From IMG/VR virus record IMGVR_UViG_3300009155_000044, positions 56,074 to 120,073 of that record: a stretch of 64,000 nt of DNA, one strand, 5' to 3'. The notes under the pieces were generated by a model that saw only the letters and a list, made by a program, of their open reading frames with translations, was not told the DNA's origin and made no database searches. The position numbers and the translations under genes are program-made. Shown here piece after piece: positions 1 to 64,000 of this stretch (the first letter of the stretch is position 1; every line of letters begins with the position of its first letter). Source of the stretch: a virus.

Positions 1-576
1 CATAGCGTAAATGCTAGTACCAGCGTTTATATTAGCACCTTCAAAAGATACTGAAACTGTTGGCAAACTCCCCACTGCCGCATCAAGAGTATAGTTTGTG
101 ATGTAAGCGTTTCCAATGCCAATAAAGTTTTTAATAAATGCTGCTGAAGCTCCATAACCAGTTTGCCCAGTTACTGTTGCTGCCGCAGGAGCTACATTAT
201 TAACGTCATCTCCTTCAGCAGTGGTCAAAATATAAAAATTCTGACCACTAAAATCAGAAACCATGTGACCAGAAAGAAAAGTCTTTTCTCCGCTCAATCC
301 AACTCCACTGTTTTGTACATAAAAACTCAAAGCTCTCTCATTGCTTCCATCTGTTAAATAGTAGGAGAAGTCAAGATTCACTGTTGGAGGTTCTAAAGCT
401 ACATAACCAATGCGCCCAAGTTCACCAAACTGATTGATGTCTTGGCGATTAATAGTGAAGCTATAGTTTGCGCTTTGAACTCTGTCGAGTTCAACATGTT
501 GTCCATTGCCCGTGGAAGAGATGTCTTTGCTAATATATAAGGCATCTGATTGATAAATTACTCGATTTCTAGCCAT
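1..576 (-). CDS. Tail tube / major tail protein paralog (3'-truncated by window edge; absent from ORF track)
   Basis: ATG at 576 (minus) opens a frame MARNRVIYQSDALYISKDISS...LDRVQSANYSFTINRQDINQFGELGRIGYVALEPPTVNLDFSYYLTDGSNERAL... that runs off position 1; nearly identical to the N-half of 615..1763. Confidence 0.75.
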   Translation of the reverse strand, partial: MARNRVIYQSDALYISKDISSTGNGQHVELDRVQSANYSFTINRQDINQFGELGRIGYVALEPPTVNLDFSYYLTDGSNERALSFYVQNSGVGLSGEKTFLSGHMVSDFSGQNFYILTTAEGDDVNNVAPAAATVTGQTGYGASAAFIKNFIGIGNAYITNYTLDAAVGSLPTVSVSFEGANINAGTSIYAM

Positions 577-614
577 GATAGTTAAATAGGTTTGTGTTTA
601 TTTTATTAATATTA

Positions 615-1763
615 TTAAGAGTAGATGACATTTGAGCCAACTCCGCTCATGAAAATTCCTCTTCCAGTTTCATTCAAGCTAGAGTATTGAGCGGAGAATA
701 CGAGATCAACAGTTTTATTTCCACCAACACTGCTAGAGAATGATTCGCTATCTAAGCGGCACTTTTTAAGAGTATACGTTACTGCTGGAATGGCAGTTGT
801 TGGATTGTTAATAGTTAAAGTAACATCTTTTTCAACAGTTAAATCAATAATTCCTGCAAGATTTTCCGCAGTCATTTCATTAACAATAGCAGATACTGAA
901 AGTGTTGCAGCTGCTGGCAAATCTAATGGCCTAGCAAATGCGAACCTGCTTCCAATGCGTTGAATTGGAGTTCTGGCAAGAGGAATAGCTAATGATGCGC
1001 TCTGAATGTGAATAGCGTTTGTGCTAGATAATGCTACGAAAGCTCCTTGAAAATCAACATCAAAAGCTGTTAAATTTAACGTGATATCTCCAGGTCGAAG
1101 AGCAGTTATGTTGCTGTTTCCTAAAGAAGTTTTACCTGTTCCAAGAGTTACTCCAGTTCCAGAATATGAGAGTCCACTTTCTGGCTGAATTGATGCTAAT
1201 TGCAATCCGCTCCATCCACCAGGACTAGACGTTACACCTGTAACAGCATTCATATTAGCAGCTTCGAATGAAACTGAAACTGTTGGAAGATTACCAACTG
1301 CCGCATCAAGAGTGTAGTTTGTGATGTAAGCATTACCAATGCCGATAGCATTTTTAATGTAGTTTCCAGCGCCAGCTACGTCTCCAGAAGTGTTATTAAC
1401 ATCGTTTCCTTCTGTAGAGGTTAAGATGTAAAAATTTTGTCCGCTAAAGTCGGAAATCATGTGTCCAGAAAGAAATGTTTTCTCAACAGCAGTTCCAGTT
1501 TTTACATAAAAATTCAAAGCTCTTTCATTGCTTCCATCTGTTAAGTAGTAAGTTAAATCAAGATTAACTGTGGGAGGTTCTAAAGCTACATAACCAATGC
1601 GTCCCAGTTCGCCAAATTGATTGACATCTTGGCGATTAATAGTGAAGCTGTAGTTTGCGCTTTGAACGCGATCAAGTTGAGCGTGAGCGCCACTCACTGA
1701 TCCAGTGATATTTTTACTAACGTATAATGCGTCTGATTGATAAATTACTCGATTTCTAGCCAT
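615..1763 (-). CDS. Tail tube / major tail protein-like
   Basis: 382 aa, beta-rich and S/T/G/N-rich, ending DSESFSSSVGGNKTVDLVFS; next to head-tail/tail genes and the tape measure; fold call is inference. Confidence 0.65.
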   Translation of the reverse strand: MARNRVIYQSDALYVSKNITGSVSGAHAQLDRVQSANYSFTINRQDVNQFGELGRIGYVALEPPTVNLDLTYYLTDGSNERALNFYVKTGTAVEKTFLSGHMISDFSGQNFYILTSTEGNDVNNTSGDVAGAGNYIKNAIGIGNAYITNYTLDAAVGNLPTVSVSFEAANMNAVTGVTSSPGGWSGLQLASIQPESGLSYSGTGVTLGTGKTSLGNSNITALRPGDITLNLTAFDVDFQGAFVALSSTNAIHIQSASLAIPLARTPIQRIGSRFAFARPLDLPAAATLSVSAIVNEMTAENLAGIIDLTVEKDVTLTINNPTTAIPAVTYTLKKCRLDSESFSSSVGGNKTVDLVFSAQYSSLNETGRGIFMSGVGSNVIYS

Positions 1764-1827
1764 GGTAGTTAAATAGGTTTAATTGGGTTCGTTTCATTTA
1801 CAGTTTTTCCCTATAAAAGAGAATTTT

Positions 1828-2676
1828 TTATTGTCTTGGATATCTTTGTTGGTGTATTTCAAAGTCTAAAAATCCAACATATAAGTTGTCTGTTAAAGTT
1901 GTTCTAGCTTTATCAGTTAATTTGGAAGCATTTACACTATTAATAAAAAATGAAGTATTAGAGCTATAAGTTGACTTTAAAGTTGAATAAGAATAAGATC
2001 CATTTTTTAAATCTCCATATTCTGTTTGAGGATGTCCAGAAAATGGAATGTTACAAAAGTTCTCGTTGTATGAATCTGCAAAAATAGATAAAACTCCATC
2101 AAGTTGATAAGCATTTTCAGCTAAAATTACAGCTTTCATATTTATTTTAGTAGTGTCCATACCACCAAATGCGAATCCATCATTTTTCATAGAATCGCTA
2201 GACAAGAAAATAGCAGGCACCACTTGATCATATGGAGATATATAATTTTCATCAGGGCTAGAAATTCTAGAGTTTTGAATATACTTTCTCTCTACAATCA
2301 AATCGTCCTCAGACTCATTAGTAAAATAAACGTTAAAATCTTTGACTGAAAATGATCCTGTGATTGGAGCGGAAGTCGAGACTCCACTAGCTAAAACTCT
2401 TCCATTTTCAAAATCAATAATCAAAGAGTCGCTTCTTGGAACGAAAGATCCGCTAATATAAATTCCACTAGGAACTATTGCATTTGTGATGGAAGAATCT
2501 GTGACCCATTGTTTATAAGCGCTGCCATAAGCTTTGTATCTAGCGTCTAATCGATCATCAGAATAATTGAAAAAATTTCCAGTTTGATTGGAAAATGCTT
2601 CTCCTTTGCGCAACAAGTAATTGTCAAACCATAATAAAAAAGAAGTCGTGGCTCTGTGTTGGAATTGTTCTATCAT
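1828..2676 (-). CDS. Putative tail completion/terminator structural protein
   Basis: 282-aa ORF directly upstream of the tube gene, in the canonical neck-terminator-tube order. Confidence 0.4.
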   Translation of the reverse strand: MIEQFQHRATTSFLLWFDNYLLRKGEAFSNQTGNFFNYSDDRLDARYKAYGSAYKQWVTDSSITNAIVPSGIYISGSFVPRSDSLIIDFENGRVLASGVSTSAPITGSFSVKDFNVYFTNESEDDLIVERKYIQNSRISSPDENYISPYDQVVPAIFLSSDSMKNDGFAFGGMDTTKINMKAVILAENAYQLDGVLSIFADSYNENFCNIPFSGHPQTEYGDLKNGSYSYSTLKSTYSSNTSFFINSVNASKLTDKARTTLTDNLYVGFLDFEIHQQRYPRQ

Positions 2677-3254
2677 TTTAATTGAGCGAATAAGTTAGAG
2701 TATTTATTAATCAAAAGAGATATGTATTGTTGATTTTTAAATGTTTTACTACTAGTTTTTACACTAGTTTGGATTCCCGCGCCAGATCTACTATTTTTAC
2801 TTTTTAAATTTAAATAAAATCCTAGTCCAGAAATGCCAGTTTCGATTCCTTGCGCCCAGCTTCTGCCAGATGCCCATGGCATAGGAGTAACTTCAAAAAT
2901 TTCCTTGGCTGTTGGAAGAAGTATCGAAAATTTAACTCCAGAAGCAACATCTCCAGAGTATTTAAAATTTGTTGCTTGTAGTTTTTCTAAAATTGGCTTG
3001 ATGGGTTCATCTCCATCTTCAAATCCAATAAATGAAAATAAATTGCCATATCCGCCAAGAGAACCACTAGAATTTGATGCTTGTGGACCATTTGAAATTT
3101 CTTGAGAGATTGGATGATTTAAAAACTCTTCAATCATTTTATCTTTTAAAGTTTCAAATTTTTCTTGAAAAGTTTTTTCAAAAGCTACTCGCAAGAGTTT
3201 TGGAGCTTGAGCATCTATTATGCTTTGTACATCTTTTGGAAGTTTCATAATCAA
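2673..3254 (-). CDS. Putative neck/tail-completion protein
   Basis: 193-aa ORF, 4-nt overlaps with both neighbours, position in morphogenesis operon. Confidence 0.35.
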   Translation of the reverse strand: MIMKLPKDVQSIIDAQAPKLLRVAFEKTFQEKFETLKDKMIEEFLNHPISQEISNGPQASNSSGSLGGYGNLFSFIGFEDGDEPIKPILEKLQATNFKYSGDVASGVKFSILLPTAKEIFEVTPMPWASGRSWAQGIETGISGLGFYLNLKSKNSRSGAGIQTSVKTSSKTFKNQQYISLLINKYSNLFAQLK

Positions 3255-3700
3255 GCATCAATTGGACTCAAGTAAAACTCGTAATATAAATTATCAAATA
3301 AACGAATTGGACTCCATTCACTAATGATAGCGAATATTTTACCATCAACTTCTACTCGACGAGCTTCTTTTATAAAATCAGCACTTGCTAAATCCACAAC
3401 AATTTTAACAGATCCTTGTGGTAGTATGATTTTACTAGCTGGAGAGTTTGGATCTGACAAAATTTCTTCTTTTAAATTTGTATAATAAATTCTTGCTTGA
3501 ATAGTTTGACTAACTTCTTGATTCACAATGCTAGTAGTTTTGCCAGCATTGCCATAAATACCGTTAAATTTAGCATTAGCTGTTGGCGCTAATTTTTGAG
3601 CATTTTTATAAACAACAATGGTTCTTGAAAAAGTATCATGAAGATTATTATAAATATTATTTATTGCTGCTTGTTTTGATGCATTAATGAAACTTGCCAT
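3251..3700 (-). CDS. Putative head-tail adaptor/stopper
   Basis: 149 aa with beta-barrel-like pattern (ARIYY...VKIVVD...RVEVDGKIFAII); first gene of leftward structural operon. Confidence 0.45.
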   Translation of the reverse strand: MASFINASKQAAINNIYNNLHDTFSRTIVVYKNAQKLAPTANAKFNGIYGNAGKTTSIVNQEVSQTIQARIYYTNLKEEILSDPNSPASKIILPQGSVKIVVDLASADFIKEARRVEVDGKIFAIISEWSPIRLFDNLYYEFYLSPIDA

Positions 3701-3708
3701 ATTGAAAT

Positions 3709-3714
3709 TTACAC
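3709..3714 (-). promoter_or_regulatory. GTGTAA motif 8 nt upstream of the 3700 start (candidate phage promoter element)
   Basis: ttacac at 3709-3714; same motif at similar spacing before several other genes. Confidence 0.5.
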
Positions 3715-3745
3715 TTTAAAAAGTATTATATATAAAGGTATCAGG

Positions 3746-4036
3746 ATGAATGCTAAAAATTCTTTAGAGGATAGGTGTAAAAGGTCAATGTCTAGCTTAT
3801 TTAAAGATATGCTAGTCATCATTGAAGATTTAAAGTTTGAACATGACTTGCAATTTAGAAAAATATTAGATGTTCTACCAATTGAGCATCATAATGTAAT
3901 TTATGCGGCAAATTATTTAACAGATGATAAATCTACTCGATTGCGCAAAAGAGTTTTAGACATTGGAAATGAAGCTATTAGAGATTTTTCTGACGAATAT
4001 GAAAAATATACTGTAACTTTTGTATTTAAAAATTAA
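3746..4036 (+). CDS. Hypothetical protein
   Basis: 96-aa ORF, first of the rightward tail operon. Confidence 0.6.
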   Translation: MNAKNSLEDRCKRSMSSLFKDMLVIIEDLKFEHDLQFRKILDVLPIEHHNVIYAANYLTDDKSTRLRKRVLDIGNEAIRDFSDEYEKYTVTFVFKN

Positions 4037-4051
4037 AATATATTAAGGCAT

Positions 4052-4807
4052 ATGGATTTTAAAGAACTATACAATTTTACAGTAGATAAAGAAGTGGAAA
4101 AAGTAATCGAGTCTTCCAAGAAGGACAAGAAAACTGGTGAAGAAACTATCACTAAAAAAACAGTCAAGGAAAAAGTTCCAGTGATTATTAAACTAAAGCG
4201 TCCTTCTCGTAGAGAATTGGAAGAAGCCGAGTTGGAGTTTAGTGTTGAAATGAGTCGATGCGTTAAGAAGGGCATCTTAACAAAAGCTATGTTGGCTAAG
4301 AAGTATAGCGACACTGGCGGTTTGATGAGCGAAGATGACGCTCAATCATTGGTAGACTCTTATAAAAAGATTTTTGATTTGCAAAATGAATACTCTCGCT
4401 TAGAGATTGTTCAAAATAAAACTGACAAACAAAAAGAAAGAGTAGAAGAAATTTCCACTGAGCTTGTGAAAGTTCGCCGTCAAATTGTAGAGTTTGAAAG
4501 CAACTATCAATCTTTGTTTGATCATACAGCAGATGTTAGAGCGCAGAATCGACTCATTCTCTGGTATGTAATCATGTTGACTCACATTCAAGAAGAGACT
4601 GATGAAAATCCTAAACCATTTTTTGGAAAAGGATCATTTGAGGACAAGATGGAAGAGTATTACAAGAGAGAAGAGGGCGAAGATCCTCTATATTTCTTAA
4701 TTACTAAAAAGGCTGCAACAGTTTTAGCTTTCTGGTTCTTCAACCAAACCTCTGATAAAGACTCTTTTGATGGATTGATGAAACGACTCGAAACTAATGA
4801 ACTGTGA
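4052..4807 (+). CDS. Putative tail assembly chaperone
   Basis: 251 aa, charged and helical (KLKRPSRRELEEAE), two genes upstream of the tape measure. Confidence 0.45.
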   Translation: MDFKELYNFTVDKEVEKVIESSKKDKKTGEETITKKTVKEKVPVIIKLKRPSRRELEEAELEFSVEMSRCVKKGILTKAMLAKKYSDTGGLMSEDDAQSLVDSYKKIFDLQNEYSRLEIVQNKTDKQKERVEEISTELVKVRRQIVEFESNYQSLFDHTADVRAQNRLILWYVIMLTHIQEETDENPKPFFGKGSFEDKMEEYYKREEGEDPLYFLITKKAATVLAFWFFNQTSDKDSFDGLMKRLETNEL

Positions 4808-5784
4808 GTGAAGAAGAGTATATCTCTATAGTTGGAGAAATCTTTGATGGTTGTACTGAATTTGAGTACGCTGGGAAACCAGCGTACTTGAAGCATTTCT
4901 CTATTAGAGATCAAAGGTATATTCATCGTTATTATGATAAATACAAATCCATCGCTTTAAAAAAAGGAATTCCCGACGAAAAAACAATTTTAGCTAGACT
5001 AAAAAATGACAACTTATGGTCTGATGATGATGATTTAAAAATTGCTAATTTAGAAGTTGACATTAGCGCTTTAAAAGAGACTCAAAAAAATCTTTATTTG
5101 CAGTCTCAAAAAGATAAAGTTGGCAAAAATATAGCTTCAAAAACTAACGAATTAAATAAATTACAATCTACAAAACGAGAGGTTGCTGGAACTACTGCCG
5201 AATCTTACGCTTCTAATCGCACAAATGAAGAATTTATAAGATACATTTTATTTAAAGATGAGAGTTTAAAAGAGCATTTGTTTTCTCAAGAGGAATTTGA
5301 TGAATTAGAAGACTATAACATCAACTATTTAATCAAAGTATACTCATCTTCAAATCATCGTTTAAACGAAGATAATATTCAACACTGTGTTTTAAGAGAT
5401 TTCTTTAACATGTATCTCTCTCAGACTGAAGATTTGTCAGCATTTTATGGCAAACCAATTATTCAACTATCAATTTTTCAATTAAAACTAGCATTGTATG
5501 CTAGAGTGTTTTTTAACATATTTCAATATAATGAAGACATTCCAGACACTATTAAAAAAGATCCATCTGCAATTTTAAGATTTTCAGAGAGCAAAAAAGG
5601 CGGCAATAAACAGTCAACAAAACGACAAGCTAAAGAATCTGAATCCACAGTAATTTTTGGCGCTACTAAAGAAGATTTAAAACAAATAGATCCTAATGCT
5701 CGCACCATTTCTTTAGAAGACGCAATCAAGAACAATGGAGGAAGTCTTAATATGGAACAAATGATGAAATTGATGGATGGTTAG
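4804..5784 (+). CDS. Putative tail assembly chaperone (pre-tape-measure protein)
   Basis: 326 aa, GTG start overlapping previous TGA, directly upstream of the tape measure. Confidence 0.45.
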   Translation: MSEEEYISIVGEIFDGCTEFEYAGKPAYLKHFSIRDQRYIHRYYDKYKSIALKKGIPDEKTILARLKNDNLWSDDDDLKIANLEVDISALKETQKNLYLQSQKDKVGKNIASKTNELNKLQSTKREVAGTTAESYASNRTNEEFIRYILFKDESLKEHLFSQEEFDELEDYNINYLIKVYSSSNHRLNEDNIQHCVLRDFFNMYLSQTEDLSAFYGKPIIQLSIFQLKLALYARVFFNIFQYNEDIPDTIKKDPSAILRFSESKKGGNKQSTKRQAKESESTVIFGATKEDLKQIDPNARTISLEDAIKNNGGSLNMEQMMKLMDG

Positions 5785-5793
5785 GATTTTTTA

Positions 5794-5799
5794 GTGTAA
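5794..5799 (+). promoter_or_regulatory. GTGTAA motif upstream of tape measure gene (followed by AAGGAG SD)
   Basis: ttagtgtaaagctcttaaaggagcaaggacaATG. Confidence 0.45.
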
Positions 5800-5821
5800 A
5801 GCTCTTAAAGGAGCAAGGACA

Positions 5822-8800
5822 ATGGCATTACAACTTCCAGTAGTACAAACAGGTTTAGAAGCGAGCATTCAAGCGGCAATGAGAAATGCTGGCAAAGGCG
5901 CTGTGATTAATTTGGGAACTAGCGGCAAACAAATTGCCTCACTATCTCAACCACTAGGAAGAATCACTGGTCAAGCTGATCAATTCACAAAATCAATGGA
6001 AGCTGCGAATGCTCGCGTTTTCGCATTCGGAGCATCTGTTGGCATTATTAATAATGTTGCTAAAGCATTTAAAGGGATTATTACTAGCACAATAGAAGTT
6101 GAGACTTCTTTAGCAAATATTTATAGCGTTTTAGATAAAGCTGGATTAAGTGCTAAAGAGTTTGAAAGTGGACTATTTGAAGCTGCAAAAAATGCTGGGC
6201 AATCATTCAAAGTTGCTGCCGATGCAGCTTTAGAATTATCTCGTCAAGGTTTAAATTCACAAGATGTTTTAAAAAGATTAAATGATACTTTAATTTTAAC
6301 TCGTTTATCTGGATTAGATTCTGCTGCTGCTGTAGAAGGCTTGAGCGCAGCATACAACTCTTTTGCTGGAACTGGTATTACAACTACAGAAATTCTTAAT
6401 AAATTAGTTGCTGTTTCTCAAAAATATGCAGTTTCTGAAAAAGATCTTATTGAAGGCATTAAAAGAGCAGGATCTACGGCTCAACAAGCTGGAGTTTCTT
6501 TTGATGAACTTGCAGCTTTGATTACTGCTGTACAAGAAAAGACTGCTAGAGGTGGTGCAGTTATTGGTAACTCTTTCAAAACTATTTTTGCTAGACTTCA
6601 AGATAAAACAACTCTTGAGTATTTAAGCGATTTAGGCATTGGAGTTACTGATTTAGAGGGAAAGGTTCTTCCAGCTACTGCAATCATGGAGGGATTAGCT
6701 GCAAAATTTAACGATTTTTCAAAAATTGGACAAGCTGACATTGCTGAAAAGCTGGGTGGTATTTATCAATTGGGAAATTTGCTTGCGGCACTTCAAGATT
6801 TATCTAGTGAACAGTCTAAGTATACAGGAGCTATTAAAGTATCAGCAGAAGCAGCTGATCAAGCTTATCAAAAAAATGCAGCTTTAAATAACACTCTAGA
6901 GAGCATCTTGAATAGAGTTTCAGTGAGTGCTGAACAGTTAGGAGCTACTCTTGGCTCGCTAGGAGTAACTGATAATTTAAAAAATATTTTAAATTTCTTT
7001 ACTTGGCTTTTAGATGGTATTCAAAAAGTTTTACAAGAGGATAGTGGAATTGGTAAATTTTTTAAAGGATTAGTTGCTGGTATTGGTAATTTAATCTCTG
7101 GGCCAGGACTAGCACTATTTGGAGCTATCATTCTTAAACTATCAAGAGATCTTGTTCAGTTTGGATTTTCTAGTTTAAAAAGTTTTTTTGGCATTGGTCA
7201 AGCTGCCAAGCAAATTGCAGATGTTGAAAAATCTGTTGCTCAAGCATTGTCTACAAATGTTTCTTTACAACAACGCTTGTTAGCTGTTGAGGGAGATCGA
7301 GCAGCACAGTTAAGAATTATCAGCGCTGAGATTATTGCTCAAGAAGCGATGCTTAGAAGAATTGCGAGCACATCAGCAGCAATTGCTCCTGGTTTATATG
7401 GAGGTGGCGTAAGATCAACAGGACAAGGCTTGCGCGTTCCAAAAGCTGCTGATGGATACATGCCAGCAGTTGCGGAAGAAGCCTCTAGCGTGAAGCGTGG
7501 AGTTGGTGGGGCTAAGCCTTCAGACAAGCCAGTAGTCATTCCAAACTTCAACTTTGGAGGGGGCAAGCGTGGAACCATGGTTGCAAACTCTGGAGAACAC
7601 ATTGTCCCAAACTTTAATGGAAGCGGCGGGAGCGCTATCTTCAATAGAGACATGGTGAGAAAAATGGGAATGCCTGTTGGAGCGCAAAAAATTAATTCTG
7701 CTGGAGGTTTTGTTCCAAATTTTGCTAACGAAATTATTGAAAGTAAAACATTTGAAGTGCAACAATTACCTAAGTTTAAAAATATGGGTAAAGCAGATTT
7801 AAATGATGATTTTCAAACTTCTATAGAAATTATTAGACAAAAAAAATCCATTGGTCATTATAATGCTGCTGCTCAATCAATGGCTCAATCAATGGCTCAA
7901 TCAATTTTGCCTGTATATGGAAAAAGTACTGGAAAAAAAATAAATCAAGAATATTTTGATAAAGTTATTAAAGGTTTTGAAGATGACGGAGTTGATAAAA
8001 ATGCAATAACAAAATTAAAAACATCAATAATAAATGCTGATCCAAATAAGTCTGATGTAGATAAAAACTCTAACTGGACAAATATTAGAAGTGCCATTCA
8101 AGGAATACTTGGAGAAGTTGATGCGGCAAAATTACTAAATACCACAATTACTCAAGGAAATGCTTTTGTAGATTTAACTTCTGGAGAAGAAGTAAAAACT
8201 AGAGTAATTCAAAGCTCTAAAGACTTGATGAAAAAAGTAGCTAATATTTATTTAGAAACTCATAATACTAAAAATGGCTTAAAAGATGAAATCAGAAAAA
8301 ATAAGTTAGGTGGTAATTTTAAAGTTGTAATGCCATTAGGATCTAAATTACGTGCGGCTAATGGTTTTATTCCAAATTTTGCAATCAGTCAAAGAGAAGC
8401 TGCTTATAATGCTTGGGATAGCCCATTGAAAAATGGTAAACCATATGATTTTGTAAAAAATGCTAGCGGACAAAAGGGAACTAGTCCTAATAAAACAGAA
8501 GCTATTAAAATATCACAAGCGCTTGATCTTTATATAGCAGAAAATTCTGCTCAAAATAGAAACGATTATAAATCTAATAAACAAGAGAGTGTAACTAAAA
8601 GACGCGCAGATACAAGTGGGGCTGTAGCTGAATTTGGAATGATTTATCCATCAAATTCAAAAGGTTCAGTCTCATCATTTTTAGTTGGAAGTCAAAACGA
8701 AGTTGTAAAGGGCATTCCAATTATTGGTAAACCATCAGATGACTTGTATCCTGAAATTGAAAAGGGAATTATTAATGCTGGAATGAATTATGCTAAAAAT

Positions 8801-11800
8801 TTAGGATTTAATCCTGATATCATACAAGAAGAGAGATTTGCAGCAGGAATAAAAAGCCATCTAAATCCTGGAACTATTGAAGCTGCTTTTGGAACAGTTT
8901 TTGAAAGCGTATTTCAGTCGGCTATGCAAGTGCCGCCAAATAATAATCAAACACTTGATTTACCAAATAGATCCAAGTTAAATTCATTTGTTGGATCTAT
9001 GGAAAGGGGTGGAATATTAAAAGCTTCTATCGCTAATAATATAAATCCAGAGATGCTAGCTGCTGATTTTAAAAATGATTTGAGCGATTTAAATTTAAGT
9101 AGCATGGCTGCAAAAATTAAAGCATATCGAGATAAACAAGCTACTAGAGGAAATACTACTAAAACTTCTGCTAGAGGTTTCATTCCAAACTTTGCAAACT
9201 CATCCATGCCTCCTGTATCCATGGTGCCAATGCCAAAAAGTGCAGAGTATCAAAGAAGGCAAAGAGAAAGATCTGCTAAAGCTCAAAAATATAGAAGCGC
9301 CTCTGGACTTATAGGAGATTTGTTTAAAACTCTTCCAGAGAAATTTTTTACAGATTTAGTTTTAGGAGACTCTGACTATGGAGTTGAAACTCCAAGCATT
9401 TTCAAAGCTATTAAAGATAGCGCACTTTATTCAGCAGCTTTTGCTGGTCCAAATGCTTTAAAGTTTGTTCAAGAAGCAGAGGAATATGGTTTAAAAGTTG
9501 CTAAAAGTCTTCAAGATAAATTAGCAAAATTAGTTGTTAAAGCTACAACTAAAAAATCTAGCGCTAATGGATTTTTACCAAACTTTGCAGATCCAGTCCA
9601 AGCTGCTATTGGCAGGGAAATGAGCGCTGGAGTTCCAGCTTCTCAAATTTACATCGACCAGAATTCATCATTAAAGAGCGCTATGAATCCTAATGGACTC
9701 ATGGTGGCTAATCGTATAGATGAACCAATGGGAGGCTCACAGGGCATTGCTAGAGCGCGTAAAGAGGGATCTAATCCAATGACGTATGGAGCAGCTAGAG
9801 GTTTTGTGCCAAACTATGCTAATATTGGATCATTTCAAACTCAAGGAAACTCAATTACTAGTAATCAGGCATCAATAAATCAACCAGCAGTAAATACTGC
9901 TGCTGCTGCTGCTGCTGCATCTAGTGTTGTTATTAGTGCTGCTTCCCAAGCAGCAGCAAAACTTCCCCTACCAAAATCTACTGCAAGATCAATTACACAA
10001 TATCCAAAAGTAAACGTTGATACTTCTAGCAATAAAAATTCTCAAGTGAGTGGTGAAAGAATGCTTGGAACTATTTTTGCAATTCAAGGTGCATTATCAG
10101 TTTTACAAGGAGTTGTTGGTGAAGTTTCTGGAGAAATGGGTGTAGCATTAAGGGTTATAACTAGTGGTTTAAGCTCTTTAACTACGGGGGCATTTGCTCT
10201 TCAAGGATTGCAAGGTATGGGCGGATTAATAGGTGGAGCTACAAAAGCTCTTGGCCCATATGCTTTAGCTTTAGGAGCAGCAACAGCAGCTACTAATGCT
10301 TTTGTAGACTACATGAATGAAACTAGTGGAGCAAATACAGTTGCTGCTAAAAGTTTAGAAAGAGTTGATAGAGCAGCTTCGCAATCTTCTGGAAAATTAG
10401 AAGATTATGCAAAAACAGCGCAAGATGACATAAGAAAAAGAGCTTCAATACAGGTTGAAGCTATGATGGGGGAAAATAAAACAGATGGTGGTTATAAAAT
10501 CTTTGGAGATACTCCACAATTAAAAGCTGTAAAAGAAATATATGCAAAGGGTTTAGGCGCTGGAGCTTTTGGTCCTGATTTGGCTGATATATTAAAAAAG
10601 TCAGCTGAAAATGGTCTTACAGATAGTGAAGTTGATGATTTTTCAATATCGGTAGCAACTTTTATTGAAGCAATAAATAAAGTTCCAGATGAAATATTTA
10701 ATAGTATAGATAAATCTTCTGAAATTTATAAAGCATTATCTGAAAATCCAACCACTATTGAAAATAATTTAAAAAATTCAAATGGGCTTTTATATGAGCC
10801 TTTATATGAATTGAGAAAAAAATTCCAAGACGCTGGAATGCGAAATGACGACGCAATTAATAAAAATATTATGAATTTTGCGTCTAAAGTTAAAACTGAA
10901 ACAAATGCTAAAGATTCAGAAAACCAGATGGCTATTTCTAGAGTTCCAGCTGAAGTATATAAACAAGAATTAAATTCAATTATAAAAATTGCTAAAGCTA
11001 AAGCTGAAGCAAAAAGAGTTGAAGAAGACCTTGATACTCAAGCATTACAAAAGGGTAAGGAGTTAGGTGCATTATCTGAGTCTCAGATTAATATACTACA
11101 GTATAAGATAGCTTTAAAATCTGAAGATTTAAAACTAGAGGATTTACATCGTGATGCTTTAAGTGCTATAGTTGATACCATGGATGCTCAACAGATATCT
11201 GATGAAAAAAGAATTACTTTAAAAACACTAATTAATCAATTAGCAGATAAAGATAGAATAACAGCAGAAGATATTAAAAATATTACTGAAGAATCTTTAA
11301 AAGCTCAAGGAACTATTCCAGAAATTGTGGCTAAAACAGCAGAGGAAAAGAAAAAAGCATTAGAGCTAGACACAAAGGTAAGTAAGATTGCTAAAGCTAT
11401 TCTAGAAGCAGAAAATGGTAGAACTGTTGCAACTTTAAAAACTAAACAAGCGATTAATGAAATTATACAGTCAACAAGTCATTTATTGACAATGAAAAAT
11501 TTTCAGATTGATTTAACAGCAACAATCAAAACTAATGAAATTGAAAAAGAAATAAGAAGACTGGAACTTAATCAGCCGCAAAATACAGTAGCTGCTCGCG
11601 CACAAGCTGCTCAAATTGCACAAAAAAAATATGAATTATTGCAAACTCAATCTCCACTTGAGGCTCAAAAAAAATTCAATAATGCTAAAACTGGATTAAT
11701 AAATCAAGCTAACAGTTTAAGTCTTAACGACACTGATTTTGCAAATTTACAAAAATCAATTGAATCATCAAAAAATATATCTGAACTTCAAAATAAAGCT

Positions 11801-14008
11801 AAGATTCCAACAGGAGTAGTTTTTAATAGAGACAAATATCCTGAATATGCAAGTGCTATAGATACTACAATAGCTGAATTGAAACAATTTGATGCAAATA
11901 CAGCTGGAAGTATTGCTGCCGCCTCAGATGAGCTTGCAAAATCTAAATTACCGCTAGTAGTTAAAAAATTCTCAGACTATGTTATTGATTTAAATGATGG
12001 TTTAGATGCAGCTATAGAACAAGCTAAATTTGAATTTTTATCAACTACTAGTGGCTCTGGATTATTAGATAAAGCATCAAAAGACAAATTTAATGCTGAA
12101 ATGAAATCTGCTGGCACTAGTTCATCTGGAATTTCTCAAGCTTATGCTAATGAAGCAGCGAGATCTGATCAAAGAAGATTAGCATTAGCAGGATCTGCGG
12201 GAGATAAAACATCAATAGAATACGATATTGAAATAAATAAAAAAATTCTTGCTATTAAACAAGAGAGCGTTGATACTCAAACACTATCAGAGGATCAAGA
12301 AGCTAGAATTCTTGAGCTTGAAAAACAACGCTTAGAAGTTAATAAATCTTTGAGTCAAAAACTCAAAGAAGCTTTTGCCACTTCGCCACAAGATCAAATC
12401 AATAAATTAAACAACACTCTTGTTGAGGGCGCTGTCAAATTCAGAGACACAATGATTGATGGCATTGTTCAAGCTATAGAAACTGGCAAAGGACTAAAAG
12501 ATGTTTTAACTTCTGCTGTGTTAGATTTCTCCAGAGAACTCATGAGAACTTCGTTGAGAAATCTTACTGGTTCATTATTTGGCGGAATTGGTGGAATGTT
12601 TGGACAGGGCAATCAAATTTCCACAGGAGCTTCTGGAGGAGCCGTTTCTGGAGGAAGCGGAAGCAAGGATGACGTTCCAGCAATGCTCATGGGCGGAGAG
12701 TACATCATTAATAAAAAATCAGTTAATAAATATGGACCAAAATTCTTAGAAGCTATCAATTCTGGAAATTTAAATGGATATGCTAAAGGCGGAAAAGTAA
12801 AAGACTATTTTACTCCTGGAACTTATGGCGTGAAACAAATGACTACTGATGATGATTTATTAGCTTTTGCAACTCAAGAATCTACTAGCGGAAAAAAAGA
12901 TAAAATTCGTTCTGGAGATGGATTTGCATCAGTTTCTTTAGAACCAGAGAGTGTTCGATTAACTAATTTTGGCAGAAGAAATAGTCCACAAGCTCAAAGA
13001 GCCAAAGATGTTAGAAAACAAATCTTTGGAATCTACATTGATGAAATGAAAAAAGCTGCTGAATTAAAAAGACAAGAAGAAGAAGAGAAAAAAGCTAGAA
13101 AAAAAGCTATTAAAAATGCTTTGATTATGGCAGGAATTTCTATAGCTGGATCAGCATTAATAGGAGCAGCAACTAGTGGGTTTAGCAATGCTTACTCAAC
13201 ATCTAAACTTGCTGGAGGCACTTTTGGAAAAAATGTAGGATCTGGAGTGGGAGGAATGTTTACAGGAGGAGGAGTTTCTGGTTTGCAAGGAAATAACTAT
13301 GGAGGACTATTTAACATGTTCTCTAAATCTGGATATGTTACTAAAGCTAGCCAAATGGCTGGAAGTATCACTAGCAAAGGTTTTATAGGGCCAGTTCAAA
13401 ATTCTAGCAATGTTAATATTGGTAATAATATAGCCCAACCGAGCTTTCCTTTAGGAGGCTCATCTGAAACTTATGCAGGAGGGTTATTTCCGATGGGATT
13501 GACTCCTGAACTTGGAGCATCTGGACCTGGAATGAGTTATGGTACAGCAATAGATTTAACTAATCCTAATAGTGAAGATCCATATAATCCATTTCGTATA
13601 ACAACAAGAGCAGTTGGGGGATCCATTTCTGAAACAGCAGGAATAGATACAATTCCAACAATGCTTTCTGGTGGAGAATTCGTTATGAATCGTGCTGCTG
13701 CTCAAAATATTGGACCTGGAAACTTGCAAGCTATGAATGCTGGAGCTTCTAAACCAATGAGCGAAGAAGCTTCAAAAGATTTAAATAACAAATTAATTTC
13801 TAAATTTGATGAACTCATTGGAACGACTGAAAAATCCACAGGTTCAATCACTATTAATGTGGATGGATCCTCTGGAAAAAGTTCAGAAAACTCCTCTGGT
13901 CAAACTCAAGGAGCAAATCAACAACTTTCGCGCCAAATCAGAGATGCTGTTTTAAAAGTTATTCAAGAGGAAAAACGTCTTGGCGGTCAATTAAGAAGAG
14001 GAATGTAA
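5822..14008 (+). CDS. Tail tape measure protein (TP901-like N-terminal domain) with internal repeat-delimited domains
   Basis: 2728 aa, Ala/Gly-rich; TMP motifs (ELSRQG, LVAVSQKYAVSEKDL, RGGAVIGNSFKTIFARL), hydrophobic segments, two C-terminal MLxGGE(Y/F)(I/V) motifs. Confidence 0.9.
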   Translation: MALQLPVVQTGLEASIQAAMRNAGKGAVINLGTSGKQIASLSQPLGRITGQADQFTKSMEAANARVFAFGASVGIINNVAKAFKGIITSTIEVETSLANIYSVLDKAGLSAKEFESGLFEAAKNAGQSFKVAADAALELSRQGLNSQDVLKRLNDTLILTRLSGLDSAAAVEGLSAAYNSFAGTGITTTEILNKLVAVSQKYAVSEKDLIEGIKRAGSTAQQAGVSFDELAALITAVQEKTARGGAVIGNSFKTIFARLQDKTTLEYLSDLGIGVTDLEGKVLPATAIMEGLAAKFNDFSKIGQADIAEKLGGIYQLGNLLAALQDLSSEQSKYTGAIKVSAEAADQAYQKNAALNNTLESILNRVSVSAEQLGATLGSLGVTDNLKNILNFFTWLLDGIQKVLQEDSGIGKFFKGLVAGIGNLISGPGLALFGAIILKLSRDLVQFGFSSLKSFFGIGQAAKQIADVEKSVAQALSTNVSLQQRLLAVEGDRAAQLRIISAEIIAQEAMLRRIASTSAAIAPGLYGGGVRSTGQGLRVPKAADGYMPAVAEEASSVKRGVGGAKPSDKPVVIPNFNFGGGKRGTMVANSGEHIVPNFNGSGGSAIFNRDMVRKMGMPVGAQKINSAGGFVPNFANEIIESKTFEVQQLPKFKNMGKADLNDDFQTSIEIIRQKKSIGHYNAAAQSMAQSMAQSILPVYGKSTGKKINQEYFDKVIKGFEDDGVDKNAITKLKTSIINADPNKSDVDKNSNWTNIRSAIQGILGEVDAAKLLNTTITQGNAFVDLTSGEEVKTRVIQSSKDLMKKVANIYLETHNTKNGLKDEIRKNKLGGNFKVVMPLGSKLRAANGFIPNFAISQREAAYNAWDSPLKNGKPYDFVKNASGQKGTSPNKTEAIKISQALDLYIAENSAQNRNDYKSNKQESVTKRRADTSGAVAEFGMIYPSNSKGSVSSFLVGSQNEVVKGIPIIGKPSDDLYPEIEKGIINAGMNYAKNLGFNPDIIQEERFAAGIKSHLNPGTIEAAFGTVFESVFQSAMQVPPNNNQTLDLPNRSKLNSFVGSMERGGILKASIANNINPEMLAADFKNDLSDLNLSSMAAKIKAYRDKQATRGNTTKTSARGFIPNFANSSMPPVSMVPMPKSAEYQRRQRERSAKAQKYRSASGLIGDLFKTLPEKFFTDLVLGDSDYGVETPSIFKAIKDSALYSAAFAGPNALKFVQEAEEYGLKVAKSLQDKLAKLVVKATTKKSSANGFLPNFADPVQAAIGREMSAGVPASQIYIDQNSSLKSAMNPNGLMVANRIDEPMGGSQGIARARKEGSNPMTYGAARGFVPNYANIGSFQTQGNSITSNQASINQPAVNTAAAAAAASSVVISAASQAAAKLPLPKSTARSITQYPKVNVDTSSNKNSQVSGERMLGTIFAIQGALSVLQGVVGEVSGEMGVALRVITSGLSSLTTGAFALQGLQGMGGLIGGATKALGPYALALGAATAATNAFVDYMNETSGANTVAAKSLERVDRAASQSSGKLEDYAKTAQDDIRKRASIQVEAMMGENKTDGGYKIFGDTPQLKAVKEIYAKGLGAGAFGPDLADILKKSAENGLTDSEVDDFSISVATFIEAINKVPDEIFNSIDKSSEIYKALSENPTTIENNLKNSNGLLYEPLYELRKKFQDAGMRNDDAINKNIMNFASKVKTETNAKDSENQMAISRVPAEVYKQELNSIIKIAKAKAEAKRVEEDLDTQALQKGKELGALSESQINILQYKIALKSEDLKLEDLHRDALSAIVDTMDAQQISDEKRITLKTLINQLADKDRITAEDIKNITEESLKAQGTIPEIVAKTAEEKKKALELDTKVSKIAKAILEAENGRTVATLKTKQAINEIIQSTSHLLTMKNFQIDLTATIKTNEIEKEIRRLELNQPQNTVAARAQAAQIAQKKYELLQTQSPLEAQKKFNNAKTGLINQANSLSLNDTDFANLQKSIESSKNISELQNKAKIPTGVVFNRDKYPEYASAIDTTIAELKQFDANTAGSIAAASDELAKSKLPLVVKKFSDYVIDLNDGLDAAIEQAKFEFLSTTSGSGLLDKASKDKFNAEMKSAGTSSSGISQAYANEAARSDQRRLALAGSAGDKTSIEYDIEINKKILAIKQESVDTQTLSEDQEARILELEKQRLEVNKSLSQKLKEAFATSPQDQINKLNNTLVEGAVKFRDTMIDGIVQAIETGKGLKDVLTSAVLDFSRELMRTSLRNLTGSLFGGIGGMFGQGNQISTGASGGAVSGGSGSKDDVPAMLMGGEYIINKKSVNKYGPKFLEAINSGNLNGYAKGGKVKDYFTPGTYGVKQMTTDDDLLAFATQESTSGKKDKIRSGDGFASVSLEPESVRLTNFGRRNSPQAQRAKDVRKQIFGIYIDEMKKAAELKRQEEEEKKARKKAIKNALIMAGISIAGSALIGAATSGFSNAYSTSKLAGGTFGKNVGSGVGGMFTGGGVSGLQGNNYGGLFNMFSKSGYVTKASQMAGSITSKGFIGPVQNSSNVNIGNNIAQPSFPLGGSSETYAGGLFPMGLTPELGASGPGMSYGTAIDLTNPNSEDPYNPFRITTRAVGGSISETAGIDTIPTMLSGGEFVMNRAAAQNIGPGNLQAMNAGASKPMSEEASKDLNNKLISKFDELIGTTEKSTGSITINVDGSSGKSSENSSGQTQGANQQLSRQIRDAVLKVIQEEKRLGGQLRRGM
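7697..9820 (+). repeat. Dispersed 10-aa motif (S/A)AxGF(V/I/L)PN(F/Y)A x5 in the tape measure, plus a degenerate copy at 7445
   Basis: Copies start in frame at 7697, 8354, 9167, 9560 and 9791. Confidence 0.9.
7871..7906 (+). repeat. 12-bp tandem repeat x3 (AQSM)
   Basis: gctcaatcaatg gctcaatcaatg gctcaatcaatt. Confidence 0.9.
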
Positions 14009-14009
14009 C

Positions 14010-14804
14010 ATGTTTAATTCTACTAGCAACTACGAAAATAGATTTTCTATTAATGATCGAGAAATTTTGGGCATTGATAGTCTTGATTTGTCGTATAGTA
14101 ATCCATCTAATAATTCTAAAATTCTTGGAAGAGAATCTTCATTCACCACAATTAATGGCCCAACATCTGCTCAATTATCAATTAGTAGAAGTTTAATTTA
14201 TATTGATCCAATTTTACAGTATACGGGATCTCCAGCAATTAATGGAAAAATTCATTTTACTAATAATAATCAAGCTTATGGTTTTTCTTCAGGATATTTA
14301 ACAGAGTACATGGTTAATTGCGCGGTTGGATCTATACCAAAAGTATCTAGTAATTTTATTATTTTTGATGAACTCACAAGTCAAGCAGTGCCATCATATA
14401 CTTTTGAACCTCCTGCAATTTCTATTCCAAATCAAGGAAGCATATCTTTATCTTGCGACAATTCAACAACTAATAGAGTAGTTGGTTTTGATTACTCTAT
14501 AAAAATAACTAGAAAGCCAATTTATACTATAGGAAGTAAATATCCATTTGAAGTAGTTACTTTTAAAAATATTGAATACTCAGCATCTGTGCAAATTGAT
14601 GTTGACGATGCTTTTTTGCAAAATTCTTTTAATTTTTTATCTGCTCGCGAAAATAAAACAGTTTCTTTCTCTATTAAAGATAAAACATTAACTAATACTA
14701 TTCAAACATTAACTATACCAAAAGCATCATTAGTTGGCGAAAGTTTGTCTAGCAGTGCTGATGGTGGTGTAAAATTAACATTAAACTATATTGGTCATTC
14801 ATGA
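14010..14804 (+). CDS. Tail protein, tube-like paralog (hub/initiator candidate)
   Basis: Shares motifs with the tube genes (VNCAVGSIPKVSSNF vs LDAAVGNLPTVSVSF; ITRKPIYTIGSKYP vs LARTPIQRIGSRF); directly after the TMP. Confidence 0.5.
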   Translation: MFNSTSNYENRFSINDREILGIDSLDLSYSNPSNNSKILGRESSFTTINGPTSAQLSISRSLIYIDPILQYTGSPAINGKIHFTNNNQAYGFSSGYLTEYMVNCAVGSIPKVSSNFIIFDELTSQAVPSYTFEPPAISIPNQGSISLSCDNSTTNRVVGFDYSIKITRKPIYTIGSKYPFEVVTFKNIEYSASVQIDVDDAFLQNSFNFLSARENKTVSFSIKDKTLTNTIQTLTIPKASLVGESLSSSADGGVKLTLNYIGHS

Positions 14805-15742
14805 GTGCTTTTTATAATAGAGATTCTAATATTAGTGGAGTCACTGCAATTACTAGTTTAGTTTTTAATCCAAGCTACGGATCTAGAATTAATTTTAAAA
14901 GCACATACTATTCATATGAAACTCACAATGGATATTATAATTTAATTCCTTTGTCTATTAATAGTTTAAATGCTGAATATCAATTAAAATATCAATTGAA
15001 TGAAACTAATTCCAAACAACTAATCAACTATGTTGAAAGCAAAAATGGCACAGATTTGCTTCCATTTTCAGATCCATCTAGTTTTTATAAAACAATTTCT
15101 GGAGTAATTGATAACTATTCTATAAATCATATAAATAAAAATCATTATGAGGTTAATTTAGCTTTTCAAGTTAATGAAGCTCCAAATTTACTGAACTGGT
15201 CTGGAATGACATTTGTAAACTCTCCTCTAACAACTTGGCAGTCGGGGAAATATTATGAAAAATATGATATAGTTTATTCTGGCGTCTCTTCAAATAAATT
15301 AGATAATTATTACTATTGTTCTGGAAATCATACAGGAACAAACCGTAGTCTTGATGGACCAACTGGAAGCGCAACAAAATGGACAAAATATTTCTTTTTT
15401 GAACCAGATGTTGGACTTCAAAATGAAGTAGCATTAAAGGTAGATAAAATTGAATTTAAAAATTCATTTGTTCAGCGAATGAAAACTAGAACAAACATAG
15501 CAACAACAGATTTTTCTTATAAGTTTGAGAAAGCTTCTACTAAAAAAGCTAAAGCTATTCTTCATTTTTTAGAAAATAAAGGCGGATATCGCAGATTCTA
15601 CAGTGATCCTCCATCAGTGTATAATAAATTGAAAGTATTCTATTCGCCGTCTTGGAGTCACACTTGGAATTATGCTGATTCTCACGATTTAGAAGTTTCA
15701 TTAATTGAAGATCCATTAGGAATAGTACCAACAGGCTCATGA
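14801..15742 (+). CDS. Minor tail protein (distal-tail-like, internally duplicated halves)
   Basis: Two similar halves (LINYVESKNG / ILHFLENKGG); position after TMP. Confidence 0.5.
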   Translation: MSAFYNRDSNISGVTAITSLVFNPSYGSRINFKSTYYSYETHNGYYNLIPLSINSLNAEYQLKYQLNETNSKQLINYVESKNGTDLLPFSDPSSFYKTISGVIDNYSINHINKNHYEVNLAFQVNEAPNLLNWSGMTFVNSPLTTWQSGKYYEKYDIVYSGVSSNKLDNYYYCSGNHTGTNRSLDGPTGSATKWTKYFFFEPDVGLQNEVALKVDKIEFKNSFVQRMKTRTNIATTDFSYKFEKASTKKAKAILHFLENKGGYRRFYSDPPSVYNKLKVFYSPSWSHTWNYADSHDLEVSLIEDPLGIVPTGS

Positions 15743-16935
15743 ATAAAACAATTTTAAAAAGCAATTCAGCATTTGTAGCTATTGGTCAGTCTCCAGCGTG
15801 GAAGACTGGTAATGATTCTGGACGATTATTTTCATTGGTTCAGAATTGCAATTTTTCAGTTAGCAATGAGAGGCAAAAATTAAAACAGATTGGAAGACAA
15901 AACTACTCTGTCAATGATCTAGTAAGAGCGCCAAATATAGAACTATCTTTTGATTATTATTTATCGCCCTATATTAGCAATGAGCTAGCAATGAATTTTC
16001 AGACAAAAACTGCTTCTAATTTAGGAGCATTTACTAATATAAAAAATACTAATAATAATTTTTATATTGTTGTTGATCCAGAAGATCTTAGAGATGCATT
16101 TGAAAAGCCTAAAAATCCAATCATCACAAACACTAGTTATAGTGGATTTAATGTTTTATCTTTTGGAAATTGTTATTTAAATAAATATAGCGTATCTTTT
16201 AATTTGAATGAAATACCAAAAGTTTCAGTTGGATTTGAAGCTTCTAATATGAAATTTGATGTTTTAACTGGAAACTCAATCACTATTCCAGCTATTAATA
16301 GCATTAGTGGAAATTCAATTAATGCTGGTTCATTGAATTTATCTGGATTTTATTCTTCTCTAACTGGAAGTTATATTACTGGACAGGATAATGGTAAAAC
16401 AGAATATGATCCTCCAGTTACAATTCCATCTTATTGCACATTCTCTCTGCAAAATTTACAAGTTGGAGGAGTCGCTTTATCGGCTGCATCAAAACCTATA
16501 TTACAAAATTTATCTTTAAATTTTGATCTTCCAAGAACTCCACTTTATGGACTAGGAAGCAATTACGTTTATAATAGAAAACTAGAGTATCCAATTAATG
16601 GATCAGTAAATTTATCCGCACAAGTTTCTGGATTCTCTAGCGGATTTTTAAGTGGAATGCTATACAATGAAAGTGGTTATAATTTTGATATATCATTTTC
16701 AGACTCATCAAAATTAGCTACTGGATTTTATAGCATAACAAATGCTAAACTTGATAATTTTAATTATTCAATGACTGTGAATGATGTTTTAAATTTTACA
16801 GCATCATTTTCAGTAGAAACAAATGATTCAGCTGGATTTTACATTGATAGAAAAACCACAAAGTTTCCATCTATTTGGAGTGCTATATCTAATATATGGT
16901 CAAGTATAAATATTAATTGGCAATCTTTAGAATAA
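15739..16935 (+). CDS. Tail tube-like paralog
   Basis: VQNCNFS, APNIELSFDYYL, FGNCYLNKYSVSFNLNEIPKVSVGFEASNM and LPRTPLYGLGS align by eye with 615..1763. Confidence 0.6.
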   Translation: MNKTILKSNSAFVAIGQSPAWKTGNDSGRLFSLVQNCNFSVSNERQKLKQIGRQNYSVNDLVRAPNIELSFDYYLSPYISNELAMNFQTKTASNLGAFTNIKNTNNNFYIVVDPEDLRDAFEKPKNPIITNTSYSGFNVLSFGNCYLNKYSVSFNLNEIPKVSVGFEASNMKFDVLTGNSITIPAINSISGNSINAGSLNLSGFYSSLTGSYITGQDNGKTEYDPPVTIPSYCTFSLQNLQVGGVALSAASKPILQNLSLNFDLPRTPLYGLGSNYVYNRKLEYPINGSVNLSAQVSGFSSGFLSGMLYNESGYNFDISFSDSSKLATGFYSITNAKLDNFNYSMTVNDVLNFTASFSVETNDSAGFYIDRKTTKFPSIWSAISNIWSSININWQSLE

Positions 16936-16937
16936 AC

Positions 16938-16943
16938 GTGTAA
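16938..16943 (+). promoter_or_regulatory. GTGTAA motif 8 nt upstream of fibre gene
   Basis: aacgtgtaaaaattattATG. Confidence 0.5.
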
Positions 16944-16951
16944 AAATTATT

Positions 16952-19453
16952 ATGAACTTAGGTCCAACACAAGTCAGTGCAACATATCCATTTGTTTTAA
17001 ATCAAAGTGGCGCTAATGCAATCACTCTTGGTGGTAATAATCCAGTTGATTGGGAATCGGGAGGAGTTGTTGCTAAAACTGGAAATCAAACTATTAGCGG
17101 ACTTAAAACATTTGATTCAGCATTATCTTTAAACACTCAAGCCTCCACTACTAGTCATGCAGTTCGCGCAGATAGAAACCTAAGTGCTGGTAGCGGATTA
17201 GTTGGAGGAGGACAATTAACTGGGGATCTTACATTTAATATTGGAACGGGTTACGGAATAACAGTTTCAGCAGATCAAATTAACATCAACACATCAAATG
17301 TTGTGGTCACAACTGGAAATCAAACTATTGCTGGAATAAAAACTTTCACTGATCAAATAGTTAATACTGCAAATGGGAATAGCTCTAGTAATCCAGCATC
17401 ATATATTTCATGTGGAGCTAGTAATACAATTGCATCATCATCAGATTATTGTTATATTGGAGGGGGTACTAGTAATAATATTCAGAATACTATTACTAGT
17501 TCTTTAATTGCAGGAGGAGATTCTAATACTATTAATGCAAATTATTCGATAATTGCAGGAGGCGCAGCAAATACTATTAATGCAGATTATTCATTTATCG
17601 GAGGAGGAGCTAATAATATTGCTAGTAGTATTGGCTCTAGTATTAGTGCTGGAAATCTAAATACTACAGCAGGACTTTATTCAACAATTGGCGGTGGAGA
17701 AAATAATACTGCATCTGGAAATCACTCAACAATCGCTGGCGGAACAGGAAATTCAACAACTAATTCTTATTCTTTTATTGGAGGAGGAACATCTAATACT
17801 ACTTATGGAGCTAATGCTTCTGTTGGTGGAGGGCAGAATAATAAATCAAATGGGGCGTATTCTTTTATTGGTGGCGGGCAAAATAATATTGCTACTGGCG
17901 CTAATGCTTTTGTAGGTGCTGGAAATGGTAATATTGCTAATGGAGACTATTCATCTGCTGTTGGAGGATATCAAAATTCTACTAGTGGTCAGTACGCTTT
18001 CATTGGGGCTGGATATCAAAATGCTACCATAGGAGTTGGAGCTTCAGTTTTAGGAGGCTATAAAAATACAGCTAGTGGAAATTACGCCTCAGTAGGTGGT
18101 GGATGGACTAATTATGCAAAAGGATTATATTCTAGCGTAAATGGAGGATATCAAAATTATGCTAGTGGAAATTACGCATCAGTATCAGCTGGATATAATA
18201 ATAAAGCTAGTGGAAATTATTCATTTATTGGATGTGGACAAAATAATATTAGTATTGGAAATAATTCATTTATTGGGGCTGGAAATGGAAATACATCGTC
18301 TGGACTTTATTCAACAGTATTAAATGGTGAAACAAACCAATCTATAGGAGATTATTCTATCATAGCAAATGGATTTGAAAGTAAATCAAATGGAATTTAC
18401 TCTTCAATATTTAATGGTTTTCAAAATTATGCATTTGGGGATTATTCATTAATTGGTGGAGGCGCAAATAATACGGCTAGTGGATCATATTCTAATATTA
18501 TTGGCGGAACAATTAATACAGTTTCTTCTAATTATTCTATAGTTGGAGGTGGAACTCAAAATACTATTATTAAAAATAGCGATTATTCATCAATTTTTGG
18601 CGGTATAAATAATAGTGCGTCTGGAAGATATTCGAGTATATTAGGTGGATCTGGTAACATGATTAGTGGAACTAATTCATCAATTGGAGCAGGAAATTCT
18701 AATAAAATAACTGGAAATTATTCTACAATTGGTGGTGGAAATTCTAATAAAATAACTGGAAATTATTCTATAATTGGTGGTGGAGGTCTTAATGAAATTA
18801 AAAAAGATTATTCATCTATTATAGGAGGAACATTTAATAAAATTTCTGGAGAAAGCTCAACAATAGCTGGTGGTGCCGCTAATGAAGCTACATCTACTTA
18901 TTCTTTTATTGGTGCTGGATATGGAAATATAGTTAGTGGAGATTATTCTACAATTTTAGGTGGCGATAGCAATACTATTAAATATGGAAATTATAGCATT
19001 ATAGGAGCAGGATCGATGAATAGTTCTAGTGGAGTTTACTCTTCAATATTAGGAGGATATGCTAATCAAATTAGTGGTGGCGAATATTCATTCATTGGTG
19101 GCGGATCTGGAAATAGTATTAGTGGAAATTACTCATGTATTTTAGGGGGAACAAATCACTTTAATAGTGGAGAGTACTCAAGTATTTTAGGAGGAAGAAG
19201 CGCTCAAATTCCAAAATCTCATACTGGATCTACAGTCATAGCTGATGGTCAAGATAGAACTCACTCTTCCAGAGCACCATATGCTTGCACATTAGATTTT
19301 GCTAGTGGAACTTACTTCTCTCTTCCAAAATTTGCTGGACTTTCCACTCAAACTGGAAAATTTGGAGAAATGGCAGTTAGTGGATCTGGTCTTTATATTT
19401 GCACTGGAACTGCTGGAAGTGGGTGGGGAAGAATTTTCTTATCTACTTTTTAA
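16952..19453 (+). CDS. Tail fibre/adhesin with ~15-aa GGxxNxAxGxxSxI repeats (YadA/Hep-Hag-like beta-roll)
   Basis: 833 aa; dozens of G/N/S/Y-rich 15-residue repeats; TGNQTIxGxKTF motif twice near the N-terminus. Confidence 0.75.
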   Translation: MNLGPTQVSATYPFVLNQSGANAITLGGNNPVDWESGGVVAKTGNQTISGLKTFDSALSLNTQASTTSHAVRADRNLSAGSGLVGGGQLTGDLTFNIGTGYGITVSADQININTSNVVVTTGNQTIAGIKTFTDQIVNTANGNSSSNPASYISCGASNTIASSSDYCYIGGGTSNNIQNTITSSLIAGGDSNTINANYSIIAGGAANTINADYSFIGGGANNIASSIGSSISAGNLNTTAGLYSTIGGGENNTASGNHSTIAGGTGNSTTNSYSFIGGGTSNTTYGANASVGGGQNNKSNGAYSFIGGGQNNIATGANAFVGAGNGNIANGDYSSAVGGYQNSTSGQYAFIGAGYQNATIGVGASVLGGYKNTASGNYASVGGGWTNYAKGLYSSVNGGYQNYASGNYASVSAGYNNKASGNYSFIGCGQNNISIGNNSFIGAGNGNTSSGLYSTVLNGETNQSIGDYSIIANGFESKSNGIYSSIFNGFQNYAFGDYSLIGGGANNTASGSYSNIIGGTINTVSSNYSIVGGGTQNTIIKNSDYSSIFGGINNSASGRYSSILGGSGNMISGTNSSIGAGNSNKITGNYSTIGGGNSNKITGNYSIIGGGGLNEIKKDYSSIIGGTFNKISGESSTIAGGAANEATSTYSFIGAGYGNIVSGDYSTILGGDSNTIKYGNYSIIGAGSMNSSSGVYSSILGGYANQISGGEYSFIGGGSGNSISGNYSCILGGTNHFNSGEYSSILGGRSAQIPKSHTGSTVIADGQDRTHSSRAPYACTLDFASGTYFSLPKFAGLSTQTGKFGEMAVSGSGLYICTGTAGSGWGRIFLSTF
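18692..18781 (+). repeat. 45-bp tandem duplication, one mismatch
   Basis: ggaaattctaataaaataactggaaattattcta(c/t)aattggtggt x2. Confidence 0.9.
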
Positions 19454-19839
19454 TACTTAACATCAACTCCTTTGCTCTCAAATGTTTTCATTTGTTCAAA
19501 GTGTTTAGCTCCTTTTCTCTTTTTTGAATAGTCCTTAAAGTACTTCTCTTTTACAGGATCAACTCCTCCCGCTTGATCTGCGCGTCTCTGGCTCATCTCT
19601 GAACTATAGTCAAGCATATCCCCATAGGAACCCTTCTTAGAGCCTGTACGGTCCACAAATTGAGTAGAGCTAAATGGATCAATGTGAGTATCAATAGATG
19701 CATTAGGAATAGTAAAAACACGCTGCCAAGACTCATTAAATTCATCTGTTTCTCCAAAATATTCGTGAGTTTCATTCATACCTTGAAGAATTTCGCGATA
19801 TTCATTTGTTGATTCATTGTGGTAAATATAGATTGGCAA
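19450..19839 (-). CDS. FmdB-like protein lacking zinc-ribbon cysteines (TTG start)
   Basis: MPIYIYHNESTNEYREILQGMNE resembles MPxYxYxC FmdB N-termini; AGGAGG lies 5 nt upstream of TTG. Confidence 0.5.
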   Translation of the reverse strand: MPIYIYHNESTNEYREILQGMNETHEYFGETDEFNESWQRVFTIPNASIDTHIDPFSSTQFVDRTGSKKGSYGDMLDYSSEMSQRRADQAGGVDPVKEKYFKDYSKKRKGAKHFEQMKTFESKGVDVKY

Positions 19840-20130
19840 TTAAACCTCCTTTATTTTATTGTACTTTCTTAATAGAAAAATTCCAGAATTATCATATAGA
19901 TAATTTCTTAAATTAATTATAGTCTTTTTTGAACAACACCTTATTCTAGAAGCTTTTGAACAAGGTGAATCCCAATGAAATATAAAACCTTTTTTTCAAA
20001 ATGAAGTTTTAATCCTTCACAGAATAACTTAGAACTCATTATTCCAAATTGAAAAATATTATTTTTAACATAAATATGGCCATCCCCCATCAAAATATCC
20101 ACGAATAAAGTGTCAGCAAAAGATTTAATA
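19840..20130 (-). pseudogene. Decayed LAGLIDADG homing endonuclease fragment
   Basis: Minus strand reads *HFIRGYFDG[+1 G]DGHIYVKNNIFQFGIMSS...FEK[-1 A]KGFIFHW...NYLYDNSGIFLLRKYNKIKEV*; two homopolymer indels, upstream stops, no start. Confidence 0.75.
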
Positions 20131-20140
20131 ATTATATAAT

Positions 20141-20173
20141 AAAAAAACAGGTAGTTTTCACTACCTGTTTTTT
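20141..20173 (-). terminator. Rho-independent (likely bidirectional) terminator downstream of hsp20
   Basis: aaaaaacaggtag-ttttca-ctacctgtttttt perfect stem with A/T tails on both sides. Confidence 0.85.
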
Positions 20174-20194
20174 ATTTATTCTATTTTTATCTTT

Positions 20195-20536
20195 TTAAGA
20201 TACTGGAATTCTAATCCTATCAGCAACTTGAGCTTTTAGTTTAGGAAGTTTAATTTTCAAGACTCCCTTATCTAGAGAAGATGAAATCTTTTCAATATCA
20301 ACTGTTTTATAAAGCTTAATCTGATATTTATAAGGATAAGAAGCATTAGAGCTTACTACATCAAGAAGATTATTAGAAGCAGTGATGCTAATTTCTGTTT
20401 TTTCAGAGCCAGGAACAATCATAATAGCTTCATAATAATCTTCAAGAGTGTTAATCTTAAAATCCCCATTAAAACAGCAGCTTCCATCTGTATATAAAAG
20501 ACTATTTAAATAGTTTGTAGTTTTATTTTCTGTCAT
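20195..20536 (-). CDS. Small heat shock protein (Hsp20/alpha-crystallin-like)
   Basis: C-terminal VDIEKISSSLDKGVLKIKLPK...IPV alpha-crystallin signature. Confidence 0.7.
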   Translation of the reverse strand: MTENKTTNYLNSLLYTDGSCCFNGDFKINTLEDYYEAIMIVPGSEKTEISITASNNLLDVVSSNASYPYKYQIKLYKTVDIEKISSSLDKGVLKIKLPKLKAQVADRIRIPVS

Positions 20537-20541
20537 ATAAT

Positions 20542-20570
20542 ATATTAATATAATTTAAATTAGAAATCAA
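20542..20570 (-). promoter_or_regulatory. Sigma70-type promoter TTGATT-N17-TAATAT, 5 nt before ATG (leaderless)
   Basis: Reverse complement ttgatt tctaatttaaattatat taatat attat ATG. Confidence 0.5.
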
Positions 20571-21640
20571 GAGAAAACTTTGTCTAAAATAATTTCTGTT
20601 GTATTTTTATAAGAGAGTTTTTTGCCAAGTTCAATTCCAGCAATATTAGAAACTCGATATTTTTTAATTGCAGAGTCCATAGCTTGCATAACAGATTCTT
20701 CACTCCAAGAGTAAAACTCCCCTTGATTAAATTCCTGCCCCTGCAAAAAGAAAACTCCATCATGTGCTGGAATTCTACCATCTGATTCAACTAAAATAGA
20801 ATTTTCAGATGTTGCCCAATCTTTATGAGATGTTTCATTCAAAACAATTGACCATTTACCCAAGCAAGTAGCATTAAATGCTGGTAAATTCCAACCTTCA
20901 GCGCCACTTAAGCCTGTCAAATCAATGTCAATAGCATTTAAAAACTCATTAACTTCATGATTTGTTTGCAAGTAAGGAAGAAAATTAATATTAGTGTATC
21001 TTTTCCCCTCTAACAAATTGCCAATAATAGCTTGCATTTGTTCTGGTTTAAAAAATGGATTAGTAACACAGCAAGATAGCTGATAGTCATTATTGTTTCC
21101 ATATTTCTTCAGCCAAGTTTTAATGATTTTTTGAGTATGCTTTCGATGCTCAAATTTACCCATCAAGCCAAAATGAACTACATCTAAATACTTTTTATTT
21201 GTGATGTGAAGATCAGGATCGAAACCCATAGGCACAAAACTAGTATTTTCACATCCAAGATCAATGAATTTATTTTGAGCATAAGTAGAACTAAAAAAGA
21301 TTTTATCTTGAGCTTGCGCAATAGATACTTCAGTTTTTGTTGGCTCGCTGCACTCGTAGAATGTTAAAAGATTTTGATTAGGATTCTTACGATCATCAGA
21401 GCTATTTAAATGCCACAGCTTAAATGCTGGAACATCTTTTTTTAAGGCATCAAATCTTTGATTGATAGACTTTTGAAGAAATTCTTTAAATTCATTCGAT
21501 AAGTTGAAAGCTGACAAATCAACATTCCCAAAAGGAAACAAACCGATGTCAATATTTTTATTAAAAAATTCTTTAAGAATGTTGATGCTAACATTTCCAA
21601 AACTTAAGGTGTTAAGAGCAGCTTGTACTAAGAGTTTCAT
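20567..21640 (-). CDS. GT-B glycosyltransferase (GT4-like)
   Basis: GLMGKFEHRK and SGAEGWNLPAFNATCLGK match the EGFGLPxxEA-type GT4 motif. Confidence 0.8.
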   Translation of the reverse strand: MKLLVQAALNTLSFGNVSINILKEFFNKNIDIGLFPFGNVDLSAFNLSNEFKEFLQKSINQRFDALKKDVPAFKLWHLNSSDDRKNPNQNLLTFYECSEPTKTEVSIAQAQDKIFFSSTYAQNKFIDLGCENTSFVPMGFDPDLHITNKKYLDVVHFGLMGKFEHRKHTQKIIKTWLKKYGNNNDYQLSCCVTNPFFKPEQMQAIIGNLLEGKRYTNINFLPYLQTNHEVNEFLNAIDIDLTGLSGAEGWNLPAFNATCLGKWSIVLNETSHKDWATSENSILVESDGRIPAHDGVFFLQGQEFNQGEFYSWSEESVMQAMDSAIKKYRVSNIAGIELGKKLSYKNTTEIILDKVFS

Positions 21641-22056
21641 TAGAATGGAATGTCTTCAGATTCGAATTGGTTTGATTCTTGCGGTTTAGAGTTTGACTTC
21701 TTAACCGTTTGAGTTGCAGATTCATCACTATTAGCCCCAGTATCTGGTTTTGGTGCTGAATTCATAAATTTAACTTTTTCAGCGCGAATATATGGTTTAG
21801 TTTGAGTAGTTCCATCTTTTCCAGTCCAAGATGACATGCAAAGCTCGCCTTCAATCATAATCTCTTTTCCTTTCTTTAAGAATTGAGTGCAAATTTCAGC
21901 GAGTTTATCCCAACACTCACAATCAATAAAGCATTTATTTTTTGATTGAGAGTCTGAAATACAAACTCTAAATGTGCAAACTTGCTTGCCAGTAGAGATT
22001 GTGCGAGATTCTGGATCTTTTACTAGATGACCGATTCCGATGATTTTATTGTACAT
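21640..22056 (-). CDS. ssb: Single-stranded DNA-binding protein
   Basis: NKIIGIGHLVKDPE OB-fold start; FIDCECWDKLAE; KGKEIMIEGEL; C-terminal DIPF. Confidence 0.92.
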   Translation of the reverse strand: MYNKIIGIGHLVKDPESRTISTGKQVCTFRVCISDSQSKNKCFIDCECWDKLAEICTQFLKKGKEIMIEGELCMSSWTGKDGTTQTKPYIRAEKVKFMNSAPKPDTGANSDESATQTVKKSNSKPQESNQFESEDIPF

Positions 22057-22615
22057 AATTTAGTTCTTTTTTAGCTTTGATAATGAATTTATTGTGAATA
22101 TCTATGCATCCCTGAATGCTCATTCCAAGTTCTTTAGCAATCAATTTCCAAGGAATGACCTTATTATACATGGAGTTATATCTCATGTCAATAATTTTTC
22201 TTACTCTTGAATCAGGATATTTTTTCGAATAATCAAGAATGCTTTGAATGAGTTCTTGCTTGTGAATAGACTTTGTAAAGTCTTCGCAAAAAGGTTCTGA
22301 AATAATTTTATCAAGAGGCTCTTCCATCATCTTTTTATTTTTATTATAAAGATTCAAGCATTTCCATCTTGTTTCATTTGCCAGGTGAGTAGAGAATTTA
22401 GTGTTTCTATCTGGCTCATATTTTAAAGCTGCACAATAGATTGTAAAGTCTTTTTCTAGCAAAACATCGTGTTTATTAACAATGCCAGAATAGTCTGGAA
22501 TAACACGATTAACCATTTCTAAATAAATTCCAGAATGTCGATTGATGAGTTCTTTTAGACTTTCATCATCGCGATTTTCTTTAATTTTATTGATGAGAGA
22601 TAAATCAGAGTCCAC
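22046..22615 (-). CDS. Phage RNA polymerase sigma factor (sigma70 family; GTG start preferred over TTG at 22639)
   Basis: Region 2-like YEPDRNTKFSTHL and region 4 HTH WKLIAKELGMSIQG. Confidence 0.75.
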   Translation of the reverse strand: MDSDLSLINKIKENRDDESLKELINRHSGIYLEMVNRVIPDYSGIVNKHDVLLEKDFTIYCAALKYEPDRNTKFSTHLANETRWKCLNLYNKNKKMMEEPLDKIISEPFCEDFTKSIHKQELIQSILDYSKKYPDSRVRKIIDMRYNSMYNKVIPWKLIAKELGMSIQGCIDIHNKFIIKAKKELNYVQ

Positions 22616-23183
22616 GGTTAATCCAATCTTTAGGAACAATCCCTGTTAAAATTGAGTGAGCAATAGCTTGAATCCATCTTTCATCATTCATGGTATGCCA
22701 TGTAAAAGCTGAATCAGCATTTTGCTGCAATAAAGAATTGTTTTTTTCTTCTTCTTCATTTGCATTAGGAACTAAAGTTCCATCTGGAAGAGTTCGATTA
22801 ACAAACACAATCTTTCCACCTTGCTGTTTGATCCAATTAAATTCATTCTCAAATCGAACATCGCTAATGATTACTATTTTGTTAGAATGCATTCTTTTTT
22901 CAAGAGCCTCAATCCAAACGTTATCATTTAGTTTGCGCCTTACATGAGTTCCCCATGTTACCAAAAGTGGCCGAATAATATCTTTTTCTTCTGTAACTTC
23001 TGTAAAAATGTCAATGCCTAAAGTTTTCTTAACAAAACTTTTACATTCATATTTTAATTCTTTAGCAAAAGATAGTTTTTGAGTTTTAACTTTATACTCT
23101 TTAAAAATTTCGATGAAGCTGTCGGCTAGGGTATCTTTACCACTTCTAGCTGGTCCACAAATTCCAATAATTCTATCGTTCAT
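22605..23183 (-). CDS. Deoxynucleoside monophosphate kinase (start likely 23183)
   Basis: IIGICGPARSGKDT P-loop, SFAKELK, RPLLVTWG, IISDVRFENE. Confidence 0.85.
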   Translation of the reverse strand: MNDRIIGICGPARSGKDTLADSFIEIFKEYKVKTQKLSFAKELKYECKSFVKKTLGIDIFTEVTEEKDIIRPLLVTWGTHVRRKLNDNVWIEALEKRMHSNKIVIISDVRFENEFNWIKQQGGKIVFVNRTLPDGTLVPNANEEEEKNNSLLQQNADSAFTWHTMNDERWIQAIAHSILTGIVPKDWINRGL

Positions 23184-23683
23184 ACTCCTGTGCTGCCAAA
23201 GCATCCCTCCCCTCTTAATGTTTCACTAAACGAATCGCATTGTTCAAGCTGCATAAAGTTTGATTTTTGAAAAACTAATTGTGCAATTTTATCTCCCTTT
23301 TTATAAATAGAATCTGGATTAATAAAAACAGCATGACTAGCACTAAATCTTCCAAGATTATTAATATCTTCTGGAGATGCAAGATACTTGAATCTTACTT
23401 TGATAGTTCCTCTGTAGCTAGAATCAATAACTCCAACACTATTGCATAAAATTAAATTCTTGGTAGAGATTGAAGATCTTGGGAAAAGTAGAGTGTGAAA
23501 CTCAGAACTAGGATCAATGATTAAACCAGAATCATATTCAATATAATCAATGTGAGTATATCCACTCGATTCATTGCATTTTCCAACAATATTTGGTTCT
23601 GAGTTTGCAAAAATATCATAGCCAACATCTCCATTTGATGGAGAACTAATCAAAGAAATGTTATTAACTTTAAGTTTATTCAT
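23180..23683 (-). CDS. dut: dUTP diphosphatase (trimeric)
   Basis: GYDIFA, PRSSIS, GVIDSSYRG, KIAQLVF, RGEGCFGSTG motifs. Confidence 0.92.
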   Translation of the reverse strand: MNKLKVNNISLISSPSNGDVGYDIFANSEPNIVGKCNESSGYTHIDYIEYDSGLIIDPSSEFHTLLFPRSSISTKNLILCNSVGVIDSSYRGTIKVRFKYLASPEDINNLGRFSASHAVFINPDSIYKKGDKIAQLVFQKSNFMQLEQCDSFSETLRGEGCFGSTGV

Positions 23684-23945
23684 TTATAAATTTAATTAAA
23701 TCTGATGAGAATTCATGAAGACCAATATCTGCTAAAATTTTTGGCGCATAAATCATATGTAAATTCTCTAAATCTTTAGTAATTGGAATCACTACAATCA
23801 TAGCTCCAATTGGAAAGTTTACAACTTTTGCAGAATCAACTATTTTTTGCACAGCTAACGACGCAGCTTCTTCAGCAGATTTTGCTGATACTGATACCTC
23901 CCAGTTAGCACTTGAGCATAAATATTCTTGCTGTTTATCATTCAT
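23676..23945 (-). CDS. Hypothetical protein
   Basis: 89-aa ORF, first gene of leftward operon with upstream promoter. Confidence 0.55.
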   Translation of the reverse strand: MNDKQQEYLCSSANWEVSVSAKSAEEAASLAVQKIVDSAKVVNFPIGAMIVVIPITKDLENLHMIYAPKILADIGLHEFSSDLIKFINE

Positions 23946-23951
23946 TAAGGC

Positions 23952-23979
23952 AATTAAGCATAGAATTATGATCTGTCAA
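23952..23979 (-). promoter_or_regulatory. Sigma70-type promoter TTGACA-N16-TTAATT, 6 nt before ATG 23945
   Basis: ttgaca gatcataattctatgc ttaatt gcctta ATG. Confidence 0.5.
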
Positions 23980-24047
23980 ATAAAATTTATACATAAAGTA
24001 AAATGTTTTACTACGTAGTTGGATAGCGTTTCGTTTTCAATTCAAAC

Positions 24048-24078
24048 TCGCTCCGCTCGTTAATACTTCGCTACGCTC
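24048..24078. repeat. Direct repeat TCGCT(C/A)CGCTC x2, 20-bp period
   Basis: tcgctccgctc at 24048-24058 and tcgctacgctc at 24068-24078; GC-rich inside an AT-rich intergenic region. Confidence 0.75.
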
Positions 24079-24081
24079 AGT

Positions 24082-24109
24082 ATTATATACAGATATTTTG
24101 TACTGTCAA
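24082..24109 (-). promoter_or_regulatory. Consensus sigma70 promoter TTGACA-N16-TATAAT with no adjacent start codon
   Basis: Reverse complement ttgaca gtacaaaatatctgta tataat actgagcg... Confidence 0.7.
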
Positions 24110-24149
24110 GTGCAAATGCACTGAGATAAAGATTTTTTTCAAAAATCTT

Positions 24150-24176
24150 TAATTAATTTGCGAAGCAAATTAATTA
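24150..24176. other. Perfect 12-bp hairpin with GC-GAA-GC loop
   Basis: taattaatttgc gaa gcaaattaatta. Confidence 0.85.
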
Positions 24177-24191
24177 TTCAGAGCATCTGCA

Positions 24192-24230
24192 TATTCAACT
24201 GGCATTGCTATGGCGAAAAGGAGTTGAATA
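24192..24230. other. 9-bp inverted repeat upstream of nrdB
   Basis: tattcaact ... agttgaata enclosing a possible inner ttgc-tatg-gcga hairpin. Confidence 0.6.
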
Positions 24231-24309
24231 AGGTTGCATTGTTTTTTTAGTTGTCAAGGGCAAAATTTAAAGAAAAATTCCATTTGCTATTCTTGATTTC
24301 TAGACTATG

Positions 24310-24315
24310 GTGTAA
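24310..24315 (+). promoter_or_regulatory. GTGTAA motif 10 nt upstream of nrdB ATG
   Basis: ggtgtaagatattagccATG. Confidence 0.45.
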
Positions 24316-24325
24316 GATATTAGCC

Positions 24326-25297
24326 ATGAGTATTTTTGACGAACAAGTATCTAGAAAACCCAACCTTTATCCCTGGACAGAGCAATTTATTGATGCTATG
24401 CATAACAATGCGTGGTCTCATAAAAGGTGGAATTTTAAATCGGACGTTCAAGATTTTAAAGTCTCATTGAGCGAGAGAGATAGGGAAATCATCATTCGCA
24501 CATTGTCTGCGATTGGGCAAATTGAAGTTGCCGTTAAAACATTTTGGGCAAAATTAGGAGATAATCTTCCTCATCCAGCCATTCAAGATCTTGGTTTTGT
24601 AATGGCAAATACAGAAGTTGTTCATAATAATGCTTATGAAGCACTACTAACAATACTTGATTTAAATGATGTGTTTGAGGAGAATCTCAAACTTGATTGG
24701 ATTCAAGGAAGAGTGAAGTATTTGAAAAAGTATACTCATCGCTATTATAAAGATTCTAAAAAACAATTTCTTTATAGCATCATTTTGTTCACTCTCTTTG
24801 TCGAAAATGCTTCGTTATTCAGTCAGTTTTATGTTATTAACTGGTTTGGTAAAAATAACTTACTAAAAGATACTAATCAGCAAGTTAGATATACTAAAAA
24901 TGAAGAGATGATTCATGGTCTTATTGGAATTCAAATCATCAATGATATTAGAAAAGAGTTCCCAGAATTATTTGATGCTGAACTAGAAGGGAGAATTTTG
25001 CACGAAGCTCAAGAAGCTTTAGTTGCAGAGTCTAAAATTATTGATTGGATTGTTAATGGAGCCGAAGAAGACTTATTATCTGCCTCAATTCTTAAAGAAT
25101 TTGTGAAAAATAGAATCAATGAATCTTTCGGTTTGATTGGATTCAAGAAGGCTTTTTCAATTGATGACGAACTTCTTGCAAAAACAAAATGGTTTGATGA
25201 GAGTTTATACGGAAATACAGCGTCTGATTTCTTTTACAGTACTCCAGTAGAGTATTCTAAAGATAATAAGAGTTTTGATGAAAATGATTTATTCTAA
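24326..25297 (+). CDS. nrdB: Ribonucleotide reductase beta subunit, class Id-type (start 24326)
   Basis: MSIFDEQ...QIE67VAVK71...E97VVH100NNAY104...ENASLFSQF...EEMIH...PVEYSK...DLF. Confidence 0.92.
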   Translation: MSIFDEQVSRKPNLYPWTEQFIDAMHNNAWSHKRWNFKSDVQDFKVSLSERDREIIIRTLSAIGQIEVAVKTFWAKLGDNLPHPAIQDLGFVMANTEVVHNNAYEALLTILDLNDVFEENLKLDWIQGRVKYLKKYTHRYYKDSKKQFLYSIILFTLFVENASLFSQFYVINWFGKNNLLKDTNQQVRYTKNEEMIHGLIGIQIINDIRKEFPELFDAELEGRILHEAQEALVAESKIIDWIVNGAEEDLLSASILKEFVKNRINESFGLIGFKKAFSIDDELLAKTKWFDESLYGNTASDFFYSTPVEYSKDNKSFDENDLF

Positions 25298-25344
25298 AAA
25301 ACTGGAGATTTATTAATAAGACATTATAACTAACATAGAAAAGT

Positions 25345-26286
25345 ATGTTCATGGACAGTAAAAGTAAAATCCTGATTGCGGGAGCTAAGGGAATGGTTGG
25401 ATCTGCAATCATAAGAAAATTAAAAGAAAAAGGATATAATAATATCGTTGCTGGAACTCGCGATTTGGTTGATTTCACAAATTCCAAAGAAACTAAATAT
25501 TTCTTTAGTAGAGTAAAACCTGATTACGTGTTTGTTGCCGCTGCCAAGGTTGGTGGTATTATTGCAAACAATAATTACAAAGCAGATTTTCTTTATGAAA
25601 ATTTGATGATTCAGAATAATATTATTCATAATGCCTATAATTTTGGAGTTAAAAAACTTCTGTTTCTTGGTTCTTCCTGCATCTATCCAAGACTTGCCAC
25701 TCAACCAATCACAGAAGATCAGTTGATGACTGGCGCTCTGGAGCCTACGAATGATGCCTATGCAATTGCAAAGATTGCTGGAATTAAACTATGTGAAGCA
25801 TATCGTCAGCAGTATGGATTTAATGCTATTTCTTTGATGCCAACAAATCTTTACGGTCCTAATGATAATTTTGATTTAGAAACATCACATGTTCTTCCTG
25901 CAATGATTTCAAAGTTTCACAATGCCCTTAACTATAGCAAACACTGTGAAGTGAAGCTTTGGGGAGATGGTTCTACAATGCGTGAGTTTTTACACGTTGA
26001 TGATTTGGCAGATGCATGTTATATTTGTATGCAGAACTACGATGAAATGGGACATATTAATATTGGAACTGGTGAGGACATAATGATTAAACAACTGGCA
26101 GGGATAATTGCCAATATCGTTGGTTATGATCGTGATATTAACTGGGATACAACAAAACCAAATGGAACTCCAAGAAAAGTTTTAAATATAGATAAAATTA
26201 AATCCTTTGGTTGGCAGCCTAAAATTAATCTCTGTGAAGGTATTGAAAAAACTTATGAATGGTATAAGAAAAATATTATCGTTTAA
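25345..26286 (+). CDS. fcl: GDP-L-fucose synthase
   Basis: GAKGMVGSAI, AAAKVGGI, LGSSCIYP, YAIAK, PTNLYGPNDNF, REFLHVDDLA. Confidence 0.95.
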   Translation: MFMDSKSKILIAGAKGMVGSAIIRKLKEKGYNNIVAGTRDLVDFTNSKETKYFFSRVKPDYVFVAAAKVGGIIANNNYKADFLYENLMIQNNIIHNAYNFGVKKLLFLGSSCIYPRLATQPITEDQLMTGALEPTNDAYAIAKIAGIKLCEAYRQQYGFNAISLMPTNLYGPNDNFDLETSHVLPAMISKFHNALNYSKHCEVKLWGDGSTMREFLHVDDLADACYICMQNYDEMGHINIGTGEDIMIKQLAGIIANIVGYDRDINWDTTKPNGTPRKVLNIDKIKSFGWQPKINLCEGIEKTYEWYKKNIIV

Positions 26287-26351
26287 TCATCTAGGTAAAG
26301 CGATTTATTCTAAAAAAATATAGATTTAATAAATAATATAATATAATTAAC

Positions 26352-29129
26352 ATGGAAAAAAATATTTACTGGCTCAATGCAGATTCTCGCAAATTTTTAA
26401 GCAGCGGTTATTTGATGGACGGCGAAACTGCTGAGCAGAGAATATCTGATGTTGCACAAACAGCAGAAAGTCTTTTATCTGTAAGCGAGGATTGTATTAC
26501 TAAAGTTAATGATTACCTCAAATGCAAAAGTTTTGCTGAGAAGTTCGCAGACTATCTTGAGCGTGGATTTTATTCATTATCATCTCCTAATTGGTCAAAC
26601 TTTGGCAGAAAAAGAGGTCTTCCAATTTCTTGTTTTGGAACTTATCTAGAAGATTCTATCGAGTCTATTACTGGTCATAAACTTGCTGAAATCAGCATGA
26701 TGACAAAATCTGGGGGAGGCACTAGCGCATTTTTTGGCAATGTTCGTCCTAGAGGATCTAAAATTTCATCTGGTGGAGAATCAACAGGTTCAGTTCATTT
26801 TATGGAACTCTACGATAAGATGATGACTGTTGTCTCTCAGGGAAATACGAGAAGAGGAGCTTGTGCAATATATCTTCCAATTGATCATGGTGATATCGAA
26901 GAATTTTTAAAAATTAAATCAGAAGGAAATGATATTCAAGAACTCTCAATTGGAGTCTGCGTCACTAATAAGTGGATGCAGGACATGATTGATGGCAATA
27001 AAGAAAATAGAAGAATCTGGGGTCTTGTGATTCAAAAGAGATTTGAAAGCGGATATCCATACATCTTTTTCTCTGATAACGCTAATGATCAAGCCCCTCA
27101 AGTTTATAAAGATAAAAATTTAAAAATCAGTCATTCAAATCTTTGCGTCACTGGAGATCAAAGGGTTATTTCTAATTTTGGAATTTTAACGGCAAAAGAA
27201 CTCTATGAAAATGGAGATGAGTTAATTCTTTTTGATAATGAAAAAGAAGTAAAAGCATCAAAAATGAAATTAGTTGAGAAAGATGCTGATGTTTTTGAAA
27301 TTAAACTTGAGAATGGAATGTCGCATAAAATTACATCCTATCATAAAGTTTCTACAAAAGATGGGGATATAGCATGTCACGATTTAAAAATTGGAGATTC
27401 TGTTGCGGTTCAAACAAATAAGGGAATTTTTGGAAATAATGATATGACCAAAGAAGCATTTCTTCTTGGTTTATATCAAGCTGATGGAACTCAACATAAA
27501 GATTATATTATGATTGATATTTGGAGAAATGATTTTGATTTAATTGAAGAAGTTCAAAATGCTCATGATTTCGTATCTGATAAATATAAAACTCAAATTT
27601 CTCTCTATAATAATAGAGTTTATCAAAACGCTAGTTTTTGCAACTGTGTTGTTGCTGAAGGGTCTCATGAGAAAAAAAGACTATCTAGTAAAGCACTTAA
27701 AAAAGCATTGAATTTTGAAAAAGGATACGTTCCAGAATGGATCTGGTCGTCCAATGAAGAAACGCTATGGCAATACATTAGAGGTCTTTACTATGCAGAC
27801 GGAACTGTGTTTAAATCTAAATCATCTGGAGAACCACTTCAAATTTCACTAGCTTCAATTAACAAAGAATTTCTAGAAGAAGTGCAAATTATTTTAGCAA
27901 ATCTTGGAATGCAATCATCAATTCGCCTTTTAAGAGAAAGTTGTGAGTCGTTACTTCCTGATGGACATGGAGGAAACAAAATGTATAAAACTAAAACTGC
28001 TTGGAGATTAATTATTGGAAATAAAAATGATGCATTAGTTTTTAATAAAAATACTAAATTTCTTGATAGAAAAAATATTATTCTAGAGGATCGTGAATAT
28101 AGAGATAATACTAAAAAATTCTATAAAGTTTCATCTATTTCTAATATTGGGCAAGAGGATGTCTATTGTTGCACAGTAGAATCAAAATCTCATCACTGGA
28201 TCTGCAATGGAGTTGTTACTCACAACTGTAATGAAATAATGCTTGCTGATTCTCCAACAGAATCTTTTGTTTGTAATTTGTCATCTCTGAATCTGGATAA
28301 GTGGGAAGAGTGGAAAGATACTGATGCTGTTGAAACAATGGTATTTTTCTTGGATGCTGTCATGACAGAGTTTATTAATAAAACTGAAAACATGGCATTC
28401 ATGAGTCATGCTCGCAACTTTGCAATCAATCAGAGAGCGCTTGGTATTGGAGTTCTTGGTTGGCATTCACTACTTCAGTCTAAAATGATTCCTTTTGAAT
28501 CAATGGATGCTAAAATTTTAAATAACCAAATTTGGAAAACAATCAGAAATCGCGCCGATGTGGCTACTGAGAAATTAGCTGAAATCTATGGAGAACCAGC
28601 ATTACTTGAAGGATATGGTCGTCGTAATGTGACTACAATAGCTGTAGCTCCAACAGTAAGCTCAAGCTTTATTCTTGGTCAAGTCTCTCAGGGCATTGAA
28701 CCTTTAAATGGCAATTACTTTGTTAAAGGATTAGCTAAGGGCGATTTCTCTTATCAAAATCCCTATTTAGAAAAATTGCTAATTGAAAAAAATCAAAACT
28801 CCGCAGAAGTTTGGAAATCTATTTTAATTCGAGGAGGATCTGTTGCTCATTTAGATTTCTTGTCTGAAAATGAAAAAGCTACTTTTAAAACTTTTGGAGA
28901 AATCTCTCAGAAAGAAATTATCATTCAAGCCTCTCAACGTCAAAAATACATTGACCAAGGTCAAAGCTTAAACATCATGATTCCTCCTTCAGCATCTGCC
29001 AAAGAAGTTAATCAACTTATGATTTTTGCATGGGAACAAGGAATCAAAGGCTTGTATTATCAAAAGAGCGCTAATCCAGCGCAAGAACTAGCTCGCTCTA
29101 TTCTCAATTGCGAATCATGCCAAGCATAA
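26352..29129 (+). CDS. nrdA: Ribonucleotide reductase alpha subunit (no ATP cone) with intein
   Basis: PISCF, GGGTS, RRGA, SNL|CNEI finger loop split by intein, AVAPTVSSS, DQGQSLN, KGLYY, C-terminal CESC. Confidence 0.95.
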   Translation: MEKNIYWLNADSRKFLSSGYLMDGETAEQRISDVAQTAESLLSVSEDCITKVNDYLKCKSFAEKFADYLERGFYSLSSPNWSNFGRKRGLPISCFGTYLEDSIESITGHKLAEISMMTKSGGGTSAFFGNVRPRGSKISSGGESTGSVHFMELYDKMMTVVSQGNTRRGACAIYLPIDHGDIEEFLKIKSEGNDIQELSIGVCVTNKWMQDMIDGNKENRRIWGLVIQKRFESGYPYIFFSDNANDQAPQVYKDKNLKISHSNLCVTGDQRVISNFGILTAKELYENGDELILFDNEKEVKASKMKLVEKDADVFEIKLENGMSHKITSYHKVSTKDGDIACHDLKIGDSVAVQTNKGIFGNNDMTKEAFLLGLYQADGTQHKDYIMIDIWRNDFDLIEEVQNAHDFVSDKYKTQISLYNNRVYQNASFCNCVVAEGSHEKKRLSSKALKKALNFEKGYVPEWIWSSNEETLWQYIRGLYYADGTVFKSKSSGEPLQISLASINKEFLEEVQIILANLGMQSSIRLLRESCESLLPDGHGGNKMYKTKTAWRLIIGNKNDALVFNKNTKFLDRKNIILEDREYRDNTKKFYKVSSISNIGQEDVYCCTVESKSHHWICNGVVTHNCNEIMLADSPTESFVCNLSSLNLDKWEEWKDTDAVETMVFFLDAVMTEFINKTENMAFMSHARNFAINQRALGIGVLGWHSLLQSKMIPFESMDAKILNNQIWKTIRNRADVATEKLAEIYGEPALLEGYGRRNVTTIAVAPTVSSSFILGQVSQGIEPLNGNYFVKGLAKGDFSYQNPYLEKLLIEKNQNSAEVWKSILIRGGSVAHLDFLSENEKATFKTFGEISQKEIIIQASQRQKYIDQGQSLNIMIPPSASAKEVNQLMIFAWEQGIKGLYYQKSANPAQELARSILNCESCQA
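27144..28226 (+). mobile_element. Intein with LAGLIDADG endonuclease in NrdA (361 aa)
   Basis: Starts CVTGDQRV, ends VTHN before catalytic Cys(+1); motifs FLLGLYQADG and YIRGLYYADG. Confidence 0.93.
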
Positions 29130-29167
29130 TTCCAGTCAAATTATTAAAAAAAAGTGTATTATTATTT

Positions 29168-30130
29168 ATGGAAATAGATTTTTCAGATAGAATTAAACAA
29201 CTCTTCGACTCTTCAGAATCAGCAAAAAGATCTGGACCAAAAAGTGCCGCACAAACTCCATCTGCTCCAAGTGATCGCAAAAAAGGATCGTCTAAAAATC
29301 CTAAAGGATCAGCTGGAGAAGATGGTGGGAAAATTGAATTTGCTGAAAAAATCATAAATTCTTTGCAGGAAAAAGTAAGATCTCATAATGAAAATCATAG
29401 TAAGAAAGTCTCTCTATCTCAACTAAAGAAAATCTATAGAAGAGGTCTTGGAGCGTTTTCTTTATCTCATCGTCCAGGTCAAACTAGAAGTAGTTGGGCT
29501 ATGGCTAGAGTGAATATGTTTTTAAAAATGCTTCGTGGTGAAAAAGTTAAAGACTCTTACAGAAGTGCTGATCAAGACGTTGCATCTGGAACAGAACTAT
29601 ATCATGAAGAAAAGCCAGAAGACTGTTTTTGGAAGTTTGATTCTATTGATTTTGATCTTGCCCGAATTGATTTAATCAAAGCTGGAGTCGATTTATTTAA
29701 TGAAGGAAATATTGATTTATCAGATATTGATTACTCTGAAGCTGAAAAGAAAACCTTAAATAAACCATTTAGACTTCCAACTGGATCTAATAAAAAATTT
29801 GGAGTTTATGTTAAAAATGATAAAGGAAATGTTGTAATTGTAAAGTTTGGCGATCCAAATATGGAAATTAAACGCGACGATCCAGCTAGACGTAAGAGTT
29901 ACAGAGCGAGGCATCAGTGCGATACTAACATTGGTCCAAAATGGAAAGCTAATTACTGGAGTTGCAAATTTTGGAGTAGCAAGCCAGTATCCTCTTTAGC
30001 ATCTGAGAATTATGATGATATTGATGAAGATGAAGAGGAATGGTTAGATGATGGTTTTATAGATCAAGAAGAGTTATTTGTTCACCTTCCAGAGCTTAGA
30101 GATATTCAAGAAAGCCTTGAAGATTTTTGA
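29168..30130 (+). CDS. Conserved two-domain viral protein (DUF5824-like + DUF6321-like); start likely 29168
   Basis: LKKIYRRGLGAF...HRPG...WAMARV and KFGDPNMEIKRDDPARRKSYRARHQC...YWSC motifs; GTGTAT 8 nt upstream. Confidence 0.55.
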   Translation: MEIDFSDRIKQLFDSSESAKRSGPKSAAQTPSAPSDRKKGSSKNPKGSAGEDGGKIEFAEKIINSLQEKVRSHNENHSKKVSLSQLKKIYRRGLGAFSLSHRPGQTRSSWAMARVNMFLKMLRGEKVKDSYRSADQDVASGTELYHEEKPEDCFWKFDSIDFDLARIDLIKAGVDLFNEGNIDLSDIDYSEAEKKTLNKPFRLPTGSNKKFGVYVKNDKGNVVIVKFGDPNMEIKRDDPARRKSYRARHQCDTNIGPKWKANYWSCKFWSSKPVSSLASENYDDIDEDEEEWLDDGFIDQEELFVHLPELRDIQESLEDF

Positions 30131-30144
30131 TTTAAAAATTTGTG

Positions 30145-30172
30145 TTGAAGAAGTTGATTTGCAAGTTAAAAT
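30145..30172 (+). promoter_or_regulatory. Promoter TTGAAG-N16-TAAAAT, 5 nt before GTG start of the glycan island
   Basis: ttgaag aagttgatttgcaagt taaaat aggtt GTG. Confidence 0.5.
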
Positions 30173-30177
30173 AGGTT

Positions 30178-30921
30178 GTGTCAGTTATTTTTACTTCTTA
30201 CTTCTCTCTCAAGAAGCATCCTAATGATCCTAATGATCGTTGGGTGATTGGTCGTCAAGCAGATGGCCGTGTCGCACAAAATGATTTTAAATATATTGAG
30301 TCTTGGTATAACTCAGTTAATGAGCTTTGTCTTGAGGGTCGTATTTTTTACGATAATTTATCTGATGAATTTTTAGAAAGATATACTACTAATAAAATTA
30401 AATTTATTAAAGTATTCCCATCAGATTACTCTAATAATGATTGGAGATTTTTTTGCTATCGAAATTTTTTAGAAGAAAATAAATTTGATAATATTTTTCT
30501 TACTGATGGATCCGATGTCATAGTTGTTCAAGATCCATCTAAAATAATTTCTTCATTTCCTAGCACAGATTTATTTGTATGTAAAGACAGCATGTCTCTT
30601 AGTGAGTTTAATTATTTAGAATTGCATAAGCAAGCTAGATGGGATGATTATGTTTTATTTGCTATAATGGCAAGCAGATGGGACTTAATCAATATGGGTG
30701 TAATTGGCGGGAATTACGATAACATAATGTCATTTTTAAATAAATTTTGTGAAACAAGAGTAAAATTAGGAGCACCAGAGTTTAATTCTGATATGTGGAC
30801 TGGACAATATGTATTTAGACATCTTTTATCTGAAAAATCTCTATTAATAGGGGATCCATTTACTAGTAATTTTAAAAAATATGAAAATGATAGAAAGGAT
30901 GTATATTTTATACATAAATGA
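30178..30921 (+). CDS. Putative GT-A glycosyltransferase
   Basis: IFLTDGSDV (DxxD-type) and INMGVIGG motifs; first gene of glycan island. Confidence 0.5.
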   Translation: MSVIFTSYFSLKKHPNDPNDRWVIGRQADGRVAQNDFKYIESWYNSVNELCLEGRIFYDNLSDEFLERYTTNKIKFIKVFPSDYSNNDWRFFCYRNFLEENKFDNIFLTDGSDVIVVQDPSKIISSFPSTDLFVCKDSMSLSEFNYLELHKQARWDDYVLFAIMASRWDLINMGVIGGNYDNIMSFLNKFCETRVKLGAPEFNSDMWTGQYVFRHLLSEKSLLIGDPFTSNFKKYENDRKDVYFIHK

Positions 30922-31730
30922 AAAAACATATTTATCCATATATTATTGGTGGTCTCGGTAATATTTTATTTCAAATTGCTTGTATTTATGCATATGCATT
31001 AAAAAATAATTTAGATCCATTTTTATCTGAATCTTTATATATACAGACTAATCATCCTCATTTAAATACATATAAATGTAATTTTTTATCTAAATTAAAT
31101 TTTAAAGATTCAAATAAAGATTTTAAAATTTTAAAAGAAAAAACTTATAGGTATATCGATATTCCATCATATAATGATGATTTAATTTTTAGAGGATGTT
31201 TTCATAGCGAAAAATATTTTTTAAATTTTAAAAATGAAATTCTATCTTTATTTTCTTATGAAGATATAGAATTAAATAAAAAATATCAAGATATATTAAA
31301 TTTAAATAACACATGCTCACTTCATGTCAGGAGAGGTGATTACTTAACGCTTCCTCAAAACTATCCAATCCATGATGCTTGTTATTATAAAGAAGCTATT
31401 AAACATTTTAATAATGATACAATATTTATTGTATTTTCTAATGATATAGAATGGTGTAAAAATAATTTAAATAAATTATCATTAAATAAATTTATTTTCA
31501 TAGATAATAATAAAGATTATGAAGATTTATACTTAATGAGTAAATGTAAAAATAATATAATTACAAATTCTACATTTAGTTGGTGGGGGGCTTATTTAAA
31601 TCAAAATCAAAATAAAAAAATAATTGCACCTAAAATTTGGTTTAAAGATAATTATTTAAATGAAATATGTTTAAATAATACAAATGGATTTTTAGAAGAC
31701 TTAATACCCGAATCATGGATAACAATATAA
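30918..31730 (+). CDS. Alpha-1,2-fucosyltransferase (GT11)
   Basis: GGLGNILFQ, HVRRGDYL, FSNDIEWCK, DLYLMSKCKNNIITNSTFSWWGAYL. Confidence 0.92.
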   Translation: MKKHIYPYIIGGLGNILFQIACIYAYALKNNLDPFLSESLYIQTNHPHLNTYKCNFLSKLNFKDSNKDFKILKEKTYRYIDIPSYNDDLIFRGCFHSEKYFLNFKNEILSLFSYEDIELNKKYQDILNLNNTCSLHVRRGDYLTLPQNYPIHDACYYKEAIKHFNNDTIFIVFSNDIEWCKNNLNKLSLNKFIFIDNNKDYEDLYLMSKCKNNIITNSTFSWWGAYLNQNQNKKIIAPKIWFKDNYLNEICLNNTNGFLEDLIPESWITI

Positions 31731-32431
31731 AAATTGCAATATTAACAATAGCTACAAATAATTATAAAGATTTTTTAAATCCATTAATTGAATCTATTCA
31801 AGATAAATTTTTACCATTAAATACAAAAGATATTTTTGTATTTGCTGATAAAGATACAGTGTCTGATAAATATTCAAATGTAATATTTAATCAAATACAA
31901 CACGAACCTTGGCCGTTCATCACGTTAAAAAGATTTCATTATTTTGAAAAAGTATTGAAAGATTTAACTGATTATGATATGGTTATATATTTTGATTGTG
32001 ATTTAGAAGTTATTCAAAATATTAATGAATTTCCTGTATGCAGTTTATTCGGAGTAATGCATCCAGGAATTTATGCATATGGTAAAATGTGGGACATTGA
32101 GACAAATCCACAATCAACTGCATATATTTCTCTAGAAAATGAAGGTATTTATCATCAGGGATGTTTTTGGGGTGGATCATCTAATGAAATATGTAAAATG
32201 ATTTCTGAATTAAAAAATAATACACAAATAGATTTAGCTAATAATATTATAGCAAAATGGCATGATGAATCTCATTTAAATTCTTACTTATTTAAAAATA
32301 AAAATAAATTAATTACGATTTCATCATCATATTGTTATCCAGAAAATTGGGAACTTCCTATTGAAAAAATAATTATACATAAAGAAAAAAATATCAATCA
32401 ATATCCAAAATTTCCAGGAATAAATAAATAG
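31715..32431 (+). CDS. GT6 (ABO blood-group-type) glycosyltransferase
   Basis: IATNNY, WPFITLKRF, YFDCD (DxD), HPG, YHQGCFWGG, AKWHDESHLN. Confidence 0.88.
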   Translation: MDNNIKIAILTIATNNYKDFLNPLIESIQDKFLPLNTKDIFVFADKDTVSDKYSNVIFNQIQHEPWPFITLKRFHYFEKVLKDLTDYDMVIYFDCDLEVIQNINEFPVCSLFGVMHPGIYAYGKMWDIETNPQSTAYISLENEGIYHQGCFWGGSSNEICKMISELKNNTQIDLANNIIAKWHDESHLNSYLFKNKNKLITISSSYCYPENWELPIEKIIIHKEKNINQYPKFPGINK

Positions 32432-32467
32432 AATTAATAGAAAATAAATATATTATCAGTTAATATT

Positions 32468-33715
32468 ATGAAAAAAACAAACTGTAGAATATCAAATGAC
32501 GAACTAGTTGAGCTTTTTACATTAGGAAATTTATGCGTTTCCGATTTTCTTGATAACAATAATCAAGAAGCGGAAAAATTTGAACTAAAACTCATGATGT
32601 CAAAAAAATCTGGACTAGTACAACTTGAATCTGGAGTTGATCCAGATAAGATGTACGGTAGATACTGGTATAGATCTGGAACAAACGATACAATGAGAAA
32701 GCAACTTAAAAATATAGTTGACTCTTGCATCTATATAAAGAAAAATTATGAAAATAGTTTATGGCTAGATATTGCTTGTAATGATGGCACATTATTAAGT
32801 TTTATTCCAGATAACTTTAGCAAATTAGGGATTGATCCAGTTGAAGATTCATATGTTAAAGAAAGCTCTAAATTTGCAAATCAAATTATTCAAGATTATT
32901 TTTCTTTAGAAGCTTATAATAAAAGTATTTTTAAAAATAGAAAATGTGATATAATTACTTGTATTGCAATGTTTTATGATTTAGAAGATCCAATTTCATT
33001 CTTAAATGATATTAATAGCGTTTTAGCAGATGATGGATTATTTGTAGTGCAAATGAGTTATACGCCATTAATGGTCGAGCAATTAGCTTTTGATAATATT
33101 TGTCATGAACATCTAATGTATTATAATCTACACTCTATCAAATATTTACTTGAGAATAATGGATTTAAAATAGTTGACTGTGAACTAAATGATGTTAATG
33201 GTGGATCTTTCCGAGTTTATATACAAAAATCAAATGCGGACACAAGCTCATTTGCAACTGCTCCATATAGAGATGTAGCAAAATTTAGAGTTGAATCGCT
33301 ACTAAAATATGAACAAGATTTAGGTGTAATGTCAATTGATTACTATAAAAAGTTTTTTATTAAAATTGAAGATCTAAAAGAAAAAACCGTAAACTTTATT
33401 AAAGAGGAAAAAGCAAAAGGTAAATCTATTTGGATATATGGAGCATCAACAAAAGGAAATACTCTTTTACAATATTTTGGGCTTGATAATTCATTAATAG
33501 ATGGAGCGGCAGAAAGAAGTCTTTATAAATTTGGACTTAGAACTATTGCTACAGATATTCCAATTTATTCAGAACAAGAGATGAGAGATAAAAAGCCAGA
33601 TTATTTATTAGTATTACCATGGCATTTTATAGATGAATTTAAAGCAAGAGAAAGTGAATTTCTAAAAAATGGTGGTAAATTTATAGTTCCTTGTCCAAAA
33701 TTTGAAATAATTTAA
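32468..33715 (+). CDS. NDP-sugar C-methyltransferase (Methyltransf_13/14 architecture)
   Basis: LDIACNDGTLL, DNICHEHLMYY, VNGGSFR, YGASTKGNTLLQY, YLLVLPWHF. Confidence 0.88.
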   Translation: MKKTNCRISNDELVELFTLGNLCVSDFLDNNNQEAEKFELKLMMSKKSGLVQLESGVDPDKMYGRYWYRSGTNDTMRKQLKNIVDSCIYIKKNYENSLWLDIACNDGTLLSFIPDNFSKLGIDPVEDSYVKESSKFANQIIQDYFSLEAYNKSIFKNRKCDIITCIAMFYDLEDPISFLNDINSVLADDGLFVVQMSYTPLMVEQLAFDNICHEHLMYYNLHSIKYLLENNGFKIVDCELNDVNGGSFRVYIQKSNADTSSFATAPYRDVAKFRVESLLKYEQDLGVMSIDYYKKFFIKIEDLKEKTVNFIKEEKAKGKSIWIYGASTKGNTLLQYFGLDNSLIDGAAERSLYKFGLRTIATDIPIYSEQEMRDKKPDYLLVLPWHFIDEFKARESEFLKNGGKFIVPCPKFEII

Positions 33716-33717
33716 TT

Positions 33718-34341
33718 ATGAAAACTTTTTACGCAGAAGATAACACTGATCAAATAGCAAGAGACAAATATTTCCCAGATTATTCTTACAAAGGCACTAT
33801 TGTAGAAATTGGAGCAGCTACTCCTGTTTTTTTGTCTATGACAAAGCATTTTAAAGATAATGGATGGAGAGCAGTTCACGTAGAACCAAATCCTCGTTTT
33901 ATACAAAATCATTTAGATGCTCAAAATGAAATATATCCTTATGCTTGTGGAAAAAATGACAAAGATAATGTTGATTTTACTATAGTATGCGTGAATAATG
34001 GAGAAGTTACAGATCACTCATTTTCTTCTTTTGAAATAAAAGAAGCGTATAGAAACTCAAACCCAGAGTGGGTTGATTCTTTACCAAAATCAAAAATAAA
34101 AGTAAATTCTAGAAAGCTAGATTCTATTATTGAAGAGGCAAAAATTGATAGTATAGATATACTTTCTGTAGATACAGAGGGATGGGAGTTAGAGGTAATG
34201 GAGGGATTATCTAAAATCGAACCAACCTTGATCATTTTAGAAAATCTTTTTAATTTAAAATCGTATGCGGACTATATGGAAATGCGAAATTATAAACTAG
34301 ACCATATTCAAGGTATCAATCATTTTTATATTAAAAAATAA
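33718..34341 (+). CDS. FkbM-family SAM methyltransferase
   Basis: VEIGAA, VEPNP, IDILSVDTEGWELEVMEG. Confidence 0.8.
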   Translation: MKTFYAEDNTDQIARDKYFPDYSYKGTIVEIGAATPVFLSMTKHFKDNGWRAVHVEPNPRFIQNHLDAQNEIYPYACGKNDKDNVDFTIVCVNNGEVTDHSFSSFEIKEAYRNSNPEWVDSLPKSKIKVNSRKLDSIIEEAKIDSIDILSVDTEGWELEVMEGLSKIEPTLIILENLFNLKSYADYMEMRNYKLDHIQGINHFYIKK

Positions 34342-34943
34342 TGTTTTACTCAGATGCATCTCAAGATCAATTTGTTGCCAATATGTTTGGTTTTAAACAA
34401 AATGGATTTTATTTAGATATTGGAAGCTGTGGCGCTTATGGCGCTAATAATTCAGCATATTTTGAGACTTTAAATTGGAAAGGAATATGTGTAGAAATCA
34501 ATGAACATTGGAATTCGTCATATAATAGCAGATCATGTTTTTATGTAAATAAAAATGCTTTAGAATTAGACTATCTTAAATTACTTCAAGAAACATCTGC
34601 ACCTCAGTCTATTGATTATTTATCAATGGATATAGATACCTTAAGTTTAGAGTGTTTATCAAAACTCCCCCATGATGAATATAGATTTAAAATAATAACT
34701 ATAGAGCATGATCATTATTTATATGGAGATGAATATAGAGAAAAACAAAGAGATTTTTTAACAAAATTAAATTATAAATTAATTTGCTCTGATGTTTTAG
34801 TGCCGCCCAATCTTATTCAAAGGGAAAACTGCTCTTTTGAAGATTGGTGGATCGATGAACAGCATTTTGATAATGCATTAATTGAAAAAATTAATTCATT
34901 TAATTTATATCCTCATGGAATAATTCAAAAATTTATTAAATAA
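34341..34943 (+). CDS. FkbM-like SAM methyltransferase
   Basis: SQDQFV, GFYLDIGS, NWKGICVE, IDYLSMDID, ITIEHD, EDWW. Confidence 0.75.
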   Translation: MFYSDASQDQFVANMFGFKQNGFYLDIGSCGAYGANNSAYFETLNWKGICVEINEHWNSSYNSRSCFYVNKNALELDYLKLLQETSAPQSIDYLSMDIDTLSLECLSKLPHDEYRFKIITIEHDHYLYGDEYREKQRDFLTKLNYKLICSDVLVPPNLIQRENCSFEDWWIDEQHFDNALIEKINSFNLYPHGIIQKFIK

Positions 34944-34947
34944 TAAA

Positions 34948-35943
34948 ATGAATCTTGAATCATTGAAGAAAAATTATAAAGTTATAGTTTGGGGGTTTAA
35001 ACCTAATAACGGTTACCTTGAAAATACAATATCATATGTTTGGGAATCATTTTATAATGCATTTAAATATTTAGGATTTGAAACATATTGGTTTGCAGAT
35101 GAAAAAATAGATAATTTTGATTTTTCAAATTGTATTTTTTTAGTTGAAGCTTATCAAGATAAATACATCCCATTAGAAAAAACGTCTATATATTATGTGC
35201 ATTGCGCATATAATCCAGCTAAATATGTTAATAATGTAGGTAAATTTATAGATATGAGGTATAATTTAAATAAAATTAATCATCCAAATTATATTTATGA
35301 AATAGATAAAAATAAATTAAATAAATTAAATAAAGGTTGCTATTATGAAGAGTCAACAAATAAAATTATTAGATTAACAAATGGCAGGGTTGATTATAAT
35401 ATTGATGATTTTGATAAGCTATATATTAGTTGGGCAACTAATTTGATGCCAAATGAAATTAATGAAGATGATATTTATTTAGAAAGAGAAAATAAAATAT
35501 ATTTTTTAGGTACATTATCATCAGATGGCATTTATTCAAATATAGATTTAATTAATGAATTTGCAAATGAATCAAGAAAAAATAATATAGAATTTATTAT
35601 AAATAATTTTAATCATAATCAATTATCTAATAAAGATTATATGGCATTGTGCAAAAAATCTTTATTAGGTTTTGATGTTAGATGTAAAGCTCATGTTGAT
35701 TGGGGTCATACTCCATGTAGAATATATAAAAATATAAGTTATGGTCATTTAGGCATCACTAACTCATTAGAGGTTTATAAAGAATTAGATGGAAATTGTA
35801 TATATAATCCAAATATTTCTGAATTATTTTATGATTCGATGAATAAAAAAAATGATTATGATTTTATAAGACAATCATTATTGTATGTAAAAAATCATCA
35901 TACATATGTTCATAGAGTTGAAAGCATGTTAATAATACTTTAA
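34948..35943 (+). CDS. Putative GT-B glycosyltransferase
   Basis: TISYVWESFYNAFKYLG, PCRIYKNISYG, HHTYVHRV (CgeB-like C-terminus). Confidence 0.55.
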   Translation: MNLESLKKNYKVIVWGFKPNNGYLENTISYVWESFYNAFKYLGFETYWFADEKIDNFDFSNCIFLVEAYQDKYIPLEKTSIYYVHCAYNPAKYVNNVGKFIDMRYNLNKINHPNYIYEIDKNKLNKLNKGCYYEESTNKIIRLTNGRVDYNIDDFDKLYISWATNLMPNEINEDDIYLERENKIYFLGTLSSDGIYSNIDLINEFANESRKNNIEFIINNFNHNQLSNKDYMALCKKSLLGFDVRCKAHVDWGHTPCRIYKNISYGHLGITNSLEVYKELDGNCIYNPNISELFYDSMNKKNDYDFIRQSLLYVKNHHTYVHRVESMLIIL

Positions 35944-35947
35944 TTAT

Positions 35948-36670
35948 ATGAAAGTCGCGATTTGCCTTTCGGGCCAAACTAGAGATATAGAAAATACTTT
36001 AGAAAATATTAAAACTTCTTGGTTTGGATTTAATGATTTAGATTTTTTTATACATACATGGCATTATAATAAAAATAAATCATATAGAGTAGATACTCCA
36101 TCTGATATAATTGAATCTAAAATAGATTATATAATTCAAAAATTATCGCCTAAATTAATAGTTATAGAGTCTGAAAAAATTTTTAATAAAGTTTATAAAA
36201 ATTCAATAAATTGGAATTGTTTTCATCCTACTAAAAATCCCAATCCATCTCAAAATATTCAATCTATGTTTTATTCAATTTATAAATCTAATGAATTAAA
36301 AAAACAATATGAAAAAGATAATAATTTTAAATATGATTGTGTTATACGATGTAGATTTGATTATTTTTTTACTAAAAAATATGATTTAAATAATTTTAAT
36401 TTTAATTTTTTAAATATTAAAAGCGATTGCAATCATACTCCATATGCTATTAATGATCATTTAGCATTATCAAATAGTCAAATCATGGATATATATAGTG
36501 ATATCTATAATAATATAGATCATTATTATAATAAAGGTATTGAATTTAATCCTGAAGTTATATTAGGTTATCACATTCAAATAAATAATATAAATACTAT
36601 AAAATCACTAGGTTCTGATGAATCTTACGTATCAACTAAAGAGCAAAGAAGGGTAAATTTTTTTAAATAA
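35948..36670 (+). CDS. Putative glycosyltransferase
   Basis: KVAICLSGQTR, DFFIHTW, SMFYSI, YDCVIRCRFD, NDHLA, PEVIL. Confidence 0.55.
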   Translation: MKVAICLSGQTRDIENTLENIKTSWFGFNDLDFFIHTWHYNKNKSYRVDTPSDIIESKIDYIIQKLSPKLIVIESEKIFNKVYKNSINWNCFHPTKNPNPSQNIQSMFYSIYKSNELKKQYEKDNNFKYDCVIRCRFDYFFTKKYDLNNFNFNFLNIKSDCNHTPYAINDHLALSNSQIMDIYSDIYNNIDHYYNKGIEFNPEVILGYHIQINNINTIKSLGSDESYVSTKEQRRVNFFK

Positions 36671-36673
36671 AAT

Positions 36674-38545
36674 ATGAATATAATAATTCCAATATGTGGA
36701 ATAGGTGAAAGATTTTCTGAAGAAAATTATAATCTTCCAAAGCCATTAATTAAATCATTAGGCAAACCCATAATATATTGGACATTAGAAAATTTAAAAA
36801 TAGATAAAAATGATAAAGTTTTTATTGTATATAGAGATGAATTTAAAAAATTTAATTTTGAAAGTTTACTAATTAATAAATTTAGAAAATTAAATTTTCA
36901 ATTTATACCAATTAAAAATAATACGACAGGAGCTTCTGAAACAGTTTATCATGCTTTAGAAAAAATGACTGAAGATGAATTATTAAATTTAACAATTGTT
37001 ATTGATTCTGATAATTTTTATAATGATGATATTATTACTGAAGCTAAAAATAAAAAAACAAATTTAATATTTTATCATAAAGATTTAGATAAAAATCCAA
37101 TTTATTCATATATAAAAATAGATTCTCAATCAAAAGTTTTAGATATTAAAGAAAAAGAAAAAATCTCAGATAATATTTGCGTTGGAGCGTACTGTTTTGA
37201 AACAGCAAATCTATTAAAAAATTCTATAGAATTAATTTCAAAAGAAAAAAAATACGAAAAAGAATTTTATATATCATCAATTTATAAATTTTTAATTGAT
37301 AAAAATATTAGCATTTGTTCTGAAGAAGTATTAGGATTTAATTGCTTAGGAACTCCAAATCAATTAAAATCATTTTCATCAACTTTTACAATTAATAATA
37401 AAAAATGCAGATTTTGTTTTGATTTGGATAATACATTAGTTACATATCCAGAAATAGAAGGTGACTACACAAGTGTTAAACCAATAAATAAAACAATAAA
37501 TTTTTTAAATTTTTTACATTCTCTTGGTCATACAATAATTATATATACAGCTAGAAGAATGAAGACTCATTTAGGTAATGTTGGAAAAGTTCAAGCTGAT
37601 ATTGCAAAAATTACAATTGATTCTCTTGAAAAATTTAATATAAATTATGATGAAATTTATTTTGGGAAACCTTATGCTGATTTTTATATTGATGATTTAT
37701 CATTAAAACCTTTTGATGATTTAGAAAAGGAAACTGGATTTTATAATATTCATCCACAAACAAGAAATCATAATAAAATTGAAGTATTTCAAGATTTTAT
37801 TATTAAATATTCAAAAAATATAGATGGTGAAAAATATTATTATCAAAATATACCAGAAAGCTCTAAAAATTTATTTCCTAAATTAATTGATTACGGTGAA
37901 AATTTTATAAAATTAGAAAAAATTAATGGTATACCATTATCTTTTTTAAATACAAATAATAGTTTAAATGAAAATATTTTAATTAGTTTATTTGATAAAA
38001 TTAATGAATTACATCAATCCTACAATGATGAAAATATTAATATATATTTAAATTATTATAAAAAATTTATAAATAGAATAGAAAATTATGATTTTTCAAA
38101 TTATAAAAATTACGAAAAAAATAAAAATCAAATTTTAGAATTTTTAAAAGAATATGAATTTCAAAATAAAGGAAAAATTGGCATCATACATGGAGATTTA
38201 GTTTTTACGAATATACTTATTGATAATAAAAATAATTTAAAAATGATAGACATGAGGGGAAAAGTTGGTAATCAATTATCTATTTGTGGAGACCTATTTT
38301 ATGATTGGTCAAAAATCTATCAATCAATAATTGGATATGATCATATATTAATGGATAAAGAAATTGATAAAAATTATATAGATAAAAATAAATTAATATT
38401 TGAAAAATATATTATTTTAAAATTTAATCAAGAAACTTTAAAAGATATTAAAGAAATTACAAAAAGTCTATTATTGTCTTTGATACCAATTCATAATAAT
38501 GAAAAATGTATTAAATATTATAATTTAATAGAAAATATATCATGA
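36674..38545 (+). CDS. Nucleotidyltransferase + HAD phosphatase + APH/choline-kinase-like trifunctional protein
   Basis: GIGERF...PKPLI; CFDLDNTL...GKPYADFYIDD; HGDLVFTNIL...IDMRG. Confidence 0.85.
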   Translation: MNIIIPICGIGERFSEENYNLPKPLIKSLGKPIIYWTLENLKIDKNDKVFIVYRDEFKKFNFESLLINKFRKLNFQFIPIKNNTTGASETVYHALEKMTEDELLNLTIVIDSDNFYNDDIITEAKNKKTNLIFYHKDLDKNPIYSYIKIDSQSKVLDIKEKEKISDNICVGAYCFETANLLKNSIELISKEKKYEKEFYISSIYKFLIDKNISICSEEVLGFNCLGTPNQLKSFSSTFTINNKKCRFCFDLDNTLVTYPEIEGDYTSVKPINKTINFLNFLHSLGHTIIIYTARRMKTHLGNVGKVQADIAKITIDSLEKFNINYDEIYFGKPYADFYIDDLSLKPFDDLEKETGFYNIHPQTRNHNKIEVFQDFIIKYSKNIDGEKYYYQNIPESSKNLFPKLIDYGENFIKLEKINGIPLSFLNTNNSLNENILISLFDKINELHQSYNDENINIYLNYYKKFINRIENYDFSNYKNYEKNKNQILEFLKEYEFQNKGKIGIIHGDLVFTNILIDNKNNLKMIDMRGKVGNQLSICGDLFYDWSKIYQSIIGYDHILMDKEIDKNYIDKNKLIFEKYIILKFNQETLKDIKEITKSLLLSLIPIHNNEKCIKYYNLIENIS

Positions 38546-39210
38546 GTATATTAAAATATATCATGAGCATATTTATTGATTGTGGCACAAATTTCAAACA
38601 AGGATTACATGAAATTCAATCCTTACACACAGATATTCAAAAGACATATTCTTTTGAAGCAAACACATATGTATATGATTTATTAGATAAAAATGATGGC
38701 AATATATATTTTAATTTAGCAGTATCTGATAAAACAGGTTTTGCAACTTTCCATGCTGAAAGGTGTATTGGAATGATTCAAGGCGATATTTTACATGGTG
38801 AAGATAGATTTATAGGTGGTGGGAGCAGGCTACAAGAACCTAAGCATGGGGTAAGTACTCATTTTGATTCAAATAAAAATCAAACTATTGGCGGAAATAA
38901 ACAAACTAATAATATTGATGAGTTTATTGATGATATGTATGAGAAAATAACAATACCAACTATTAGATTAGTTGATTTTATTAAATATCTAAATCTTGAA
39001 AATAATTCTATAATTTTAAAATTAGATGTAGAGGGCGAAGAATATGCAATTCTTAAAGATATGAAGGAATCAAATATTTTTAATAAAATAAAAATATTAC
39101 ACGTTGAATGGCATGATTGGGCAAGAATGCCTGAATATGATAATGCATTAACTTGGGTTAATTATTTTACTGAAAATAAAATAGAATTTACTTCTCGCGG
39201 AATAGTGTGA
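38542..39210 (+). CDS. FkbM-family methyltransferase (true start may be 38563)
   Basis: FIDCGTN, FEAN, LKLDVEGEEYAIL, VEWH. Confidence 0.8.
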   Translation: MSILKYIMSIFIDCGTNFKQGLHEIQSLHTDIQKTYSFEANTYVYDLLDKNDGNIYFNLAVSDKTGFATFHAERCIGMIQGDILHGEDRFIGGGSRLQEPKHGVSTHFDSNKNQTIGGNKQTNNIDEFIDDMYEKITIPTIRLVDFIKYLNLENNSIILKLDVEGEEYAILKDMKESNIFNKIKILHVEWHDWARMPEYDNALTWVNYFTENKIEFTSRGIV

Positions 39211-39220
39211 TTAAAATATT

Positions 39221-40177
39221 ATGAAAATTTGTTTAGTAGCGCCTGGAATTATGCCTATTCCCCCAGATACTTGGGGGGCTGTAGAAATGATGTTATGGGA
39301 TTATTATAATATTTTAATAAAAAATAATATAGATGTTGATATTATTAATAGCCCATCTAGACTTGAAATTCTTCAAAAAGTAAACTCAGGAAATTATGAT
39401 GTAGTGCATATTCATTACGATGTATTTATTGATATTATTAATAGCATTCATTCAAAAGTAAAAATTATATCAAGTCATTATCCATTTATTAATAATCCAA
39501 ATCATTATCAAAATGATGGATATGATAGACTTATAAATCAAATTGCTAATAATAAAGATTTTCATATTTTTGCATCCTCTCAAAAAGATATTGATACTTT
39601 TATAAATTTTGGAGCGAAAAAAGAAAATACATTTTTAAGTAAATTAGGCGTAAGACATGAGCCATATTCTTTTTATGAAAAAGCAGAGTATGATAAAACT
39701 TTATGTTTTTCACAAATTGTTGATAGGAAAAGGCAGTATATAATCCAAGAGATTGAAAATATTGATTTTATGGGAAGGATATCTGATTCAAAATTTTATA
39801 ATTATAAAAATTATAAAGGAGAAGTCGCTAGAGAGTTTTTGAATCAAGAAATTTCTAAATATTCTAACTTTATTTTAATTAGTTCTATTGAAAATACTAC
39901 ACCATTAGCCCCAAAAGAAGCTTTAATGTGTGGATTAGGATTGGTTATTACTGAGTCGGTCGCCCACGAATTAGATACAAGTTTAGATTTTATTGATATA
40001 ATACCTGAAAATAAAATAAATGATCTTGACTTTATTAAAAAAATAATTGATAAAAATAAAAAAATATCAATAAATAAAAGACAAGAAATTAGGAAATATG
40101 CTATTGATAATTTTGGTCTTGAAAGTATTTTGATGAATTCTTATATTAAAAAAATAAAAAATCTTTTAAAATTATAA
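39221..40177 (+). CDS. GT4-like glycosyltransferase
   Basis: MKICLVAPGIMPIPPDTWGAVE; ENTTPLAPKEALMCGL. Confidence 0.8.
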   Translation: MKICLVAPGIMPIPPDTWGAVEMMLWDYYNILIKNNIDVDIINSPSRLEILQKVNSGNYDVVHIHYDVFIDIINSIHSKVKIISSHYPFINNPNHYQNDGYDRLINQIANNKDFHIFASSQKDIDTFINFGAKKENTFLSKLGVRHEPYSFYEKAEYDKTLCFSQIVDRKRQYIIQEIENIDFMGRISDSKFYNYKNYKGEVAREFLNQEISKYSNFILISSIENTTPLAPKEALMCGLGLVITESVAHELDTSLDFIDIIPENKINDLDFIKKIIDKNKKISINKRQEIRKYAIDNFGLESILMNSYIKKIKNLLKL

Positions 40178-40210
40178 AATTATATACAAAATAAAAGTTA
40201 AATTTTTAAT

Positions 40211-41152
40211 ATGAAAATATCTATTATCGGTCCTGGATTTATGAGTATACCCCCAGTTGGTTGGGGCGCAGTTGAATCTTTAATTTGGGATTATACTGAG
40301 AATTTAAAAAAATATGGACACGATGTTCAAATAGTTAATACTTACAATCTTCAAGAAATTGTAGATTCAGTTAATTCTTTTGATCCTGATTTTGTGCATA
40401 TGCAATATGATGATTATGCATTTTTAATGCCATACATTCAATGCAAAAGAAAAGCATTGACTACTCACTACGCTTATACAGAACAATATGAAAAGCATCC
40501 TGAATATCATGGAATTCTACATGAAATTATTAATGGAAATTTTTATGTCTTTTGTTTATCTGAAAATATAAAAAATACATATTTAAAATTAGGCGTTGCA
40601 AATGATAGATTATTTATCACTCCAAATGGAGCAAGAGAAGATTTGTTTATATTTAAAGAAGAATGCGAACGCAAAGATAAATCTATTTATTTAGCTAAAA
40701 TAGATTATAGAAAACGCCAATTTTTATTTCAAAATATAAAATCTTTATATTTTGCTGGAAACTTATCTGACGATAGGTTTGATAGTAATAATATTAATTA
40801 TTTAGGAGAATGGAATAAAGATTTTCTTTATTCTAATTTAACAAACTATGCAAATTTAATATTACTTAGCGATGGAGAAGCTGATCCATTAGTTACTAAA
40901 GAGGCTTTAATGGCAGGATTAGGTTTAGTTATATCAGAATATTCTACAGCTAATTTAGATTTATCATTACCATTTATTGATGTAATATCTGAAAATAAAA
41001 TAAATGATATAGAGTATATTGAAAATATTATTAAAAGCAATAGAAAAAAATCAATTAAAATGAGAAAAGAAATAAAAAAATATGCTATTGATAATTTTAG
41101 TTGGAATATTATTATAAAAGAATATCTTAATTTAATTAATTTATTAAAATAA
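40211..41152 (+). CDS. GT4-like glycosyltransferase (paralog of 39221..40177)
   Basis: MKISIIGPGFMSIPPVGWGAVE; GEADPLVTKEALMAGL. Confidence 0.8.
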   Translation: MKISIIGPGFMSIPPVGWGAVESLIWDYTENLKKYGHDVQIVNTYNLQEIVDSVNSFDPDFVHMQYDDYAFLMPYIQCKRKALTTHYAYTEQYEKHPEYHGILHEIINGNFYVFCLSENIKNTYLKLGVANDRLFITPNGAREDLFIFKEECERKDKSIYLAKIDYRKRQFLFQNIKSLYFAGNLSDDRFDSNNINYLGEWNKDFLYSNLTNYANLILLSDGEADPLVTKEALMAGLGLVISEYSTANLDLSLPFIDVISENKINDIEYIENIIKSNRKKSIKMRKEIKKYAIDNFSWNIIIKEYLNLINLLK

Positions 41153-41153
41153 A

Positions 41154-42269
41154 ATGGAAATTCTCAAAGAAAAATATATAGGAAAAAAAATAGATCATAT
41201 GAATATTTTAAATATTGAAGAGGCAATAAAATTTTCTTCTGAAAAAAAGTCAATTATTGTTACTGGCGTAACTGGGCAGGATGGAAGTCACATGGTTGAT
41301 TATCTTTTAGCTAATACAGATTATGAAATTTTTGGATGCGTTCGTAGGCTTAGCGTCTATAACCATAAAAATATTTCTCACATCAATAATGAAAGATTTC
41401 ATTTAATTAATTTTGATCTTATCGACAGTCATTCTATTGCTAGAATTATTGAAAAAATTAAACCAGACTATTTTATTAACTTGGCTGCTCAAAGTTTTGT
41501 TGGTAGTAGTTGGGATTTTGCAAGACAAACATGGGAAACTAATTCTACTTCCACTTTGAATATTTTAGAATCAATAAGGCTCTATCATCCAACTTGTAGA
41601 TTTTATCAAGCTGGTTCTTCAGAAGAGTTTGGAGATGTATCGTACAGTCCTCAAGACGAACTTCATCCACTGCGCCCTAGAAGTCCATATGGAGCGTCTA
41701 AAACAGCTTCTAGGCAGCTAGTTAAGGTGTGGAGAGACTCTTATAATCTCTACGCAGTACAGGGGTGGCTATTCAATCACGAAGGCACTCGCAGGGGAGA
41801 AGAATTTGTAACTAGAAAAATTACAAAAGCGGTTACTCGTATCAAAAATGCTATTAATAATGAAGTGCCTTATAATATTCTTGAGCTTGGTAACTTAGAC
41901 GCTAAAAGAGACTGGAGTGATGCTGAAGATTTTGTAGAGGGAATTTGGCTCATGCTGAATCAAGAATCTCCCAAAGAGTATGTTTTATCATCTAATGAAA
42001 CGCACTCTATTAGAGAATTTGTTGAATTGGCATTTAAGGAAGTCGGAATTAGTGGGTATTGGCATGGAGAGGGAATCAATGAAAATTATATTGACAAAAA
42101 TAGCGGACGAGTATTAGTAGCAATTAATTCTAAATTTTATCGACCTGCCGAAGTTGAACTTCTTTGGGGAGATTCTACAAAAGCTCGCACAGAACTAAAC
42201 TGGATTCCAAAAACATCTTTTGAAAATCTAGTCAGCAAGATGGTATCAAATGACCTTGACGAACTTTAA
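41154..42269 (+). CDS. gmd: GDP-mannose 4,6-dehydratase
   Basis: TGVTGQDGSH, NLAAQSFV, QAGSSEEFG, PRSPYGASK, FNHE, FVTRKIT, LGNLDAKRDW, RPAEVELLWGD. Confidence 0.95.
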   Translation: MEILKEKYIGKKIDHMNILNIEEAIKFSSEKKSIIVTGVTGQDGSHMVDYLLANTDYEIFGCVRRLSVYNHKNISHINNERFHLINFDLIDSHSIARIIEKIKPDYFINLAAQSFVGSSWDFARQTWETNSTSTLNILESIRLYHPTCRFYQAGSSEEFGDVSYSPQDELHPLRPRSPYGASKTASRQLVKVWRDSYNLYAVQGWLFNHEGTRRGEEFVTRKITKAVTRIKNAINNEVPYNILELGNLDAKRDWSDAEDFVEGIWLMLNQESPKEYVLSSNETHSIREFVELAFKEVGISGYWHGEGINENYIDKNSGRVLVAINSKFYRPAEVELLWGDSTKARTELNWIPKTSFENLVSKMVSNDLDEL

Positions 42270-42283
42270 GACTGTTGTATAAT
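42256..42283 (+). promoter_or_regulatory. Promoter TTGACG-N16-TATAAT, 5 nt before ATG 42289
   Basis: ttgacg aactttaagactgttg tataat ggtga ATG. Confidence 0.7.
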
Positions 42284-42288
42284 GGTGA

Positions 42289-42663
42289 ATGCCTGCTAAA
42301 AAGACTAAGCCAAAATCTCAAAAAAAAGTCAACAAAAAGAAAATCCTCATAAGATTGGTGCTTATTCCCGCAAAGGATAAGCGCCTTTTTTATATGCGAG
42401 AAATGCACTTTTTGAATATTTTATGCGAGAGATATTCTGAAGAGTTCATGGAAGTTGCTTCTTTTGACAAGCAGTTTGATTCTTTAGCATATCTAGTTAG
42501 CGAAAAGCTTAAAGAGACGTTGGATCAAAAGTTCAGAGCTTTTAACTTTACCGTTGACACTTCAAGGTATGAGAGTTATGATCTAGGCGATAAGTGTGAT
42601 TCTGATGCATCTATCATTAATAAAACTAAAACCATCAAAGACTTCCTAAATGAGCAAAATTAA
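42289..42663 (+). CDS. Hypothetical protein
   Basis: 124 aa with basic N-terminus; heads the recA operon. Confidence 0.65.
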   Translation: MPAKKTKPKSQKKVNKKKILIRLVLIPAKDKRLFYMREMHFLNILCERYSEEFMEVASFDKQFDSLAYLVSEKLKETLDQKFRAFNFTVDTSRYESYDLGDKCDSDASIINKTKTIKDFLNEQN

Positions 42664-43792
42664 AGATAAAGATAAAGAAGTTGTAAAATCATCTGATGTT
42701 CTTGGATCATTCCTAAAACAAAATTCTGAAGATCACTATAATTTTGAAGAAGAAATTGACTATAAAGTTTCTAGCGGATCGCTTCAGTTAGATTTGCATT
42801 TAGATGGAGGATTAGGACCAGGACTACATAGATTTTGCGGTCCAAATGAAACTGGAAAAACATCGTGCGCTCTTTCATTCATGAAGGGATTCTTAGATAA
42901 TGGAGTTAATCGAAAAGGTTTTTACATCAAAGCTGAAGGTCGCCTATCTAAACAAATGAGAGAAAGATCAGGAATTAAATTTGTCTTCTCTGCTGAAGAA
43001 TGGGTTGATGGAACTTGTTTTGTATTTGAAACAAATATTTATGAAACTGCTGTTGATGCTATGCGTCAACTAGTTGGCAAAAATGATGAAAGTAAATTCT
43101 ACTTTTTCCTCCTAGACTCTGTTGATGGACTCATCTCTAAAGGAGATTTAGACAAGGGATTTGAAGATAGTAATAAAGTTGCTGGTGGAGCAGTGATTGC
43201 TGGCAACTTTATGAAGCGAATGTCAATCTCTCTATGCAAGAGAGGCCACTTAGCAATTTTCATTAGTCAAGTTCGAGCAGATATCAAACTTGATCCATAC
43301 TCTAAAGCTCCAGTACGCCAAACTTCTGCCACTGGCGGCAATGCACTACTTCACTTTGCAAATTGGATTCTTGAATTTGAACCAAGATTCAAGGGAGATC
43401 TTATTCTCAAAAACCCCAACATTGATAAAATTGATTTAATTAATAATCCAATCATTGGTCACTTTGCGAAAGCTACAGTGAAGAAGTCTCCCAATGAAAA
43501 GACAAACTTAACAATTCCATATCCTATTAAATATGGAAGAACTAATGGCAATTCAATTTGGATTGAAAAAGAAATCGTTGATATGCTTTATGCATGGGAG
43601 TTCATTTCTCGCAAAGGATCTTGGATTAACGTCTCAGACGAGTTTCGACAATTAGTGCTTGAAGAAACAGCTATCATAATTCCTGAAAAAATTCAAGGTG
43701 CTGATAATTTATTCTTTTTTATTGAAAATGATGCTAAACTTGCAGCTTTCTTAATTAAATATTTTAAGAAGCTCATCAATAATGAAGTTTAA
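42650..43792 (+). CDS. recA: RecA/UvsX-like recombinase
   Basis: SGSLQLD, GPNETGKT, FLLDSV, IFISQVR, TGGNALLHFA. Confidence 0.85.
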   Translation: MSKIKDKDKEVVKSSDVLGSFLKQNSEDHYNFEEEIDYKVSSGSLQLDLHLDGGLGPGLHRFCGPNETGKTSCALSFMKGFLDNGVNRKGFYIKAEGRLSKQMRERSGIKFVFSAEEWVDGTCFVFETNIYETAVDAMRQLVGKNDESKFYFFLLDSVDGLISKGDLDKGFEDSNKVAGGAVIAGNFMKRMSISLCKRGHLAIFISQVRADIKLDPYSKAPVRQTSATGGNALLHFANWILEFEPRFKGDLILKNPNIDKIDLINNPIIGHFAKATVKKSPNEKTNLTIPYPIKYGRTNGNSIWIEKEIVDMLYAWEFISRKGSWINVSDEFRQLVLEETAIIIPEKIQGADNLFFFIENDAKLAAFLIKYFKKLINNEV

Positions 43793-44189
43793 AAACATCA
43801 ATGGCAATCCATCATTTTTAAAAAATTCCAAGAAGTATCTCATTGATTGGGAAGTTGATAGCCGTAGCAAATTCCAAACAACTGTTAAAAACTTTTTAAA
43901 ACTTTATTGGCAAAATGATAGAGTTTTTGAAGAAATGCGCGTTGTTGGAACAGCTTTATCTTTAGACTTCTACAATTACAATAAAAAAGTTGCTGTTGAA
44001 GTTCAAGGTTTGCAGCATACTCAATATGTTAAATTCTTTCATAGAAATAAACTTCAATATTTAAAACAATTAAAAAGAGATGACAAAAAGTTAAAGTTTT
44101 GCGAAGTAAATGAAATAATTTTAATAGAAATTTACCCCAAAGATGTTCTCAATAAAGAGTTATTTTTGAATTTTGGAGTAGAACTATAA
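43782..44189 (+). CDS. DUF559/Vsr-like PD-(D/E)XK endonuclease
   Basis: LSLDFY...VAVEVQGLQH...RDDKKLKFC. Confidence 0.7.
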   Translation: MKFKNINGNPSFLKNSKKYLIDWEVDSRSKFQTTVKNFLKLYWQNDRVFEEMRVVGTALSLDFYNYNKKVAVEVQGLQHTQYVKFFHRNKLQYLKQLKRDDKKLKFCEVNEIILIEIYPKDVLNKELFLNFGVEL

Positions 44190-44197
44190 ATCAATCA

Positions 44198-44226
44198 TTG
44201 ACAAAATCAATAGTCTCTCGTATACA
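44198..44226 (+). promoter_or_regulatory. Promoter TTGACA-N17-TATACA, 5 nt before dnaB ATG
   Basis: ttgaca aaatcaatagtctctcg tataca catat ATG. Confidence 0.65.
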
Positions 44227-44231
44227 CATAT

Positions 44232-46826
44232 ATGATCTACGATTATGAATTAGAAAAACAATTACTTGCAGCTTTAATCAAAGAGCCAGATGATTATTGT
44301 GAGATTTCTAATTTTATCAACTCTAGAGATTTTTATTCTGAGAATACTAATTTACACTCTTCAATCTTTTCAATCATCAAACAAGCTATTGATAAGAGCG
44401 AAGGAATTGACGAGGTTATTATTGCTCAGAGAGTAAATTCTCTAGGATTATCTTTTGAGGATAATGTTAATCCATCTGATTATATTAGATCTTTAGGAAT
44501 GCGAAAAGTTCCCAAAGGAAACCTAATTAAAACAGCCAGGGAGTTAAAAAAATACACAGTACGTAGAGAAATCTACGAGTCTGCTCGCGAAGTCGCCAAG
44601 AAAATGAAGGGCATTAGTCCTGATTCAACTTACACAGACATCATTTCTCAAGCAGATCAAATCTATAATTCTCGTATTAATTTATATGAATTAGGAAATG
44701 ATACTCCAGAAAATATTTACGAAGAGATGGAAGCTCTCGTTGAGGAGAGGGGAAACAATCCCGTTGTGGAATTCGGCATGATGGGTCCACATAAAAAAGT
44801 AAATCAAATCTACGGATCTCTTCTTCGCCCTGGCAATATCACTGTGATTGTTGCTAGAAGTGGCGTTGGTAAAATGAATCCATTATATACTAAAGTCTTA
44901 ACTCCAAATGGATTCGTTGAGATGAGAGATATTTTAGTTGGATCTGAAATTGTATGTCCAAATGGCAAAACTTCAAAAGTCCTTAAAACATTCGATCATC
45001 AACAAAAAGATATCTATCGCGTTACTTTTGAAGACGGAAGATTCTCCGATTGTGGTTTAGATCACTTGTGGAAAATTTATACAAGAAATAATAAAGGATT
45101 ATATCATTGGGAAGTATCTGATACTCAAAAGATAATTAATGACCTATCTCAAAAAAGTAAAAAAGTATTTATTCCATTAGTATCTGAAATCAATTCTATA
45201 GATAAGGAGTTTCTCTTAGATCCATATATTGTGGGAGCTTTAATTGGCGATGGCTGTTTGAGAGATGGTTTTGTTATAGAATCAGCTGATAGTTTTATTC
45301 CTAATAAAATTGAAAAGCTTTTAAAAGAAGACTGCGAAGTTTCAATTAGAGAAAGCTCGAAAAGCCAGTCTAAAACTTATAGATTTTTTACTTCAAAAGG
45401 GGGATCTTTTAAAAATCCACTCATAGAGCATTTAAAAGATTTAAATCTTTATGGTAAATTATCTTATGATAAATTTATTCCAGAAGAGTATTTCTACGGA
45501 TCTTTTAATCAGCGTTTAGATCTTCTGCAAGGTTTAATGGATACAGATGGAACTTTGAGCAAAAGCAGGGGAAGAAATGGAGATTCATGTAGCTATGGAG
45601 GATTAAGCTACTCTACATCTAGCAAACAATTATCAACAGATATCCAGCGCTTGATCTGGAGTCTCGGAGGAAAAGCTAAAATCTCCGAAAGAATTTCAAC
45701 ATATAAAAATAAAGATGGAGAAAAAGTCAATGGAGCTATTTCTTATAGTGTTAGAATTAGAATGCCAAATCCAAAAGATGCATTTTCTCTTCCAAGAAAG
45801 AAAGATTTGGCTCTAAGTAAAGAAAATTATCAATACTCTAATCTAAAACTAAGAATATCTAATATCGAAAAATTAGAAAATAAAGAAGATTGCCGCTGTA
45901 TTGAAATTGAGGATGGCGAACATTTATATATTATCGATGAGTTTATTGTTACTCATAATACTCAATTTTGCATGGATTACAGTACCAAGGTTGCTGTTAA
46001 ATATAGCATTCCAGTATTGCACTTCGACAATGGAGAAATGAGCAAAGAAGAACTCATTATGCGGCAATGTGCTGCACTCTCTGGAGTTCCCATGCATTTG
46101 ATTGAAACTGGCAACTGGCGCAAAGCTGGACAAGAAGTGGTTGATAAAATTAGATCAGTCTGGAGCCAAGTTAAAAATCTCCAGTTCTACTACTACAATG
46201 TTGGTGGCATGGATGTTGATAGTATGATTAAAACTCTCAAGCGTTTTTATTATGGAAAAGTTGGTCGAGGCAATAGAATGATCTTCTCGTTTGACTATAT
46301 TAAAACTACTTCCGAATCTGGAGGAGGAAAGAATGAGTGGCAAGTTGTTGGTGAGATGGTGGATAAATTTAAAAAGTGCGTTCAAAAGGAAATCTTGTAT
46401 GATGGAAATCCCATCATTCCCATGATCACTTCAGTTCAATCTAACAGAAGTGGAATTACAAACAACCGAAACTCCTCTAATGTTATTGATGATGAAAGTG
46501 TAGTTTCTCTTTCTGATCGAATTACTCAGTTTTGCTCTCACATGTTTATTCTTAGAAACAAAACTGCTGATGAAATTGAATCTGAAGGTCGTAATTTTGG
46601 AACTCATAAACTCATCAACGTTAAAGCTAGACATCTTGGTCAAGATATTGCTGGAGCAGTTGAGCCTATTAGAATTGGAGATGCTCTTAGAAAAAATTTC
46701 ATCAATTTAGATTTCAAAAACTTCTCCATTAGCGAGCGAGGTGATCTTCGTGATATTGCTAATTCAATGGATACAAATGGAGAATTAGAAACCGATGAAG
46801 ACGATGACCTGCCAAGTTTCCGTTGA
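44232..46826 (+). CDS. dnaB: Replicative DNA helicase with intein
   Basis: ARSGVGK|T Walker A split by intein; FDNGEMS, FDYIK, SVQSNR, SDRITQF, KAR. Confidence 0.92.
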   Translation: MIYDYELEKQLLAALIKEPDDYCEISNFINSRDFYSENTNLHSSIFSIIKQAIDKSEGIDEVIIAQRVNSLGLSFEDNVNPSDYIRSLGMRKVPKGNLIKTARELKKYTVRREIYESAREVAKKMKGISPDSTYTDIISQADQIYNSRINLYELGNDTPENIYEEMEALVEERGNNPVVEFGMMGPHKKVNQIYGSLLRPGNITVIVARSGVGKMNPLYTKVLTPNGFVEMRDILVGSEIVCPNGKTSKVLKTFDHQQKDIYRVTFEDGRFSDCGLDHLWKIYTRNNKGLYHWEVSDTQKIINDLSQKSKKVFIPLVSEINSIDKEFLLDPYIVGALIGDGCLRDGFVIESADSFIPNKIEKLLKEDCEVSIRESSKSQSKTYRFFTSKGGSFKNPLIEHLKDLNLYGKLSYDKFIPEEYFYGSFNQRLDLLQGLMDTDGTLSKSRGRNGDSCSYGGLSYSTSSKQLSTDIQRLIWSLGGKAKISERISTYKNKDGEKVNGAISYSVRIRMPNPKDAFSLPRKKDLALSKENYQYSNLKLRISNIEKLENKEDCRCIEIEDGEHLYIIDEFIVTHNTQFCMDYSTKVAVKYSIPVLHFDNGEMSKEELIMRQCAALSGVPMHLIETGNWRKAGQEVVDKIRSVWSQVKNLQFYYYNVGGMDVDSMIKTLKRFYYGKVGRGNRMIFSFDYIKTTSESGGGKNEWQVVGEMVDKFKKCVQKEILYDGNPIIPMITSVQSNRSGITNNRNSSNVIDDESVVSLSDRITQFCSHMFILRNKTADEIESEGRNFGTHKLINVKARHLGQDIAGAVEPIRIGDALRKNFINLDFKNFSISERGDLRDIANSMDTNGELETDEDDDLPSFR
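44874..45959 (+). mobile_element. Intein with LAGLIDADG endonuclease in DnaB P-loop (362 aa; Met1, WCT class-3 signature)
   Basis: Starts MNPLYTKVLTPNG; block B CGLDHLW; block F CRCIEI; ends VTHN|T; YIVGALIGDG and LLQGLMDTDG. Confidence 0.9.
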
Positions 46827-47868
46827 TCCCAATCAAATCAAAAACACTCTAGAATCTGTTGGTTACAAGCTAATGGATTTTGGAAATCACTGGAGAACCA
46901 GCGCTCTATATAGAGGAGGAGATAATTCTACTTCTATTAGAATCTATAAAAATACTGGAGTGTGGACAGATTTTGTATCTGGTTCTCAATCTTTTCCACT
47001 AGAAAAACTATTGCAATTAACAGTCTGTGGAGATAAAAAAAAACTCAACAAGATTCTTGATTCTTTAAATAAATCAGAAGACTTTTTTTATGAGCCTAAA
47101 CAATTAATCGAAATGGAACGAATCTACCCAGACTCAATATTAGAGAAACTATTTCCTAATTATTCTTTTTATACTAAGAAGAATTATAAAGAATCAACTC
47201 TCAAATTTTATAAAACTGGATTTGCTGGTGAAGGTAAAATGTATCGCCGCATGGTGTTTCCAATTTATAATGATAACTCTCAAATCATTGGATTTAGCGG
47301 TAGAAAAATTGATGTTGCTGATAAGATTCCCAAATGGAAGCATTTAGGTCAGAGAAAAAATTGGATTTATCCAGCACATATTCCCGCAGCTAAAACAGTA
47401 GATTCTTGGATAAAGGAAAAAGAAGAAGTGATCTTAGTAGAGAGTATTGGAGATAGCATGGCTCTTTACGAAAACAATATTACCAATAACCTTGTAACTT
47501 TTGGACTAGGAGTGAGTTCCGCAATTATTAGTTATTTAAACTCTTTCCAACTAAAGAAAATAATTATATCCACAAACAATGACTTTGAATCTTCAATTAA
47601 TCATGGATACAATGGAGCAATTAAAATTTTACTTTCTTTGATCAAATATTTTAACTTTGATCAGATTGAAATTCGCCTTCCTCCAAAACCATATAATGAT
47701 TTTTCAGATGCTCATCAAGACAAGTATAATTTACAATCTTGGCGTAAACAAGAAATAGATCGTAAAAAGTATATTGAGAATTTAAAATACTACATTCACA
47801 ATAATAAAACAGTCTTTAAGCAAAAAGATGTAGAGTCTTTGATGAAAATTTTTAAAAATTATGACTGA
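46795..47868 (+). CDS. DnaG-type primase (start may be 46804)
   Basis: RMVFPI, IIGFSGR, KWKH, TOPRIM LVESIGD, NND, YNDFSD. Confidence 0.8.
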   Translation: MKTMTCQVSVDPNQIKNTLESVGYKLMDFGNHWRTSALYRGGDNSTSIRIYKNTGVWTDFVSGSQSFPLEKLLQLTVCGDKKKLNKILDSLNKSEDFFYEPKQLIEMERIYPDSILEKLFPNYSFYTKKNYKESTLKFYKTGFAGEGKMYRRMVFPIYNDNSQIIGFSGRKIDVADKIPKWKHLGQRKNWIYPAHIPAAKTVDSWIKEKEEVILVESIGDSMALYENNITNNLVTFGLGVSSAIISYLNSFQLKKIIISTNNDFESSINHGYNGAIKILLSLIKYFNFDQIEIRLPPKPYNDFSDAHQDKYNLQSWRKQEIDRKKYIENLKYYIHNNKTVFKQKDVESLMKIFKNYD

Positions 47869-48901
47869 ACCTAAAACTACATTATCTGCAAGTAGAATCA
47901 AAACTCTTCAAAGTTGTAGCTGGTTATATTGGTGTAAGTATAAATTAAATCTTCCAGATAAAGGAAACGATGGCAGTTCTCGCGGAACTGTTTGTCACTT
48001 CATTTTTGAGCTACTGGGCAAATCAAGAAGAGAAAAGATTCATCAATATATTATAGATAATAATGATCCATTTTCTCATGGCGCAATCAAACGATTAGTA
48101 TTAAAACATGCTTTAAAATTACAAGTTGCTGATGAGGAAAATTTAGAGTCTATCAGAATCATGATTTTGAATGGACTCAAGTATGATTTCTACGGCAGAG
48201 CTAATGGATTGATTTCAGAATCTTTTTCAGAGAAAGACTTTGAAATTGTTCGTCAAGATGACAAAGCTGGAATCTCTTATAAGATCAAAGGATTTATTGA
48301 TAAATTGTTTTTATATAAAAATGAAAACTTAGCAATTATTCGCGACTTTAAAAGTAGCAAAGAGAAGTTCAAAGGAAAAGAAATCTCTGATAACTTGCAG
48401 GATTACATGTATAACCTTGCAGTTCGCCACATGTTTCCAGAATTCAAAAAGAGAGTTAGTGAATTCTTATTTTTAAAGTTTGAGCTAGATCAAAAGCTAT
48501 TGCAAAAATCTGATGGAGCAGTAGTTATGGATAGAATCAATGAAGATGATTTGGATGGATTCGAGCATCAGCTAACCTCAATTCAAAAATACATAGATGA
48601 ACTTTCAGAAATTGATGCTAAGTCTAATTTTGCTAAAAATTCTCCATTTCCCACAGACAAGTCTTTTAGTGGTCCGCTCCAATGTGGATTTGCTAAATAC
48701 AAAGGAGAATTAAAAAAAGATGGAAATCCCAAGTGGGCTTGTTCTATGAAGTTTGATTTCTATTATTATGTCATTTTAAAAGATGGAAAAGTTACTAAAT
48801 CATTTTTGGAAGAAGACTTTAGTGAATCTCTAGTGGAGAGCGACCATTCTTTTGAGAAGAGATACTACGCAGGTTGTCCCGCGCATCTAAAACACTCTTG
48901 A
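47861..48901 (+). CDS. PD-(D/E)XK (RecB/AddB/Cas4-like) exonuclease
   Basis: LSASRIKT...C, GTVCH, IKGFIDKL, IRDFKSSK, QDYMY; scattered Cys possibly binding Fe-S. Confidence 0.8.
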   Translation: MTEPKTTLSASRIKTLQSCSWLYWCKYKLNLPDKGNDGSSRGTVCHFIFELLGKSRREKIHQYIIDNNDPFSHGAIKRLVLKHALKLQVADEENLESIRIMILNGLKYDFYGRANGLISESFSEKDFEIVRQDDKAGISYKIKGFIDKLFLYKNENLAIIRDFKSSKEKFKGKEISDNLQDYMYNLAVRHMFPEFKKRVSEFLFLKFELDQKLLQKSDGAVVMDRINEDDLDGFEHQLTSIQKYIDELSEIDAKSNFAKNSPFPTDKSFSGPLQCGFAKYKGELKKDGNPKWACSMKFDFYYYVILKDGKVTKSFLEEDFSESLVESDHSFEKRYYAGCPAHLKHS

Positions 48902-48925
48902 CTTGTTCCGAAGTTGTGCTATCAT
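48898..48925 (+). promoter_or_regulatory. Promoter TTGACT-N16-TATCAT (extended TG), 5 nt before ATG 48931
   Basis: ttgact tgttccgaagttgtgc tatcat agaag ATG. Confidence 0.65.
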
Positions 48926-48930
48926 AGAAG

Positions 48931-49683
48931 ATGCTCGCTCTCTTCAAATCCAGTTGTTCTATTGGACGCAGTATCCTAACTCTAAATGATCCTAATAATT
49001 GTCATGAGAATGGACCAGATAGCATTTTCTCCATTGCTGTTGAGAATGATTTAAAAACAGTTACTCTTGTGGAAGATTCCATGGTTGGATTTTTCGATGC
49101 ATTTAGAATCAGTCAAGCTCTTGGAATTCAATTGATTTTTGGATTACGATTCTCCTGCTGCGATCAGCTTGATAGTCTAACATCTAATCATAAATTAATT
49201 GCATTTGCTAAAAATGATCAAGGATGTAAAGACTTGTACAGTCTCTACTCTAAAATTTATGTTGATTTTAATGGCAAAATTACTCATGAGCAATTGCAAT
49301 TAGCATGGACTGATAACTTAAAATTAGCTGTTCCATTCTATGATTCATTCATTCATCAGAATAATTTTTACTTTCAAAGCTGCATTCAAGAGTTTGGAAA
49401 TATTAAGCCAGTCTTTTTTATAGAGTCTAATAATCTTCCATTCGATGATGCTCTGGAAAGAGAAGTTTTAAAATTTACTGAAAACGGCAAAAAGTTTGAA
49501 GTGCAAAAAACTAAATCTATTTATTATAAAGATAAGTGCGATGTAGAAGCTTTTCAAACTTATAAAATTATTTGTAATCGAACCTTTGGTCGCCAAGCTA
49601 CACTGTCCTCTCCTAATCTAAATCACTTCGGAAGTGATGAGTTTTGTTGGGAATCTTATCTAGAACAAACTAATGAACGATAA
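48931..49683 (+). CDS. Stand-alone PHP domain of DNA polymerase III alpha
   Basis: FKSSCSIGRSIL, LVEDSMVGF, LIFGLRF, KLIAFAKNDQGCKDL. Confidence 0.75.
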   Translation: MLALFKSSCSIGRSILTLNDPNNCHENGPDSIFSIAVENDLKTVTLVEDSMVGFFDAFRISQALGIQLIFGLRFSCCDQLDSLTSNHKLIAFAKNDQGCKDLYSLYSKIYVDFNGKITHEQLQLAWTDNLKLAVPFYDSFIHQNNFYFQSCIQEFGNIKPVFFIESNNLPFDDALEREVLKFTENGKKFEVQKTKSIYYKDKCDVEAFQTYKIICNRTFGRQATLSSPNLNHFGSDEFCWESYLEQTNER

Positions 49684-50305
49684 TCTACTTCGCTTTAATA
49701 ATTCTCAAAAATATATAGCACTCGACACTGAGACAGAAGGACTAAATCTAGTAAAGTCTAGACCATGGCAAGTTGCGTGGATTATTGCAGAAGGCAAACA
49801 AATCAAATCCAAGCACAGTCACTTTATCAAGTGGCCGAATCTAACAGTATCTGAAGGTGCTGCTAAAGTTACTGGATTCTCCATGGAGAAATATGAAAGA
49901 CTCGCAGAAGATCCAATGGAAGTTTTTAATAAGCTAAAGCCTTATCTTTACAATCCAGAGTATAAAATAATTGGGCAGAATCTTCTGGGGTTTGATGTTT
50001 ATATGATTAATATCTGGAGAAAAGAAATGGGATTAAAATCAGACTACTCTTTCATTGATCGAATCATTGATACTAAATCAATTGCTGCTGCAATCTTTAA
50101 AAATATTTGGCCCGATAAGAGCAACTTTACTAGCTGGCAATATAAACTTCTTCATGTTAAAGAGAAGGGTCTTAAAACATCTCAATTGACCTTGCTCAAG
50201 CATTATGGCATCTCATTTGATCAGAGCAAGTTGCACGATGCCCTTTACGATATTGAAATGAACTTCGATATTTTCCTCAAACAAATTTACGACATTGAAA
50301 TATGA
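49673..50305 (+). CDS. DEDDh 3'-5' exonuclease (Pol III epsilon-like)
   Basis: ALDTETEG, GQNLLGFD, IDT, LHDALYD. Confidence 0.88.
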   Translation: MNDNLLRFNNSQKYIALDTETEGLNLVKSRPWQVAWIIAEGKQIKSKHSHFIKWPNLTVSEGAAKVTGFSMEKYERLAEDPMEVFNKLKPYLYNPEYKIIGQNLLGFDVYMINIWRKEMGLKSDYSFIDRIIDTKSIAAAIFKNIWPDKSNFTSWQYKLLHVKEKGLKTSQLTLLKHYGISFDQSKLHDALYDIEMNFDIFLKQIYDIEI

Positions 50306-52086
50306 TTACTAGTTTTTCTCCTTACAAAAGTCCATTTCCAGCGGGGGTTAAACTTCCAGAAATTCGTGTAGATCAAAAATACTACGATCTTCTTGGATGC
50401 CAATCAAGCATTTCTAATTTTAACTTTTTGCGCAAGCTTTGCTTTGAAGGCGTTAAGAAGAGAAAAATTGACGAGCTTCCAAACAAGCAAGTTTATTATG
50501 AAAGATTAACAATGGAACTGTCAATCCTAAAGGAATTAGGATTCATTGATTATATTCTTTTGAATTGGGATGTTATCAACTATTGTCATGAGAATAAAAT
50601 CCCAGTGGGTGCGGGGCGTGGAAGTGCTCCAGGCAGTTTAGTCCTGTATTGCATCTCAGTTACAAACATTGATCCAATCAAATACGATCTCTTCTTTGAA
50701 CGATTTGTTTCTAAAAGCAGAGCTAAAATCATTGAAAGCGAAGGAGAGATTTATCTAGACGGATCTCTTCTCGCAGACATTGATAATGACATTAGTTATG
50801 AGCGCAGAAATGAAGTGATTGAATATATTAATAATAAATACAAAGGAAAAACTTCTAAAATTCTCACAATGAACACTTTGAGCGGCAAGCTTTGTGTTAA
50901 AGAGTGTGGAAAAATTGTTGCTGAAATGTCAGAAACAGAGGTGAACATCATTAGTGATTCTATTCCCAAAAAGTTTGGAAAAGTTTTCAAGCTAAAAGAT
51001 GCTTTTGAAGAGAGCGAAGTTTTTAAAACTTTCGCCTTATCTCACAAAAAAGTATATACCATTGCCAACAAACTAGAGGGTTTGAATAAGAATACTGGAG
51101 TTCATCCTTCAGGAATTGCAATTAGTTTTTATAATCTTCCAGACATTATGCCAATCCAAAAGACTGGCGAAGATGCTATTGTATCTGGATACGACATGAA
51201 CAGCGTCTCAGCATTAACTGTTAAATTCGACATCTTAGGACTTAGAACTCTGTCGGTAATTCATGATGTTTGTTCTATGATCGGAATTAACGTGGACGAC
51301 ATTAATGTTGAAGATCCTAGCATTTATGCAGCGATGCAAATCTTGAAAAGTCCCAAGGGATTGTTTCAAATTGAAGCTGATACGAACTTTCGAGTAGCTC
51401 AAAAAGTAGCTCCGAAAAATCTTCAAGAATTATCTGCTGTTGTAGCCTTAGCGCGACCTGGAGCTTTAGACTTTGTTGATCGTTATGCAGACTATTCTCG
51501 CACTGGAGAGTTTCAATCTATTCATCCATTCTTTGATGATGTGCTTTCATCTACTGGTGGATTATGTTTATACCAAGAACAAACACTTCAAATGTGTAAG
51601 AAAATTGGATTCAGCTTGGATGAAGCTGAACAGCTTAGAAGAATTATTGGCAAAAAGAAAGTTGATCAAATGGTTGTCTGGCAAGATAAAATTAAAAATA
51701 AAATTATAGAAAATGATCTAGATCCAATTGTTGGAGATGTTTTTTGGAAGGTTGCATCAGACTCTGCAAATTATAGTTTTAATAAGTGCATTTTTGAAGA
51801 AGAGACGGTTGAATTAGATTCGGGAGAAATAAAAATGTTGAAAGATATTAACTATGGAGATTATATAAAAGCTTTCGATATTCAAAACGAGCAGGATCAT
51901 TATGTTCGAGTATTAGATATAGTGAAAAATGAAAAAGAAATTTTTGAATTTGAAATGGAGAATGGGGTTTCTATCAAATGCTCTATGGAGCATAAGTTTT
52001 TATGTGAGCATGATTTAAAAATGCATCCTATTAAAGATATCCTTGAAAATAATTGGCTAATTATGTGTAATAAGAATATCATTTAG
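50302..52086 (+). CDS. dnaE: DNA polymerase III alpha N-fragment fused to split-intein N half
   Basis: GRGSAPGSLV, FERF, ADIDNDI, HPSG, KFDILGL, LYQEQ, YSFNK|C; stops after the intein N half. Confidence 0.93.
   Translation: MITSFSPYKSPFPAGVKLPEIRVDQKYYDLLGCQSSISNFNFLRKLCFEGVKKRKIDELPNKQVYYERLTMELSILKELGFIDYILLNWDVINYCHENKIPVGAGRGSAPGSLVLYCISVTNIDPIKYDLFFERFVSKSRAKIIESEGEIYLDGSLLADIDNDISYERRNEVIEYINNKYKGKTSKILTMNTLSGKLCVKECGKIVAEMSETEVNIISDSIPKKFGKVFKLKDAFEESEVFKTFALSHKKVYTIANKLEGLNKNTGVHPSGIAISFYNLPDIMPIQKTGEDAIVSGYDMNSVSALTVKFDILGLRTLSVIHDVCSMIGINVDDINVEDPSIYAAMQILKSPKGLFQIEADTNFRVAQKVAPKNLQELSAVVALARPGALDFVDRYADYSRTGEFQSIHPFFDDVLSSTGGLCLYQEQTLQMCKKIGFSLDEAEQLRRIIGKKKVDQMVVWQDKIKNKIIENDLDPIVGDVFWKVASDSANYSFNKCIFEEETVELDSGEIKMLKDINYGDYIKAFDIQNEQDHYVRVLDIVKNEKEIFEFEMENGVSIKCSMEHKFLCEHDLKMHPIKDILENNWLIMCNKNII
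51787..52083 (+). mobile_element. Split intein N-fragment (99 aa)
   Basis: CIFEEETVE (block A), GDYIKA, IKCSMEHKF (block B); strongly acidic; no C-terminal HN/SN. Confidence 0.9.
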
Positions 52087-52355
52087 TATATTTTTCTTTA
52101 GATTTTGCATTTCCTGAATTTAAAATTGCAATCGAATGCCAAGGAACTTATTTTCATATAGATCCTCGATTCTATCCAAATGGACCATCTGGGAAAATAC
52201 AAAAAAGAAACTTTGGAAGAGATAAATCTAAGAAAAAATTTCTTGACAAAAAGGGTTGGACTATGATAGAGTTATGGGAGACTGAAATAAATAACGAAGA
52301 ATTTAAAAATATTTTAACATGCAAGCTACAAGAATTAAATCTTTTAAACAATTAG
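52074..52355 (+). pseudogene. 5'-truncated Vsr/DUF559-like free-standing homing endonuclease between split-intein halves
   Basis: Frame after TAA TAA reads EYHLVYFSLDFAFPEFKIAIECQGTYFHIDP...RDKSKKKFLDKKGWTMIELWETEI...LLNN*; no start codon; overlaps both dnaE halves. Confidence 0.85.
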
Positions 52356-52432
52356 GTATTAAAAAAACTATTGATTTGGAAGTCGATTCCATTGATCATA
52401 ATTTTTATCTTAAAAACTTAATTACATCAAAT
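52319..52432 (+). mobile_element. Split intein C-fragment (38 aa)
   Basis: Block F/G DLEV...HNFY...TSN followed by Ser+1; basic N-terminal half. Confidence 0.9.
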
Positions 52433-53506
52433 TCACATTCGATTTCATATGCGAATCTTGCAGCTATTACAATTTATTTAAAATTCAATTATCCACAACA
52501 GTTTTATTTGAGTCTCTTAAAGTACGCTCAATTTGAACCAAATCCCCATGAAGAAATCTCGAAAATAACACAAGAGCTTCCATTGTTTGGCATCAAGCTT
52601 TTAGCTCCAGACTTGGCTCAGTCTGAAATTGATTTTAAAATTCAAGGAAACGATATTCGTTACGGATTAAACTCTATTAAAGGAGTGTCTACTAAATCAT
52701 TAGAGAGTTTGATTGAGTTTCGCGAAGGGCAGTTCAATAACAAGTACGAGGTCTTTTTAGCTGCCAAGCAAGCAGGGCTTAATATTGGCGTCTTATCCGC
52801 TTTGATTCAAGCTGGGGTACTTGATCACTTCTTGAATAAAGACCGCTGTAGGCTTGTCCTAGAGGCGCAGGCGTTCAACCTACTCACTGACAAGGAGAAG
52901 CGTAGCGTGATAGCTCTTGGAGAGCGCTTCAACTATGATGTTTTGAAGTGCATTCACGAATGCACAACTCAATCTCTTGTAGACGATAACAATAAATTAA
53001 TCTTTTCGGAAAAGAGATTCACCACTTTTAAATCAAAATACGAACCATACAAAGTAATTTATGAAAAAAATCATAAACACTTAAAATTCGCTAATTGGTA
53101 TTTTGAAACTAAGCTACTGGGATACAGTCACTCTACAAACATTAGAGAAGTTTTTACTGAAAACTCTGGAGAAACATTAATTTCTTCTAGTGGAATTTCT
53201 GAGCTTGGAAACAATGAAAAAATTAAATTTGTCGGAACTGTGAGTGATGTAACCTCTAGAACTAGCGCGAGAGGAAATAAATATGCTAGATTAGAAATGT
53301 CTGATGAATCTGGAAATTTGACAGGACTCATGATGGATTCTACGCAAAATGCAACATACTCTAATTTTCTTCAATCTGGCAAGGCTCTTCCCAAAAAAGG
53401 AGAAGTTATCATCTTGACTGGAAGAAAAAGCAATGATATCATCAGCATCAGTAGCCTCTCGCCCTTAGAAGATAAAATTTATATGAAGCTATCTGATATA
53501 AAGTAA
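52319..53506 (+). CDS. dnaE: Split-intein C half fused to DNA polymerase III alpha C-fragment
   Basis: MQATRIKS...TIDLEVDSIDHNFYLKNLITSN|SHSISY; YGLNSIKGV HhH; ETKLLGYS; OB fold. Confidence 0.93.
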   Translation: MQATRIKSFKQLGIKKTIDLEVDSIDHNFYLKNLITSNSHSISYANLAAITIYLKFNYPQQFYLSLLKYAQFEPNPHEEISKITQELPLFGIKLLAPDLAQSEIDFKIQGNDIRYGLNSIKGVSTKSLESLIEFREGQFNNKYEVFLAAKQAGLNIGVLSALIQAGVLDHFLNKDRCRLVLEAQAFNLLTDKEKRSVIALGERFNYDVLKCIHECTTQSLVDDNNKLIFSEKRFTTFKSKYEPYKVIYEKNHKHLKFANWYFETKLLGYSHSTNIREVFTENSGETLISSSGISELGNNEKIKFVGTVSDVTSRTSARGNKYARLEMSDESGNLTGLMMDSTQNATYSNFLQSGKALPKKGEVIILTGRKSNDIISISSLSPLEDKIYMKLSDIK

Positions 53507-53507
53507 A

Positions 53508-53513
53508 GTGTAA
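53508..53513 (+). promoter_or_regulatory. GTGTAA motif upstream of Clp ATPase gene
   Basis: aaagtgtaaaattttATGATG. Confidence 0.5.
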
Positions 53514-53519
53514 AATTTT

Positions 53520-55823
53520 ATGATGGATATTAATAATATTAAGTTTACTCCTAGTGTTGAAAGAGCATTCAATGAGGCTAAAATAAAAGTCTCTAGTAGT
53601 GATCAACATATTGTTAATAATTGTTATTTATTTTGCAGCGCATGGCAAAATGCTAATAAAAATTTTAAAGAGTACATTTTTTCTCGCGGACTAGAATTAT
53701 CAGATGAGAAAGTAGATAGATTCATTTCTAGATTTTCTCTAAAGTATCCTTATTTATTTGACTCAGATAAAAAAGAAGTTGTCTTTAGCAGTTCCACTAC
53801 CACTTCAATTGCTGAATCTTTGAGTTTTGCCCATAAAAAGAATAATTATTTTATTGGAGTTGAGCATATATTATATGGAATTCTCAGTACTACAGATGAA
53901 TTTTGCAGTTTTCTTTTAACTCAAGATGTTGATACAGAACATTTTAAAACTTGCATTGAATCTTTTATATCTGGAAATATTTTTGCAGATGATGAGAGCG
54001 AATATGATGATGAGGATGAAGATTATGAAGATGACGATGATGAGTCTCCAGATGGAGTAGCAAATGATTACGGAGATCAAGAATATGGTTATCTGAAAAA
54101 ATTTGGAAGCATTTTAAATGACGAAGTTAATCAACCATCGTTTCCAAAAATTTCTGGGAGAGATTATGAAATTGGATTAATCGAACAGTCTCTTTGTAGA
54201 AAAGTAAAGAGTAATTGTATTCTAGTTGGAGAAGCTGGAACTGGCAAAACTAGCATAGTAGAGGGATTTGCTCAATTGATATCTACCGAAGAGTATTCTG
54301 GACCACTGCAAAACAATAAAATCTACAGTCTCGACATGGGACTCTTGACTGCTGGAACTAGATATAGGGGTCAATTAGAAGATCGCTTAACAAAAGTAAT
54401 TAAACATCTAAAACTGCATAAAGAACTCATTGTTTTCATTGATGAGATTCACACAATGATTGGCACTGGCAATAAAGGGTACTCTTTAGATGTTGCAAAT
54501 ATGATTAAACCCGCTCTTGCTAGAGGAGAAATCAAGTGCATTGGAGCTACAACAATTGAAGAATATAAAAAAGTCTTTGAAAAAGATTCAGCATTAGCTA
54601 GAAGATTTGATGTTATTAACATTGATGAACCATCAAAATCAATGACTAAACAAATGTCAATACAAGCTCTTCCTAGTTATGAAAAATTTCATGAAGTTAA
54701 ATATTCAGAAAATGCTTTAAATTTAACAATTGATTTATGTGAAACTTATTTGCCGCATAAAAGATTTCCTGATAAAGTTTTTGATATTATTGATCAAGTT
54801 TCTGCAAAAACAAAAATCAAAAATAAAAAAAGTACAATTCCCAAAGTGTCTTTAGATTGTATTTATGAAGTAGTTGCTAGTAAAATTAATATTGACGTTG
54901 ATTCTATGAAGCAGAACTATAATAATGCTTTCCATAATTTTGAACTTGATTTAAATAAAAAAATCTTGGGTCAAGAGAAAAACATTTCTAAAATATATAA
55001 TGTTTTAAGCTGCTCAAAATTTGGATTTCAAAAACCTAATAAGCCAATTGCTAGCTTATTTTTTGTAGGACCAACTAGTGTTGGCAAAACTTTTACAGCA
55101 AAAGAAATTGCTTGCAAATTCTACGGTAATCCCAAAAATATTCTTCAATTAAACATGAGTGAATATCAAGAGCCAGCTTCTATTTCTAAACTGATTGGAA
55201 CTAGTGCTGGATATGTTGGATTTGAAGAGGGCGGAATTTTAACAGAATTTGTTCGCAAAAATCCTAATTCTGTTATTCTATTTGATGAAGTAGATAAATG
55301 CCATAAAAATATTCTAGATCTTCTTTTGCAGATTCTTGATGAAGCTTCTATATCTGATAATTTTAATCGTAAAATTAACTTCTCTAGATGCATCGTTATT
55401 ATGACTAGTAACATTGGCAATGAAGATGCTGGGCAAAAGCAAGTTGGATTCATTCCTCAAAAAGTTTCCACTGAAGACTCGTTCTTAGCTTCTGTAAAAA
55501 AATATTTAAGACCAGAACTTATTGCAAGAATCAATGAAATTATTGTTTTTCAAAATTTAGACATCTCTCATTTTCAGCAAATTATTACCTCTAAGCTGAA
55601 TGATATAAAAAGTATTTTGAAGAGCAAGGGTATTGAGTTAATATCTTGTAACAAGACTTTACTTTATCTATCTAGTATTGTTAAAAAAGAAAATAATGCT
55701 CGTAATATCGATTCTATTATGAGAAATCAAATTGAAGCCCCCTTAGCAAAATTCTATTTAAAAAACTCAAAAATCTCAAAAATCTCTATTAAAGTTGTTG
55801 ACAATAAGATCATATTGAGTTAA
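53520..55823 (+). CDS. ClpA/ClpC-like double AAA+ ATPase
   Basis: GEAGTGKT/FIDEIH, KPALARG, RRF, RHLPDK-like KRFPDK, GPTSVGKT/FDEVDK, MTSNIG, VGF loop, RPELIARI. Confidence 0.9.
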   Translation: MMDINNIKFTPSVERAFNEAKIKVSSSDQHIVNNCYLFCSAWQNANKNFKEYIFSRGLELSDEKVDRFISRFSLKYPYLFDSDKKEVVFSSSTTTSIAESLSFAHKKNNYFIGVEHILYGILSTTDEFCSFLLTQDVDTEHFKTCIESFISGNIFADDESEYDDEDEDYEDDDDESPDGVANDYGDQEYGYLKKFGSILNDEVNQPSFPKISGRDYEIGLIEQSLCRKVKSNCILVGEAGTGKTSIVEGFAQLISTEEYSGPLQNNKIYSLDMGLLTAGTRYRGQLEDRLTKVIKHLKLHKELIVFIDEIHTMIGTGNKGYSLDVANMIKPALARGEIKCIGATTIEEYKKVFEKDSALARRFDVINIDEPSKSMTKQMSIQALPSYEKFHEVKYSENALNLTIDLCETYLPHKRFPDKVFDIIDQVSAKTKIKNKKSTIPKVSLDCIYEVVASKINIDVDSMKQNYNNAFHNFELDLNKKILGQEKNISKIYNVLSCSKFGFQKPNKPIASLFFVGPTSVGKTFTAKEIACKFYGNPKNILQLNMSEYQEPASISKLIGTSAGYVGFEEGGILTEFVRKNPNSVILFDEVDKCHKNILDLLLQILDEASISDNFNRKINFSRCIVIMTSNIGNEDAGQKQVGFIPQKVSTEDSFLASVKKYLRPELIARINEIIVFQNLDISHFQQIITSKLNDIKSILKSKGIELISCNKTLLYLSSIVKKENNARNIDSIMRNQIEAPLAKFYLKNSKISKISIKVVDNKIILS

Positions 55824-55826
55824 TAT
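55798..55826 (+). promoter_or_regulatory. Promoter TTGACA-N17-TAATAT, 7 nt before ATG 55834
   Basis: ttgaca ataagatcatattgagt taatat catgaat ATG. Confidence 0.6.
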
Positions 55827-55833
55827 CATGAAT

Positions 55834-56097
55834 ATGACTAATACATCTAAACTCAATCAAAAAATTCCATCTTATCTATGCTCCCTGCGCGAGGTAACTA
55901 ATGCTGCCAGAGAGTCTGGTGGCAAATATTTTGGATTAGATACAATTCATGGCGAAACTATCAATGCTCGTTTCTTGGGAGAAACTAATTGTTACATGAC
56001 ATTTTATGATCGCAATGCTTCTATAGTGAGAAGTTTTAATAAAAAGTCTATTGCTAAGGTGCGAATTTGTAAAAATGAATATGTAGTTTGTCGATAG
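55834..56097 (+). CDS. Hypothetical protein (start 55834 or 55828)
   Basis: Small ORF with its own promoter and terminator. Confidence 0.6.
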   Translation: MTNTSKLNQKIPSYLCSLREVTNAARESGGKYFGLDTIHGETINARFLGETNCYMTFYDRNASIVRSFNKKSIAKVRICKNEYVVCR

Positions 56098-56109
56098 GCA
56101 TTAACTCAT

Positions 56110-56139
56110 GGGATGCGCTATTAGCGCATCCCTTTTTTT
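56110..56139 (+). terminator. Rho-independent terminator
   Basis: gggatgcgct-att-agcgcatccc followed by T7. Confidence 0.9.
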
Positions 56140-56151
56140 ATATATAAATTT

Positions 56152-57234
56152 ATGGATTTAAAAAATTTACTAAAAAATAAAACTTTCGTTTTTAATAGTG
56201 ATGAGGGATCATCAACTGATTTTGAAGTTGTTTATGAAATTATTAAATTTTGTAAATTAGGAGAAATTTCTAGCGTTGAGTTTGTTACTGCTAATGTTAA
56301 TTATGACTGCTATAAAGTTACAATTGATGATCAATCTTATTTTGTAAAATATAGTTTAGACTCTTCTTATAAAGGATTTCAAAATGAGTATTCTATTTTA
56401 AATACTAATGAGTTTGCTTGGCAACCAACTATTATAGCTCATGGAACGTTAAAATTTGGTGATGAAATTGCTTATTCAGTAACATCTTTTGAATATGCAG
56501 AAACAATAAATGAAACTGGAAGATCTATTATTATAGAATTCTTGCCAGAGTTTATTGAAAATTACTTTTCATTACAAAATAAAAATCTTTCTAGAGATAA
56601 TATAAACTCTTTTTTATCTAGAGTTTTATCAGAGTGTTCAGTAGCTAACTTGCCAGATGAAGTGGTTGAAGTTTTTAAAAGTAAAAATCAAATAGAAACA
56701 ATCAATAAAATTTCTGAAGAAATTAAAAATGATATTAATAATTTTTACAATCCTTTTATTTTAGATAAAAAAGACTTGTGTCATGGAAATTTAAATTTAG
56801 AAAATATTCTATTTAGAGATGATAATTTTAAGTTTGTAAATTTTACAAAGAGTTTTACAAGTAATTTGTACTTGGATGTGGCATCAATAATTATTAATTT
56901 TAATCTTGATAACGCTACTGAAAAACTAATTGTCAAGTCTTTTATAGACTATCAAGACTCAACTCTCTATGAAGAAAAACTTAAAGAATATAATTGCTGC
57001 TATGAAATTATGATTCGAGTAAAAGCTCTAGAGAGTTTATTTGATTTGATTCAAGAAAGCTACTCTCTTGAATCTGAAAGACCATCTAAAATTATGAAAA
57101 TCATTAGTTCTTTTTCTATTAATAGTTCTAGATTTATGAAAATACCAACGTTTAAAAAGCATTATGATTTCATCTATTCAACTATTTTAGAACCAATTAT
57201 TGGACCCAAAGATAAAGAAGAAAATGAAGGATAA
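56152..57234 (+). CDS. APH/choline-kinase-fold protein, probable pseudokinase
   Basis: YFVKYS, LCHGNLNLENILF (HGD to HGN), FVNF (D to N), LDVA. Confidence 0.7.
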   Translation: MDLKNLLKNKTFVFNSDEGSSTDFEVVYEIIKFCKLGEISSVEFVTANVNYDCYKVTIDDQSYFVKYSLDSSYKGFQNEYSILNTNEFAWQPTIIAHGTLKFGDEIAYSVTSFEYAETINETGRSIIIEFLPEFIENYFSLQNKNLSRDNINSFLSRVLSECSVANLPDEVVEVFKSKNQIETINKISEEIKNDINNFYNPFILDKKDLCHGNLNLENILFRDDNFKFVNFTKSFTSNLYLDVASIIINFNLDNATEKLIVKSFIDYQDSTLYEEKLKEYNCCYEIMIRVKALESLFDLIQESYSLESERPSKIMKIISSFSINSSRFMKIPTFKKHYDFIYSTILEPIIGPKDKEENEG

Positions 57235-57242
57235 TTCGATGC

Positions 57243-58583
57243 TCACCAATTAGCAAAACCAATGCCTGTTCTTTGCCAATTAGTTCCATTGTGTCGATAA
57301 AGGAAATTGCTGCTAAATGCCATTTGACCACTCACTCCAGCATCTCCAGTTGTTGCTGGAGCAATTCCTGTGTAGGCAAATCCATTTGTTGAAAATAGTG
57401 CTAAATTGCTGACATTACCACTAGCAGAAATAATCATGCGAGCAGTGCCACTTGTTTCTAATACCAAATCTCGCGCAAGTCCTCCAGAAATTCCTTTTTC
57501 AGTTCCTATTTTAGCAACGCTAGTATCCCATCTTAAGTTTAAACGTTCAAAGTTGTTATTATTTGTATATGTGTTATAGATTCTTGATGTTTGAGCATTA
57601 GTGATATTACGTTGAGCTAAAATATTAGCGCCATCAGAATATAAATATGCATTATTATTGAAATTAACAGAGTCGCTTAATAAAATTCCACTAGCTTTAG
57701 TATTACCAATGACTTCTAGTTTTTCTGTTGGTGTAGTTGTTCCAATGCCAATATTACCACCAGTAGTTATAATCATTCTAGCAGTCCCATCTGTCTCTAA
57801 TGCTAATGGTCTTGCGATTGCCACTCCGTTTTTGCTCGTACCAATTGTTCCAGTAATACCATTCCATCGCATCGCAATGCGTTCATAATTAGTTACACTT
57901 CCATAGATACTCCTTTGTATTTGCACATTTCCTTTAAGATAAGTATTAGCTATAGAATTGTCTCCTAAAACTACTGAATTACTACCCATGCCTCCCGCAT
58001 TATTTCCGATAACTATAGAATTATTATCACCAAGAGGATCATAAGCTGTTATATAACTACCTATTAATAAACTATTATTTATACTTTCTAATGGATAACT
58101 ACCGCCATCGTCATAATTATAACCTAGTGCGCCAGCACCATTACCAATTGCTATATTACTAGATCCATCATTCAGATAAAGAAAAGTATTAGAGCCTATT
58201 CCTAGATTATTATTTCCATATATATTGGAAAATAAGCTAGCGTTACCAATTGCTGTATTATAAGTACCAGATACATTACTAGCTAAACTCACATCACCTA
58301 TTGCTAAATTAGTGCTGATATTGCCCGATCCCCTGCCGAATGAAACGCTATTAACAACGATATCTTTTGCGAACGTTTTAGTTCCAGAGACTGTTTGATC
58401 TCCAGTTCGATAAACTGGAGAGTCAGTAATTTCAACATATCTTACATCAGCAGCGCCAGTTGTTAAAAAAGAACCTGTAGCAGAGTCTCCTATTAATAAA
58501 ACTCCACTTCCATTAACTGTTGGTCTTGCTGTAAAAGATGCTCCTTTTGCAATTAAATTATTGATGCGAAAATCAGTTGCCAT
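57243..58583 (-). CDS. Tail fibre / virion appendage protein
   Basis: TGDQTVSGTKTF, GNIGIGTTTPTEKLEV, NTAIG/NIAIG repeats, C-terminal GQMAFSSNFLY...WQR. Confidence 0.75.
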   Translation of the reverse strand: MATDFRINNLIAKGASFTARPTVNGSGVLLIGDSATGSFLTTGAADVRYVEITDSPVYRTGDQTVSGTKTFAKDIVVNSVSFGRGSGNISTNLAIGDVSLASNVSGTYNTAIGNASLFSNIYGNNNLGIGSNTFLYLNDGSSNIAIGNGAGALGYNYDDGGSYPLESINNSLLIGSYITAYDPLGDNNSIVIGNNAGGMGSNSVVLGDNSIANTYLKGNVQIQRSIYGSVTNYERIAMRWNGITGTIGTSKNGVAIARPLALETDGTARMIITTGGNIGIGTTTPTEKLEVIGNTKASGILLSDSVNFNNNAYLYSDGANILAQRNITNAQTSRIYNTYTNNNNFERLNLRWDTSVAKIGTEKGISGGLARDLVLETSGTARMIISASGNVSNLALFSTNGFAYTGIAPATTGDAGVSGQMAFSSNFLYRHNGTNWQRTGIGFANW

Positions 58584-58592
58584 TTATATTTT

Positions 58593-58598
58593 TTACAC
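58593..58598 (-). promoter_or_regulatory. GTGTAA motif 9 nt upstream of fibre ATG (overlaps SET gene stop)
   Basis: ttacac at 58593-58598. Confidence 0.45.
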
Positions 58599-59006
58599 CC
58601 AATCAATCTCGCTGAGAGTGTATTCGCACGTTAATTCCTCTCCAGGAGAAATTTCTCTCAGTGCAGTGTAATAGTCTAAAACTAAATTATGATGTAAGTT
58701 TGGAGAGTCACTATGATTAACATAGTAGGCTGGATAAACTTTATCTAAATTACAATCAATATAAAATCCACTCTCATTAGAATTACAAATTTGTTTGATA
58801 TAATTTAATACATCACTAGAAACATGAGACACTTCACTCCAAAGAATAAATTGATTATTAATTGCAGAAAATACAATCTCTCCACGTTCAATTTTACTCA
58901 CTGCAAAAACTCCCACTCCAGCCCCATTAATTTTGCTAGGAGCAAGTTTGCAAACTAAAGCATGATGCAGATCTTGAATGATTTTATTTTTATTTTTTTG
59001 GTTCAT
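58593..59006 (-). CDS. SET-domain protein (lysine methyltransferase-like)
   Basis: SKINGAGVGVFA, YVNHSDSPN, ALREISPGEELTCEY. Confidence 0.9.
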   Translation of the reverse strand: MNQKNKNKIIQDLHHALVCKLAPSKINGAGVGVFAVSKIERGEIVFSAINNQFILWSEVSHVSSDVLNYIKQICNSNESGFYIDCNLDKVYPAYYVNHSDSPNLHHNLVLDYYTALREISPGEELTCEYTLSEIDWV

Positions 59007-59622
59007 TTGAAAATTCAGTGATGTAGCTATTGTCTGTAAATTGACTTCTTTTATTCTCTACGCTATAAGTTGTGAGATCAATCTCGTAACCTGGATTTTT
59101 TTCAATAGGAACATCCACCCAAGCATCATCGTGCCAAATGATTTTATTATTAGGATAACAGTAAAAATTACCATTGTCCATTTTAAACAAATGACCACAT
59201 TTATGCTCTGGAGTTTCCGAGAAGTTGGTATCAAGCATCGCTTTATTTTCCCAACTCCAATCAAAAGTCATCATGTATTCTCCAGCTTCTTTAGATCCAT
59301 CTGGACAAATAAGTTTAGCTCTAAGACCTCTCATTCTAGCGCGAACATTAACATCAATATAAGGACTAAAACAGTCCCAATACATTGCTTTCTCTAGCTT
59401 TACTGGCAGACAAGGTTTCCAGCAAAATGCTGAAATTGGTCGTCTAGTCCAGTTTACTCCATTAGTTAAAAACCCTTCAAACAATGGCACTCTTTTTTCA
59501 ATCGATGCAACACTATGCACATCACAGCTAGTATATTCTCCAAAGCCCTTTTTATGATTAAAAAGATACTCATTTCTCATTAAGCAAGTGATGGTAGGAA
59601 GATTATGATTCAAGTACGCCAT
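58990..59622 (-). CDS. Conserved phage hypothetical protein
   Basis: 210-aa ORF with leaderless-type promoter (TAAAAT 5 nt before ATG). Confidence 0.7.
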   Translation of the reverse strand: MAYLNHNLPTITCLMRNEYLFNHKKGFGEYTSCDVHSVASIEKRVPLFEGFLTNGVNWTRRPISAFCWKPCLPVKLEKAMYWDCFSPYIDVNVRARMRGLRAKLICPDGSKEAGEYMMTFDWSWENKAMLDTNFSETPEHKCGHLFKMDNGNFYCYPNNKIIWHDDAWVDVPIEKNPGYEIDLTTYSVENKRSQFTDNSYITEFSNEPKK

Positions 59623-59679
59623 ATAAAATTTTAAGTTAAAAATAATAGAAATCTAGTTTATTATTATTAATATCATGAT

Positions 59680-60162
59680 ATGTTTAGTCTCTATAAGCCT
59701 AATTCTAAAAATACTGGATGCGCGTTCGCCTTTAAAGAAGGAGTGACTGGTAAAAATTATGAGCCATGCGTTTACGTTAATGGTATTCAACAATATTCTT
59801 GGAATGATGCTACTAAAAATGGATCATTTTCGGAAAATGCTAAAAATCCTGAAAAGATTATCGCATTTAAATTGAATGAATTTGAGCTTGGTGGTCTTAT
59901 TAATGCTATTGAAAATCGCATCGAGTATAAAGCTTTTCATACTTTTGATGATAATAAGACTGTCATCAACTTTAAACCATACACAAAGCAAGATGGAACT
60001 GCTGCATACTCTTTGAGCGTAACTAAAAACTCCACAATCAAGTTTGGAGTGGGCATTGAAGTTGGAGAGGCTTACGTTTTGAGAGAGTTTTGCAAAAACA
60101 TTCTTCGCAATATTTTTGAATTCCGCTACAAGCAAAATCAAAGCTCCAAAAATAATGAGTAA
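59680..60162 (+). CDS. Hypothetical protein, possible PC4/Whirly-like ssDNA-binding fold
   Basis: Beta-beta-helix repeat pattern (FKLNEFELGGL; GIEVGEAYVL); fold is a guess. Confidence 0.35.
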   Translation: MFSLYKPNSKNTGCAFAFKEGVTGKNYEPCVYVNGIQQYSWNDATKNGSFSENAKNPEKIIAFKLNEFELGGLINAIENRIEYKAFHTFDDNKTVINFKPYTKQDGTAAYSLSVTKNSTIKFGVGIEVGEAYVLREFCKNILRNIFEFRYKQNQSSKNNE

Positions 60163-62047
60163 AAAAACAGTACTATTGCATTCAAATTTTTGCAAAGCCT
60201 TTACTGGATTTGGCAAAAATAAAAAAAATATTCTACGATATTTATTTAATACTAATAAATATAACATCGTCGAATTTGCTAATGGTCAACATTGGCAAAG
60301 CAGAGAAACAGAAAGTACTCCTTGGAAAACTTATGGATCTCTTCCAACTCCAGAAGCATTTAATAAAATCACTGATCCAGCATTGCAACGAGCAGCATCT
60401 TATGGAGCGGAGTTGATTGACAATGTTATTAAACAGGTCAAGCCAGATGTTTATATTGGCATCGAAGACATTTGGGCATTTGATACTCTATACTCTAAAC
60501 CATGGTGGAATAAAATTAATTGCATGATTTGGACAACTTTAGATAGTTTACCAATTTTACAGTCTGCCATTGATGCTGCCCCCAAAACTAAAAACTATTA
60601 TGTTTGGGCATCTTTTGCTGAAATAGCATTTCAAGAAATGGGGTACTCTCATGTAAAAACGCTGCGCGGAAGTTTAGATGCATCTTCTTTTTATAAAATG
60701 TCTCCTCTTCAAAGGCTAGAGTTGAGAAGTAAAAACAACTTACAAGATGAATTCATCATTGGTTTTGTTTTTCGTAACCAATTAAGAAAGAGTGTTCCTA
60801 ATATTTTAGATGGATTCAAACTGTTTAAACAGTCCACTCCAAAAGCTAAACTTTTGCTTCACACTCATTGGTCAGAAGGATGGGATATTCCTCGACTCTT
60901 AGAAGAGAAGAGCATTGATAAGAATGATATTTTAACAACTTATTTTTGCAAATCTTGTAGCGCTTATAGCATTCAACCTTTTTCAGGACAGCAAAAACAA
61001 TGTCCTCATTGTAGAACTGAGCAGTCGTTTTCCACTACTAATATTTCAGATGGAGTTAATGAATCTCAATTAAATGAAATTTATAATCTCATGGATGTTT
61101 ACTGTCATCCATTCACTAGTGGCGGACAAGAAATCCCCATTCAAGAAGCTAAGCTCACAGAGCTAATCACATTAGCCACTGATTATTCGTGCGGCGAAGA
61201 TTATTGTCATGAAAATAGTGGAGGCTTGCCACTTGATTGGTTTGAATATAGAGAACCAGGAACTCAATTTATTAAAGCTTCTACTTGTCCTATTAGCATT
61301 TCTAATCAACTGCACAAAGTTTATAACATGTCAGTTTCTGAGAGGCAAGAAATGGGAGCTAAAGCTAGACAGTTTGTAGTTGACGAGTGCTCAATAGAAG
61401 TTATTGGTAAAAAAATTGAAGACATCATTGATGCTATGCCAGATGTAGAGTTTGATTTTGATTTTAAATCAATCGAGAAAAATCACGCTTATTCTCCCGC
61501 AACAATGGAAGTGGATAATGTAACATTTTTAATTGATCTTTATAAAAATATTTTAAATGAAGACATGGATAAAAACTCCACAGGAGTCAAGCATTGGTTG
61601 CATGTGTTAGCAAATGGAACTAGTAAAGCTCATATTTTAAAGCATTTTCAAGATGTTGCTTTGAAAACAAATACTGATGCAAAAGCTGTAGATTTTAGCA
61701 GCATATTAGATTCGGATGATGAGGGGCGAAGAATTGCAGTAGTAGTTCCAGACTCAGAAACTGATGTTTTATTGATTAATGGATTAATGAAAAATTTGAA
61801 AAAACAATATCCTAAATACAATATTTACGTTATTACTAATCCAAATAATTTTGAATATATAGAAGATAATGTTTATATTCACAAATGCATTCCTTACTCT
61901 CCATCCATTGATAGTGCGCCAATTTTAGAGGGACAATCTCATCATAATGGATATTTTGAACTAGCTTTCTTTCCAACAATTACAACTCAAAAAATCATTT
62001 CCTTTGTTCATAATGGAAAAGATAAAATTCAATTCGCACTAACATGA
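60155..62047 (+). CDS. Multidomain GT4 glycosyltransferase with zinc ribbon (start likely 60155)
   Basis: TGFG, RNQLRK, CKSC...CPHC, HPFTSGGQEIPIQEAK; C-terminal extra domains. Confidence 0.8.
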   Translation: MSKKTVLLHSNFCKAFTGFGKNKKNILRYLFNTNKYNIVEFANGQHWQSRETESTPWKTYGSLPTPEAFNKITDPALQRAASYGAELIDNVIKQVKPDVYIGIEDIWAFDTLYSKPWWNKINCMIWTTLDSLPILQSAIDAAPKTKNYYVWASFAEIAFQEMGYSHVKTLRGSLDASSFYKMSPLQRLELRSKNNLQDEFIIGFVFRNQLRKSVPNILDGFKLFKQSTPKAKLLLHTHWSEGWDIPRLLEEKSIDKNDILTTYFCKSCSAYSIQPFSGQQKQCPHCRTEQSFSTTNISDGVNESQLNEIYNLMDVYCHPFTSGGQEIPIQEAKLTELITLATDYSCGEDYCHENSGGLPLDWFEYREPGTQFIKASTCPISISNQLHKVYNMSVSERQEMGAKARQFVVDECSIEVIGKKIEDIIDAMPDVEFDFDFKSIEKNHAYSPATMEVDNVTFLIDLYKNILNEDMDKNSTGVKHWLHVLANGTSKAHILKHFQDVALKTNTDAKAVDFSSILDSDDEGRRIAVVVPDSETDVLLINGLMKNLKKQYPKYNIYVITNPNNFEYIEDNVYIHKCIPYSPSIDSAPILEGQSHHNGYFELAFFPTITTQKIISFVHNGKDKIQFALT

Positions 62048-63201
62048 GCCACCTCATTGAAGAATATTCTAAAAGTTTAGGAGTGAGAATTTCTAAACCA
62101 ATTGTTTCTCGTCATTTTTATCCCATGATGTTTGACAACTACATCACAATTCAACTAGCTGCTGATATTACTGCTAAAAAATATCATTACTACGAAATTG
62201 TAATTGATATCATTTCTAGCAAATTGCAAAAACTTGGCATTTCAATTGTTCAAATTGGCGCGACTCCAGAAACTAAATTAAAAAATGTAAATATTAGTTA
62301 TGGTAAACTAGGATTTAAAAATACTGCTTACATTATTTCAAAATCCAAGCTTCACATTGGAGTTGACGACTGCTTATCTCACTACGCTAACTCGCTCAAT
62401 ATTCCTCAAGTAACATTATTCTCTAATGTTTATAGTTCTGTAACAGAAGGATACTGGTCTAAATCAAAGATTAACATTGAAGCTCCTTGGACAGTAAAAC
62501 CTTGTTTAAGCAATTATGATCCAGAAGATTCTATTAATAAAATTCTTCCAGAAACTATTGCTGCTGCTATTTTAAAATCTTTAAAAATAGATGACAAGAT
62601 TCCTTTAAAAACTCTTTTCACTGGAAAAATGTATCATAATAAAATTATTGAAATTGTTCCAGATTTTTTTAATCCATCATTAGTTCCAGCTAGTGAATTT
62701 TGTTTTTTAAGATTAGATTGGGAGAATAGCAATGAAGTTTGGACGCACTGGTTTCAGTATTTGAATCGATTCGCCATCATCACAGACAAGTTTATTCCAG
62801 TAGAATTGATTGATTCTTTTAAACATAAAATTCATATTTTATCTTTGATTGTAGATGTTCAAAATAAACCAACAGTTGAGTATTTAGAAGCTTTAAAGAA
62901 GTTGAAAATTCAATTTCATTTGCTAGTTAAAAATATAGATGAACTTCCAACTTTGCGAGATGAGTTTTTTGATTATTCAGTTCAAGAATATGGAGTGGAC
63001 TCTAAAGACGTTTTACCAAAAGACTTTTCATTTAAAAATGCATTTTTTAATTCTAGTAAAACTATTTTATCAAAAAATCAAAAATATAATAGCAGATATC
63101 ATTTGCTAAAAGGTGAAAAATTTGTTGACAAAAACTTTGAACTGTGCGAAGATGAAGTTCTCTTAGAAGAACTAAAACATTTTTATGTCTACTCAAAATA
63201 A
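62044..63201 (+). CDS. GT9-like (heptosyltransferase-like) protein
   Basis: IVQIGA...HIGVDDCLSHYA...QVTLFS. Confidence 0.6.
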   Translation: MSHLIEEYSKSLGVRISKPIVSRHFYPMMFDNYITIQLAADITAKKYHYYEIVIDIISSKLQKLGISIVQIGATPETKLKNVNISYGKLGFKNTAYIISKSKLHIGVDDCLSHYANSLNIPQVTLFSNVYSSVTEGYWSKSKINIEAPWTVKPCLSNYDPEDSINKILPETIAAAILKSLKIDDKIPLKTLFTGKMYHNKIIEIVPDFFNPSLVPASEFCFLRLDWENSNEVWTHWFQYLNRFAIITDKFIPVELIDSFKHKIHILSLIVDVQNKPTVEYLEALKKLKIQFHLLVKNIDELPTLRDEFFDYSVQEYGVDSKDVLPKDFSFKNAFFNSSKTILSKNQKYNSRYHLLKGEKFVDKNFELCEDEVLLEELKHFYVYSK

Positions 63202-64000
63202 CGAAATCTTAGATAGCGAAACTCCTATTATCCAAGAGGTGAATAATAAACCTCCACATAGCATTGAGTTTAAACGCAATGAATATGGATTGCTTAGTTC
63301 AGTTAATTATTCATTCAATGAGGATGGATCAGTAAATTGGCGCAGCATGATCAAGCCTGAATTTCTTTATCCAAATAAAGATTGGTTTGATCTTCGCAAG
63401 CAAACCGTTCCATCTTCCGCAGAAGGATTAACAGACAAGCAGCTTCTCATCATGCTGGGAGGAATCAAAGAACTAGCAAAGCTACGAGGATTCACAAAAG
63501 TAAAGTATTCATTAGATTATCCTAGAGATAATTATGTTGTGGCTAAATGCTCTATTGAGTGGATGCCAAATTATGAAAATGCTGAAAGTGTCATTTATGA
63601 AGATGTAGCTAATGCTACTAGTGATAATACTGATCTTTTTTGTTTAAAGTTCTTAGAGACTATTGCTTGCAATAGAGCTTTTGTTCGTTGCGTTCGCAAC
63701 TTTTTAAACATTCACATTGTGGGTGCTGATGAAATTGACAAGTCTAAAAACAGAGTTTCAGATGTTGCTGAGCTTATGATTTCCAATGCAGTGCCAATTA
63801 CTGCACAGGGCGCTCTAGAAAAGGCTGTGAATGAATTACTGCATGTTCAGACCTTGGAAGACTTTAAAGCGTTCCTGCGCGAAATATGGAAGAAAGCTGG
63901 CACATCAGAGAAGCAAGAACTCTCTGAATTGCTGTCTGACGCTAAAGAGTGGAATGTTTTCAAAGATATTCCATCAAAACAATCAAGAATGCTTCTTAAA
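63185..64000 (+). CDS. Putative Rad52/Sak-like ssDNA annealing protein (3'-truncated; absent from ORF track)
   Basis: ATG 63185 opens an unbroken frame MSTQNNEIL...GGIKELAKLRGF...VVAKCSIEW...ETIACNRAFVRCVRNFLNI to the window end. Confidence 0.55.
   Translation, partial: MSTQNNEILDSETPIIQEVNNKPPHSIEFKRNEYGLLSSVNYSFNEDGSVNWRSMIKPEFLYPNKDWFDLRKQTVPSSAEGLTDKQLLIMLGGIKELAKLRGFTKVKYSLDYPRDNYVVAKCSIEWMPNYENAESVIYEDVANATSDNTDLFCLKFLETIACNRAFVRCVRNFLNIHIVGADEIDKSKNRVSDVAELMISNAVPITAQGALEKAVNELLHVQTLEDFKAFLREIWKKAGTSEKQELSELLSDAKEWNVFKDIPSKQSRMLLK

Follow-up and report, generated by a model that had tools for sequence, protein, structure and literature searches.

In this study we describe a phage tape measure protein (TMP) whose middle part probably carries a modular cargo array, a row of folding domains fenced off from each other by protein-level junction peptides. 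Its gene lies in the window analysed here, a stretch of 64,000 nucleotides from a large uncultured siphovirus-type phage with a genome of 120,073 bp, and encodes the protein P0001 (Table 1). The gene had originally been predicted to encode a TMP, and this assignment is well founded. PF10145 (PhageMin_Tail) covers aa 120-313 (E 4e-28, 99.1 bits against a Pfam gathering cut-off of 33.2), the TMP PHROGs match P0001 with a best E of 2e-48, and minor tail protein genes follow directly 3' of it (positions 14010-16935), where ORFs match phrog_290, phrog_14, PF05939 and BppL_N. PF10145 is the sole Pfam domain of P0001 at E up to 1; lysozyme, SLT, peptidase and VanY domains were looked for in it with Pfam and not found. 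Like other TMPs of the TP901 family, P0001 has an N-terminal PF10145 domain, a place upstream of the minor tail genes, a long helical C-terminal half and a Gly/Ala-rich hydrophobic stretch. Unlike them, it is 2728 aa long and has a 700-aa middle in which a repeated peptide separates globular modules. In a host search of about 185,000 species genomes the terminal unit of the array occurred in two, on contigs of metagenome-assembled genomes binned as Saccharibacteria and Flavobacterium. Both contigs are probably mis-binned phage and thus no guide to the host.

Table 1. Features of the TMP gene and its module array (positions in the window; residues of P0001)
Feature	Position	Strand	Residues (aa)	Remarks
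TMP gene (P0001)	5822..14008	+		single ORF, 2728 aa
Pre-array block	7445..7696	+		two degenerate (V/I)PNFN copies (aa 571-581, 593-603) and a G-T-M-V-A-N element
Junction peptide J1	7697..7726	+	626-635	SAGGFVPNFA
Module 1	7727..8353	+	636-844	optional leader, cassette family 7
Junction peptide J2	8354..8383	+	845-854	AANGFIPNFA
Module 2	8384..9166	+	855-1115	core module, cassette family 5, superfamily 2/3/5
Junction peptide J3	9167..9196	+	1116-1125	SARGFIPNFA
Module 3	9197..9559	+	1126-1246	121 aa, cassette family 8
Junction peptide J4	9560..9589	+	1247-1256	SANGFLPNFA
Module 4	9590..9790	+	1257-1323	terminal unit, 67 aa, cassette family 1; NPxGLMVANxxDEP core
Junction peptide J5	9791..9820	+	1324-1333	AARGFVPNYA
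Gly/Ala-rich hydrophobic stretch	10052..10312	+	1411-1497	read from the translation; resembles a membrane segment, putative role
C-terminal motif	12668..12766	+	2283-2315	DDVPAMLMGGEYIIN...; nearly invariant in relatives
C-terminal motif, second copy	13643..13744	+	2608-2641	IDTIPTMLSGGEFVMN...; nearly invariant in relatives

All five in-frame (S/A)AxGFxPN(F/Y)A motifs that the original prediction had listed are present in this one ORF, at the positions it gave. The junction peptide has a near-invariant consensus of ten residues, A-A-G-G-(F/Y)-(I/V)-P-N-(F/Y)-A, and the pattern G[FY][IVL]PN[FY]A occurs in five copies, against 3.6e-5 expected from the composition of the TMP and 0 in 20,000 shuffles. 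A looser version of the pattern, searched in all six frames of the 120,073-bp genome, gave nothing beyond the five TMP sites. The last junction, J5, lies 77 aa past the preceding one in nearly all relatives. The degenerate copies upstream of J1 read VVIPNFNF and HIVPNFNG (aa 571-603); the pre-array block to which they belong is nearly invariant in alignments of the relatives, a large subgroup of which has a second copy of it as 'cassette 14'. At the invariant motif residues G, P, N and A (138 copies in 58 TMP genes) several synonymous codons are used, at close to the gene background; G0, for example, is encoded by GGA (0.41), GGT (0.36), GGC (0.13) and GGG (0.10). Synonymous codons thus vary freely, which shows that the junction peptide is kept by selection on the protein and not on the DNA.

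Among the relatives, modules have been gained, lost, duplicated and replaced, with the joints at the junction peptide. At least 871 homologues of the giant TMP were found, and 120 listed TMPs, all from uncultured phages, carry 2-11 motifs each. The segments between these motifs cluster into about 48 families, which are combined in 74 architectures, so that the number and identity of the cassettes vary as had been proposed. Local alignments of the arrays end within 5 residues of a motif centre in 43% of cases, compared with 5.6% at random positions, and the median distance is 7 as opposed to 53. P0004, for instance, is 91% identical to P0001 over aa 1-637 and falls to 47% straight after J1. Other modules in the relatives bear a Walker A loop or a kinase-like G-loop/K/DxHGxN/IDxG pattern, motifs that suggest P-loop or kinase-like enzymes, and module families of 14-40% identity retain invariant charged residues. 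Relatives have a further variable site in the C-terminal half, where SLT, lysozyme or VanY domains are located (P0003, P0018, P0100). Freshwater and marine metagenomes contain hundreds of members of the lineage, and sequenced isolates include none; in GenBank-derived phage records the shared stretches are limited to aa 29-466 or the terminal unit.

Modules 1 and 2 differ from the helical remainder of the TMP, as the original prediction held: confident models show them as globular alpha/beta domains and not as coiled coil (AlphaFold2, module 1: pLDDT 88, pTM 0.81; module 2: pLDDT 78, pTM 0.67). The motif divides the middle of the TMP into independently folding domains. Module 1 is found in about 15% of the relatives, each time ahead of the core module. 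An exhaustive profile search of 1.84 billion representatives returned 31 matches, all of them giant TMPs or TMP fragments; a search for free-standing proteins of 114-366 aa related to module 1 found none, and a scan of metagenome contigs with a two-sequence module 1 alignment gave 0 confirmed loci. Module 2, which had been regarded as swappable cargo, turned out instead to be a core module kept by 113 of the 120 TMPs, as first or second module in every case. Its cassette family is connected to families 2 and 3 by hhalign at 95-98%, and no free-standing homologues of the core family (114-545 aa) were found. Module 3 belongs to a family of 17-18 members that mostly takes the penultimate place and is without a Pfam or PHROG match. 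The terminal unit is present in 112 of the 120 TMPs, normally as the final module and at times internally too, and with 75% mean column identity (14 sequences) it is the most conserved stretch of the TMP. It resembles the pre-array block, with which it has the G-x-M-V-A-N ... VPNF arrangement in common.

At infection the modules may enter the envelope or the cell of the host together with the TMP, in the manner of polyvalent cargo. The junction peptide would be the joint between modules, where it could serve for processing or, structurally, as a hinge or docking strand. Modules 1 and 2 would each hold an enzyme-type site of conserved acidic residues and a lysine, the simplest candidate being a metal-dependent phosphoesterase or nuclease-like centre. 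Several points count against such a cargo array: modules 1 and 2 resemble no known family in sequence or fold, the near-universal modules 2 and 4 would fit a structural or assembly role equally well, and folded domains of 200-260 aa in three copies would be too big for the lumen of the tail tube.

It might be possible that the junction peptide is a proteolytic site and the middle of the TMP a polyprotein that is cut during maturation or after ejection, a reading that we take seriously without expecting it to hold. Some ten residues are strictly conserved as peptide while their codons are free, the motif is placed exactly between folding units every time, and within the genome it is confined to the TMP. 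Processing of TMPs is known in lambda and T5. For polyvalent proteins, too, processing by peptidases of their own has been suggested (PMC5512222). However, no peptidase domain is found by Pfam in the TMP or in the neighbouring genes, and cuts at J1-J5 would separate the N-terminal third of the ruler from the remainder, which is difficult to reconcile with length measurement unless it takes place after assembly.

The modules might also be structural or assembly parts of the tail and not effectors at all, for example sites for chaperone binding or tube initiation, tail-length spacers or a neck-proximal plug, with their charged residues making contacts between subunits or to metal. We consider this rather doubtful. 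The fixed positions of the core module and the terminal unit in almost all TMPs speak for it, and so does the exceptional conservation of the latter, whose likeness to the pre-array block points to a structural element that is repeated. Free-standing relatives are lacking for module 1 and the core family, as expected of parts that work inside the TMP only. On the other hand, such a role leaves the 74 architectures in 120 proteins unaccounted for, as it does the range of 2-11 modules and the Walker A and kinase-like modules of the relatives. Invariant sets of E, D and K in domains otherwise only 15-30% identical are also more usual for active sites.

The original prediction went further and saw in modules 1 and 2 possible virion-delivered PD-(D/E)XK nucleases for host DNA degradation or anti-defence, which at present seems a tentative proposal at best. 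The residues on which it was built are present and form the best conserved alignment columns in each family, and their order E..D..(D/E)xK is conserved; the nuclease assignment itself found no significant match in Pfam, PHROG, PDB-sequence, Foldseek or VIA searches. In module 1, G761, G764, E765, D784 and K805 are invariant in 32-35 relatives, and E790 is E throughout except for D in a few. In the model, the succession from helix(E) through a strand, strand(D) and strand(E) to helix(K) and a last strand would fit the alpha-beta-beta-beta-alpha-beta core. In module 2, G1024, E1028, D1046 and (D/E)1082-x-K1084 are conserved, and across 24 superfamily sequences of 14-34% identity G-x3-E, hD and (D/E)xK are either invariant or kept at 90% or above; cassette family 2 shows FE, PFDF and GEAK. 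Families 13, 16, 20 and 21, which are alternatives in the pre-core slot, likewise carry FE, hD and E(V/A)K. The arenavirus and influenza cap-snatching PD-(D/E)XK endonucleases are similar in their helical bundle and small sheet and, like module 1, have an acidic residue in a helix, followed by D and E on successive strands and by K in the helix after them; the structural alignment, over 111-115 residues, is weak. The non-significant Foldseek matches include HinP1I and a phage 'restriction endonuclease'.

However, Foldseek gave no significant PDB match for either module and none with E <0.3 (best E 0.45 for module 1 and 0.31 for module 2), and the best match in BFVD, for module 1, had a non-significant E of 0.09. 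In VIA, helical bundles rank top and nucleases stay at noise level. K792 of the 'EVK' in module 1 is Arg in about one third of the relatives, the invariant lysine being K805 on the helix that follows, and the order in module 2 is non-canonical, with a helix between D and (D/E)xK and three strands ahead of the E-helix. Pfam (E up to 5, 20 module representatives) and PHROGs (E up to 1, 10 representatives) returned noise only, apart from AAA_17, a weak Pfam match of a P-loop module. The PDB-sequence profile search gave an 8-bit match to an Arc-repressor-like helix-loop-helix for module 1 and noise for module 2, and the ESM Atlas held no usable match for either. Comparison by hhalign of the module families with YraN and YhcG_C, using alignments made from Bacteroidota genomes, reached at most 3.4%, in a weak test whose control, YraN against YhcG_C, reached only 9%; PF06250 had no match in the phage genome. 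Judged from their residues, modules 1 and 2 are candidates for a conserved acidic/lysine enzyme-like site compatible with a restriction-type nuclease.

That the motif is a recombination signal in the DNA, a conserved nucleotide site instead of a functional peptide, is highly improbable and is ruled out by the codon data from the 138 copies: exchange joints between relatives do fall on the motif, but each invariant residue uses several synonymous codons near background frequency, so that the recombination boundary originally suggested stands at the protein level and not as a conserved DNA site.

Catalytic domains inside the ruler, which presumably act at entry, are known from TMPs with embedded peptidoglycan-hydrolase motifs, as in mycobacteriophage TM4 and its relatives and in T5 pb2. 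The SLT, lysozyme and VanY domains of the relatives described here are comparable. These hydrolases, however, lie in the C-terminal half outside the array and P0001 has none, and the array modules differ in belonging to orphan families that are shuffled combinatorially. In phages and conjugative elements, polyvalent proteins join many unrelated domains in one polypeptide, whose entry into the host along with the DNA has been proposed (PMC5512222). The TMPs share with them a multi-module architecture among virion genes, with modules in relatives that look enzymatic by their motifs; the zincin-like peptidase and the other catalogued domains of polyvalent proteins were, by contrast, not detected in P0001 or in 20 module representatives (Pfam). 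Neither TMPs nor a common junction peptide are mentioned by Iyer et al. 2017 (PMC5512222). The Sle1-type TMP-related effectors of actinobacterial contractile injection systems (PMC13277306) also combine a TMP-derived carrier with an exchangeable domain in a tail-like particle. They have one C-terminal functional domain, unlike the internal array found here, and belong to a different lineage; the abstract reports no repeated junction motif. In the literature we found no paper on a TMP module array with repeated junction peptides.

TMPs belong to the phage proteins that enter the cell first and are usually seen as rulers, sometimes with a cell-wall hydrolase. Here an abundant uncultured lineage employs the ruler to carry shuffled orphan domains that are split by one conserved peptide. 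A bolder idea, which we regard as rather unlikely, is that these TMPs are plug-in delivery racks, in which the peptide is a release or joint signal and the modules are pre-made enzymes that disarm or reprogram the host ahead of the DNA; P0001 would then carry two divergent metal-dependent nuclease-like domains, and relatives kinase-like and P-loop domains as well. If this were true, the array would be a counter-defence system that is borne by the virion and evolves combinatorially. Should the modules prove to be delivered enzymes, they might represent a large untapped pool of early-acting phage effectors whose boundaries can be found by rule. Should the peptide serve as a signal for cleavage or docking, it would be a new maturation element and a possible tool to load phage-tail cargo. 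Even a conservative reading yields domain boundaries for about 48 new protein families.

The gene that carries the junction peptides encodes a tape measure protein (TMP), as the original prediction had it. Its product contains a PhageMin_Tail domain (PF10145, aa 120-313, 99 bits), aa 30-480 match tape measure PHROGs, and genes for minor tail proteins and a receptor-binding-type protein lie downstream. The ORF immediately upstream of the TMP has no family match; a counterpart of 322-329 aa precedes the TMP in every relative looked up, and a role as tail assembly chaperone, or as some other partner of the TMP, is possible. All five predicted copies of the peptide were found in frame in the TMP ORF. 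From the composition of the TMP, 3.6e-5 copies of G[FY][IVL]PN[FY]A are expected and none arose in 20,000 shuffles, while a looser pattern, searched in six frames over the whole genome, hit only the five TMP places. Two degenerate copies are present just 5' of the array.

Using TMP aa 540-1420 as a query we obtained at least 871 proteins, 120 of which were listed and analysed; the matches are nearly all 2000-4400 aa long and labelled TMP. Every one of the 120 listed relatives bears the motif, in 2-11 copies (consensus A-A-G-G-(F/Y)-(I/V)-P-N-(F/Y)-A, from 532 copies), with the last two copies almost always 77 residues apart. Cutting these proteins at the motifs gave 454 segments, which cluster into 48 families and occur in 74 different module orders; cassette number and identity do vary, as had been proposed. 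Modules 1 to 4 of the window's TMP belong to families 7, 5, 8 and 1. Family 5 forms one superfamily with families 2 and 3 (hhalign 95-98%), found in 113 of the 120 listed proteins and always as first or second module, and family 1 (67 aa), the best conserved stretch of the TMP, occurs in 112 of them, usually last but with some internal duplicates. Family 7 is present in about 15% of the listed relatives and always precedes the core module, a slot taken in others by families 13, 16, 20 or 21. Two of the window's modules are universal and the others optional. It is a serious rival reading, if an unlikely one in our estimate, that the universal modules are purely structural. In a large subgroup of marine viral contigs (L007-L050) the first module is cassette 14, which duplicates the pre-array block and is 80 aa long; in many of these contigs the 67-aa terminal unit is either missing or reduced to 51-54 aa.

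Modules are exchanged at the junction peptide. In an all-against-all BLASTP comparison of the relatives, 43% of the 46,291 local-alignment ends inside arrays fell within 5 residues of a motif centre, versus 5.6% for random positions (median distance 7 versus 53), an excess that is partly expected, as alignments reach the conserved motif and then stop, which we equate with the module boundary. One relative, P0004, is 91% identical to the window's TMP over aa 1-637 and 47% beyond, and lacks module 1, which places a recombination joint at J1. The proposed recombination boundary thus stood as far as the exchange joints are concerned, but not as a conserved DNA site, which we rejected on codon variation: in 138 copies from 58 genes each invariant motif residue is encoded by several synonymous codons at frequencies near the gene background, and it is therefore on the peptide that selection acts. 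Under this protein-level selection the junction peptide fences independently folding modules. It would serve as an inter-module joint, and may be a hinge or docking strand. Cleavage of the peptide is conceivable, with the balance leaning somewhat against it; a peptidase was looked for near the TMP and none was found.

The original prediction read modules 1 and 2 as resembling PD-(D/E)XK nucleases, and named plain helical segments of invariant content as evidence against itself. The content varies, and both modules are predicted to fold as globular alpha/beta domains (pLDDT 88 and pTM 0.81 for module 1; 78 and 0.67 for module 2), so the prediction withstood this objection. Most of the acidic and lysine residues that it quoted are conserved. 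In module 1, G761, G764, E765, D784 and K805 are invariant among 32-35 relatives (down to E 1e-6) and position 790 is E or D; in the module 2 superfamily G1024, D1046 and K1084 are invariant and E1028 and (D/E)1082 conserved (24 sequences, 14-34% identity), and the family 2 consensus shows FE, PFDF and GEAK. Judged from sequence, these sites look enzymatic. The predicted order in module 1 starts with a helix bearing E765, followed by three short strands with D784 and E790, a helix bearing K805 and a strand, which would fit an alpha-beta-beta-beta-alpha-beta core with the lysine shifted to a helix, resembling in the predicted structure that of cap-snatching endonucleases. Assuming rough collinearity, D784, E790 and K805 lie near what we take to be D89, E102 and K115 of the LCMV endonuclease, the alignment giving ranges only; alignment scores against cap-snatching endonucleases are at noise level by the tool's own notes. 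Against a nuclease, K792 of the module 1 'EVK' is often Arg in those 32-35 relatives, and module 2 has a predicted non-canonical topology, with three strands before the E-helix and a helix between D and DxK. Modules 1 and 2 drew a blank in Pfam, PHROGs and the ESM Atlas and in profile searches of PDB sequences, as did the module 1 model in Foldseek, and a helical bundle dominates the VIA wide search with module 1. Local hhalign against two true PD-(D/E)XK families is uninformative, its positive control having failed. Among 1.84 billion representatives, relatives of module 1 occur only in giant TMPs, and free-standing homologues of similar size were found neither for module 1 nor for the core module. 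Altogether we consider the nuclease assignment doubtful. In the first part of module 1, a strand-helix-loop-helix stretch (aa 667-721) with a weak Arc repressor helix-loop-helix match (8 bits per copy) might be a ribbon-helix-helix-like element ahead of the nuclease-like half.

Other modules of the relatives were identified by motif-level calls on consensus sequences. Families 6 and 18 share the Walker A loop GPxGxGKST and weak AAA_17 and P-loop matches, and probably represent small kinases or NTPases of the P-loop type. Family 4 shows a protein-kinase-like set (GxGxxGxF, VGVKKF, DLHGxN, IIDxG) with one weak kinase match (E 1); the relative P0006 carries two tandem copies.

Coordinates of the features described (window positions unless a locus is named)
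Feature	Position	Strand	Detail
ORF upstream of TMP	4804-5784		326 aa
TMP ORF	5822-14008	+	2728 aa
Pre-array block	7445-7696
Junction peptides J1-J5	7697, 8354, 9167, 9560, 9791		(S/A)AxGF(V/I/L)PN(F/Y)A
Possible ribbon-helix-helix-like element	7727-8000		TMP aa 667-721
Second variable site	10444-12442		TMP aa 1542-2206
C-terminal motif, two copies	12668-12766, 13643-13744		D-x-(V/I)-P-x-M-L-x-G-G-E-(Y/F)-(I/V)-x-N
NAD epimerase	25345-26286
Ribonucleotide reductase large subunit, with insertion	26352-29129
Low-GC block	30000-42000		GC 20-27%
C-methyltransferase	32468-33715
Nucleotidyl transferase	36674-38545
DnaB-like helicase, with insertion	44232-46826
Pol III alpha, with insertion	50302-52086
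ClpB/Hsp104-like double AAA+ protein	53520-55823		767 aa
Large terminase, with insertions	L068:7895-12334		1479 aa
Walker A modules	L058:3781-4293, L065:3751-4203, L061:3175-4707		family 6 about 150 aa, family 18 about 480-510 aa
Kinase-like family 4 modules	L059:3694-4266, L058:5698-6945, L065:4234-4803

Outside the array, the C-terminal half of the TMP contains a second variable site, where relatives have peptidoglycan hydrolase domains. The closest relative, P0003, is unalignable there and has an SLT transglycosylase domain (P0003 aa 2082-2170); lysozyme or VanY domains occur in the C-terminal halves of others (P0018 aa 2448-2572, P0100 aa 1680-1757). No recognisable hydrolase was found in the window's TMP. 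Further on, the two C-terminal motif copies have (Y)AxGG nearby.

The source record (120,073 bp, estimated 93% complete, the window being its right half) encodes a terminase with inteins, ribonucleotide reductase, DnaB, Pol III alpha and sugar-nucleotide enzymes. The phage is large, virulent and of siphovirus type rather than a prophage. Insertions of the intein or LAGLIDADG kind interrupt four essential genes; the Pol III alpha ORF terminates within a Hint/intein domain and the terminase apparently has two inteins. The low-GC block (about 33% elsewhere) encodes sugar-nucleotide-type enzymes, three of them, in or beside it, sampled with Pfam, and might specify a pathway for glycan or DNA modification carried by the phage. 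A ClpB/Hsp104-like protein is also phage-encoded.

In the phage collection no record shares more of the TMP than its N-terminal 16% or the conserved terminal unit, and our literature search found no paper with the junction motif or a motif-fenced TMP architecture. TMPs with functional domains and polyvalent virion proteins are already known, and the motif-fenced array is a variant of these. The array would ride into the host with the TMP at infection, much like polyvalent proteins (PMC5512222) or TMP-derived CIS effectors (PMC13277306).

Follow-up and report, generated by a model that had tools for sequence, protein, structure and literature searches.

Fractured dnaE genes and related inteins

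In 2009, Dassa et al. (PMC2677866) reported fractured genes for DnaE-type polymerases that are accompanied by Vsr-like endonucleases and whose breaks do not coincide with the cyanobacterial site. They also found that the 3' end of the endonuclease gene overlaps the open reading frame (ORF) of the C-terminal intein part (IntC) by 6-69 bp. In this study, we analysed a 64,000-nt stretch of the phage record IMGVR_UViG_3300009155_000044 (hereafter, the window), in which dnaE is interrupted in a similar manner. The window shares with the DnaE-1, -2 and -3 loci of that work (PMC2677866) the host gene, adjacent halves in the same order and a free-standing Vsr-like gene between them. [quoted passage not shown] As in the earlier loci, the 3' end of the nuclease overlaps the IntC ORF, by 37 nt and thus within the published range, and the integration point differs from the cyanobacterial one. 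A complete nuclease gene belongs to the fractured-gene layout of Dassa et al., whereas only its last 93 codons are present in the window. The gene is complete in L011, a contig that is 98% identical to the window and contains the same split intein; the 316-aa protein encoded there agrees with the Dassa DnaE-2 nuclease, which was modelled over positions 196-315. DnaE by that name is not mentioned in Novikova et al. 2016.

The cyanobacterial DnaE split intein (Ssp, Npu) resides in the same host protein, is likewise of class 1 and of similar size, and also combines an acidic IntN with a basic IntC. Its flanks, which we take to be AEY/CFNK, place it four residues upstream of the window intein (FNK/SHS), and its +1 residue is Cys rather than Ser. 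KFAEY and CFNKS have been named as DnaE intein linkers (10.1101/196105). Furthermore, the two halves occupy distant loci in cyanobacteria but are adjacent in the window, where a nuclease remnant also remains. The gp41-1 intein, from a phage-like metagenomic helicase, shares with the window intein the Cys1/Ser+1 chemistry, short halves, phage origin and a fractured-gene context, yet it interrupts another host gene at another site and ends in His-Asn rather than Ser-Asn. For the nuclease, the closest described system is I-Bth0305I, the EDxHD prototype (PMC3239194; PDB 3R3P), which resembles the L011 protein in having a NUMOD region at the N-terminus and a Vsr-like nuclease domain at the C-terminus. 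The gene for I-Bth0305I resides within a group I recA intron, and its motifs are of the NUMOD2 type, whereas the L011 protein is free-standing within a split intein and has NUMOD3; the window retains a C-terminal fragment only. Taken as a whole, the locus is very probably a phage dnaE gene that a naturally split intein of class 1 has fractured and that has since lost a working nuclease to a 674-bp deletion.

Boundaries and chemistry of the split intein

A preliminary description of the window placed Pol III alpha in two ORFs. This is correct for the polymerase core, which is divided between ORF1 (N-extein plus IntN; 50302-52086, 594 aa) and ORF2 (IntC plus C-extein; 52319-53506, 395 aa), both, like all features given here, on the plus strand. 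It does not hold for the entire polymerase, as the PHP domain is encoded by a separate ORF outside the intein cassette (48931-49683; Pfam PHP, 6e-6; phrog_405 positions 62-265), giving more than two ORFs. Between the PHP ORF and the core sits a gene for a DnaQ-like 3'-5' exonuclease (49673-50305; Pfam RNase_T, 3e-10; phrog_192, 9e-22), and this arrangement is common to all relatives examined. The N-extein (50302-51786, 495 codons) comprises the palm, the thumb and part of the fingers and terminates in ANYSFNK (Pfam DNA_pol3_alpha, 6e-62; finger domain, 3e-30). The C-extein (52433-53506, 357 codons) begins with the +1 Ser (SHSISY) and covers the HhH and OB regions (Pfam HHH_6, 8e-17). The match to phrog_405 stops at residue 495 of ORF1 and restarts at residue 38 of ORF2, both corresponding to profile position 793. 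This is the single DnaE in the 120-kb phage record, and neither PolA nor PolB was found there, in a record that lacks about 7% of the genome; the gene is thus presumably essential to the phage.

Joining the halves gives YSFNK-SHS, as had been proposed, and the same FNK-SHS is uninterrupted in nine related intein-free phage contigs (61-95% identical), where the two extein parts occupy adjacent codons in one frame. The boundaries of the intein are therefore exact to the codon. The insertion site, at which the conserved motifs FNK and SHS of the fingers meet, corresponds to K758 and S759 of E. coli DnaE and to K815 and S816 of the Taq enzyme, which are consecutive residues in the solved DnaE structures; this bears out the earlier view that the junction differs from the cyanobacterial DnaE split site. 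IntN (51787-52086, 99 codons plus stop) and IntC (52319-52432, 38 codons, M-Q-A-T-R-I-K-S ... D-H-N-F-Y-L-K-N-L-I-T-S-N) have the lengths first assigned to them and net charges of -11 and +2, respectively, the former matching its description as acidic. Residues 488-588 of ORF1 match Hint/Intein_splicing in Pfam.

The splicing residues are those of a class-1 intein. The residue after FNK is Cys in every allele, that of the window included; block B (T/S-x-x-H) reads S-M-E-H in the window, its Ser and His alignment columns being invariant; and each allele examined ends in T-S-N followed by S-H-S. A point against splicing is the penultimate residue, which is Ser rather than His in all alleles examined, although the Npu and Ssp DnaE inteins likewise lack a penultimate His. 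Among solved inteins, the closest relatives of IntN are those of Npu and Ssp DnaE (3e-4), and that of IntC is the Npu DnaE IntC (4qfq_B). For L030, a contig with a contiguous version of the intein, gp41-1 is the best match (1.7e-9), and the cyanobacterial DnaE intein matches at 3.6e-8. Specific descent from the cyanobacterial DnaE intein is unsupported, since gp41-1 is at least as close to L030 and the insertion site differs.

Both halves of the intein are under purifying selection (IntN dN/dS, 0.06-0.2; IntC pN/pS, 0.10-0.27). Alleles share just 42-55% identity over the IntN region, yet the residues of the splicing chemistry are invariant: Cys1, the block B S/T-x-x-H, D-H-N-F, the terminal Asn and the +1 Ser are conserved in more than 20 alleles. 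Judging from this conservation and from the dN/dS of 0.06-0.2, the two halves most likely trans-splice. The separately translated products would associate, an acidic IntN pairing with a slightly basic IntC, and splicing would yield an 852-aa polymerase core (495 + 357 aa). Fractured genes can work without inteins, according to two sources (PMC2677866; PMC3045599), and the former cites an intein-less example, Aeh1 nrdA, from Gibb and Edgell. By analogy, the intein halves in the window might no longer splice and might merely hold the DnaE fragments together non-covalently. We find this highly improbable, given that the invariant residues are those needed for chemistry, beyond mere association, and that the break falls inside the conserved FNKSH of the fingers, where an additional stretch of some 137 residues would probably perturb folding.

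The nuclease remnant and the 674-bp deletion

That the gap between the halves holds a Vsr-like endonuclease without its start and N-terminus, as suggested at the outset, is borne out by L011, in which the 3' third present in the window belongs to an intact gene. The L011 gene is a free-standing ORF of 316 aa that starts 1 nt past the IntN stop and overlaps the IntC ORF by 37 nt. Its product has a NUMOD3 region (residues 174-188) in the N-terminal part and, towards the C-terminus, a Vsr-like domain that belongs to the I-Bth0305I ("EDxHD") family. Single-sequence and profile searches of the nuclease against solved structures gave nothing meaningful, and it was fold comparison alone that linked the protein to Vsr and I-Bth0305I: an AlphaFold2 model (pLDDT 92) returned Vsr (1cw0_A) and I-Bth0305I (3r3p_A) as first matches in Foldseek (E about 2e-3), with a TM score on the target of 0.81 for 3r3p_A and with the conserved acidic and His residues present. 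The catalytic residues D233, E244, H251 and D273 do not vary among 59 homologues, and all four are kept in the window.

In the window, the gene is reduced to a remnant of 93 codons (52074-52355), corresponding to codons 224-316 of 316, and 277 of its 282 nt are identical to L011 (8447-8728). The remnant overlaps IntC over the same 37 nt (52319-52355) as in L011. This frame, read from stop to stop, has no ATG, GTG or TTG ahead of a Met at 52263; besides the start codon, both the DNA-binding NUMOD3 region and the first nuclease-domain helix are missing from it. The window thus holds neither an intact nuclease ORF nor an N-terminal NUMOD region, and no copy of the missing N-terminal part is present elsewhere in the 120-kb phage record. 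The remnant peptide matches homing-endonuclease families in PHROGs (E = 5e-10) and, weakly, MTES_1575 and DUF559 in Pfam.

Alignment of the DNA with both sides of L011 shows that 674 bp are absent from the window, the distance from the start of IntN to the IntC ATG being 1206 nt in L011 and 532 nt in the window. The junction (52072-52075, TGTAATAA/GAATATC) falls between 52073 and 52074 and has a microhomology of 2 nt (AA). Lost in the deletion were the stop codon of IntN and, from the nuclease gene, the start codon together with all codons up to the 223rd, and the last four codons of IntN (K-N-I-I) with the present stop arose through it; IntN is otherwise close to its L011 counterpart, at 98% identity. 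To judge from the near-identity of the remnant to L011, the deletion appears to be recent.

ORF1, the remnant and ORF2 each occupy a different reading frame, with overlaps at 52074-52086 and 52307-52355, so that two single-base shifts would fuse all three. The split could on this account be unreal: two frameshifts, or mistakes in sequencing or assembly, would have disrupted a contiguous nuclease-containing intein, and the polymerase would be a single ORF or a pseudogene. This reading is contradicted by the three-ORF layout of at least 19 further contigs, which were drawn from various samples and assemblers and each of which has its own IntN stop, nuclease ATG and conserved IntC start. In addition, relatives without the nuclease remain split, a fused reading would still be without the N-terminal two thirds of the nuclease, and the dN/dS of the exteins between the window and L011 (0.03-0.055) speaks against a pseudogene. 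We therefore consider a frameshifted or misassembled contiguous intein to be, for practical purposes, ruled out.

A separate question is whether the deletion itself could stem from misassembly or represent a minority variant, the dominant genotype having an intact nuclease like that of L011. The junction sequence was not found, as an exact pattern, in any other viral or metagenome contig searched, and no other gene call matched the exact ORF1 protein in an exact-protein look-up; the cassette also varies even among contigs that are 95-98% identical, which would fit a minority variant. Against this, the 2-nt microhomology at the junction comes with no flanking repeat able to collapse an assembly graph, the exact 594-aa product with its deletion-specific tail is found in two sources (JGI/IMG and Logan) on two contigs, possibly from the same sample, and similar deletions occur in relatives, for example in L027. 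An artefact or minority variant is accordingly unlikely, if less so than the other alternatives considered here, and we retain the deletion as a genuine feature of the phage.

Possible shedding of the endonuclease among related phages

In the original cassette, a free-standing EDxHD/Vsr-like homing endonuclease gene, encoding an N-terminal NUMOD region and a C-terminal nuclease domain, would have lain between the intein halves. Its product would have cut intein-free alleles, the repair of which would have copied the cassette in. Following the 674-bp deletion, the element would be unable to home, and the split polymerase would still depend on splicing. That the element once homed in this manner, and that the C-half is still expressed normally despite the deletion, is what we infer. 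In support of the latter, two split alleles, L027, in which just the last ~17 nuclease codons remain, and L029, from which the nuclease gene is absent, suggest that expression of the C-half does not require the nuclease gene. Shine-Dalgarno sites are rare in this phage (4 of 37 starts), so the A/T-rich start region of ORF2 is ordinary for it. A promoter and terminator scan of 51700-52500 gave seven promoter-like sites against 5.0 expected, an uninformative result. Upstream of the IntC ATG, the scan marked a TTGACA-18-TAGAGT site (52243-52272).

The site is found in other states in some relatives, which have a GIY-YIG nuclease on the opposite strand or an HNH nuclease fused to IntN, or have no nuclease and only spacers of 13 and 27 nt; IntC is kept in all of them. 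L030 has a contiguous mini-intein of 132 aa. Arranged by nuclease content, the alleles run from intact (L011) through ~17 codons (L027) and none (L029) to contiguous (L030). The preliminary reading of the locus as a late stage of a fractured gene is supported by the fuller nuclease loss in L027 and L029. One possible explanation, which we advance tentatively and to which we give slightly less than even weight, is that the window and its relatives capture step IV of the Dassa model, endonuclease shedding, under way. The window would then represent an intermediate towards a stable split intein that has no nuclease, such as that of cyanobacterial DnaE, and the 3' end of the dead gene would be kept because it holds the start region of the C-half.

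The preliminary description also raised the prospect of a new protein-ligation tool. Such use is a plausible prospect, but it is by no means confined to this locus, as the intein exists in dozens of alleles; the locus contributes a further Cys1/Ser+1 split-intein pair, of which there are many natural variants, to the candidates for protein ligation. It represents a late stage, clear but to be expected, of a layout known since 2009, to which the decaying nuclease alone adds anything. Altogether, the locus and its relatives capture in nature the life cycle that an intein and its homing endonuclease go through at a single site of one gene, although neither this nor the added ligation candidate changes existing knowledge of inteins. 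The occurrence of empty, intact, decaying, nuclease-less and contiguous alleles among close phage relatives supports the published model of how genes become permanently split.

Boundaries of the intein in dnaE

[quoted passage not shown] ORF1 (50302-52086, 594 aa) matches DNA_pol3_alpha and finger domains and then Hint/Intein_splicing, and ORF2 (52319-53506, 395 aa) opens with a 38-aa C-terminal intein half (IntC) ending in ITSN, followed by SHSISY. A stretch of 93 codons in the third frame (52074-52355) is open from stop to stop, its first possible start being a Met at 52263. The phrog_405 polymerase profile match stops at ORF1 residue 495 and restarts at ORF2 residue 38, both at profile position 793; taken with the domain matches, this makes ORF1 an N-extein ending in ANYSFNK, then a 99-aa IntN beginning with Cys. 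We scanned viral contigs and compared ten related loci with pieces of the window by tblastn, nine of which proved to be intein-free alleles (L003 and L004 at 95% identity; L005-L010 and L012 at 61-75%). In all nine, the N- and C-extein matches abut on adjacent codons of one frame, and therefore the insert runs exactly from Cys496 of ORF1 to Asn38 of ORF2. These alleles read YSFNKSHS, the sequence that joining the halves had been expected to restore. In solved structures, the end of the N-extein aligns with K758 of E. coli DnaE and K815 of Taq, and the start of the C-extein with S759 and S816, respectively. The cyanobacterial DnaE split site (AEY|CFNK) lies four residues upstream, so FNK|SH (E. 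coli K758|S759) is indeed a different junction. KFAEY and CFNKS have been named as DnaE intein linkers (10.1101/196105).

The 120,073-bp virus record, of which the window is bases 56074-120073, has an estimated completeness of 93% (CheckV). GC content is ~32%, and Shine-Dalgarno sites are scarce (4 of 37 long plus-strand ORFs); from 30000 to 42000, GC is very low (20-27% vs ~32% elsewhere) and plus-strand ORFs are closely spaced. dnaE belongs to a replication module whose gene order is DnaB helicase, primase-like gene, PD-(D/E)XK nuclease, PHP-domain ORF, DnaQ-like exonuclease, DnaE core and ClpB-like ATPase. The DnaE-type polymerase has its PHP domain in an ORF of its own, which the exonuclease gene separates from the core (48931-50305), with start-stop overlaps of 11 nt and 4 nt. 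This order, kept in all relatives, resembles the domain order of PolC; in one relative (L016), extra small ORFs also separate the PHP ORF from the core.

Loss of the endonuclease relative to a sister allele

Comparison with related contigs yielded, besides the nine intein-free alleles, an allele with an intact nuclease gene. This locus (L011), from a different metagenome, has an N-extein 98% identical to that of the window, the same IntN and IntC, and between them a complete 316-codon ORF (L011:7778-8728) that starts 1 nt past the IntN stop and shares 37 nt with the IntC ORF. Upon DNA alignment, the window is L011 minus 674 bp, since the IntN start and the IntC ATG are 1206 nt apart in L011 but 532 nt apart in the window. 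The junction, TGTAATAA|GAATATC, falls between 52073 and 52074 with a 2-nt AA microhomology, beyond which the alignment revealed no longer repeat at the breakpoints. That the deletion is an assembly artefact is possible, given that its junction is absent from all other contigs searched; however, the junction has no repeat able to mislead an assembler, and the exact 594-aa product is recorded from two sources, in 2 contigs. The 674-bp deletion extends from the third base of what was the closing IntN codon, through the IntN stop and the nuclease ATG, to the end of nuclease codon 223, and IntN now runs into four codons that it did not have before (K-N-I-I) and then a stop. This tail is unlikely to matter, since IntN tails vary naturally across the family. 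The remnant is identical to L011 at 277 of 282 nt, so the deletion is recent. Only residues 222-316 of the L011 nuclease find a match in the whole record, and the rest of the gene has therefore been lost rather than relocated.

The 93-codon frame has weak Pfam matches to MTES_1575 and DUF559 and matches homing-endonuclease PHROGs at 5e-10. Homologues of the L011 nuclease, which bears a NUMOD3 motif at aa 174-188, form at least 120 full-length clusters (~300-330 aa), several carrying the JGI name very-short-patch-repair endonuclease. When an AlphaFold2 model of this protein, built from 59 homologues (mean pLDDT 92), was compared with the PDB by Foldseek, E. coli Vsr (1cw0_A) and the I-Bth0305I catalytic domain (3r3p_A; TM 0.81 on target) ranked highest, supporting the proposal that the gap holds a Vsr/DUF559-like endonuclease. 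I-Bth0305I is the prototype of the EDxHD nucleases, a Vsr-like family whose discovery was in fractured genes (PMC3239194). D233, E244, H251 and D273 are invariant among the 59 homologues, and all lie inside the remnant. In the remnant, however, the nuclease domain starts halfway along its first strand, and the preceding helix (203-214), the whole DNA-binding region and a start codon are missing; such a fragment cannot yield an active enzyme. The loss of start and N-terminus suggested earlier is accounted for by the absence of a start before 52263 and the deletion of codons 1-223 relative to L011.

Predicted function of the split intein

Several lines of evidence together support a split intein that would work. 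More than 20 cluster representatives (~590 aa) are DnaE-N plus IntN at the same site, with 42-96% identity in the IntN region. Across the alleles, Cys1, the Ser and His of block B, D-H-N-F, the C-terminal Asn and the Ser at +1 are all conserved. Where dS was unsaturated, dN/dS (Nei-Gojobori) was 0.06-0.2 for IntN and IntC, with exteins in the same range; for the window vs L011, extein dN/dS was 0.03-0.055. DnaE is present once in the 120,073-bp record, in which polymerases of families A and B were not found. The closest solved relatives are the Npu and Ssp DnaE inteins for IntN (3e-4) and Npu IntC for IntC, and a contiguous 132-aa intein of a related locus (L030) matches gp41-1 (1.7e-9) and DnaE inteins (3.6e-8), both full-length. 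IntN has a net charge of -11 and IntC of +2, the same polarity as in Npu DnaE. From these features we infer that trans-splicing probably takes place. In principle, the halves could instead assemble non-covalently without splicing, yet this would leave the invariant catalytic residues unexplained. A contiguous intein broken by a frameshift is excluded, as the three-ORF layout is kept across samples and assemblers.

Cassette diversity and relation to known fractured genes

We surveyed 21 loci with an intein at this dnaE site along with the window, and the cassettes of these related phages differ. A Vsr-like nuclease gene on the same strand occupies 12 loci, and L015 (L015:5763-6590, confirmed by Pfam), L026 and L028 have a GIY-YIG gene encoded on the other strand. 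An HNH nuclease is fused in frame to IntN in one locus (L035:2016-4364), and a contiguous mini-intein occurs in L030 (132 aa) and also in protein P0025. The intein is split with no nuclease gene in L027 (27-nt spacer) and L029 (13-nt spacer), and in L032 the C-half lies beyond the sequence examined. The last ~17 codons of a Vsr-like gene persist in a second frame in L027, so in this locus deletion of the same cassette has gone further; the 232-nt spacer of the window is intermediate between the intact and nuclease-less states. The cassette (51766-52523) is 96-99% identical to that of L011 at the nucleotide level (IntN dS 0.14; no synonymous differences in IntC), whereas the flanking exteins are less similar (dS 0.27-0.30), a modest contrast that would be consistent with cassette transfer once the two phage lineages had diverged.

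Counting dnaE, the phage carries an intein-type insert in each of three genes for replication or nucleotide metabolism. The DnaB helicase ORF (44232-46826, 864 aa) has a 362-aa insert with a LAGLIDADG domain (about 44874-45959) that splits the Walker A motif (GVGK|TQF), a motif uninterrupted in L011 and L003 (GVGKTQF). The first residue of the insert is Met, not Cys or Ser; a Trp lies downstream of the His in block B, block F contains a Cys and the insert ends T-H-N, all matching the class-3 intein pattern. The ribonucleotide reductase large subunit (26352-29129) carries a contiguous 361-aa intein (about 27144-28226) with a LAGLIDADG endonuclease, at the conserved SNL|C site and ending V-T-H-N|C.

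In ocean and lake metagenomes, Dassa et al. (2009) identified 26 fractured-gene loci, including three DnaE loci with split inteins at sites other than the cyanobacterial one (PMC2677866). They also described the Vsr-like nuclease family, modelling the DnaE-2 nuclease over positions 196-315, noted that the 3' end of the nuclease gene runs into the IntC ORF, and proposed that endonuclease loss is the step towards permanently separated halves (PMC2677866). The window locus fits both description and model, and its original reading as a fractured dnaE was correct. A fractured dnaE with a Vsr-like nuclease is an already-known kind of locus, for which the window provides a clear case of a decaying endonuclease whose intact and empty alleles are both present in close relatives.
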